Origin: Desulfatiglandales bacterium | GTDB taxonomy: Bacteria; Desulfobacterota; DSM-4660; Desulfatiglandales; Desulfatiglandaceae | Assembly: GCA_963662465.1 (NCBI GenBank) | Contig: OY759599.1 | Location: 4,005,403 to 4,037,402, forward strand | Reading direction: 5' to 3' | DNA length: 32,000 bases | Part shown: positions 1 through 32,000 of the stretch, piece by piece | Position numbering within the stretch: position 1 is the first letter of the stretch | Layout: each line of letters begins with the position of its first letter | The notes under the pieces: model-generated | The model's input: the letters and a program-made list of their open reading frames with translations, nothing else | Told to the model about the DNA's origin: nothing | Databases searched by the model: none | Position numbers and translations under genes: made by a program

Positions 1-1285
1 GGTAATCGGTCAGCCCGCGCATATACCGGGATTCCGCCACCCGTTGGGTGGCGCGGGCTTCCAGCACAAAACTCAGGACATCCTCGCGACGCTCAATCTG
101 TTTTTTGCGGGTTAAAAGCGCATTTTCAACCTCTCTAAAGGCATTCAGCACCGCTTTAGCGTATGCGGCAACCCCTTGGGCATATCGTGCTTCGGCGGCC
201 CGTTGATTGGCCTTTAACCGACCGGCATCGAAGAGCGGCTGCGCCAGAGCCGCGGCCAAACTCCAGGCAGCCCCGGGCTGAAAGAGGTTGAACAATTCTT
301 CGCTGGCATAGCCGTAGGCCCCCGTCAAATTGATACTGGGAAAACGGCTGGCCTTGGCCACACCGATCTGCGCATTTAAGGCCTTCAGCTGCGCTTCGGC
401 CGCCCGAATATCCGGTCTGCGCAGCAGCAGTTCACTGGGAAGACCAGGCGGTATGGCCCTGAGCTTCTTGTAATAGTCCTCGGGCTGAGAATAGGGTTTA
501 TGGGTTTTGGGATATTCCCCGGAAAGCACGGAAAGGGCCTGCTGTGCGGCGCCCAGTTCCTGCCTGAGCTGAGGGATATTTCCCCTTGCCTGGTTCAAGG
601 TCCGCCGGGCCTGTCTGAGATCCAGAATGCTGGTCAGGCCCCGCTTATAACGCCGCTCCACGAATGTGACGCTTTCCTGGTAATTATTCAAGCTTTGAAG
701 GGTGATCTGGATCCGTCTTTCAAGGGATTGAATTTGCAAATAAAGGCTGATGGCCTCGGACACCAGACTCTGGGACAGGGTCAGCCGATTTTCTTCCTCT
801 TGCAACAATTGGGCGCGTGCGGCTTCTTCGGCCCGTGCATATTTCCCCCACAGGTCCACCTCATAAGAGGCCGGCAGGGAAGCGCTGTACTGGCTCACGG
901 TTCCACCCATGGGAATCCCCGCGAAAAACGATTCGGGCTCATGTTGCCGTTGCGCGCCGCCTTGAACTCCAAGCGTGGGAAAACGATCCGCCCGCGTCTG
1001 AATGACCTGGTATTGCAATTCCAAAATACGCGCGGCGGCCTGCTGAAGATCCGGATTGTTTTTCAGCACCCGGTTCACCAAACTGTTAATCTCAGCATCT
1101 CCAAAAACCTCCCACCATCGATCCTCTGCTGTAACGGCAATCGCATTTTTGGGTGTATACTGAAACTTTTCCGGCGGGGACAGCTGAAGATCCGGTTTTT
1201 TAAAATCCGGCCCCATCTTCATGCACCCACCAACCATCAGACAGAGGACCAGCAACATCCAAAATAACACCCTCACCGGTCTCAT
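1..1285 (-). CDS. RND efflux system outer membrane factor lipoprotein (NodT/TolC-like), 3' end truncated by window edge
   Basis: Hand translation of the minus strand from ATG 1285..1283 gives MRPVRVLFWMLLVLCLMVGGCMKMGPDFKKPDL..., a signal peptide plus lipobox (L-M-V-G-G-C). The frame is still open at the window edge (...EARATQRVAESRYMRGLTDY). The start overlaps the tetR stop (ATGA at 1282-1285). It is absent from the ORF track because it runs off the edge. The + ORF 500..1267 is its antisense shadow. Confidence 0.8.
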   Translation of the reverse strand, partial: MRPVRVLFWMLLVLCLMVGGCMKMGPDFKKPDLQLSPPEKFQYTPKNAIAVTAEDRWWEVFGDAEINSLVNRVLKNNPDLQQAAARILELQYQVIQTRADRFPTLGVQGGAQRQHEPESFFAGIPMGGTVSQYSASLPASYEVDLWGKYARAEEAARAQLLQEEENRLTLSQSLVSEAISLYLQIQSLERRIQITLQSLNNYQESVTFVERRYKRGLTSILDLRQARRTLNQARGNIPQLRQELGAAQQALSVLSGEYPKTHKPYSQPEDYYKKLRAIPPGLPSELLLRRPDIRAAEAQLKALNAQIGVAKASRFPSINLTGAYGYASEELFNLFQPGAAWSLAAALAQPLFDAGRLKANQRAAEARYAQGVAAYAKAVLNAFREVENALLTRKKQIERREDVLSFVLEARATQRVAESRYMRGLTDY

Positions 1286-1935
1286 GGGTTGCCTCCCTTC
1301 CCAACGCCATTCAACCCACTGAGGCAGAATTGAACCACATGTTCCACCAGTTCATCCTTGAACCGGGCATCATATTCCCGGCCCGTAATGCGCATCACCG
1401 GGTTTCTGGCAAAATTAAAATGGATCACCATACTGATAATGCTCTGAATCTGAAGCAGCAACGATACCTGCCCCATCTCCCGGTCCATGAAAGGACGAAT
1501 CAAGTCCGCCAGCTTTTGCTGAAAGGGCCCGATCACCTCTCCCACAACCATTTCAAAGGCCTCCGTGGGCTTGGCCATTTCCCGAACCATTAACTGGGAG
1601 TGACGTAACCGTTCATCGTCTGAAAGCGGTCCCTTGATAAACGCTTCCGCCACCGCACGGACAATGCCCGCCAGCGTCACCTCTCTTTTAGCCCCAAGAA
1701 TACTCTCGAAGCGTGCCAGAACCCGTTTGGCCCTGGGTTTCCAGAGGCATCTGAACACCTCCATGTAAAGATTTTCCTTATTGCCGAAATGGTAATTCAC
1801 CGCGGCCAGATTGCAATGAGCCGCTTTTGTAATTTCACGAATGGTCACCGCATAATAGCCGCGCTCCGCAAACAGGGCTTCCGCTTCACACAGGATTCGT
1901 TCTCTTGGGATATCGACCTTTGGGGTCCCCGCCAT
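1282..1935 (-). CDS. TetR/AcrR family transcriptional regulator
   Basis: 217 aa. The N-terminal HTH is typical of TetR (ERGYYAVTIREITKAAHCNLAAVNYHFGNKENLY). An SD (GGAGG) lies upstream of the ATG. The gene is translationally coupled to the downstream efflux OMF gene. Confidence 0.9.
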   Translation of the reverse strand: MAGTPKVDIPRERILCEAEALFAERGYYAVTIREITKAAHCNLAAVNYHFGNKENLYMEVFRCLWKPRAKRVLARFESILGAKREVTLAGIVRAVAEAFIKGPLSDDERLRHSQLMVREMAKPTEAFEMVVGEVIGPFQQKLADLIRPFMDREMGQVSLLLQIQSIISMVIHFNFARNPVMRITGREYDARFKDELVEHVVQFCLSGLNGVGKGGNP

Positions 1936-1959
1936 AATATTTAAACCTCCGTTTCATAC

Positions 1960-1984
1960 AAACATATGTATTAAACAGATGTTT
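1960..1984. promoter_or_regulatory. Two adjacent 12-bp imperfect palindromes, candidate TetR operators
   Basis: AAACATATGTAT (1960-1971) and AAACAGATGTTT (1973-1984), each of form AAACA-NN-TGTNT. They lie 25-50 nt upstream of the tetR start codon. Confidence 0.4.
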
Positions 1985-2093
1985 TAATGTCAAGGGTTTT
2001 TTACATTCTTAAAAAACGCAAAAAGCAGGCTAGAGTGTGAAAATAATTTGAAAACCGTAAACGTAAACCAAGAGGGAGGGGGTAAACAGGCCT

Positions 2094-2474
2094 TTAATCA
2101 CAATGTTCCGGTTCGATGTCAAAAATTAAAGCGATCGCCTTCTTTATGGCGTCAACTTCAGCGATTGTGACGTTCCCGATCCTGTTGACAAATCTCTTAT
2201 GGCTCAGGGCCCTGACCTGGAAACAGTCAACTGCCGATTTTTTTTGAAGGCCATTAACCGCATTTGGATTTAGGATCACAAAAAAGGGATTTTCCTCCCA
2301 ATACGGACTCCACGAGGTGATAGGAACAACAATCGCCAGCCTGAGATGTTTCTCATGACCGCCATTCAAGACAATGACCGGACGCGTTTTTCTAATTTCA
2401 TCACCCATTGTTGGCGCAAGATTGACCCAGTAGAGTTCACCTGTTTTCAAAATCTTCCCCTTCGATGTTTTCAA
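2094..2474 (-). CDS. mazF: Type II toxin, PemK/MazF family endoribonuclease
   Basis: 126 aa. GELYWVNLAPTMGDEIRKTRPVIVLN aligns by eye with the MazF N-terminal GDLIWVDFDPTKGSEQAGHRPAVVLS block. It is paired with a small upstream ORF. Confidence 0.85.
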   Translation of the reverse strand: MKTSKGKILKTGELYWVNLAPTMGDEIRKTRPVIVLNGGHEKHLRLAIVVPITSWSPYWEENPFFVILNPNAVNGLQKKSAVDCFQVRALSHKRFVNRIGNVTIAEVDAIKKAIALIFDIEPEHCD

Positions 2475-2679
2475 AAAGGTTATGATATTCCCCTTTTCCG
2501 ATCATTTCCATGGCCTTTAGCCTCTTTAACACTCGAAGTCTTTTTCGATCTTCCCGCACTTTGGCATTGATCGCCTCGCGTATATACTCGCTCAAACTTC
2601 TGTACTCCAACTCTTTATATACTTTTTTGATGAAGCTGTAATTTTCGGGCTCGATTTGAATTTTGGTCTGGATCAGCAT
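2437..2679 (-). CDS. Antitoxin partner of MazF-like toxin (ribbon-helix-helix/CopG-like by appearance)
   Basis: 80 aa, immediately upstream of the toxin and overlapping it by 38 nt. YRSLSEYIREAINAKV resembles RHH antitoxins. The tail is acidic. Confidence 0.6.
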   Translation of the reverse strand: MLIQTKIQIEPENYSFIKKVYKELEYRSLSEYIREAINAKVREDRKRLRVLKRLKAMEMIGKGEYHNLFENIEGEDFENR

Positions 2680-2758
2680 GCGCTATCCCCCTGTTTTCCT
2701 GCTTTGAAACAACCATCAATAAAAAAAACGGTCTCTGCCGCAGACAGCCAAGGCATCC

Positions 2759-2787
2759 ATTGTGAGCAAATATAGGCCTTATGTCAA
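2759..2787 (-). promoter_or_regulatory. Sigma70-like promoter candidate for the MazEF-like operon
   Basis: On the minus strand: TTGACA (2787..2782), 17-nt spacer, CACAAT (2764..2759). This lies about 80 nt upstream of the antitoxin ATG. Confidence 0.4.
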
Positions 2788-2822
2788 GGGACATTAAATA
2801 GGGGCACCTGTTCCTTTTTTAA

Positions 2823-2847
2823 GCTAACAGCTAACGGCTAACGGCTG
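2823..2847. repeat. Tandem heptamer repeat GCTAAC(A/G) x3.5
   Basis: gctaaca gctaacg gctaacg gctg, read directly. It lies just downstream of the stop of the CoA-transferase gene (2853). Confidence 0.8.
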
Positions 2848-2852
2848 TATTT

Positions 2853-4100
2853 TCATGGCAAAAGATCGGATACGACCCCAGCCGCCATGAGTTCTTTGAT
2901 TTCGGGGTCCGTATAACCATTTTCCCGAAGAACCATTACGGTATGTTCGCCCAGTTTCGGGGCCAGGGTGCGGGTTCCGGCGCTGCATGCACTGAAATGA
3001 ATGGGATATCCCGGAATCTGAATTTTTCCCAGGGTTGGGTCCTCAAAATCGACCACATAATCATTGGCCAGCGCCTGAGGATCATTTTTAACCTCGCTGA
3101 TATGCTGAATTGAGCAGAACATGAGACCGCGGGCCAGAAATATGGCCATCCACTCATCCCGTGTTTTGGCGGCAAAGACCCCATCGAAGTAATCCATTAA
3201 TGCCGAGCTGTTGGTCGCTCTGGCCCCACCGTCCGCATATCGGGGATCGGAAATCAGTTGGGGCTGCCCCGTGGCCTCACAGAAGCTTGACCAGTATTTC
3301 TCTTCCGGGTGATGTGCGCCGATAATCCATTCTCCGTCCCGGCATAGAAAAAAGTTTCGCAAGGGAGAGTGATTTTTTCGGTCATGATGCACAACGGGTT
3401 CAATGGAGAGGAGATTGCCGATCATCAAGGTCGGGTGCATCAACCATTGCGCCGTTCCGAATAGAGACACGTGAACTTCCTGCCCCATCCCACGTCGTTC
3501 GCGAACAAACAGGGCTGTGATAATGGCGTGGCTCAGCGTAATGGACGTGGCCTGATCCAAAATGCCGATATGCATCAGAAGCGGCTCATCGGTCCCCGAA
3601 ACAAACATCATACCCGAACGGGCCAATCCCAGGGGATCAAAGGCCCCCAGATCGCTCATAGGTCCCTCGGGTCCGTATCCGGACACATTGGCATGGATCA
3701 AGCGGGGATTTACCCGGGACAGGGTCGCATAATCGATCCCGATCTTTGCTTTGGTGCTTTTGCGAAGGTTGGTCAGAAAAACATCCGATGTTTTGATAAA
3801 ATCATGGAAAACCGCTCTCCCCCTGGGATGATTAATATCCAGACAGATTCCTTTTTTACCGCGGTTAGAGGCTTGAAACATGACGCTTTCGCCTCCCGGC
3901 AGCGACAGGTCCAACTGACCCAATCGCGTCCAATAGCGCTCCGGATCTCCTTCCGTGGGCTCAATCTTGATCACTTCGGCGCCAAGATCTCCCAGAATGC
4001 CGCCGGCGCCGGGTCCGGCGTGAAAGAGGCCATATTCCAAAACACGGATTCCCTCCAGGGGGCGCGGCAAGCTGTTTTCTTGTTTTTCACTTTCAATCAT
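2853..4100 (-). CDS. Family III CoA-transferase (CaiB/BaiF/Frc-type)
   Basis: 415 aa. N-terminal RVLEYGLFHAGPGAGGILGDLGAEVIKIEP and mid-protein GAFDPLGLARSGMMF (the catalytic Asp region) are typical of family III CoA-transferases. Confidence 0.9.
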   Translation of the reverse strand: MIESEKQENSLPRPLEGIRVLEYGLFHAGPGAGGILGDLGAEVIKIEPTEGDPERYWTRLGQLDLSLPGGESVMFQASNRGKKGICLDINHPRGRAVFHDFIKTSDVFLTNLRKSTKAKIGIDYATLSRVNPRLIHANVSGYGPEGPMSDLGAFDPLGLARSGMMFVSGTDEPLLMHIGILDQATSITLSHAIITALFVRERRGMGQEVHVSLFGTAQWLMHPTLMIGNLLSIEPVVHHDRKNHSPLRNFFLCRDGEWIIGAHHPEEKYWSSFCEATGQPQLISDPRYADGGARATNSSALMDYFDGVFAAKTRDEWMAIFLARGLMFCSIQHISEVKNDPQALANDYVVDFEDPTLGKIQIPGYPIHFSACSAGTRTLAPKLGEHTVMVLRENGYTDPEIKELMAAGVVSDLLP

Positions 4101-4123
4101 ATGAGAAACATCTCCAATAGAAA

Positions 4124-4594
4124 TTAGCGGAATCCCAGGCTAAGCCGGTACATCCAATTCAGGAAAAAAACGGCGGCAATGATCCACCACGCATAAGGTG
4201 ATTTAAGCATCCGGTAAACCCCGGACTCTATCCTCACCCCCAACAACAGTGCGGCTGAATGCCAGGCAAAAAAGGCGACCATCAAACCATAAACCCCCAG
4301 GGAAAGAGGGCAATTGCGCACCGCAAATTGCCAGTCACCCGCTGATATGGCCCAGAACGAACGGGTAAACCCGCAAAACGGGCACGGAAAACCGGTCAAA
4401 TATAAAAATGTGCATTTTTTCAGGGGAAGGATATCACGGGAAACCCATTGGGGTAGAACCAATCCCAAGCCGGTTATCAAGGCCATGGGCAAATGCGCCA
4501 CCACCACGTCCCAGTAAGAAGTGGGTTTCATCCATACCATGTTGCCGGTTACATGATGATGACGTTGTTCTTTGTAACGACGATCGTCCCGCAA
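4124..4594 (-). CDS. DUF2752 family membrane protein
   Basis: 156 aa, several TM segments, CPFCGFTRS motif characteristic of DUF2752. The track start is a TTG. An internal ATG at 4540 is an alternative, so the start is uncertain. Confidence 0.7.
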   Translation of the reverse strand: MRDDRRYKEQRHHHVTGNMVWMKPTSYWDVVVAHLPMALITGLGLVLPQWVSRDILPLKKCTFLYLTGFPCPFCGFTRSFWAISAGDWQFAVRNCPLSLGVYGLMVAFFAWHSAALLLGVRIESGVYRMLKSPYAWWIIAAVFFLNWMYRLSLGFR

Positions 4595-4600
4595 GACGTA

Positions 4601-5218
4601 TCACGAATCCAGAGATTCTACCGCAACACCATCAAAAATCTCCCGGTACGCCACGGTAAGAATACACACCTGAATGGGCAACGTAAAAACAACGCCAATG
4701 CCGCAGGCCACCGCCCCAATGCCGCCGATCAGGTTCGATACAATGGAGAAGCCCAGAAAAGGCCAGAAATTGCGTTTCACCATATTGAAGCTTGCAACGG
4801 AGGCCGGCCAGAATTCCATTTTTTTATCCACAATGAGAAACATGCCGAACATCAGCAACGCATGGGCCACAAAGACAACGAAAAGGGACGCCAGTTGACC
4901 GAGGCAGGGAACGAGACCCAGGATAAGGCTCACCACAAAGATGGCAACCCCCCAAACAACAAAAAAAAGAAAACTGTTCAGAAAAAAATCAAACCCCCTC
5001 AAAAGGTTTCCCACCTCGGGCTGAGGTTCTTTTCGGTCGTGCAATTGAAATACAATGAGAAGGATACCCGCCGCCATGGGGCCGGCGAGGACCCCGACAG
5101 TGATGCTGCCGACAATTACGGCAATCAGGGAAGCCAGTACAAGAATACCGAAATTTTCCTTGTAAAGGTTGAAACCCCGCTCAATCCACTCTCCAAATTT
5201 GACATCTATTTTATCCAT
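4601..5218 (-). CDS. Polytopic membrane protein, function unknown
   Basis: I prefer the start at ATG 5218 (MDKIDVKFGEW...) because GGAGGAGG lies 5 nt upstream. The track start at 5260 lacks an SD. There are about 5-6 hydrophobic segments. Confidence 0.7.
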   Translation of the reverse strand: MDKIDVKFGEWIERGFNLYKENFGILVLASLIAVIVGSITVGVLAGPMAAGILLIVFQLHDRKEPQPEVGNLLRGFDFFLNSFLFFVVWGVAIFVVSLILGLVPCLGQLASLFVVFVAHALLMFGMFLIVDKKMEFWPASVASFNMVKRNFWPFLGFSIVSNLIGGIGAVACGIGVVFTLPIQVCILTVAYREIFDGVAVESLDS

Positions 5219-5278
5219 GTGCCTCCTCCAACAATAATAGTTAAATTTACCCTGTCTCACACCATTTTAACGGCGCAT

Positions 5279-5782
5279 TTATGGATTGCCGTTTAAAACA
5301 ACCCAGAGTTTTGTTCCTATATGCAAAACTGTTTTCGAATTTATTTTGTTCAGGCGACACAATTGATCAACGCTCATGTTGTGCTGCTGCGCAATGCGGA
5401 ACAGGCTGTCCCCACGTTTAACAACATAAGCCTGTTTTCCCTTTTTATTTTTATCGAGCCGCACCACCTTTTTGTTTTTATCAGGCCGCGCCGCTTTGGC
5501 TGGGGGCGCAACAGTCTTCTTTGGAACAACCGGGGCAAGACGCGCTGTAATCGCCCGCTCCCAGGCATCCATGGATTGCTGGAGTTTTCGAAGTTCAACC
5601 TCCAGGAAAGCCGTCTTTTTCGAGGATTTTTCAATGTTTGCCAGCCTGTCTTCTATTTTCTCAAGCCTTGATTTGATCGAACTGACGTCCTTGGATACTT
5701 TTTTATCGGAGCATCCAAATAGACAACTACCCAAAAACACCACAAAAAGGGCGCCGTAAAACATGCCAAGGCATTTTTTCAT
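5279..5782 (-). CDS. LysM domain lipoprotein
   Basis: 167 aa. Signal peptide with lipobox-like LFGCS, a coiled-coil middle, and a C-terminal LysM (YVVKRGDSLFRIAQQHNMSVDQLCRLNKI). Confidence 0.8.
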   Translation of the reverse strand: MKKCLGMFYGALFVVFLGSCLFGCSDKKVSKDVSSIKSRLEKIEDRLANIEKSSKKTAFLEVELRKLQQSMDAWERAITARLAPVVPKKTVAPPAKAARPDKNKKVVRLDKNKKGKQAYVVKRGDSLFRIAQQHNMSVDQLCRLNKINSKTVLHIGTKLWVVLNGNP

Positions 5783-5941
5783 TTAACATTCCTTTCTTTG
5801 CGAATTTTCTTTGTGAGAGATTAAACATTTTCAAAGCTTCAGGTCAATCCATTTTTTACATAGAACACATGCATCGTGCCCCTACTTGAATTTCACGGTA
5901 AGGGATGATACAAAAGCAAAAATACAATAATAGGATCAGCG

Positions 5942-6973
5942 ATGTGGAATTCACTTTTATCATTATTTACGCATACGGGAATCAAAAATCTTCGATTCCT
6001 TCAACACATCCGCCAACCGGTAGTCGTGATGTTTTTGCTCATTTTAATGCTGTCATTAATATTCTTCAATGAGCATTGCAGCGCGAAACAAAGCAGTCCC
6101 CTCCCCCCCGAACCGATTCCCTCCAAACAGCTGCAACAGACGCTGGATCAGGTCGTGGCCATGAACCTCAAGGAGCAACCCGGCCTCGCACCCAACCAAG
6201 TGCATTTGGCACTCATTGACATGTCAAAGCCCGGACGACCCCGACTGGCCCAATATAACGGTCGTAAACCCGTTTACCCCTCAAGCGTCATCAAAATGAT
6301 TTATATGGGGTATGTTTACCACCTGGCCAGGGAAGGCACTCTCAACATCACCCCCCAGGTTCATCAAAAACTCTATCAGATGATACACCCTTCCAGCAAC
6401 ACAGCCACAGCCTGGATTGTTGATTTATGGAGCCGAACATCAGGAGAAGAAATCCGGTCGCCTGAAGCCTATGAAGCATTTTCATTTAAGCGAAATGCCT
6501 GTAATCGCTGGCTGCGCTCCCTGGAAATTGACCCCATCAACGCCTGTCAGAAAACATGGGGTTCGCCCATACCGCCCGGTGAAAAGCAGTTTTTGAGAAA
6601 TGGGAAATCCCCGGGCCACCCCTGGATCAATCGGAATTCCATGACGGCGGTTGCCGCCGCCAGGTTTCTTCAGATCCTGGCCCGAAATGCACTGGTGGAC
6701 CCTGAAAGCTGCAACGAAATGCGGAAACTAATGGTCAGAGACGTTAAAAATCAGTCCTACCAACAAATGAGAATCGCGGGAGGAATACCAGGAGGAGCAA
6801 CGGTTTTTTCAAAAACCGGCACCACCGCCGACACATTCCATGATGCCGGCATTGTGACACTGCCCGATGGTCGAAAATTCGTTTTAACGGTTTTCATTAC
6901 AGGAAAATACAGAGGCGCCTTTATTCGGGATGTATCACGGGATGTATGCACCTATTTCATGAAAAAGAAATGA
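5942..6973 (+). CDS. Secreted serine hydrolase, class A beta-lactamase-like fold
   Basis: 343 aa. N-terminal hydrophobic signal, S-x-x-K (SVIK), an SSN element in place of SDN, and KTG (SKTGTT). Confidence 0.7.
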   Translation: MWNSLLSLFTHTGIKNLRFLQHIRQPVVVMFLLILMLSLIFFNEHCSAKQSSPLPPEPIPSKQLQQTLDQVVAMNLKEQPGLAPNQVHLALIDMSKPGRPRLAQYNGRKPVYPSSVIKMIYMGYVYHLAREGTLNITPQVHQKLYQMIHPSSNTATAWIVDLWSRTSGEEIRSPEAYEAFSFKRNACNRWLRSLEIDPINACQKTWGSPIPPGEKQFLRNGKSPGHPWINRNSMTAVAAARFLQILARNALVDPESCNEMRKLMVRDVKNQSYQQMRIAGGIPGGATVFSKTGTTADTFHDAGIVTLPDGRKFVLTVFITGKYRGAFIRDVSRDVCTYFMKKK

Positions 6974-6980
6974 ACGTCCG

Positions 6981-8075
6981 TTAAAGGGTGTACCCATCCT
7001 CCTCAAAAAGCGCCACACAAGCATCCACCACCCGTACATCAAAAGTTGTTCCGCGTCCGGCCTTGATTTCCGCCAACGCTTTTTCAATACCCAGTGCCGG
7101 TCGATACGGTCTGTGGGAGGACATGCTCTCCACCACATCCGCAACCGCCAAAATCCTTGATTCCAACAAAATTTCGTCCCCTTTAAGGCCAAAGGGATAG
7201 CCTGAACCGTCCAGACGTTCGTGATGCTGAAGCTCAATCTGGGCCACGGGCCATGGAAAATCAATGGTTTTCAAGATATCATAACCCACCTGGGGGTGAG
7301 ACTTAATCAATTCAAATTCATTAGCCCTTATTTTCCCCGGTTTATTTAGTATTTCAAAAGGAACATAGATCTTCCCCAGGTCATGGATGGAACCCGCCAT
7401 GCGAATACCATCCACCTGATCCGGGGGAAGACCCATTTTTTGGGCGATGGCCCGTGAAAGATCGGCCACCCGACGCTGGTGCCCAGCCGTGTAGGGGTCC
7501 CGGGCTTCCGCCGTCAAAGCCAAGGCTTGAATGGTTGCCTCCAGGGATTTTCGCAGTTGGGTCAAGGTTTTTTTCAGTTCTTCCTCGTTACTTCTCAACT
7601 GCCGGGTTCTCTCCTGAACCCTTTTTTCCAGACCCTGGTTCAGGTCGATCAATTCCCGGTTCTGTTCTTCCGTCAATCGCGTCAACTCCCGGTGTTCGTC
7701 GACAAGACGGTACTGGCCAATGGCATCCTTCACAGTCTGCTTCAGCTCACGGATTTCCCAGGGTTTGGTGACAAAACGGAAAACGGCGCCTTGATTAATC
7801 GCCTTGATAACGGTCTCTGTTTCAGCATAACCGGTCATGAGAATACGCACGGTATCCGGCCATCTCTCGCGCACCTCTCCAAGAAAGGCGGTCCCATCCA
7901 TTTCCGGCATCATCTGGTCCGACACCACCACGCAAAAAGGATTTTTTTCCATCTCCTTGATCGCTTTTGAAGGCGTGTCAAAGGTAAATACTTCATAGGG
8001 TTCCCGCTCGAAAATCCGGCTCAGGGTCCCCAGAACAAGCTCCTCGTCGTCAACAAAAGCAATCCGTTCAGGCAC
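6981..8075 (-). CDS. Response regulator with HD-GYP domain (RpfG family c-di-GMP phosphodiesterase)
   Basis: 364 aa, GTG start with AGAGG SD. N-terminal REC (VVSDQMMPEMDG), a coiled-coil linker, and an HD...HHERLDGSGYP motif. Confidence 0.9.
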   Translation of the reverse strand: MPERIAFVDDEELVLGTLSRIFEREPYEVFTFDTPSKAIKEMEKNPFCVVVSDQMMPEMDGTAFLGEVRERWPDTVRILMTGYAETETVIKAINQGAVFRFVTKPWEIRELKQTVKDAIGQYRLVDEHRELTRLTEEQNRELIDLNQGLEKRVQERTRQLRSNEEELKKTLTQLRKSLEATIQALALTAEARDPYTAGHQRRVADLSRAIAQKMGLPPDQVDGIRMAGSIHDLGKIYVPFEILNKPGKIRANEFELIKSHPQVGYDILKTIDFPWPVAQIELQHHERLDGSGYPFGLKGDEILLESRILAVADVVESMSSHRPYRPALGIEKALAEIKAGRGTTFDVRVVDACVALFEEDGYTL

Positions 8076-8289
8076 GTTTTACCTCTCTGGCATCAGCTAT
8101 CCGGCAAAATCTCAATTTGAAATTCCGGCTTCAATATAGTCATGAAACCCACTGGTACAAACAAAACACAAAGACTTAGTATAAGAAAGTTAAGATTGTT
8201 CGTCAAGGTAACATTGGAAAGCGCATTAGAGAAGAAAATGAATGAAGAGAGTCAATAATAAATCGAAACCGGTGAGGCGGCAACGTGAG

Positions 8290-8649
8290 TTAGCTCCTTG
8301 GATATGAAACGCACAGTTCTATTGCGGCTTGATTGAGACGTCGATCAAAAGTCCAAAGAACAACATTGTCGATAATTGCGGAAGCTAATAGATGGATATC
8401 TACGTATCCAAGGCCACGCCCCATTAGTGAATTATTTTCGATAAATTCCAAAACTTCTATAGTCTCAACAATAGGTGTTGAGGGAAGTGCCTGGAGAAGC
8501 ATTAAAATTTCCGTGCCTAAGTTACCACAGGCTAATTCTCCGATAATAAACGGATGGCAAGCAACAAAGCCAATATTCAAATGAGAAATGAGTTCAGCAT
8601 CAGATTCTCTAAAATGATTGATCCAAACATTTGTGTCGGCAAGAATCAT
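8290..8649 (-). CDS. vapC: PIN-domain toxin VapC
   Basis: I prefer ATG 8649 (MILADTNVWINHF...). It sits 1 nt after the antitoxin stop (TAA 8653..8651). The N-terminal D-T-N acidic motif is typical of PIN domains. Confidence 0.85.
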   Translation of the reverse strand: MILADTNVWINHFRESDAELISHLNIGFVACHPFIIGELACGNLGTEILMLLQALPSTPIVETIEVLEFIENNSLMGRGLGYVDIHLLASAIIDNVVLWTFDRRLNQAAIELCVSYPRS

Positions 8650-8650
8650 T

Positions 8651-8845
8651 TTATAGCTCCGATCTCCGGCGACTTGGCATCCGGATTTTTTTCTCGCTTC
8701 CCCCAAGTGCAGCCAAACGCTTACTACTCTCCAGAGTAATCAGGGCTTCAAGTCCCTTGCGGACAAGCGCTGTTTTTTCATTTATTCCTGTGAGTTTTGC
8801 GGCTCTTTCGACAAGAGCGTTTTCAATATTTAACGTTGTTCTCAT
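8651..8845 (-). CDS. vapB: VapB-type antitoxin
   Basis: 64 aa (MRTTLNIENALVERAAKLTGINEKTALVRKGLEALI...), directly upstream of the PIN toxin. GGAGGAG SD. Confidence 0.8.
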   Translation of the reverse strand: MRTTLNIENALVERAAKLTGINEKTALVRKGLEALITLESSKRLAALGGSEKKIRMPSRRRSEL

Positions 8846-9403
8846 TTCTGTACTCCTCCCCTCTTATTTATGTATCAATTATGCATATCAATATGTACTA
8901 TAAGTATGTATTTTGCAAGATATTTTAACCTAAACTGATCGATTTTCAGGGTTAAATATAATTCTAACGTATCATCTCAATAAAAGGGACTTCCGTGATC
9001 CCTGGAAAATATTTCTCACTTTGCCTTCCTGTCAGCATACTTCATGTCAGAAGGATGGCCGAGAGAAGGAATTATACGATATTGAGTGATTACGGTTTCT
9101 TATGATAGATACGGAAATGATATTGATAAAATTTCACACTTTTCATGGTACACTTGGTCCGTGCAATTTATATGAAGTCTCTAAAACATACCCCCCGGGT
9201 TATAGATTCGGCGAAAATCCAATTTAGAGGCGGAAATGGCAAAAAAACGATTGATCCTGCTGCTCAGTTTGACACCGCAAAGGATTCGAAGAAATTGCTG
9301 CACTGTGATCACTTTGATATGGTATGCCCATTCATGAATAGGAACATATTGTTGTAAATCAATAGGCTGTTAACAAATAGGTTAGGAGGAAACTAGCAAG
9401 CGC

Positions 9404-9625
9404 CTACCCCCCAAAATCCGGATGAATAAACTCCAGAATGTCTCCAGCTTCAGGAAAAGTAGTATCATAATCCTGGGGATAAACGAACCGTCCATTCCGC
9501 TCCACCATCATGGCAGACTCCATTTCGTCATATTCCAGAATTAATTGGGTAATGGAGAATCCTTGGGTGACTTTTTCTTTAAAACCATTAAGGGTCACTT
9601 CAATTTCTTCGGCGTCTTTATTCAT
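9404..9625 (-). CDS. ThiS/MoaD-family ubiquitin-like sulfur carrier (C-terminal Gly-Gly)
   Basis: I prefer ATG 9625 (AAGGAG lies 9 nt upstream), giving 73 aa that end ...FIHPDFGG-stop. It lies immediately downstream of the E1-like gene. Confidence 0.75.
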   Translation of the reverse strand: MNKDAEEIEVTLNGFKEKVTQGFSITQLILEYDEMESAMMVERNGRFVYPQDYDTTFPEAGDILEFIHPDFGG

Positions 9626-9641
9626 GAGAGAATTCTCCTTA

Positions 9642-10391
9642 TCATAAATCGGCGCCGCACACACGGCATCGGGAATTCCTTCCCATTTCAATCATTTTAA
9701 AATTCATGGCAGCGCCATCCACATATAACATTCGGCCCGCGAGCAAACCGTCAGGCACTCCCACCAGAAAGTTAATGGCCGCCAGGGCCTGAAGGGACCC
9801 AATGATCCCCGTCAATGGACCCAAAACCCCCGGTGGGCCCTTATCGGGCGTCCCATCAGGGAAAAGACATTCAAAACAAGGGGTTTTGCCGGGAATGAAT
9901 GTAGTGGCCATGCCCGTCAATCCATCTACACCGCCAAAAAAGAAGGGAATCCCGTTCTTTAAGGAAACACGATTTAAAATCTTTCGTGTCTCTAAATTAT
10001 CGGTTCCATCCACAATCAAATGGGCGTCTCCAACCAGCATTTCCCCGTTATCCTCGCTGATCGCCTCATGGAGCGCTTCAATCCGGCAATGGGGGTTAAG
10101 GCTTTGAAGCTTTCGCTTCGCGGATTCTGCCTTTTTTTCACCAATATCTTCTGTAAAGTGCAGCAACTGCCGGTTCAGGTTTCCCAGTTCCACCCGGTCC
10201 TTGTCCACCAGCCGCAAGCGGCCTATGCCGGCTGCCGCCAGATAGTAAGCCGACACGGAACCCAGGCCTCCCACACCCGCTAGAAAAACCTTGGCCTTTC
10301 GCAGTTTAAGCTGACCTTCCTCGCCGATTTCGGGGAGAATTATTTGTCGGTGATAGCGAAGGGCTTCTTCCGGCGACAAGGGACTTGACAT
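9642..10391 (-). CDS. ThiF/MoeB/HesA family adenylyltransferase (E1-like)
   Basis: RYHRQIILPEIGEEGQLKL, the nucleotide loop GVGGLGS, and CxxC pairs (CFEC, CRVC). The start is probably ATG 10391 (GGAG 5 nt upstream) rather than the track start 10427. Confidence 0.85.
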   Translation of the reverse strand: MSSPLSPEEALRYHRQIILPEIGEEGQLKLRKAKVFLAGVGGLGSVSAYYLAAAGIGRLRLVDKDRVELGNLNRQLLHFTEDIGEKKAESAKRKLQSLNPHCRIEALHEAISEDNGEMLVGDAHLIVDGTDNLETRKILNRVSLKNGIPFFFGGVDGLTGMATTFIPGKTPCFECLFPDGTPDKGPPGVLGPLTGIIGSLQALAAINFLVGVPDGLLAGRMLYVDGAAMNFKMIEMGRNSRCRVCGADL

Positions 10392-10514
10392 TTTTTCTCC
10401 GCTGTTAGCGGCTGGATTCTTACACATTCACTCTGAGAGTTCATCTCTCACATTCATAACGTATTGCATTAAATAGTATTTTTTTGAACCGCAGAATATC
10501 GAACAAGGAATAAT

Positions 10515-10562
10515 GAATGTCGATGTAAAAACTTCTTAATTCGACATTCCTTTTCGACATTC
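10515..10562. repeat. 9-mer motif array: GAATGTCGA (inverted) plus 2x TCGACATTC (direct, 13-bp period)
   Basis: gaatgtcga at 10515-10523, tcgacattc at 10541-10549 and 10554-10562, and a degenerate copy tcacattc near 10447-10454. It sits between the Moco-subunit stop and the thiF-like start. Confidence 0.7.
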
Positions 10563-10677
10563 GATCTTCGTTTTTTCAAATTTCAAATATCCTTGACTAG
10601 GTCTCAGTCATTATGCAAATCAGGAAATACCCCGGAAAAAAGTGAACTTTCCGGGGCTGACAACAGAAACAATACTG

Positions 10678-13038
10678 CTATTTTTCCTTTTCTTCCTTTG
10701 CCTGAATGGCCTTGAACACCCGCTCGGGCGTCAGGGGCAACTCCTGAATCCTTACGCCGGTCGCATCGTAGAGCGCATTCAGAATAGCGGGAATGGTGGG
10801 CATAATGGCCCCTTCCCCCACCTCCTTGGCCCCAAAGGGACCATTGGGTTCATTGCTTTCCACAATGATGGCATTCACATTGGGCATATCCAGGGCCGTG
10901 GCAATCTTGTATTCACCCAGATTTGCATTCAGGATTTTGCCCTTATCATCGAATTTCACTTCCTCAAACATGGCCTCGCCCAATCCCATGGAAAGCGACC
11001 CCTGCATCTGGGCTTCCACGGAGGTACGGTTGATGGCGAAACCACAGTCGTGGGCATCGGTCATACGATCGATGGTAATCTTCCCCGTGCCCTTGTCCAC
11101 GGTGACTTCCACCACCTGAGCGGAGGGTCCATAGGCCGGAGAAGTGCCCACCGCGGCGCCCTTGAACTTACCCCCCAGCTCCCCGGGTTTATAACTGCCG
11201 GTCCCTACCATGGACCCCCGTGTCAAATAAGCGATCCGGGCAGCCTCCTTGAAGGTGAGCGGTTCATCCGAACCCGGATTATCAAAAAAGCCCCGATGCT
11301 CCTTGGCATAAAGGGTTCGAATGCCGCTGAAATCAGGGGTTTCACCCTTAAACACGATGAATCCGTTTTTGATGTCCATCTGATCCACCGGCACTTTCAG
11401 CTTTTCACCCAGCACGTTCAGCACCTGGGACTTTAAATCCTCAGCGGCGCTCTTGGTGGCATGCCCCGTCATGAGGGTCTGACGGCTGGAATAGGCGCCC
11501 AGGTCCACGCTATAGTCCGTATCCCCGGAAGAAACCTTAATGTGATCCAGCGGCACCCCCAGGGCCTCGGCGGCAATCATGCCCATGGTGGTATCGCTTC
11601 CCTGGCCGATTTCAGCGCTTCCGGTCAAAACATGGGCCGTTCCCCCGTCCTCGTTCAACTTAATCACCACGGTGGAATGGGCTGTTTCCGATCGGTAAAT
11701 GGGATACCCCGCGCCTGAAACAAAGAAGCCCGTGGCAATGCCGATCCCTTTTCCCTCGGGCATTTTTCCCTTTTTCTCATTCCATTTGGACCCGTCTTTT
11801 ACGGCTTGGATACATTCTTTCATGCCGAAACTGCTGGTATTGAAGTCGTTACAGGTAATATCGCCCGCTTCCATGGAGTTTTTCATTCTGATCTCCACGG
11901 GGTCCATGCCCAACTCTTCGGCAATGAAATCAAGCTGCTGTTCCCAGGCAGCACGTGCCACGACCCCGCCATGGCCGCGCTGGGCCCCGCAGGCAGGCCG
12001 GTTGGTGAAATATCGATAGCCGTCATACTTCATATTGGGCAGCCGGTAGGGCGCCCCCAGAAGGGAACCCGCATAGTAAACGGTAGCAATCCCGAAACTG
12101 CTATAAGCGCCCCCTTCCAGGGAACATTCGTTGGTCAAAGCCATGAGGGTGCCGTCTTTTTTGACGCCGGTGGTCAACGTATGCTTGAACTGATGCCTGG
12201 CCCTGGAAAACAGAAAGACCTGTTCGCGAGTAAAATTCATTTTCACCGGTTTGCCGGTCTTCATGGAAAGGAGGCACGATGCCAGTTCCATGGAATTGGT
12301 GCCGGCCTTGGGTCCGAAACCGCCGCCCACATAGGGCTTTTTCACCCGAACCTTGCCCACCGGAATGCCCAGCACCATCGCCACAATCCGCATGATATAG
12401 TGGGGGACCTGGGTGGATGAATGGAGGGTTAAATACCCGTTGTAGTCAAAATCCGCCACCACGCCATTGGGCTCCAGGAAAGCGCCGTCCTGTCTTTTGT
12501 TCAAAAAGGTATCGGTTCGAATGAGGTCGCACTGAGCAAAGCCTTCCGCCACATTTCCGAATTCCTGATGGACTTCCGCACAGAGATTTCCGGGATACTT
12601 ATCATGGAGTTGCGGCGCGCCTTCCTTCATGGCGTCTTCCACCGTAAACACCGCCGGCAGTTCCTCATATTCCACGTCGATCAAAGACACGGCTTCAAGC
12701 GCCGTTTCCATATCCACCGCGGCAACGGCTGCAATTTCATCGCCGATATATCGCGCCCGGTCCTTTACAAAGAGTGTTTCGTCGTATCGTGCGGGACTGA
12801 CGCCATAGGGCGTCATGCCCGCATCTTCAGCGGTCACCACTGATTTCACCCCGGGAAGTTTCCGGGCTTTGGAAGTGTCGATATTGCGGATCCCGGCGTG
12901 GGCCAGGGGGCTCTGCAACAAAGCGCCGTAGAGCATCCCGGGCAGTTTTATGTCATCCACATACATGGCGCGCCCAGTGGCCTTGGCAGGGGCATCCAGC
13001 CGGGGCGCACGTCCATTGATTACATGATATTCGGTCAT
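10678..13038 (-). CDS. Xanthine dehydrogenase/aldehyde oxidase family, molybdopterin-binding large subunit
   Basis: 786 aa, the typical length and look of CoxL/XdhB/HcrA-type subunits (GGGFG, ...AHDCGFAINR..., ...GAKEVGEG...). It is the third gene of an FAD / FeS / Moco operon. Confidence 0.9.
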   Translation of the reverse strand: MTEYHVINGRAPRLDAPAKATGRAMYVDDIKLPGMLYGALLQSPLAHAGIRNIDTSKARKLPGVKSVVTAEDAGMTPYGVSPARYDETLFVKDRARYIGDEIAAVAAVDMETALEAVSLIDVEYEELPAVFTVEDAMKEGAPQLHDKYPGNLCAEVHQEFGNVAEGFAQCDLIRTDTFLNKRQDGAFLEPNGVVADFDYNGYLTLHSSTQVPHYIMRIVAMVLGIPVGKVRVKKPYVGGGFGPKAGTNSMELASCLLSMKTGKPVKMNFTREQVFLFSRARHQFKHTLTTGVKKDGTLMALTNECSLEGGAYSSFGIATVYYAGSLLGAPYRLPNMKYDGYRYFTNRPACGAQRGHGGVVARAAWEQQLDFIAEELGMDPVEIRMKNSMEAGDITCNDFNTSSFGMKECIQAVKDGSKWNEKKGKMPEGKGIGIATGFFVSGAGYPIYRSETAHSTVVIKLNEDGGTAHVLTGSAEIGQGSDTTMGMIAAEALGVPLDHIKVSSGDTDYSVDLGAYSSRQTLMTGHATKSAAEDLKSQVLNVLGEKLKVPVDQMDIKNGFIVFKGETPDFSGIRTLYAKEHRGFFDNPGSDEPLTFKEAARIAYLTRGSMVGTGSYKPGELGGKFKGAAVGTSPAYGPSAQVVEVTVDKGTGKITIDRMTDAHDCGFAINRTSVEAQMQGSLSMGLGEAMFEEVKFDDKGKILNANLGEYKIATALDMPNVNAIIVESNEPNGPFGAKEVGEGAIMPTIPAILNALYDATGVRIQELPLTPERVFKAIQAKEEKEK

Positions 13039-13041
13039 TGT

Positions 13042-13512
13042 TTATCTCCCTTCACTCACGTCCTTGATGGATTCCACAATCTTCTGATATCCGGTACATC
13101 TGCAGAGATTCCCGGATATGGCCGTCCGGATCTCCAGTTCATCAGGTTTGGCATTTTTATCCAGAAGGCTTTTGGCGGAGAGCAGCATACCAGACGTACA
13201 AAATCCGCACTGAATAGCGCCGTTTTCAATGAATTTTGCCTGCAAGGGGTGCAGACCGTCCTCCGTCTCCAGACCCTCCACCGTGGTAATCTCCTTGCCC
13301 GAAGCCTGAACAGCCAGCACCAGACAGGAGTTGACGGCTTTTCCATTCATAAGTACGGTGCATGAACCGCAATCTCCCAATTCACATCCTTTTTTTGTTC
13401 CCGTCAGTAAAAGCTCTTCCCTGAGAAGGTCCGCCAAGGTCATATTAGGCGCCGCGGCCAACTCATATTCCTTGCCGTTTATGGTAAGGCAGATCATCTT
13501 TTTCATGGTCAT
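13042..13512 (-). CDS. [2Fe-2S]-binding small subunit of XDH-family enzyme
   Basis: 156 aa with both cluster motifs: CELGDCGSCTV and QCGFCTSGM...CRCTGY. Confidence 0.95.
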   Translation of the reverse strand: MTMKKMICLTINGKEYELAAAPNMTLADLLREELLLTGTKKGCELGDCGSCTVLMNGKAVNSCLVLAVQASGKEITTVEGLETEDGLHPLQAKFIENGAIQCGFCTSGMLLSAKSLLDKNAKPDELEIRTAISGNLCRCTGYQKIVESIKDVSEGR

Positions 13513-13583
13513 TCTCCCTTTTCTTTCTGCGATCGCTGTTTTTATATGCTGTCATCGCCTGAATCACTTCAAAAAGCGATCAT

Positions 13584-14462
13584 CTATGCGTTGCGCGCAC
13601 GGTCATAGGCTTTGGCTAAAGCCCTTCGGGTCAATTCCTTGACCATAGCCCGCTTGTAGTCGGCGGACGCCCTGAAATCATCGATAGGCCTGCTATCCAT
13701 GGCCGCGGCCGCTCCCGCCGCCAGAAAAAGAGCATCGGAAGGCTTTTCCCCCAGAAGGGTTTTTTCAGCGGATGGGGCCAAGAGCGGCGTAGGCCCTACG
13801 GAGCCCATTACAACCCGCGCGGCTTTAATGGGACCATCAGCACCATCAAGGGTTATGGTAACCGCCACGTTCACCAGGGAGATCTCCAGGGCTTCCCGGA
13901 TACCCAGTTTGAGATAGGCACTCCCGGAATAGGCTTCCGGTTTTGAAAGCACGATGGCTTCAAGGATCTCCGAAGACGTTATCACGGTCCGGCCCGGCGC
14001 CTGAATGAAATCCGCCAATGCCACAGTGCGTTCACCATCGCTGCTTTTTAAAACGGCCTTTGCCCCATAGGCGATCAGGGACGGCGGGAAATCCGCGGCC
14101 GGTCTTGCGGATACCAGGTTTCCACCGATGGTGGCAAGATTCCGGATCAGCGGCGAGCCCAGCTTGGACGCCCCTTCCGCCAACGCCGGGAAATCCCCTT
14201 TGACCACATCCGATTCCGCAATTTCGGACGCTTTGACGCACGCCCCGATCCGCAGGGTTCCGTTTGAAGGCCCCAGTTGGGCCAGCAATTCGACCCGATC
14301 CAGTGATACCAAATGCTCCGGCGTCAACAGTTTCTTTTTCATGTTGACGAACAAATCAGTGCCGCCGGCAAGGGTTTTGGCCTTTTCGCCCAATTCGCCA
14401 ACCATCCGGCAGGCCTCTTCGACCGTTATCGGCTCATGGAATTCAAATCTTGGTAAAAGCAT
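13584..14462 (-). CDS. FAD-binding medium subunit of XDH-family enzyme (CoxM/XdhA-like)
   Basis: I prefer ATG 14462 (AGGAGGGG SD), giving 292 aa. LAGGTDL and ATIGGNL FAD-binding motifs are present. There are only two Cys in the whole protein. Confidence 0.9.
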   Translation of the reverse strand: MLLPRFEFHEPITVEEACRMVGELGEKAKTLAGGTDLFVNMKKKLLTPEHLVSLDRVELLAQLGPSNGTLRIGACVKASEIAESDVVKGDFPALAEGASKLGSPLIRNLATIGGNLVSARPAADFPPSLIAYGAKAVLKSSDGERTVALADFIQAPGRTVITSSEILEAIVLSKPEAYSGSAYLKLGIREALEISLVNVAVTITLDGADGPIKAARVVMGSVGPTPLLAPSAEKTLLGEKPSDALFLAAGAAAAMDSRPIDDFRASADYKRAMVKELTRRALAKAYDRARNA

Positions 14463-14578
14463 TTTCCCCTCCTGATTTTCTTGGGACTTCAACACGCTTG
14501 TCCCGGTTTATGTTGAAACGACCCAAGCGCCATCACACGCTTAAACCGTTCTGCATCGTGAACCCAAATTTCCCTGGA

Positions 14579-14606
14579 AGGATACCATACCGGTAAACCA
14601 TGTCAA
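14579..14606 (-). promoter_or_regulatory. Sigma70-like promoter candidate for the XDH-family operon
   Basis: On the minus strand: TTGACA (14606..14601), 16-nt spacer, TATCCT (14584..14579). AAATCAAT direct repeats at 14623-14630 and 14659-14666 lie between this and the divergent iclR promoter. Confidence 0.35.
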
Positions 14607-14673
14607 GCGGAAATAGGGGTAAAAATCAATTCATGCTGCTTTTTTTACTGTTTTTTTTAAATCAATATCCCGG

Positions 14674-14702
14674 TTGACAAATGATGCCGCACAGGATAGG
14701 AT
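14674..14702 (+). promoter_or_regulatory. Sigma70-like promoter candidate for iclR
   Basis: TTGACA (14674-14679), 17-nt spacer, TAGGAT (14697-14702), about 30 nt upstream of the iclR start. Confidence 0.45.
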
Positions 14703-14732
14703 CAACGACAAAAGTTCAGCGAGGTGAACGCT

Positions 14733-15503
14733 ATGGCCGGAAAATATCAAGCCCCCTCCGTCAGGAAGGCATTTCACATGCTCAGGCTCATATCCAAAGC
14801 CAACCAGGGGTTGGGGATCAGCCACCTGGCAAACCGCATGGAGATCAGCAAGGGAACGGTTCACGGCATTATCAGCGCCCTGGAAGATCTGGGCGCTCTC
14901 ATCAGGGATCCTTCCTCAAAAAAATATACCCTTGGCCCTACGCTTTTTGAACTGGGAAAATCCGCTTATGCCGAGCTTGACCTGCGAGACCTTGCCCGGC
15001 AACCCATGGAAAGACTGATGCAGCAGACCAGCACATCGGTCTTCGTGGGAATTCCGAACGGGGACCGCGTCACCATTCTGGACGTCGTCGAATCCAACCG
15101 GAATCTTAAGATCACAGCCCCCCGCGGGAGTACCGTGCCTTTTCTGGCCGGCGCCATCGGAAAAATTTTCCTGGCAGCCATGGATGAGGAAAAAGCCTTA
15201 AATATCATTAATAAAAATGGGATTCCAAGGTTTACGGAAAACACCATTACGGACCCGGAGCAGTATCTCCTTCACATCCGACGCGCCAGGCAAGAGGGGT
15301 ATGCGGACGACGACGAAGAGTATATCGCCGGCGTCCGTGCCGCGGCGGCCCCCATCATGGGAAAACAAGGCATATTGTCGGCCATCTGGGCGGTAGGGTT
15401 TAAAACGGCCCTTGACGATGAAAAAATGTCGGACCTGATCAACGCGATCCAGGAAGCAGCTCAGGAAATCAACGCCCGGGTCAGGGAACACCCACTGCTA
15501 TAG
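14733..15503 (+). CDS. IclR family transcriptional regulator
   Basis: ATG 14733 has a GAGG 8 nt upstream; the track's GTG 14724 is an alternative. HTH LGISHLANRMEISKGTVHGIISAL, followed by an IclR-type effector domain. Confidence 0.9.
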   Translation: MAGKYQAPSVRKAFHMLRLISKANQGLGISHLANRMEISKGTVHGIISALEDLGALIRDPSSKKYTLGPTLFELGKSAYAELDLRDLARQPMERLMQQTSTSVFVGIPNGDRVTILDVVESNRNLKITAPRGSTVPFLAGAIGKIFLAAMDEEKALNIINKNGIPRFTENTITDPEQYLLHIRRARQEGYADDDEEYIAGVRAAAAPIMGKQGILSAIWAVGFKTALDDEKMSDLINAIQEAAQEINARVREHPLL

Positions 15504-15586
15504 AACCTTGTTTCCTAAAAACCTGTCATAAGAAATAAGAAATCCATTGACAGAAGAACTTAAAACTTAAAACCGCGGCTTGCCGC

Positions 15587-16132
15587 TTACCCCTCCCACC
15601 GTCTGAACAGATCATGCTCAATTCCCATGTAATCAAAGACCTTGCCGATGGTTTGGTCAATAATATCCTGAATGGTTTTGGGTTGATGGTAAAATGAAGG
15701 TACGGGGGGCAGAATATGCGCCCCCATGTCCGCCGCCATGGTCATCAGCCGGAGATGCCCCTTGTGAAGGGGGGTCTCCCTGACCACCAGAACCAGCTTT
15801 CGACCCTCTTTCAAATTGACATCCGCGGCCCGAACCAGCAAATTGCTGGTGTATGAATTGGCAATGCCGGAAAGGGTCTTGATGGTACAGGGAACCACCA
15901 CCATGCCGCAGGTCAAAAAAGAACCGCTGGCCAGTGCCGCGCCCACATCCCGGTCCTCATACACCTTATCCGCCATGGCTTCCACCTCGCCGGCAGTGTA
16001 TTCCGTCTCGATCTCGATGTTTCGCCTTCCGGAGTCGGAAATAATGAGATGGGTTTCAAAATCCGTTTCCCTGAGCAAACCGAGCATTCTCACGCCATAT
16101 ATGACGCCGCTTGCACCGGCAATCCCCACCAC
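15587..16132 (-). CDS. ubiX: UbiX-family flavin prenyltransferase (prFMN synthase); start codon uncertain
   Basis: RLVVGIAGASGVIYGVRML..., VVPCTIKTLSGIANSYTSNLLVRAADV and VRETPLHKGHLR are classic UbiX blocks. The first 45 codons of the track ORF (to 16273) read through a terminator hairpin and a repeat array. There is no in-frame ATG near the conserved N-terminus. Candidate starts are GTG 16132, GTG 16129 or CTG 16135. Confidence 0.85.
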   Translation of the reverse strand: MVGIAGASGVIYGVRMLGLLRETDFETHLIISDSGRRNIEIETEYTAGEVEAMADKVYEDRDVGAALASGSFLTCGMVVVPCTIKTLSGIANSYTSNLLVRAADVNLKEGRKLVLVVRETPLHKGHLRLMTMAADMGAHILPPVPSFYHQPKTIQDIIDQTIGKVFDYMGIEHDLFRRWEG

Positions 16133-16140
16133 CAGCCTTT

Positions 16141-16221
16141 TGGATTGATGATTGTTGATTGTTGATTGTTGATTGATGATGCGCCCCCCCTTTTGGATTG
16201 TTGACTGTTGATTGATGATTG
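16141..16221. repeat. Duplicated module of tandem heptamers ATTG(A/T)TG, each module flanked by TTTTGG
   Basis: Block 1 at 16144-16178 has 5 heptamers. Block 2 at 16197-16217 has 3 heptamers (one is ACTGTTG). On the mRNA (minus) strand this reads (CANCAAT)n-CCAAAAGG twice, and the array contains no G. Confidence 0.85.
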
Positions 16222-16227
16222 CCCTAC

Positions 16228-16273
16228 AAGAAAAACCTAAAAGCGTGCCTGAACGAGGTTTTCGTTCAGGCAC
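16228..16273 (-). terminator. Rho-independent terminator after the UPF0261 gene
   Basis: Perfect 12-bp stem GTGCCTGAACGA / TCGTTCAGGCAC (16245-16256 / 16262-16273) with a 5-nt loop. On the minus strand it is followed by GCTTTTAGGTTTTTCTTG. It starts 6 nt after the stop at 16280. Confidence 0.75.
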
Positions 16274-16279
16274 ACCATA

Positions 16280-17503
16280 TCAAAAAATCTTCAACGCGAC
16301 ATCAATAACCGCTTCAGCGAAGGCCGGATCCTCCATATTGGCATCCACCTCCGTGATGGGAATGTTCGGATTCAACTTCTCTCGGAGTACCGCTGTAAAT
16401 ACCCGGTCTTCCTCCGGATCGAAAGTGGCGTTTCCCGGATAATCCGCCCCGGACCAACCCTTTTGGGGCACCATCACCCGCACCGGCCCTTTCGCCCGGT
16501 TCAGTTTTTCCGCAAATGCCGCCGCTACCTGTTTCAACTCGTCAGGAGAAAGCCTGATCCAGGTACGGAGTTTATCCAGGTCATATTTCCTGCGCTCATG
16601 GTATTCGGGTTTGTATTTGCGTTTGGAAGGGGTCATATGATTGACGCTGCAGGTGGAAATGATCTGCGGCACGCCCGCGTTGCCGGCGGCCTCCATCCGG
16701 TGAGGGCCCGCATCCCTCATGAACCCGAAGAGATGTTCGCCCACGCCTCCCGGCGCCAGATCGATCACCCCCTGAAAAAGGCCTGCCGCCATCATTTCTT
16801 CCATGGCGCGATCGCTGATGCCGGCCGCTGAAAAACCGGTTACCTGGTAGCCTTTCCCTTCCAGGGCCTTTCGAACCGAACTGGCGCACTGCTCGCAGGG
16901 CCCCAGCATGGTCATGGCAATGGATTTTGCCGTTTCAGCCCGGGATGATGTCACCACACTCTGAAGCATACCGGCCAGGGCGCAGGCGGCCCGGTCCATG
17001 ACATTTTTCAAGAGATCCGTCACCCCTGCTATTTCGATGACCGAATGAAACAGGATGATATCCCCTGTGCCGATGTACCGGGTGGAGAGCCCGGGTAGCG
17101 CCGCTGTTGAGGAAATCATGAGCTTGGGAAGACCAAAGGGGAGGGACCGCATGACTTCGGTGGCCATCAGACTTCCGGTGGACCCCCCCATGGCAATCAC
17201 CCCATGCAGCTTCCCCTGGGCAAACAGGTCGCCTGCGATTTTGGACGCCCCTTTAATGGTAATATTCGTGTTTTTAGCGCGATCCCTGGAGGCGTGTATC
17301 TCTTCCAGACTGCTCCCCCCGGCTTCGGCAACCTGCGCCGGGGTAATATCCGCCGGAGATGCCCCTTTCCCCCGCATGGAAATATCCATGAGCAGGGGGG
17401 TAACCCCAAGGGACAAAATCTTGTCCCTCAGGTACAGGGTCTCAACGCCTTTGGTATCCAGGGTGGAAATAATCAAGGCTGTTTTCGGGTTTGAATTTTC
17501 CAT
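16280..17503 (-). CDS. UPF0261 / Tm-1-like ATP-binding domain protein
   Basis: About 407 aa. The N-terminus ALIISTLDTKGVETLYLRDKI...GVIAMGGSTGSLMAT matches my recollection of the UPF0261 (Tm-1 N-terminal) family. The ATG at 17503 shares its A with the ligase TGA (TGATG). Confidence 0.7.
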   Translation of the reverse strand: MENSNPKTALIISTLDTKGVETLYLRDKILSLGVTPLLMDISMRGKGASPADITPAQVAEAGGSSLEEIHASRDRAKNTNITIKGASKIAGDLFAQGKLHGVIAMGGSTGSLMATEVMRSLPFGLPKLMISSTAALPGLSTRYIGTGDIILFHSVIEIAGVTDLLKNVMDRAACALAGMLQSVVTSSRAETAKSIAMTMLGPCEQCASSVRKALEGKGYQVTGFSAAGISDRAMEEMMAAGLFQGVIDLAPGGVGEHLFGFMRDAGPHRMEAAGNAGVPQIISTCSVNHMTPSKRKYKPEYHERRKYDLDKLRTWIRLSPDELKQVAAAFAEKLNRAKGPVRVMVPQKGWSGADYPGNATFDPEEDRVFTAVLREKLNPNIPITEVDANMEDPAFAEAVIDVALKIF

Positions 17504-19158
17504 CAACCCTGCTCCGCCTCGACTTTTTCTTTAATCATCTTTTTCAATGTTTCCTTGTTGACCTTGCCGGAATCCCCCACCGCCGGGAATTCGGCCACCA
17601 CTTCCAGACGTTCCGGGAGTTTAAACATGGCCAGTTGCTTTTCTTTCAAAAAAGCCAGCATTTCATCAAAGGTAAAGGTTTCACCCGGCTTGGGAATCAC
17701 GTAAGCGGCGCACTTCTCTCCCATGGCCCGATCCGGATACCCCACAATGGCCACGGATGAGACCTTGGGATGCTCATTGAGCAGACCTTCCACTTCCGCG
17801 GGATAGATGTTCTGACCGCCGCGAATGATCATATCCTTGGCACGACCCATGATCCAGAGGCAGCCCTGGTCGAAACACACGATGTCTTCGGTGGTACACC
17901 ATCCGTCTTCATCAAACACCGTGGCCGTCAATTCCTCGTCCCGGTAATATCCGGCCGGTGCGTGGGGGCCTCTTAAATAGAGAATTCCCGGATCGCCCTC
18001 GGGCACCACATTCCCCTCTTCATCCACAAGACGCACCTTGTTGCCGGGGAGCATTCGGCCCACGGTCCGCCGCCTGAGTTCCTTGGAATCTTCCACGCTG
18101 CAACCGGAGACAGACCCCTTGTCCTGGGTGCCCAGGTCGCTGGTAATACTGGCCCCGAAAGCCTCTTCCGCTTCTTCCGCCACCTGGGGAGACAGATATC
18201 CGCCGGCAGACCGAATAAACCGCAGGGAACTCAGATCATATTTTTTAACATCCGCTTCCAGCATCCGCACCAGATGGGTGGGCACCACGCCGATGGCCGT
18301 GGCTTTTTCCTTCTCGATGAGGGCCAGTGCCCCTTCGGGTGTAAATTCCTCAAGCATGACGGTCTTGGCGCCGGCAATGGGGGCCGCAAAATAGGTGAGG
18401 GTTCCGGCTGCCCCACCCGCATGGGGCGCTATGGCCATGGTGATGTCATCTTTATTGAGATTCCAGATGCCCACCCGACCCTTGGAGGTGCAAACCCGGG
18501 GCGCTGTCGGCCATTCCACCAGCTTGGGAATTCCCGTAGTGCCGCTGGTGGTGGTCAACAATGCCACATCCCATTTGGCATCCAACCGTCGGTCGTTTAA
18601 GACCGCTTCGTCTATGGGCTTTTGCATCCGTTCTTCCACCATTTGAACCACCGAATAGGTCCCTTCCGGGGCGCCTTCGGGAACCTTATCGTCAAACAGG
18701 AAAAAGTATTTCAAGTGAGAGAAGCGTTTCTGAAGATCCTTGTACATGTCCAAATAATTGAATTTGTGATAGACTTCCGGGATTACCACGGCCGCGGCCT
18801 CGGTTTTCTCCAACATGTACTCCAACTCCCGCTGTCGCAGATAGGGATAAACCGTGAGAGAGATGAGGCCCGCCCGTTCACAGGCAACCCGGGCCAGGAA
18901 TCCGTAAACGCTGTTGGGGGACTGGATAATGACCCTGGCCGATTTGGGAATGCCCATTTCCACCCAGGACATGGCCATGGCATCCACCATCTTTTTGGCC
19001 TGGGCCCAGGTCACGCGATATTTGGAATCCACCAGCGCTTCCTGGTCGGGCATTTCCCTGGCGTTGCGATCATAAAAATCATAGAATAATTCTTCGGTCC
19101 AGTGTCCGTCATCTAAGAATTCCTGCACCATTTTTTCTTTATATCGAATCGGTTTCAT
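17503..19158 (-). CDS. AMP-forming acyl-CoA/aryl-CoA ligase (adenylate-forming superfamily)
   Basis: 551 aa. AMP-binding signature LLTTTSGTTGIPK, GYYRDEE, WCTTEDI and IIRGGQNIYPAEVE. AGGGAGG SD. Confidence 0.9.
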   Translation of the reverse strand: MKPIRYKEKMVQEFLDDGHWTEELFYDFYDRNAREMPDQEALVDSKYRVTWAQAKKMVDAMAMSWVEMGIPKSARVIIQSPNSVYGFLARVACERAGLISLTVYPYLRQRELEYMLEKTEAAAVVIPEVYHKFNYLDMYKDLQKRFSHLKYFFLFDDKVPEGAPEGTYSVVQMVEERMQKPIDEAVLNDRRLDAKWDVALLTTTSGTTGIPKLVEWPTAPRVCTSKGRVGIWNLNKDDITMAIAPHAGGAAGTLTYFAAPIAGAKTVMLEEFTPEGALALIEKEKATAIGVVPTHLVRMLEADVKKYDLSSLRFIRSAGGYLSPQVAEEAEEAFGASITSDLGTQDKGSVSGCSVEDSKELRRRTVGRMLPGNKVRLVDEEGNVVPEGDPGILYLRGPHAPAGYYRDEELTATVFDEDGWCTTEDIVCFDQGCLWIMGRAKDMIIRGGQNIYPAEVEGLLNEHPKVSSVAIVGYPDRAMGEKCAAYVIPKPGETFTFDEMLAFLKEKQLAMFKLPERLEVVAEFPAVGDSGKVNKETLKKMIKEKVEAEQG

Positions 19159-19179
19159 GTGACGCCTCCCTAATAATCA

Positions 19180-19215
19180 GGTAATGGGGTAATCGGTAAT
19201 GAGGTAATGGGTAAT
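19180..19215. repeat. Five tandem GGTAAT units at alternating 8/7-bp spacing
   Basis: GGTAAT at 19180, 19188, 19195, 19203 and 19210. On the mRNA strand this is ATTACC x5, ending 8 nt upstream of the ligase SD. Confidence 0.85.
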
Positions 19216-19263
19216 GGGCGACAGGCCCGAAATGCACGACCCGTCGCCCATATGTCGGAAATC

Positions 19264-20673
19264 CTAAAATCCCAGCTCGGACCAGCGGCCCTTGACCTTG
19301 GCGACCATATCCGGATCCAGAACAATGGGGATGGGTTTGTCTTTCCATTCATAGGGGATGGTGGCATCGAGAAGCAACCTGCCCGTAATCTCCCGGCTCT
19401 CAATGGGCAGAGAGGGATCCAGAGGTGTGGATCGGCCCCGTTTGATGACCTGGCTTCGGTTGGGCTGGAACCGGAAACTCAAGGCGTACATGACCCTGGG
19501 GATATCCCAGGCATCGATGTCGTCGTCCACCACGATAACGGTCTTGAGACCGTAGGCCCCCATTTCCGTCGAAATGGCTGCGGTCAGCACCTGATCGGCG
19601 TGACCCGGGTACTTGGTCTCCACGGAGATAATGGCCAGAAACCGTCCGGAACCTTCGGGCGGGCAATAAACGCTCTTGATCCCGGGGATCCGCATCTCAT
19701 CGGTCAACTGCTGCCACAGGGTGGCGCCGTAGGAAAGGGCCATGACCATATGGGTGTCGGTGACGGCCCGACCCACCGTGGTGGAATACATGATGGGATT
19801 GTCGCGGTGGGTGATGCACTTGATGTCCATAAAGTTTCTGGGATCAGTCCCCACGCCGGAATAGTATCCGGTGTACTCGCCGAAGGGGCCTTCATCCATG
19901 AATTTTTCGGGATCACACAAGCCTTCCAGTACGATCTCCGCATGGGCGGGAATAGGAAGATCCACGGTTTCTCCCTGGACCACTTCGCAGGCCTCGCCGC
20001 GAATGGAACCATAAACATCGTATTCGCTGATGTTGGCCGAAACCCTGGCAGCGCCCAGGATAAACAGGAGAGGATCGCAGCCAATGATGGAAGCGCAGGG
20101 CATGGGTTTTCCCATTTTCTGGTATTTTTTCAGCATCTGGTCCGCATGTTTCCCTTTAATAAACTGGGTTCCGATTTTGTTTTTGCCCAGCAACTGGCTT
20201 CTGTAGGTTCCCAGGTTCACCCACCCGGAATCGGGATCCTTGGTGATAATAAAATGGGCCGTCCCGATAAATCGTCCACCGTCCAGGGGGAAGAAATGGG
20301 GCACGGGAAACTTGTAAAGATCCACATCGTCGCCCATGATGATATTCTGTTTGCAGGGCGCGTCTTTTTTCTCCACCATTTTGGGAGGAATGGGGTTTCG
20401 GCCCATGTTCACCCACCCTCGCAGAATCTCCGGAAGCGGCGTATCCTTGGGCATTCCCAGGATGAGGGCCAATTTCTGGGCGGAGGTGCAGGTACTGGTA
20501 ATCACCGGGGTATCATAGTCCTTGACATTTTCAAAGAGAAGCGCCGGACCTTGGGCTTCCTCATTGAGCTTGGCAATGTGGCTTAACTCGAGGTTCCAGT
20601 CCACTTCCGCGGTGATTCTCTTCAGTTCGCCTTCCTTTTCGGCCAGTTCAATAAAATCTCGCATGCTTTTCAT
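19264..20673 (-). CDS. UbiD-family (prFMN-dependent) decarboxylase/carboxylase
   Basis: 469 aa. Family signature EGPFGEYTGYY and N-terminal MRDFIELAEKEGELKRI. AGGGAGG SD. The large + ORF 19207..20586 is its antisense shadow. Confidence 0.9.
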   Translation of the reverse strand: MKSMRDFIELAEKEGELKRITAEVDWNLELSHIAKLNEEAQGPALLFENVKDYDTPVITSTCTSAQKLALILGMPKDTPLPEILRGWVNMGRNPIPPKMVEKKDAPCKQNIIMGDDVDLYKFPVPHFFPLDGGRFIGTAHFIITKDPDSGWVNLGTYRSQLLGKNKIGTQFIKGKHADQMLKKYQKMGKPMPCASIIGCDPLLFILGAARVSANISEYDVYGSIRGEACEVVQGETVDLPIPAHAEIVLEGLCDPEKFMDEGPFGEYTGYYSGVGTDPRNFMDIKCITHRDNPIMYSTTVGRAVTDTHMVMALSYGATLWQQLTDEMRIPGIKSVYCPPEGSGRFLAIISVETKYPGHADQVLTAAISTEMGAYGLKTVIVVDDDIDAWDIPRVMYALSFRFQPNRSQVIKRGRSTPLDPSLPIESREITGRLLLDATIPYEWKDKPIPIVLDPDMVAKVKGRWSELGF

Positions 20674-21061
20674 CAGATCATACCTCCCTAAATGGATATT
20701 TTCCGCGTTTCACCGAATTACTCTGCAATGTCCCATCGACACCCATTATCAGCGACAAAAACGCGATCACAAGCATTCTTTTTTTGCAACTTTTCCAAAA
20801 CACAACTCCCGCCCCCCAAAGACCTTCCAAACGTTCACTGAAACGAACAATCGTCCTCAAACACCGGCAGGGCCGCGCCCGGGCGACAGGCCTCCAACAT
20901 TCCGGGGAAAACAGACTATCGAATTGAATAATCTAACAAAAAAATAATCAAAAACCGAAGCAGTCGAATTGTACGGCGGGTTCATTCAGACGAAAACCAG
21001 TATTAAGTGGAAGCATAATCCTTCATAAAAAAAATTGTGTCAATTGCATTATTTTTATGGT

Positions 21062-21084
21062 ATTCATAACCTCTAATTATGAAT
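21062..21084. promoter_or_regulatory. LTTR-box-like inverted repeat (ATTCATAA-N7-TTATGAAT)
   Basis: Perfect 8-bp arms at 21062-21069 and 21077-21084, containing the T-N11-A architecture. It lies 66-88 bp upstream of the lysR start in the lysR / ubiD divergent region. Confidence 0.5.
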
Positions 21085-21149
21085 GGTTCCGTCCCATAAA
21101 AAACGTGATATTATTACCGTTAAGTGATTAAGATGGATGATTTTCGACC

Positions 21150-22112
21150 ATGCTGAATTTCAACCAACTCCGCATCTTTTACCATGCAGCCAGGAATTTG
21201 AATTTCACCGCCGCCGCCAGGGATCTTTTCATCACCCAGCCTGCTGTAACCGCTCAAATTAAACTGCTGGAAGAATATTGCAGTTTGAAACTATTCAGAA
21301 AAAAAGGTCGCGGCGTCTATTTGACCGATGAGGGCCGGGCACTTTTTGAATACACCAAACATGTATTTGATTACGAAAAGGAGATCGAGTTCGCCATCGA
21401 GGAAATGCGGGAATTGAAACGGGGCATCCTCAGACTGGGAACCACCAAGACCTATGCACGGTACTTCATGCCCTTTCTGCTGACGCGATTCCATCAGACC
21501 TATTCCGACATTCGCATCCACCTGGACGAAGGCAGCTCTCAGGCCATGGTGCAAAGCCTCATTGATTTTAAAAACGAAATCGTCATTATCGCCAAAATCA
21601 CAAGCCATCCAGGGGTCCGCTTTCTGCCCCTCAGCCGGGAAGGCATTGTGGTAATCGCCCATCCCGACCATCCCCTGGCCGGAAAAGCCGCCATTTCAAC
21701 GGAGGAACTGGCAGAGGAGAGAATCATTATGAAAGAAGGGGGCTCCGGAACAAGGCATCTCATTGACGACCTGTTCATCCGAGCCAACCGGACGCCCAAC
21801 ATCGTCATGGAAACCAGCAACACGGAATTCATCAAACTGGAAGTCCAGCGGGGAGAAGGGATCGCCTTTCTGGTGGAATCCGCGGTTTTGCTGGAACTGG
21901 AACAAGGGCTATTGACATCTCTTCCCATCCATGATCAGACCCTCTTTCTGAATGTGAGCATCGCTTATCTGGAAGATCAACAACTCTCCCCCCCTTCCAG
22001 GGCTTTCCTCGAAACCCTGACAAACCTGAGCGGCAACGACATCCCCGCTTTGGGCATCGGCGCCCTGATGACGAAGATCCGAACCCATCGCGACGGCCTG
22101 ACGGCAACATGA
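21150..22112 (+). CDS. LysR family transcriptional regulator
   Basis: 320 aa. N-terminal LNFNQLRIFYHAARNLNFTAAARDLFITQPAVTAQIKLLE, followed by a periplasmic-binding-like effector domain. Confidence 0.9.
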   Translation: MLNFNQLRIFYHAARNLNFTAAARDLFITQPAVTAQIKLLEEYCSLKLFRKKGRGVYLTDEGRALFEYTKHVFDYEKEIEFAIEEMRELKRGILRLGTTKTYARYFMPFLLTRFHQTYSDIRIHLDEGSSQAMVQSLIDFKNEIVIIAKITSHPGVRFLPLSREGIVVIAHPDHPLAGKAAISTEELAEERIIMKEGGSGTRHLIDDLFIRANRTPNIVMETSNTEFIKLEVQRGEGIAFLVESAVLLELEQGLLTSLPIHDQTLFLNVSIAYLEDQQLSPPSRAFLETLTNLSGNDIPALGIGALMTKIRTHRDGLTAT

Positions 22113-23155
22113 AACCCAAAGCACCAAAACCACCGAAGTCTTCACGGAAAGCAAAGCAGACCCTACTGGTAACGGCATTTCTCTTCCTGTCATGCCTTTT
22201 GCTCATTGCCGCCTGGGGATACCAGACTTTTCAGCCGGTGAATAAAGTGGGGAAAAACCAATATTTCGTGGTGCGGGAGGGGGCAACCCTGAAACAGGTG
22301 GCACTGGACCTCAAAAAAACCGGCATCATCCGGAGCGCCCCCCTCTTTCGCCTGGCAGGCCGCCTCAAGGATTATGACAACCGGATCAAAACGGGAGAGT
22401 ATCAGTTAAACAGCGACATGCCGCCTTTAGTCATTCTTGAAATCCTGGAAAAAGGCCAAATCTTCACCCACTCCGTTACCATTCCTGAAGGCTTCAACCT
22501 GGAGCAGATTGCGGAATTGCTGAACGAAAAAGGCCTTGTCAACAAAAAAGCGTTCATGGAACAGGCTAAAGACGAGACACTGGCGAAGCGCCTGGGATTT
22601 TCCGGGGGAACACTGGAAGGATATCTCTACCCGGATACCTACCGGTTTCGACGGGATGAAACCCCTGAGAGAGTCATCGGCGTCATGGTGAAACGTTTTC
22701 GGAACATTGTCTCACCCCTGGATCCACAGATAAAAGATTCGGGCATGACGTTGAAACAGGTCATCACCCTCGCATCCATCGTGGAAAAAGAGACGGGTTG
22801 CCCGGAAGAAAGACCCATGATTGCCCGCGTCTTTCTGAACCGTTTGAAAAAAAACATGCGCCTTGATAGTGATCCAACGGTCATATACGGCATCAAGGAC
22901 TTTAACGGGAACCTTACCAAGAAGGATTTAAAAACCAAAACACCTTACAACACCTATGTCATCAAAGGGCTCCCCCCCGGCCCCATCGCAAATCCCGGGC
23001 TGGCATCCATCCAGGCCGTTTTGAATCCCGCGGAGAGCAACTATTACTATTTCGTTTCCAAAAATAACGGCGCCCATTATTTCTCGGAAACATTGAATGA
23101 ACACAACCGGGCCGTGAGGCGGTTTCAGAAAGTCAGACCCAAAAACAGAGGTTAA
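22109..23155 (+). CDS. mltG: Endolytic murein transglycosylase MltG (YceG-like)
   Basis: 348 aa. N-terminal TM anchor, LASIVEKET (catalytic Glu region), and NTYVIKGLPPGPIANPG. ATGA overlap with the lysR stop. Confidence 0.9.
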   Translation: MKPKAPKPPKSSRKAKQTLLVTAFLFLSCLLLIAAWGYQTFQPVNKVGKNQYFVVREGATLKQVALDLKKTGIIRSAPLFRLAGRLKDYDNRIKTGEYQLNSDMPPLVILEILEKGQIFTHSVTIPEGFNLEQIAELLNEKGLVNKKAFMEQAKDETLAKRLGFSGGTLEGYLYPDTYRFRRDETPERVIGVMVKRFRNIVSPLDPQIKDSGMTLKQVITLASIVEKETGCPEERPMIARVFLNRLKKNMRLDSDPTVIYGIKDFNGNLTKKDLKTKTPYNTYVIKGLPPGPIANPGLASIQAVLNPAESNYYYFVSKNNGAHYFSETLNEHNRAVRRFQKVRPKNRG

Positions 23156-23160
23156 ATGTC

Positions 23161-23190
23161 TTGACATAGCCCAATAATTTCCAATATATG
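23161..23190 (+). promoter_or_regulatory. Sigma70-like promoter candidate for the CoA-transferase / thiolase operon
   Basis: TTGACA (23161-23166), 17-18 nt spacer, then ATATAT/TATATG (23184-23190). Confidence 0.4.
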
Positions 23191-23259
23191 AAAGGTTTTC
23201 CGGCACGGGGCAACAAAAGACCTTTTTGTCGGACCGTCATGATATCAAGGAGCATCCGA

Positions 23260-24450
23260 ATGGATCTTTTTAAAAATCTCACCGTGTTATCCCTGGAACA
23301 GGCTACCGTATTACCCTATTTGACCTATAGACTCGCCCATGAAGGGGTGCAGGTGATTCGATTGGAACACCCGGTTTATGGGGACCCCAACCGGCTCATC
23401 GGCGAAAACGTTCTGAACGAAGAGCGCATGAACAGCTATTTTTTGTGCATCAATGCCGGAAAAAAGGCCCTCACCCTGAACCTGGCCGAACCGGAGGGCC
23501 GGGAAATTTTCCACAAACTCATCCGTGAACTGAAAATCGATGCCTTTACCACCAACCAGCTTCCCAAAAACTACAAAAAACTGGGCATCGACTACGAGAC
23601 TCTGAAAGCGTTGAAACCGGATATCATATGGCTCGGCGTCACGGGATTCGGACCGGACAGCAACGAAGGGGCCTACGATCCCATCCTTCAGGCCAGAAGC
23701 GGATTAATGGAAATGACCGGAGAAGCAACGGGCGCCCCCCAGGTTCTGGGCATTCCCCTGCCCGATATGGGGACCAGCGAACATGCCTATGGGCAGTTGA
23801 TGAAAGCGTTCTACCGCCGCGAGGCCACGGGACAAGGGTCATGCATCAACCTCTCCATGTTTGAATCGTCCCTTTCCTGGCTGACAGTTCCCATCACTTT
23901 TACAGCCAGCTTTGACAAGAAAAGCACCCGGCGGGGCAACACCCATGAGTTCTTCTGCCCGGTTTCGGTTTATAAAACCCGCGACGGCTTTGTTTATCTG
24001 GCCGTTGGAAACGACCGACAATGGCAATCCCTGGTCTCCCAGGATATTTTCAAATCCCTGGACAGGCCGGACTATCAAAAAAACGCGGGGCGTATCGCGG
24101 ATGTTCATCGCGTAAATCAGCTGATCGAGGAAATCACCATCAACCACACTGCCGGTGATCTGATTCAGCTATTCAAATCCATCACCCTTCCCGCAAGCAA
24201 GATTAACACCATAGCGGAAGTGGTGGCGGATCCTCTTGTGGCGCGGCGGCTTCTCTTTGCCGAGGATGAAAAAACCGGCGCTAAAATCACGTTGGCGCCA
24301 CCCCCGTACATGACCCCATGGCTTGAGCAATCCAATCGAAGGTTGTCTTTCCCTCCCCGTTTTGGTGAACATAACCGGGAGATTTATGGCGAGCGTCTTG
24401 GATATACCCCTGATGCATTGAAACGCCTGAAGGAAAATAAGGTGATATAA
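23260..24450 (+). CDS. Family III CoA-transferase (second paralogue)
   Basis: I prefer ATG 23260 (AAGGAG 7 nt upstream), giving 396 aa. TVLSLEQATVLPYLTYRLAHEGVQVIRLE and GAYDPILQARSGLMEM are present. Confidence 0.9.
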   Translation: MDLFKNLTVLSLEQATVLPYLTYRLAHEGVQVIRLEHPVYGDPNRLIGENVLNEERMNSYFLCINAGKKALTLNLAEPEGREIFHKLIRELKIDAFTTNQLPKNYKKLGIDYETLKALKPDIIWLGVTGFGPDSNEGAYDPILQARSGLMEMTGEATGAPQVLGIPLPDMGTSEHAYGQLMKAFYRREATGQGSCINLSMFESSLSWLTVPITFTASFDKKSTRRGNTHEFFCPVSVYKTRDGFVYLAVGNDRQWQSLVSQDIFKSLDRPDYQKNAGRIADVHRVNQLIEEITINHTAGDLIQLFKSITLPASKINTIAEVVADPLVARRLLFAEDEKTGAKITLAPPPYMTPWLEQSNRRLSFPPRFGEHNREIYGERLGYTPDALKRLKENKVI

Positions 24451-24528
24451 AATTTACTGATAGACTGTGATATCAGGCACTTGAAACATAACACTTAAAA
24501 CTTAAAACGTTTTTTGAAAGGAGCAAAC

Positions 24529-25782
24529 ATGAAAGAAGTCGTCATTGTCTCGGCATGCAGAACAGCCATCGGTGCTTTTGGCGGAACCCTGAGGGATATG
24601 AACGCGGCCGTTATCGGAAGCATCAGCATGAAAGAAGCCATTCGCAGGGCGAGCATTGATCCCGGAATCATTGATGACGTCCGGTTTGGATGTTGCCTGG
24701 AACCGGCGGATGCCCTGAATGTAGCGCGGGTTTCGGCCCTCATGGCGGGCATCCCTGACCATGTGGCGGCGGTCACCATTAACCGTGTCTGCATATCGGG
24801 CATGGAATCGGTGCTGTCCGGAATGGCCATGATACAGGCCAACATGGCCGATATCATTCTGGCCGGCGGCACGGAACATATGTCCGGAGCCCCCTACACG
24901 GTTCCCGGGGCCCGGTGGGGCTGCAGACTTCAGGATCAAGTTTTCGTGGATTCCATGATTCATGCCCTTCACTGCGGTTCTCACCTGCTACCACACCCGG
25001 AAGAGGGCCCCGTAAAAGAAGGCATGCCCCTTGAACTCTTCAGGGGTAAACCCTATATCATGGGCCAGACTGCGGAACTCATCGCCCAGCTGCACAACAT
25101 CAGCCGGGAAGAGATGGACGAAGTGGCCCTCAGAAGCCACAACAACACCGAGCGTGCAACCTTGGAAGGGGACTTCAAGGATGAGATCGTGCCCATCGAA
25201 GTGCCTCAGAAAAAACGAAAACCCCCCATTATTTTTGATAAGGACGAACATTTCCGGCCCGGGATTACCCTGGAGCAACTGGCCAAACTCCCCCCCGCCT
25301 TCGTCCCCAAAATTGGAAAGGTCACTGCGGGAAATGCTTCCGGCATCAACGACGGGTCCAGCGCCATGATCATCATGAGCGCGGAAAAGGCTAAGGAGCT
25401 GGGCCTTGAACCCATGGCCAGGATCAGAGCCATCGGTCGCGGCGCCTGCCACCCCTCGGTCATGGGACTCAGTCCCGTACCGGCGGTAAAGGATCTTTTC
25501 AAACGGAATCCCGATCTCAAGCTGGCGGATTTTGAACTGATCGAAGTCAACGAAGCCTTTGCGGCCCAATACCTGGGGTGTGAAATTGAGCTGGGCCTGA
25601 ACCGGGATATCACCAATGTGAACGGGTCAGGCATCGGCCTCGGGCATCCGGTGGGTTCCACGGGATGCCGCATCATGACCACCCTGCTCTATGCCATGAA
25701 AAACAGGGGTAAAAATCTGGGGCTCGCCACCCTTTGCGGCGGCGGCGGCGTATCCATGGCCTGCGCCCTGGAGATGTGTTAG
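24529..25782 (+). CDS. Thiolase (acetyl-CoA C-acyl/acetyltransferase family)
   Basis: ATG 24529 with AAGGAG SD. VVIVSACRTAIG, NRVCISGMES (nucleophilic Cys), NGSGIGLGHPVGSTG and CGGGG. Confidence 0.95.
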   Translation: MKEVVIVSACRTAIGAFGGTLRDMNAAVIGSISMKEAIRRASIDPGIIDDVRFGCCLEPADALNVARVSALMAGIPDHVAAVTINRVCISGMESVLSGMAMIQANMADIILAGGTEHMSGAPYTVPGARWGCRLQDQVFVDSMIHALHCGSHLLPHPEEGPVKEGMPLELFRGKPYIMGQTAELIAQLHNISREEMDEVALRSHNNTERATLEGDFKDEIVPIEVPQKKRKPPIIFDKDEHFRPGITLEQLAKLPPAFVPKIGKVTAGNASGINDGSSAMIIMSAEKAKELGLEPMARIRAIGRGACHPSVMGLSPVPAVKDLFKRNPDLKLADFELIEVNEAFAAQYLGCEIELGLNRDITNVNGSGIGLGHPVGSTGCRIMTTLLYAMKNRGKNLGLATLCGGGGVSMACALEMC

Positions 25783-25809
25783 CCTTAAACGATTGTTCCC
25801 ACGCCCCGC

Positions 25810-26577
25810 GTGGGAACAAAAATCAAGCCATACTGGAGACGTTTGGTGGAAAAAGCATCCATCTTTCTCACCACCAGGGAGGCCATCCAAGCCATTATAG
25901 CGGATTTCCGCCAGTATGACCCCCAAATCATGCTCTTTTCCGGCATTATCAGTCTGATCACGGACAACAAAACCTATCTTAAACAACAGCGGGGAAAGAA
26001 CGGCGCATGGATCAACCTGCCCGGAAAGACCCACATGAAATGGTTGGCGGGTCCGGAACTGGTGGACCATATGTGCGACACCATCGCGCAAACCCGGTGG
26101 CATCCGGATCTGCTGGCCGACGTCTGTGCCCGGGTTTTTCAGTCCCGGGCAACACCTGAGATAGATGCCGATACAGGGAAAGCGGGCGTTCGCATTGAAA
26201 CCCATATGGAGGATTTCGCCTGCAAAAGATGCGGGTGCTGCTGCCGGTTCCTGGATTACCACAACGAGGTGACCGCCGGGGATGTGGCAAACTGGAAAGC
26301 GTCAGGCCGAAACGACATTTTAAAATGGGTGAATGAAATCAGACGGGACGGACGGATTCAGGGGTATCGTGCATGGGTCATTCCGGGCACGAGAACATTG
26401 GCGGAAATCTGTCCCTTTTTAGAGAAAGAACCCGGCGCCCCTCGATGGAAATGCCGCATACACGATGCCAGACCCGACATCTGCCGCCAATACCCCCTGA
26501 ACCGCAAGCATGCCGCCATGACCGGATGCAGGGGTTTTGAAAAAGGGTCGACCGACAAGCCGGCTTCGAAGAAATAA
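25810..26577 (+). CDS. YkgJ-family (CxxCxxCC) zinc/iron-chelating Cys-cluster protein with long N-terminal extension; start uncertain
   Basis: CKRCGCCCRF...CPFLEKE...CRIHDARPDICRQYP. The track's GTG start lies inside a 12-bp hairpin (25794-25820). Alternative starts include GTG 25846 (GGAG 7 nt upstream). Confidence 0.7.
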   Translation: MGTKIKPYWRRLVEKASIFLTTREAIQAIIADFRQYDPQIMLFSGIISLITDNKTYLKQQRGKNGAWINLPGKTHMKWLAGPELVDHMCDTIAQTRWHPDLLADVCARVFQSRATPEIDADTGKAGVRIETHMEDFACKRCGCCCRFLDYHNEVTAGDVANWKASGRNDILKWVNEIRRDGRIQGYRAWVIPGTRTLAEICPFLEKEPGAPRWKCRIHDARPDICRQYPLNRKHAAMTGCRGFEKGSTDKPASKK

Positions 26578-26594
26578 TGCCCGTTATCAAGCCC

Positions 26595-26641
26595 TTGACA
26601 ATTTAATCAACCGCCATTAGACTGGTCTGAAACTAGTCTAA
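26595..26641 (+). promoter_or_regulatory. Promoter plus operator-like inverted repeat for the phd / vapC operon
   Basis: TTGACA (26595-26600), 17-nt spacer, TAGACT (26618-26623). The inverted repeat TTAGACT (26617-26623) / AGTCTAA (26635-26641) overlaps the -10 and abuts the SD. Confidence 0.5.
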
Positions 26642-26652
26642 GGAGATGCCTT

Positions 26653-26892
26653 ATGGAAACGGTAGGCGCATATGAAGCCAAAACCCATTTGCCCAAGATA
26701 CTGGATCGTGTGGTCAAAGGTGAGCGTATCACCATTACGAAGCACGGTGTACCGGTCGCTATATTACAACCCCCTCATCTTGAAAAAAAGGTGGATACCA
26801 AATCAGTTATCCTTGCTTTACAAAAATTCCGTGATAAACACACGCTGGGTGGAATCTCAATTCAAGACATGATTGAAGAGGGAAGACGCTAA
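26653..26892 (+). CDS. Phd/YefM family antitoxin
   Basis: 79 aa. VGAYEAKTHLPKILDRVVKGERITITKHGVPVAIL is the typical Phd/YefM N-terminus. AAGGAG SD. Confidence 0.85.
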   Translation: METVGAYEAKTHLPKILDRVVKGERITITKHGVPVAILQPPHLEKKVDTKSVILALQKFRDKHTLGGISIQDMIEEGRR

Positions 26893-27306
26893 ATGGGCGA
26901 ACATTTTGTTGTCGATAATTCTGTCGTGATGTCATGGTGTTTTAAAGATGAAAACAACCATTACGCAGACATTGTCCTGAACAAGCTCATGGAAGCATCC
27001 GCCATCGTGCCGACCATCTGGCCCCTCGAAGTTGTCAATGTTCTGTTGGTTGCCGAGCGAAAAAAGAGGCTAACCCAATCCGACAGCATCCGATTTATAA
27101 CGCTGTTAAATCAACTTCCCATCTTTGTGGAACATGAACAAGCATCAAGGATGATGAAGGAACTCCTGGCACTGGCAAGGACCGGCAATCTATCGAGTTA
27201 TGATGCCTCATACCTGGATCTTGCCATGAAGAACGGCTGTCCAATCGCCACGCTGGACAAAAAACTCATCGAAGCCGCCAAAAAGATTGACGTCCCAATT
27301 TTGTAA
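26893..27306 (+). CDS. vapC: PIN-domain toxin VapC
   Basis: 137 aa. The ATG directly follows the antitoxin TAA. FVVDNSVVMSW... and YDASYLDLA are PIN acidic-residue motifs. Confidence 0.85.
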   Translation: MGEHFVVDNSVVMSWCFKDENNHYADIVLNKLMEASAIVPTIWPLEVVNVLLVAERKKRLTQSDSIRFITLLNQLPIFVEHEQASRMMKELLALARTGNLSSYDASYLDLAMKNGCPIATLDKKLIEAAKKIDVPIL

Positions 27307-27337
27307 CCGTTCACGGTTTACGGTTACCCAATTTTTT
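27303..27337 (+). terminator. Rho-independent terminator between convergent vapC and the OYE gene
   Basis: GTAACCGT (27303-27310) / ACGGTTAC (27320-27327) with a 9-nt loop, followed by CCAATTTTTTC. Confidence 0.6.
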
Positions 27338-27361
27338 CAGCCTGATACTTCTAATAAAATA

Positions 27362-28492
27362 TTATACTCTTCCGGAAGCCCACGGCAGGTTCCGGTTCAC
27401 TTTGCAGATCACAGGCCCCTTCCTGAGGGACGCAAAGCAAGCCATGCACTCCCGGCAGGGAATGATATCGCTTTCCTTCCCCGCCAGAATTTTGCCGGCG
27501 GATTCAGGATCGGCAATCATCTGCCGACCCACGGCCACGAGATCCATAAACGACCCCTCAACACATTTGGCGGCCATGGCATTTCCAAGCTTGCCCACGC
27601 CGATCACCGGAAGGCCCGTTGCTTCCCTGACCTGGGCCACAAAGGGAATGTTTGCGCCGGGAGGCTGTTCTTTTGAAAAAGCGGAAGCGGGAACCAGAAA
27701 TTTCCTGCCGTCCTCTTCCTGCAAGGAACCCTGCGTCACCAGCGACACATCCAGCGCATCCACACCCGCTTGCGCAAGACTCCGGCTGACCTCAAGGCCA
27801 TCTTTCAGGGTCTGCCCCCCTTCCACATGCTCCACCACATTGAAACGAAACAGAATGGGATAGTTCTCGCCGAGCTTTTCCCGAACAGCTTTGGACACTT
27901 CAATGGCCAGGGTTGCACGTCCCCCCGCATCTCCGCCATAGCGATCATCCCGTTGATTGCTAAGGGGGGACAGAAACTGGCTGATCAAATAGAAATGGGC
28001 GCCGTGAATCTCCACCCCATCAAAGCCCGCTTCAGCCGCTCGATCCGCCGCAACCGCAAAATCGGAGACCATGGCGTCAATCTGGTTGTGGTTCATGGAA
28101 AAGGGTGTTACATCGCCCCTCAAGGCGAACCCGGACGGTGATGCCCCCTGCATTTTTCCGCCGCCGGGAAACCCCCTGGCGCCTGCGTGGTTGAGCTGAA
28201 CCACCGCGGCAGCACCTGATTTTTGAATGGCACGGGCAAGGCGCGCCATTCCGGAGATCTGATCTCCCTCCCATAGCCCCAGACTGCCAGGGACGATGCG
28301 ACCGTCACGCCGCACCGAGGCAGCTTCCACAATGACAAGGCCCACCTCTCTTGCCCGCTCCTCATAAAATTGAATAACATTATCCGTAACGCGACCCTCA
28401 GGACTGCCGCAGTTCGTGGTCAGGGGCGGCAGAACCATGCGGTTGCGCAACCGCATTCCATTGATTGTCACCTTATCGTGCAGTGTAGGCAT
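27362..28492 (-). CDS. Old Yellow Enzyme family NAD(P)H:flavin oxidoreductase with C-terminal Cys cluster
   Basis: 376 aa. RNRMVLPPLTT, VEIHGAHFYLISQFLSP and DRYGG are typical of the OYE TIM barrel. The C-terminus carries C-x2-C-x2-C-x10-C (CRECMACFASLRKGPVIC). AGGAGG SD overlaps the end of the upstream kinase gene. Confidence 0.85.
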   Translation of the reverse strand: MPTLHDKVTINGMRLRNRMVLPPLTTNCGSPEGRVTDNVIQFYEERAREVGLVIVEAASVRRDGRIVPGSLGLWEGDQISGMARLARAIQKSGAAAVVQLNHAGARGFPGGGKMQGASPSGFALRGDVTPFSMNHNQIDAMVSDFAVAADRAAEAGFDGVEIHGAHFYLISQFLSPLSNQRDDRYGGDAGGRATLAIEVSKAVREKLGENYPILFRFNVVEHVEGGQTLKDGLEVSRSLAQAGVDALDVSLVTQGSLQEEDGRKFLVPASAFSKEQPPGANIPFVAQVREATGLPVIGVGKLGNAMAAKCVEGSFMDLVAVGRQMIADPESAGKILAGKESDIIPCRECMACFASLRKGPVICKVNRNLPWASGRV

Positions 28493-28506
28493 TACAATTA
28501 CCTCCT

Positions 28507-30948
28507 TTACTCACAAGACGCCTCATCATCCATCGCTTCTCTCACCTTACGGCACAGAGATTCAATCGTAAAGGGCTTCTGAATGAAAGATATATCCGAT
28601 TCCAGTATATGGTTTTGGGGCAAGGCCTTGTTCGGGTATCCTGACATGTAAATCACCTTCATTTTCGGTCGCAGGGACAGAGCCCGCTCCGAAAGCGCCT
28701 CCCCCCCCATTCCCGGCATCACCATATCCGTGAGCAGCAGATGGATATCCCCCTCGAACCTTCCTATCCACCGAAGGGCCTCTTCACCGTCAGCCGCTTC
28801 CAGGACTTCGTATCCCGCGCTCCGGAGGCCCCTCCCGGCCAATTTCCGAAGCGATGCATTGTCTTCCACCACCAGCACCACTTCACCGCCGCCTGATTCC
28901 TCATGGGAGGATTGCCTTTCCGGCGCCTCGGGGACAGTCTCCACCCCGGGAAGATAAACCTTCATGGTCGTTCCCATACCGGGTTCGCTGTACGGCAGGA
29001 CATAGCCCTTGCTCTGTTTGACGATTCCATATACCGTGGAGAGTCCCAGCCCCGTACCGGTTCCCCGCTCCTTGGTGGTAAAGAAGGGTTCAAAGATCCG
29101 GGCCTTGGTCTCCTCGTCCATGCCGCATCCCGTGTCCGTCACCGCCAGCATCACGTACTGCCCCGTGTCCCCTTCCACACCATGGGCCTGAAGATACACC
29201 CTGTCCAATTCCACATTGGCCGTTTCAATGGTCAACACTCCCCCCTGGCGCATGACATCCCTCGCGTTTACCGCCAGGTTCATGATCACCTGTTCCATTT
29301 GTCCCAAATCCGCTTTAACCTTCCACAGCCCGGGCGTCGGGACAATCCGCAGCTTGATATTCTCTCTGAACAGACGCAGGAGAAGCTTCTCCATATCGCG
29401 AACAACGGTATTTAAATCCAGAATCTCGAGATGGCAGGTCTCCTTCCGGCTGAAGGTCAGAAGCCGACGGGTCAGCACGGCGCCCCGTTCCCCTACCTTC
29501 TTGATCTGTTCGATATCACCGCGCAGATGATCATCCTTTGGCAGATCGGCCAACGCGAGTTCGGCGTTGCCGATAATTACCGTCAGCAGATTGTTAAAAT
29601 CGTGGGCCACACCACCGGCCAAAACACCGATGGACTCCATCTTCTGGCTCTGATAGAACTGGGCCTGCAATTTCTCACGCTCTTCTTCGGCCCGCCTGCT
29701 CTGGGTGATATCTTCGACGATACCCTTGTAATGCGTAATGTGCCCCTCATGATCCCTGACCATGTAGGTCCAATCCCGGACAATCTTCTCCGAACCATCC
29801 TTTGCCATAATACGATAGGGTTCGTGGAAGAACTCGTTCGTTTCTCTTTTGTTGCTGAATACGATTAACTCTTGGGTCACCCGATCGAGGTCCTCAGGAT
29901 GAACACAACGCGCATAATTCATGTCTCCGCTCATGAATTCCTCGACCGTATATCCTAAGAGCCGCTCAACATTTTCAGAAACAAAGACCACCGGCCACCC
30001 TTCCTGATTCTTCCAGGTGAAAGCCACGGAAGGACTTCGGTTGATGATGTCGTACGCTTCCTTCAGTGCCTTCTCAGCTTCCCTGCGCTCGGTGCTGTCC
30101 TGGATTGTCCCCATCAAGCAGGTTGCCATGCCATCGTCGTCATAGAAACTCTGGAACTTTTCATTGATATATCTGACGGTCCCATCCTTTTGCAACAAAC
30201 GATATTCGATATCGTATGGCGTTTTTTTTGATAACGATTCCGTGTGGGCCTTGCTCACATACGCCATGTCATCCGGATGAACAGCCACCATTAAAGCCTT
30301 GTATGAGGGATCGATCTCCCGGGGTTTCAGCCCTAAAATGCGGTAGATCTCATCAGACCATTTCAAAGTATTGCTTTTCAGATCGAGTTCCCAGTGCCCC
30401 ACATGGGCCAGTTCCTGGGCCTCCTTAAGCCTTTGTTCCGATTTTACCAGGGCTTTTCGTTCGTTCTGGAGTCTTTCCACCATTTCCGCAAGCTTACGGG
30501 TAACACTGGCGTCATACATGTCGAGCAGGATATCTTCACCCTCCAGGGGTCCTTCAGGAATCGGCAAAATTCCGTTTCGGTGTTCATTCAGCACCTCATC
30601 GAGGATTTGGATGAAGGTTTCTCCTTCGGCGGGTTTGATAACAAAACGGGACGCACCCAGACTCATGGCCAGGTTCTCATCCGTCTTCTCAACGAAGGTC
30701 GCCGTATAAAAGATGAATGGGATATTGCGAAGATCGGCGTCGTTCTTTACTTCGCGACACAGCCTGAATCCGTTCATGACGGGCATCATGATATCTGAAA
30801 TGATCACTTCAGGCGGGTCCCGACGGGCAAAGCGCAATGCGTCCTGGCCGTTTTCCGCGGCGGTAATGCGGTGGCCCCTGGATGCCAACAGTCGTTCCAG
30901 CATATAACGGCTTTCGGCATTGTCTTCAACGATCAGAATGTTGCTCAT
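28507..30948 (-). CDS. Hybrid sensor histidine kinase (REC-PAS-PAS-HisKA-HATPase-REC)
   Basis: 813 aa. N-terminal REC (IISDIMMPVMNG), PAS-like repeats, H-box GGVAHDFNNLLTVI, HATPase DTGCGMD...GTGLGLSTVYGIV, and C-terminal REC (LLLTDMVMPGMGG). Confidence 0.9.
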   Translation of the reverse strand: MSNILIVEDNAESRYMLERLLASRGHRITAAENGQDALRFARRDPPEVIISDIMMPVMNGFRLCREVKNDADLRNIPFIFYTATFVEKTDENLAMSLGASRFVIKPAEGETFIQILDEVLNEHRNGILPIPEGPLEGEDILLDMYDASVTRKLAEMVERLQNERKALVKSEQRLKEAQELAHVGHWELDLKSNTLKWSDEIYRILGLKPREIDPSYKALMVAVHPDDMAYVSKAHTESLSKKTPYDIEYRLLQKDGTVRYINEKFQSFYDDDGMATCLMGTIQDSTERREAEKALKEAYDIINRSPSVAFTWKNQEGWPVVFVSENVERLLGYTVEEFMSGDMNYARCVHPEDLDRVTQELIVFSNKRETNEFFHEPYRIMAKDGSEKIVRDWTYMVRDHEGHITHYKGIVEDITQSRRAEEEREKLQAQFYQSQKMESIGVLAGGVAHDFNNLLTVIIGNAELALADLPKDDHLRGDIEQIKKVGERGAVLTRRLLTFSRKETCHLEILDLNTVVRDMEKLLLRLFRENIKLRIVPTPGLWKVKADLGQMEQVIMNLAVNARDVMRQGGVLTIETANVELDRVYLQAHGVEGDTGQYVMLAVTDTGCGMDEETKARIFEPFFTTKERGTGTGLGLSTVYGIVKQSKGYVLPYSEPGMGTTMKVYLPGVETVPEAPERQSSHEESGGGEVVLVVEDNASLRKLAGRGLRSAGYEVLEAADGEEALRWIGRFEGDIHLLLTDMVMPGMGGEALSERALSLRPKMKVIYMSGYPNKALPQNHILESDISFIQKPFTIESLCRKVREAMDDEASCE

Positions 30949-31337
30949 GCAATCTCTCCTTTCAGCCGTTTGGTCAAAACGCTCCGCACCTGCTCAACAA
31001 AGAGGTCGGGATCGATCGGTTTCTCAATATACCCTTCACAACCGGCGGCCAAAACCGCTTCCCGGTCCCCTGCCATGGCATAAGAGGTAACCGCTGCAAT
31101 GGGAATCGATTTTGTTTCCATGCCCTGCTTCAGCCGCCTGGCCACTTCATACCCATCCATTACCGGCAACTGGATATCCAGAAGGATCAGGTCCGGTTGT
31201 TCGGAAACAGCCAATTCCAACCCCTGCTGCCCGTTCCGGGCCTGTATCACGTCAAACCCCTGTTGCTCCAGCATAAAGGTTTCCAGATAGATATTCTGTT
31301 CATTATCTTCAACGATGAGAATTTTCTGTTTCATCAT
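30945..31337 (-). CDS. Single-domain CheY-like response regulator
   Basis: 130 aa. ILIVEDNEQN...LILLDIQLPVMDG...KP. ATGA overlap with the downstream hybrid kinase. Confidence 0.9.
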   Translation of the reverse strand: MMKQKILIVEDNEQNIYLETFMLEQQGFDVIQARNGQQGLELAVSEQPDLILLDIQLPVMDGYEVARRLKQGMETKSIPIAAVTSYAMAGDREAVLAAGCEGYIEKPIDPDLFVEQVRSVLTKRLKGEIA

Positions 31338-32000
31338 TTTGTTCCTCCAGGTTCAATGGCAACGTGACGGTAACGGTGGCGCCTTTCCCCAATTGGCTCT
31401 TCACATCAATAGTCCCCCCCAATATATCCAGGATTCGCTTGCAGACGGACAGGCCCAGGCCGGTCCCTTCGTACCTGCGGGACGTCCCGGTATCGAGTTG
31501 TTGGAAGGGTTTGAAGAGCTTGTCCAGATCCTCATCCCTGATGCCGATGCCGCTGTCCGTCACCGCCACCTGGATGCGAGAATCCTGCCTGCGGCAAACG
31601 ATTTTCACAACGCCCTTCTCGGTAAACTTGATCGCATTATTGACCAGGTTAATGAAAACCTGCCGAATCCGGCGTTCATCACTGACCACCATCTCCACTT
31701 CCGGGGCAATTTCCACCGATAAGGTCAGGCCTTTCTGTTCCGCCATGGGCAGCAGCGATGCCGCGACCTGATTGACCACATTGCGGATACTGAATGGCTC
31801 ACAAGACACCTTCAGTTCACCTGCCTCGATCTTTGAAATATCCAGCACATCATTGATCAGATTCAGTAAATGGTGAGAACTCCCCTTCACCATTTTCAAC
31901 TGTTTTTTCTGCTCCAAATTCAATGGACCCACAAGCTCATTTAAAATGATGCCGGTAAAACCGATAATCGAATTGAGAGGGGTCCGCAGTTCATGCGACA
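31309..32000 (-). CDS. Sensor histidine kinase, 5' end outside window
   Basis: The frame continues upstream of the track's internal Met. Hand translation of 32000..31933 gives SHELRTPLNSIIGFTGIILNELVGP (H-box). HATPase DSGIGI...GTGLGLSVCKRI. Confidence 0.85.
   Translation of the reverse strand, partial: SHELRTPLNSIIGFTGIILNELVGPLNLEQKKQLKMVKGSSHHLLNLINDVLDISKIEAGELKVSCEPFSIRNVVNQVAASLLPMAEQKGLTLSVEIAPEVEMVVSDERRIRQVFINLVNNAIKFTEKGVVKIVCRRQDSRIQVAVTDSGIGIRDEDLDKLFKPFQQLDTGTSRRYEGTGLGLSVCKRILDILGGTIDVKSQLGKGATVTVTLPLNLEEQNDETENSHR

What the first reader, a model, noticed from the sequence alone, without database searches (positions are those of the whole stretch)
15587..20673. ubiD-family / AMP-ligase / UPF0261 (Tm-1-like ATP-binding) / ubiX block: candidate aryl-carboxylate activation and (de)carboxylation module with an uncharacterised fourth partner
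Seen in the sequence:
- Four co-directional minus-strand genes.
- A UbiD-family enzyme (EGPFGEYTGYY).
- An adenylate-forming ligase (TSGTTGIPK).
- A UPF0261 protein whose ATG shares a base with the ligase stop (TGATG at 17501-17505).
- UbiX.

Established knowledge:
- UbiD enzymes need prFMN made by UbiX.
- Ligase + UbiD-like + UbiX sets carry out phthaloyl-CoA and isophthaloyl-CoA decarboxylation in anaerobes.
- UbiD-like enzymes also act as carboxylases in anaerobic phenol, benzene and naphthalene degradation.

Inference:
- To my knowledge UPF0261/Tm-1-like ATP-binding proteins have no assigned role in any of these systems.
- The translational coupling to the ligase suggests a stoichiometric partner. 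It could be an ATP-dependent activation, maturation or phosphorylation step.
- The substrate cannot be read from the sequence.
Basis: partly seen in the sequence, partly recalled or inferred. Interest (0 to 1): 0.7.

Follow-up and report, generated by a model that had tools for sequence, protein, structure and literature searches.

The report
Anaerobic phenol-carboxylation gene cluster, unassigned kinase-like partner
The four genes are the conserved core of the gene cluster that sulfate-reducing bacteria use to turn phenol into benzoyl-CoA without oxygen; here the usual phenol-activating enzyme is missing, and the cluster keeps an ATP-binding protein whose role nobody has assigned but which can now be tested directly.

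Summary
Four co-directional minus-strand genes encode a UbiD enzyme, an aryl-acid adenylating ligase, a UPF0261 protein (TGATG stop/start overlap with the ligase) and UbiX.

The UbiD passes NCBI's cutoff for the phenylphosphate carboxylase beta model, not the quinone UbiD model. A 4-hydroxybenzoyl-CoA-reductase-like Mo enzyme follows on the same strand. The same order, UbiD-ligase-UPF0261-UbiX, is annotated in the published phenol-induced "phe" cluster of Desulfatiglans anilini, where the UPF0261 protein is about 50-fold phenol-induced but was never discussed.

Across 80 species-level genomes:
- a ligase lies upstream of the UPF0261 gene in 66/67 loci;
- UbiX lies downstream in 57/59;
- phenylphosphate synthase genes are present in 39/46.

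The window's own Desulfatiglandales clade lacks the synthase genes in the cluster.

The only characterised UPF0261 enzyme, MarK (2025), is an ADP-forming phenolic kinase. This protein keeps MarK's ATP-site lysine but replaces two conserved pocket histidines (Ser225, Leu309) and gains invariant Cys/His residues. It is a distinct subfamily, not a MarK orthologue.

Best reading: a phenol to 4-hydroxybenzoyl-CoA to benzoyl-CoA module in which UPF0261 is a phosphotransferase acting on a phenolic intermediate. Its substrate is unresolved. This is a new variant of a known system.

The parts
19264..20673 (-). UbiD-family, prFMN-dependent (de)carboxylase of the phenylphosphate carboxylase beta (PpcB) type, 469 aa
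   Evidence: Carries Pfam UbiD_N, UbiD and UbiD_C. Scores 508.9 bits against TIGR02724 phenyl_P_beta, above the cutoff of 468.95; every other UbiD equivalog model falls far below its cutoff. The EGPFGE motif is at 19861-19893. It is 90-93% identical to UbiDs that sit directly after PpsA-PpsB in L003, L012, L021 and L034.
17503..19158 (-). Aryl-acid adenylating / CoA ligase, 551 aa; probable 4-hydroxybenzoate-CoA ligase
   Evidence: Carries AMP-binding and AMP-binding_C. No NCBIfam equivalog reaches its cutoff among the 25 best of 104 matching models shown. The closest solved structures are DhbE and salicylate-AMP ligases (E 5e-67). The TSGTTGIPK, GRAKDMIIRGG and SGKVNK motifs are present. The like-placed D. 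anilini gene H567DRAFT_02058 is phenol-induced and was described as 'function unknown'.
16280..17503 (-). UPF0261 / Tm-1-like ATP-binding protein, 407 aa; member of a ligase-linked subfamily distinct from MarK
   Evidence: Matches PF06792 and PF23189 and NF002674 at 369 bits, cutoff 335. Matches PDB 9MPY (MarK) at E 7e-57. A Foldseek search of an AlphaFold2 model returns 9MPY and Tm-1 as the top hits. Lys18 corresponds to MarK Lys16. Ser225 replaces MarK His219 and Leu309 replaces His304. Cys203, Cys206, Cys285 and His289 are near-invariant in 83 orthologues.
16242..16276 (-). Terminator-like hairpin (15-bp stem, 8 G-C pairs, T-rich tail) starting 4 nt after the UPF0261 stop codon
   Evidence: It is absent from the spacers of L001, L004 and L008.
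15587..16132 (-). UbiX flavin prenyltransferase (about 181 aa from GTG 16132; start codon uncertain)
   Evidence: Scores 258 bits against NF004685, cutoff 188. The Pfam match starts at codon 45 of the long ORF. The canonical ATG of relatives is replaced by ATCAATCAACA-type repeats.
14724..15503 (+). IclR-family regulator, opposite strand, between UbiX and the reductase genes
   Evidence: Carries HTH_IclR and IclR_C. It occupies the same position in L001, L004, L007 and L008.
13584..14495 (-). FAD-binding medium subunit of a 4-hydroxybenzoyl-CoA-reductase-like molybdenum enzyme
   Evidence: Carries FAD_binding_5 and CO_deh_flav_C. It scores only 122 bits against TIGR03195, cutoff 405. The sequence contains only two cysteines.
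13042..13512 (-). [2Fe-2S] small subunit of the same enzyme
   Evidence: Carries Fer2 and Fer2_2. It scores 173 bits against TIGR03193, cutoff 258.
10678..13038 (-). Molybdopterin large subunit; its best model is 4-hydroxybenzoyl-CoA reductase alpha
   Evidence: Scores 885.8 bits against TIGR03194 (cutoff 994.55), with the next-best model, XdhA, at 599 bits. These genes follow UbiX directly in L005, L006 and other loci; Hcr-like genes occur in 16 of 46 loci with enough downstream sequence.
9404..10427 (-). ThiF/MoeB-type adenylyltransferase (9642-10427) and ThiS/MoaD-like protein ending in Gly-Gly (9404-9691); probably supply sulfur for the molybdenum cofactor
   Evidence: ThiF. ThiS. The same pair follows the reductase genes in L001.
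21150..22112 (+). LysR-family regulator, divergent from the UbiD gene. In most relatives PpsA-PpsB lie between this gene and UbiD; here they do not.
   Evidence: for the family assignment; for the position in relatives.

Best explanation
The block is the core of an anaerobic phenol-to-benzoyl-CoA catabolic cluster of a Desulfatiglandales bacterium.

Proposed pathway:
- The PpcB-type UbiD enzyme, with prFMN made by UbiX, carboxylates a phenolic substrate para to the hydroxyl group, giving 4-hydroxybenzoate.
- The DhbE-like ligase converts 4-hydroxybenzoate to 4-hydroxybenzoyl-CoA.
- The downstream Mo/FAD/2Fe-2S enzyme removes the hydroxyl group, giving benzoyl-CoA.

This pathway assignment rests on model scores and on the like-ordered, phenol-induced D. 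anilini cluster. No activity was measured here.

The UPF0261 protein is inferred to be an ATP-dependent phosphotransferase that acts on the phenolic oxygen of one pathway intermediate and works together with the ligase. There are two versions.

(a) Preferred for this window: it is an ADP-forming phenol kinase that makes the aryl phosphate consumed by the carboxylase. In this lineage the phenylphosphate synthase genes are gone from the cluster, so it would supply the ATP coupling at half the cost (ATP to ADP, instead of ATP to AMP + Pi).

(b) It phosphorylates the carboxylation product, 4-hydroxybenzoate or its CoA ester. That would trap the product or turn the hydroxyl into a better leaving group for the reductase.

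My estimates: cluster identity about 0.85; UPF0261 as a phenolic-oxygen phosphotransferase about 0.5, split roughly 0.25-0.3 for (a) and 0.2-0.25 for (b).
For: Cluster identity:
- The UbiD passes the phenylphosphate carboxylase beta equivalog cutoff (508.9 bits against 468.95). The alpha, VdcC, menaquinone-type and E. coli UbiD models all fail their cutoffs.
- The Hcr-alpha model is by far the best hit for the Mo subunit.
- In 80 species-level genomes the usual order is LysR | PpsA PpsB UbiD ligase UPF0261 UbiX [Hcr]. Counts: ligase upstream 66/67, UbiX downstream 57/59, UbiD upstream 54/56, PpsA+PpsB 39/46.
- In D. anilini the like-ordered genes H567DRAFT_02059/58/57/56 are phenol-induced. 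For the UPF0261 protein 02057 the replicate-1 areas were 0 / 5.0e7 / 5.3e7 / 2.5e9 for 4-aminobenzoate / aniline / benzoate / phenol (PMC7500099, PMC6114531).

UPF0261 role:
- The only characterised family member, MarK, transfers phosphate from ATP to phenolic OH groups and releases ADP (PMC12624787).
- The Asp-Thr-Lys ATP-site motif is kept: Lys18 in 83/83 orthologues.
- The fold matches MarK and Tm-1.
- A sister subfamily (46-47% identical) sits in UbiD-ligase-LMW-phosphatase-UPF0261 clusters in two of the three loci examined (L084, L085). Low-molecular-weight phosphotyrosine phosphatases (Pfam LMWPc) act on aryl phosphates, my own knowledge.
- In D. anilini the protein is about 65 times more abundant than UbiX and within 3-7-fold of PpsA and PpcB. 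That fits a pathway enzyme, not a cofactor helper.
- D. anilini has no ppc-gamma homologue and no dedicated delta subunit. Carboxylase activity was never reconstituted there, and the authors state that the ATP cost is unexplained.

For version (a): the window clade (L001, L002, L004-L008) has no Pps genes in the cluster or anywhere in the 32 kb window, yet keeps UbiD, ligase, UPF0261 and UbiX intact at 82-99% identity.

For version (b):
- The link to the ligase is the most constant feature, and it holds even where no UbiD was found nearby (L024, L086).
- MarK prefers phenols with a para-carbonyl group and did not phosphorylate guaiacol.
- The second D. anilini paralogue, 03869, is abundant in 4-aminobenzoate-grown cells along with its neighbouring ligase.
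Against: - Two of the three pocket residues that the MarK authors report as more than 90% conserved are not kept. His219, which hydrogen-bonds the phenolic oxygen, is Ser in 79/83 orthologues. His304 is Leu in 83/83.
- Across 130 family representatives, His occupies these positions in 111 and 92 respectively. The acceptor, or even the chemistry, may therefore differ.
- In 39/46 related loci phenylphosphate synthase is co-encoded, so a second phenol kinase would seem redundant. The pocket residues do not differ between Pps-containing and Pps-less clusters.
- Pps genes may exist elsewhere in this genome. This could not be checked.
- Version (b) adds an ATP cost to an already expensive pathway.
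- UPF0261 always lies next to UbiX, or next to an LpdD-type prFMN chaperone that precedes UbiX. That could instead point to a cofactor role.
- UPF0261 is the least conserved of the four proteins in 42/47 loci.
- Orthology to D. anilini 02057 rests on annotation, gene order and protein length (403 aa against 407).
- No enzyme activity was measured.
Confidence: 0.55

Rival explanations
1. UPF0261 serves the cofactor, not the substrate. It would belong with LpdD and UbiX and supply or process a phosphorylated precursor of prFMN. One possibility is making dimethylallyl monophosphate by phosphorylating prenol or by DMAPP + ADP phosphotransfer. Another is helping prFMN maturation without oxygen.
For: - UbiX lies downstream of the UPF0261 gene in 57/59 loci.
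- In 20 loci the only gene between them is an LpdD-type prFMNH2 chaperone (PF21758; PDB 8PZH at E 8e-5).
- Desulfobacula-type loci continue with HAD phosphatases and a riboflavin-kinase fusion.
- L024 carries ligase-UPF0261-LpdD-UbiX with no UbiD nearby.
- Losing the aromatic-stacking His and the phenol-binding His would suit a small aliphatic acceptor.
- How strict anaerobes mature prFMN is an acknowledged open question (PMC10865409).
Against: - In L085, UbiX-LpdD lie at the far end of the operon. Both UPF0261 genes there (a sister-subfamily copy and a second, more distant paralogue, 34% identical to the window protein) follow the ligase and the LMW phosphatase.
- The D. anilini ani cluster has a UPF0261 next to a ligase, while the only ubiX-like gene the authors report lies in the phe cluster.
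- In D. anilini the UPF0261 protein is about 65 times more abundant than UbiX (2.5e9 against 3.9e7).
- In Desulfobacula-type loci a PpsC-like CBS protein, a catabolic component, sits between UPF0261 and UbiX, so gene order does not separate functional modules.
- In the window itself a strong terminator-like hairpin separates UPF0261 from UbiX.
- UPF0261 was not seen in the other UbiD/UbiX systems I read about.
Confidence: 0.12
2. UPF0261 takes part in the carboxylase step by removing phosphate. It would bind phenylphosphate made by Pps and pass the phosphoryl group to ADP or water, handing phenolate to the PpcB-type UbiD. It would thus replace the phosphatase-type (delta) and small (gamma) subunits of the Thauera enzyme, which Desulfobacterota lack.
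For: - D. anilini has no ppc-gamma homologue. Its only delta-like gene is a KDO-8-P phosphatase located elsewhere and not detected as protein, and carboxylase activity could not be shown.
- UPF0261 co-occurs with Pps in 39/46 loci, so under this reading it is not redundant.
- Aryl phosphates have a higher group-transfer potential than ATP (my own knowledge: Fukami and Lipmann 1983, for phosphotyrosine). Transfer to ADP would therefore be downhill and would save energy.
Against: - Passing the phosphate on to ADP would remove the driving force that makes carboxylation irreversible.
- The window clade and L033 have no Pps genes in the cluster to supply phenylphosphate.
- Sister clusters carry a separate LMW phosphatase as well as UPF0261, and Desulfobacula loci carry HAD phosphatases as well. 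The phosphatase role therefore seems to be filled by other proteins.
Confidence: 0.1
3. UPF0261 is a non-catalytic, nucleotide-binding partner or regulator of the ligase or carboxylase. The model is tomato Tm-1, which acts by ATP-bridged binding to another protein.
For: - Tm-1 works by binding, not by catalysis (PMC12624787).
- The residue thought to act on the phenolic oxygen in MarK is absent here.
- UPF0261 is the least conserved of the four proteins.
- The ligase-UPF0261 gene order is nearly universal.
Against: - Conservation is still strong (67-95% identity), and many pocket-region residues are invariant, including a subfamily-specific Cys/His set.
- The protein is abundant at pathway-enzyme levels in D. 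anilini.
- Aryl-phosphate phosphatases occur next to the sister subfamily.
Confidence: 0.13
4. One reading: the ligase first makes an aryl-dicarboxyl-CoA, which the UbiD then decarboxylates, as in phthaloyl- or isophthaloyl-CoA decarboxylase systems.
For: The gene content (ligase + UbiD + UbiX) is formally the same, and the ligase has no equivalog assignment. Two family III CoA-transferase genes lie elsewhere in the window.
Against: - The UbiD meets the PpcB equivalog cutoff.
- Its 90-93% identical relatives sit directly behind phenylphosphate synthase genes.
- A hydroxybenzoyl-CoA-reductase-like enzyme follows, which phthalate pathways do not need.
- The like-ordered D. anilini genes are induced by phenol.
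Confidence: 0.03

Closest known systems
Desulfatiglans anilini 'phe' phenol-degradation cluster, H567DRAFT_02049-02059 (Xie et al. 2018, PMC6114531; 2020, PMC7500099)
   Same: The gene order and annotations match: ppc-beta (468 aa), 'DHB-AMP ligase' (552 aa), 'UPF0261 family' (403 aa), ubiX (193 aa), then the medium, small and large subunits of a CODH/Hcr-type Mo enzyme. All are more abundant in phenol-grown cells. Neither the ligase nor the UPF0261 protein was assigned a function.
   Different: D. anilini continues with pps-alpha, pps-beta and a phenylacetate-CoA-ligase-like gene. The window has none of these in 32 kb. The window also has an IclR gene between UbiX and the reductase genes, and a 1-base ligase/UPF0261 overlap. 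Identity to the D. anilini proteins could not be measured here.
Thauera aromatica phenylphosphate synthase / phenylphosphate carboxylase system (PpsABC, PpcABCD)
   Same: The same chemistry is expected: para-carboxylation of an activated phenol by a UbiD-type subunit, with a UbiX-like gene in the cluster, followed by CoA ligation and reductive dehydroxylation.
   Different: Here there is only a beta-type UbiD, with no alpha, gamma or phosphatase-type delta subunit and no Pps genes. The ligase is of the DhbE type. The reductase FAD subunit lacks the Cys-rich insertion. A UPF0261 protein is present; as far as I know Thauera has none in its cluster.
MarK (Saro_1862) of Novosphingobium aromaticivorans, PDB 9MPY (PMC12624787)
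   Same: Both have the two-domain UPF0261 fold (E 7e-57; about 31-33% identity). The ATP-site Asp-Thr-Lys is conserved, as is the glycine of the acceptor pocket. Both sit in aromatic-catabolic clusters in which phosphorylation is linked to a carboxylation.
   Different: MarK His219, His304 and His348 are Ser, Leu and Ala here, and subfamily-specific Cys203, Cys285 and His289 have appeared. MarK works with a biotin-type carboxylase (AcvCDE homologues) in an aerobe on acetyl-substituted phenols. This protein works with a prFMN carboxylase and a CoA ligase in strict anaerobes.
Desulfatiglans anilini 'ani' aniline cluster (H567DRAFT_03868-03872), together with the UbiD-ligase-LMW phosphatase-UPF0261 clusters found here (L084, L085)
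   Same: A paralogous ligase and UPF0261 pair sits next to a PpcB-like UbiD and Pps-like kinase genes, and the proteins are induced by aniline and 4-aminobenzoate.
   Different: These belong to a different UPF0261 subfamily, 46-47% identical to the window protein in L084-L086. That 03869 itself belongs to it is a guess from its length only. An LMW phosphotyrosine-phosphatase gene lies between ligase and UPF0261 in L033, L078, L084 and L085, and UbiX is not adjacent.
Phthaloyl-CoA and isophthaloyl-CoA decarboxylase modules; AbcA-type benzene or naphthalene carboxylase clusters
   Same: All combine a UbiD-family enzyme, UbiX and an aryl-CoA-forming enzyme in anaerobic aromatic degradation.
   Different: The order of reactions differs: here carboxylation comes before CoA ligation. 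The UbiD falls in the PpcB model, and a hydroxyl-removing Mo enzyme and, in relatives, Pps genes accompany it. UPF0261 was not mentioned in the papers on these systems that I read.

Membership tests
Phenylphosphate carboxylase beta subunit (PpcB; UbiD family) | Three UbiD domains and a score above the trusted cutoff of the equivalog model TIGR02724 | tested here: met
   Pfam UbiD_N, UbiD and UbiD_C are present. TIGR02724 scores 508.9 bits against a cutoff of 468.95. The alpha model scores 239 against 565, VdcC 321 against 650, and E. coli UbiD 254 against 788.
Phenylphosphate carboxylase beta subunit (PpcB; UbiD family) | Catalytic E-x4-E motif of prFMN decarboxylases (Glu277/Glu282 of A. niger Fdc1; from my own knowledge) | tested here: met
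   EGPFGE is at aa 261-266. The Mn/K-binding and Arg residues were not checked.
Phenylphosphate carboxylase holoenzyme (Thauera type, alpha-beta-gamma-delta) | Partner subunits (a second UbiD-like alpha, a 10 kDa subunit, an 18 kDa phosphatase-type subunit) encoded alongside | tested here: not met
   There is no second UbiD, HAD or LMW phosphatase among the window ORFs that were scanned, and tblastn with HAD and LMWPc queries found nothing in the window.
Anaerobic phenol pathway via phenylphosphate | Phenylphosphate synthase genes (PpsA with a PEP-utilizers domain, PpsB with a PPDK_N domain) present with the carboxylase | tested here: not met
   tblastn found none in the 32 kb window. They are present in 39/46 related loci and absent in L004-L008, L024 and L033. 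The rest of the genome could not be searched.
UPF0261 / Tm-1-like ATP-binding proteins | Both Pfam domains above cutoff and the two-domain fold of Tm-1 and MarK | tested here: met
   PF06792 scores 175 bits and PF23189 scores 223 bits, cutoff 27 for each. PDB 9MPY matches at E 7e-57 and 3WRY at E 1e-48. An AlphaFold2 model (mean pLDDT 77.7) returns 9MPY and 3WR* as the top Foldseek hits, E 1e-30 to 1e-26, TM about 0.5.
MarK-type multiple aromatic kinase | ATP-site lysine (MarK Lys16 / Tm-1 Lys20), the residue whose E-to-K change switched activity on | tested here: met
   Asp16-Thr17-Lys18 aligns with MarK Asp14-Thr15-Lys16. Lys is present in 83/83 orthologues.
MarK-type multiple aromatic kinase | Aromatic pocket residues Gly195, His219 and His304, reported as more than 90% conserved among MarK homologues | tested here: not met
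   Gly201 is kept. His219 is replaced by Ser225 (79/83 orthologues) and His304 by Leu309 (83/83). Among 130 family representatives His occupies these columns in 111 and 92.
MarK-type multiple aromatic kinase | Co-location with acvCDEF/hpeCBAD-type (biotin-dependent) carboxylase and phosphatase genes | tested here: not met
   No such genes appear among the window ORFs scanned.
MarK-type multiple aromatic kinase | ATP-dependent, ADP-forming phosphorylation of a phenolic OH group | not testable with these tools
   This needs the purified protein and HPLC-MS assays.
UbiX flavin prenyltransferase | Score above the cutoff of the UbiX family models | tested here: met
   NF004685 scores 258 bits against 188, and TIGR00421 scores 240 against 109. 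The start codon is uncertain.
Adenylate-forming aryl-CoA ligase | AMP-binding core and C-terminal domain with the phosphate-loop, hinge and catalytic-Lys motifs | tested here: met
   Pfam domains. The TSGTTGIPK, GRAKDMIIRGG and SGKVNK motifs are present. The nearest structures are DhbE and salicylate-AMP ligases.
4-hydroxybenzoate-CoA ligase (specific function) | A match to a curated equivalog, or a measured substrate | tested here: inconclusive
   No NCBIfam equivalog reaches its cutoff among the 25 best of 104 matching models shown; the best is 302 bits against 476. The function is inferred from context only.
4-hydroxybenzoyl-CoA reductase (HcrABC, Thauera type) | All three subunits above their equivalog cutoffs, and a [4Fe-4S]-binding insertion in the FAD subunit (from my own knowledge) | tested here: not met
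   Alpha scores 886 bits against 995, gamma 173 against 258, beta 122 against 405. The FAD subunit has only 2 Cys. The alpha model is still clearly the best hit, so this is an Hcr-like enzyme and not an equivalog.

The most novel reading that the evidence does not exclude
The ligase-linked UPF0261 clade would be a new class of aryl-oxygen phosphotransferase that provides the ATP coupling for prFMN-dependent phenol carboxylation in strict anaerobes. In this Desulfatiglandales lineage it would have replaced phenylphosphate synthase altogether, so phenol activation costs one ATP to ADP instead of ATP to AMP + Pi. That would answer the question, raised in print, of how sulfate reducers can afford this pathway.
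Probability: 0.25. Interest if true: 0.75.

Novelty: new variant of a known kind. Interest (0 to 1): 0.55.

Why it matters
Anaerobic phenol degradation in sulfate reducers and other strict anaerobes has two acknowledged gaps (PMC6114531):
- phenylphosphate carboxylase activity has never been reconstituted, and the subunits that do the dephosphorylation in Thauera are missing;
- the pathway's apparent cost of up to four ATP equivalents is hard to reconcile with the organisms' energy budget.

A protein that is encoded in essentially every such cluster surveyed here, is strongly phenol-induced in D. anilini, belongs to a family just shown to contain an ADP-forming phenolic kinase, and has never been discussed, is the obvious candidate for the missing piece.

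The Pps-less variant in this window is the natural test case. If the protein is the kinase, this lineage activates phenol at half the known cost. If it is not, it is a new accessory factor of a UbiD carboxylase. That would also interest groups trying to use these enzymes for CO2 fixation onto phenols.

The survey further defines a UPF0261 subfamily with a remodelled acceptor pocket, which widens the known scope of a large, barely characterised protein family.

Tried and rejected
- Phthaloyl- or isophthaloyl-CoA decarboxylase reading: rejected on the PpcB model score, the Pps context in relatives and phenol induction in D. anilini.
- True quinone UbiD: rejected (254 bits against a cutoff of 788).
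- MarK orthology: rejected because two of three conserved pocket residues are not kept.
- Translational coupling as a conserved feature: rejected. The 1-base overlap occurs only in L001, L002 and L004-L008.
- Two recent anaerobic benzene papers (PMC13101534, PMC13416013) were checked for the same cluster and are unrelated.
- The Geobacter genome paper gave no detail on UPF0261.
- Full-text searches linking Tm-1-like proteins with UbiD, or MarK with phenylphosphate, found nothing.
- The D. anilini protein sequences could not be retrieved. Its locus was not among the 80 kept, and the cluster look-up gave no names. Orthology therefore rests on annotation, gene order and length.
- Extending the view beyond the window failed. 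Whether Pps genes exist elsewhere in this genome stays open.
- The MarK supplementary data (phenol and 4-hydroxybenzoate as substrates) are not held.
- Rfam and tRNA scans of the window found nothing.
- Promoter-like and terminator-like counts do not exceed the shuffled expectation. Only the 15-bp hairpin after the UPF0261 gene stands out.
- The AlphaFold2 model gave no coordinates, so whether Cys203, Cys206, Cys285 and His289 form a metal site could not be tested.

Full report
**1. What is in the sequence.**

The window carries four co-directional minus-strand ORFs at the stated positions.
- A 469-aa UbiD-family protein (19264-20673) with all three Pfam UbiD domains.
- A 551-aa adenylate-forming ligase (17503-19158).
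- A 407-aa protein (16280-17503) matching both UPF0261 domains (175 and 223 bits; cutoff 27).
- A UbiX protein ending at 15587.

The quoted motifs are at aa 261-271 of the UbiD and aa 204-212 of the ligase. The ligase TGA and the UPF0261 ATG share one base, reading GGTTGATGGAA on the minus strand.

One correction concerns UbiX. The ORF as drawn begins at a GTG inside a 15-bp hairpin, and homology starts only at codon 45. The ATG that close relatives use (ATGAAAAAAAGA...) has been replaced by ATCAATCAACA-type repeats. The protein most likely starts at GTG 16132 or 16129.

**2. The block is part of a larger unit.**

- Downstream on the same strand, after an opposite-strand IclR gene, lie the FAD, 2Fe-2S and molybdopterin subunits of a xanthine-dehydrogenase-family enzyme.
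- The large subunit scores 886 bits against the 4-hydroxybenzoyl-CoA reductase alpha model. That is below the 995 cutoff but far above the next model (599 bits).
- ThiF/MoeB and a ThiS-like protein follow.
- Upstream is a divergent LysR gene.
- The whole arrangement recurs in the closest relatives: L001, L002 and L004-L008, at 82-95% UPF0261 identity. IclR is missing in L005 and L006, and L002 ends before ThiF. The best match is a Desulfatiglandales MAG.

**3. Which UbiD this is.**

The protein scores 508.9 bits against NCBI's equivalog model for phenylphosphate carboxylase subunit beta, above the trusted cutoff of 468.95. It fails every other UbiD equivalog:

| Model | Score (bits) | Cutoff (bits) |
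|---|---|---|
| PpcB (TIGR02724) | 508.9 | 468.95 |
| PpcA (alpha) | 239 | 565 |
| VdcC | 321 | 650 |
| Menaquinone type | 287 | 496 |
| E. coli UbiD | 254 | 788 |

The nearest solved structure is the phenazine-1-carboxylate decarboxylase PhdA (7PDA, E 1e-84). No phenylphosphate carboxylase was among the solved structures listed. I did not build a tree, because no reference sequences were available. The placement therefore rests on HMM scores and on context.

**4. Comparative context.**

One scan of species-representative genomes returned 80 loci with UPF0261 orthologues at 67-95% identity. Most are labelled Desulfatiglandales, Desulfobacterales, Desulfobacula or Deltaproteobacteria, with a few Syntrophobacteraceae and one Acidobacteriota.

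Mapping the window's proteins and the PpsA and PpsB of L003 onto them by tblastn gives a dominant order:

LysR(-) | PpsA PpsB UbiD ligase UPF0261 [LpdD-like or PpsC-like] UbiX [Hcr genes].

Counting only loci with enough flanking sequence:

| Feature | Loci |
|---|---|
| Ligase upstream of UPF0261 | 66/67 (62 directly adjacent) |
| UbiX within 2 kb downstream | 57/59 |
| UbiD upstream | 54/56 |
| PpsA and PpsB present | 39/46 |
| Hcr-like genes present | 16/46 |

The seven Pps-less loci are L004-L008 (the window's clade), L024 and L033. The window itself has no Pps homologue anywhere in its 32 kb.

The 1-base stop/start overlap is confined to the window's clade. Elsewhere the ligase-UPF0261 gap runs from -8 to about +370 nt wherever the ligase is directly adjacent.

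**5. The block has been seen before, but not explained.**

The phenol cluster of Desulfatiglans anilini (H567DRAFT_02049-02059; PMC6114531) is annotated in the same order:
- 02059, ppc-beta
- 02058, '2,3-dihydroxybenzoate-AMP ligase', 552 aa
- 02057, 'Uncharacterized protein, UPF0261 family', 403 aa
- 02056, ubiX-like
- 02055 and 02054, CODH medium and small subunits
- an Hcr alpha-type subunit, which the paper places in the cluster
- 02052 and 02051, pps-alpha and pps-beta

In the proteome table of PMC7500099, the replicate-1 areas for 02057 are 0 / 5.0e7 / 5.3e7 / 2.5e9 for cells grown on 4-aminobenzoate / aniline / benzoate / phenol. This parallels the ligase (1.26e10 on phenol) and ppc-beta (1.8e10). 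UbiX reaches only 3.9e7.

The papers call the ligase's function 'unknown' and never mention 02057. They also report the following:
- No ppc-gamma homologue exists in the genome.
- The only delta-like gene is a KDO-8-P phosphatase located elsewhere and not detected as protein.
- Carboxylase activity could not be demonstrated.
- Phenylphosphate formation was measured only in crude extract, and the nucleotide product was not determined.

A second UPF0261 (03869, 411 aa) lies between a PpsA-like gene and an acyl-CoA synthetase in the aniline cluster. It is present only in cells grown on 4-aminobenzoate or aniline.

I could not obtain the D. anilini sequences. Orthology therefore rests on annotation, gene order and protein length.

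**6. What the UPF0261 protein is, and is not.**

In 2025 the first catalytic activity for this family was reported. MarK (Saro_1862) phosphorylates the phenolic OH of acetovanillone and related compounds with ATP and releases ADP (PMC12624787).
- MarK needs Lys16 in the N-terminal ATP site.
- The aromatic substrate binds in the C-terminal domain, contacted by Gly195, His219, His304 and His348.
- Gly195, His219 and His304 are more than 90% conserved among MarK homologues.

The window protein matches MarK at E 7e-57. An AlphaFold2 model (mean pLDDT 77.7) finds MarK and Tm-1 as its top structural neighbours.

| MarK residue | Window residue | Frequency in 83 orthologues |
|---|---|---|
| Asp14-Thr15-Lys16 | Asp16-Thr17-Lys18 | Lys 83/83 |
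| Gly195 | Gly201 | 82/83 |
| His219 | Ser225 | Ser 79/83 |
| His304 | Leu309 | Leu 83/83 |
| His348 | Ala353 | Ala 10/83, Val 72/83 |

In addition, Cys203, Cys206, Cys285 and His289 are each present in at least 81 of the 83 orthologues.

Among 130 full-length representatives of the wider family, the 225 column is His in 111 and the 309 column is His in 92. Cys at column 203 or 285 is rare, at 6 and 4.

Every other UPF0261 paralogue found in the 80 genome loci keeps the His219 equivalent. Some of them (L037, L056, L073) look fully MarK-like.

The protein therefore belongs to a distinct, narrow, ligase-linked subfamily. The ATP site is intact and the acceptor pocket is remodelled. It is not a MarK orthologue.

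No TIM-barrel 'TBST' partner is present in the window. That partner is reported to co-evolve with UPF0261 (PMC5028733).

**7. Clues to its role.**

(i) A sister subfamily, 46-47% identical and also carrying Ser at position 225 and Cys203/Cys206, sits in two of the three loci examined (L084, L085) in clusters ordered UbiD, ligase, low-molecular-weight phosphotyrosine phosphatase, UPF0261. Those clusters occur with or without Pps. In L085, UbiX-LpdD lie at the other end of the operon. An aryl-phosphate phosphatase placed between the ligase and UPF0261 argues for chemistry on a phenolic oxygen.

(ii) The ligase link persists where no UbiD was found nearby, in L024 and L086.

(iii) In 20 loci the gene between UPF0261 and UbiX is an LpdD-type prFMNH2 chaperone (PF21758; PDB 8PZH at E 8e-5). 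In 14 loci it is a PpsC-like CBS protein. Gene order therefore does not cleanly separate a 'catabolic' module from a 'cofactor' module.

(iv) UPF0261 is abundant in D. anilini at pathway-enzyme level, about 65 times more abundant than UbiX.

(v) It is the least conserved of the four proteins in 42/47 loci, with a mean identity of 72.5% against 78-81% for the others.

(vi) In the window a strong terminator-like hairpin follows the UPF0261 gene directly and precedes UbiX. This groups UPF0261 transcriptionally with UbiD and the ligase.

**8. Mechanism.**

Supported by evidence:
- This is the phenol-carboxylation and 4-hydroxybenzoate-activation core, with an Hcr-like dehydroxylating enzyme downstream.

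Inferred:
- UPF0261 is an ATP-dependent phosphotransferase acting on the phenolic oxygen of a pathway intermediate.

For this Pps-less cluster I favour an ADP-forming phenol kinase feeding the carboxylase.
- Aryl phosphates carry a higher group-transfer potential than ATP (my own knowledge: Fukami and Lipmann 1983, for phosphotyrosine).
- Such a kinase would therefore be slightly uphill. It could still be pulled by an irreversible carboxylation-plus-dephosphorylation step and by the ligase.
- It would cost one ATP equivalent instead of two.

The main alternative within the same idea is phosphorylation after carboxylation, of 4-hydroxybenzoate or its CoA ester.
- This explains the constant ligase link.
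- It avoids redundancy with Pps.
- It fits MarK's preference for para-carbonyl phenols.
- It fits the adjacent phosphatases in the sister clusters.

Rival explanations are a prFMN or DMAP supply role, a phosphate-removing role inside the carboxylase, and a non-catalytic nucleotide-binding partner. None is excluded.

**9. Novelty and verdict.**

The cluster type is known and the window is a new member of it. Three things are new:
- The recognition that a specific UPF0261 subfamily is a near-universal, unassigned component of these clusters.
- The finding that it differs from MarK exactly at the acceptor site.
- The existence of a lineage that has dropped the phenylphosphate synthase genes from the cluster while keeping everything else.

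I rate this a new variant of a known kind, of moderate-to-good interest. It turns two stated open questions about anaerobic phenol metabolism into a short list of direct assays.

Noticed in passing
window 16133-16279 (minus strand), between the UPF0261 and UbiX genes: The spacer holds a 15-bp terminator-like hairpin (16242-16276), then two to three copies of a 33-nt repeat built from ATCAATCAACA-type units. This insertion has removed the ATG that starts UbiX in L001, L004 and L008. L005 carries a similar repeat insertion. UbiX may start at a GTG with a short Shine-Dalgarno spacing, and may be translated or transcribed at a reduced level.
   Followed up: partly
window 19159-19263, spacer between the UbiD and ligase genes: The spacer holds four or five copies of GGTAATGGG (CCCATTACC on the coding strand) at 8- and 15-nt spacing, plus a 12-nt inverted repeat (19214-19225 / 19240-19251). 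There is no Rfam match and the function is unknown.
   Followed up: partly
L037 455-1738, L056 279-1544, L073 674-1876, and other paralogues in L003, L012, L013, L025, L030 and L069: Many phenol clusters carry a second, distant UPF0261 paralogue (31-38% identical), usually beyond the divergent LysR gene. The L037, L056 and L073 copies keep the full MarK-like pocket (Gly-Thr-Thr, His219, His304). They may be genuine phenolic kinases sitting beside Pps.
   Followed up: partly
L026 11206-11607, L024 11359-11766, L033 9500-9907, L038 5605-5997 (20 loci in all): A 130-135-aa LpdD-type prFMNH2 chaperone gene (PF21758) lies between UPF0261 and UbiX in many relatives. It is absent from the window and its clade.
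   Followed up: yes
L033 6285-6896, L084 8454-8999, L085 8452-8988, also L064 and L078: A low-molecular-weight phosphotyrosine-phosphatase gene sits between the ligase and a UPF0261 gene in a sister type of UbiD cluster. The C-x5-R motif is visible in L033. L033 (Acidobacteriota) has three UPF0261 paralogues and no Pps.
   Followed up: partly
L040 11239-11958, 12965-13654 and 14007-15152: Desulfobacula-type clusters insert a PpsC-like CBS-domain protein between UPF0261 and UbiX. They continue with a HAD phosphatase and a fusion of a CTP-dependent riboflavin kinase with a HAD domain, which suggests local FMN or prenyl-phosphate supply for prFMN.
   Followed up: partly
window 13584-14495: The FAD subunit of the Hcr-like enzyme has only two cysteines. 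It cannot carry the extra [4Fe-4S] loop of the Thauera 4-hydroxybenzoyl-CoA reductase beta subunit, so the electron input must differ.
   Followed up: no
window 2853-4100 (-), 23188-24450 (+), 24514-25782 (+), 27362-28492 (-): Two family III CoA-transferases, a thiolase and an Old-Yellow-Enzyme-type flavin oxidoreductase flank the cluster. The transferase at 23188-24450 has no counterpart in L001 between the YceG and thiolase genes. An ATP-independent route for CoA activation may exist alongside the ligase.
   Followed up: no
window 8290-8845 (-): A VapB antitoxin (8651-8845) and PIN-domain VapC toxin (8290-8706) pair lies in an AT-rich stretch (about 40% G+C) between the ThiF/ThiS genes and an HD-GYP-type response regulator. 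L001 shows no such pair at the corresponding position.
   Followed up: partly
window 19207-20586 (+): A 459-aa ORF runs antisense to the UbiD gene. Its low-complexity, Gly/His/Arg-rich translation suggests it is an artefact of the coding strand's composition and not a gene.
   Followed up: no
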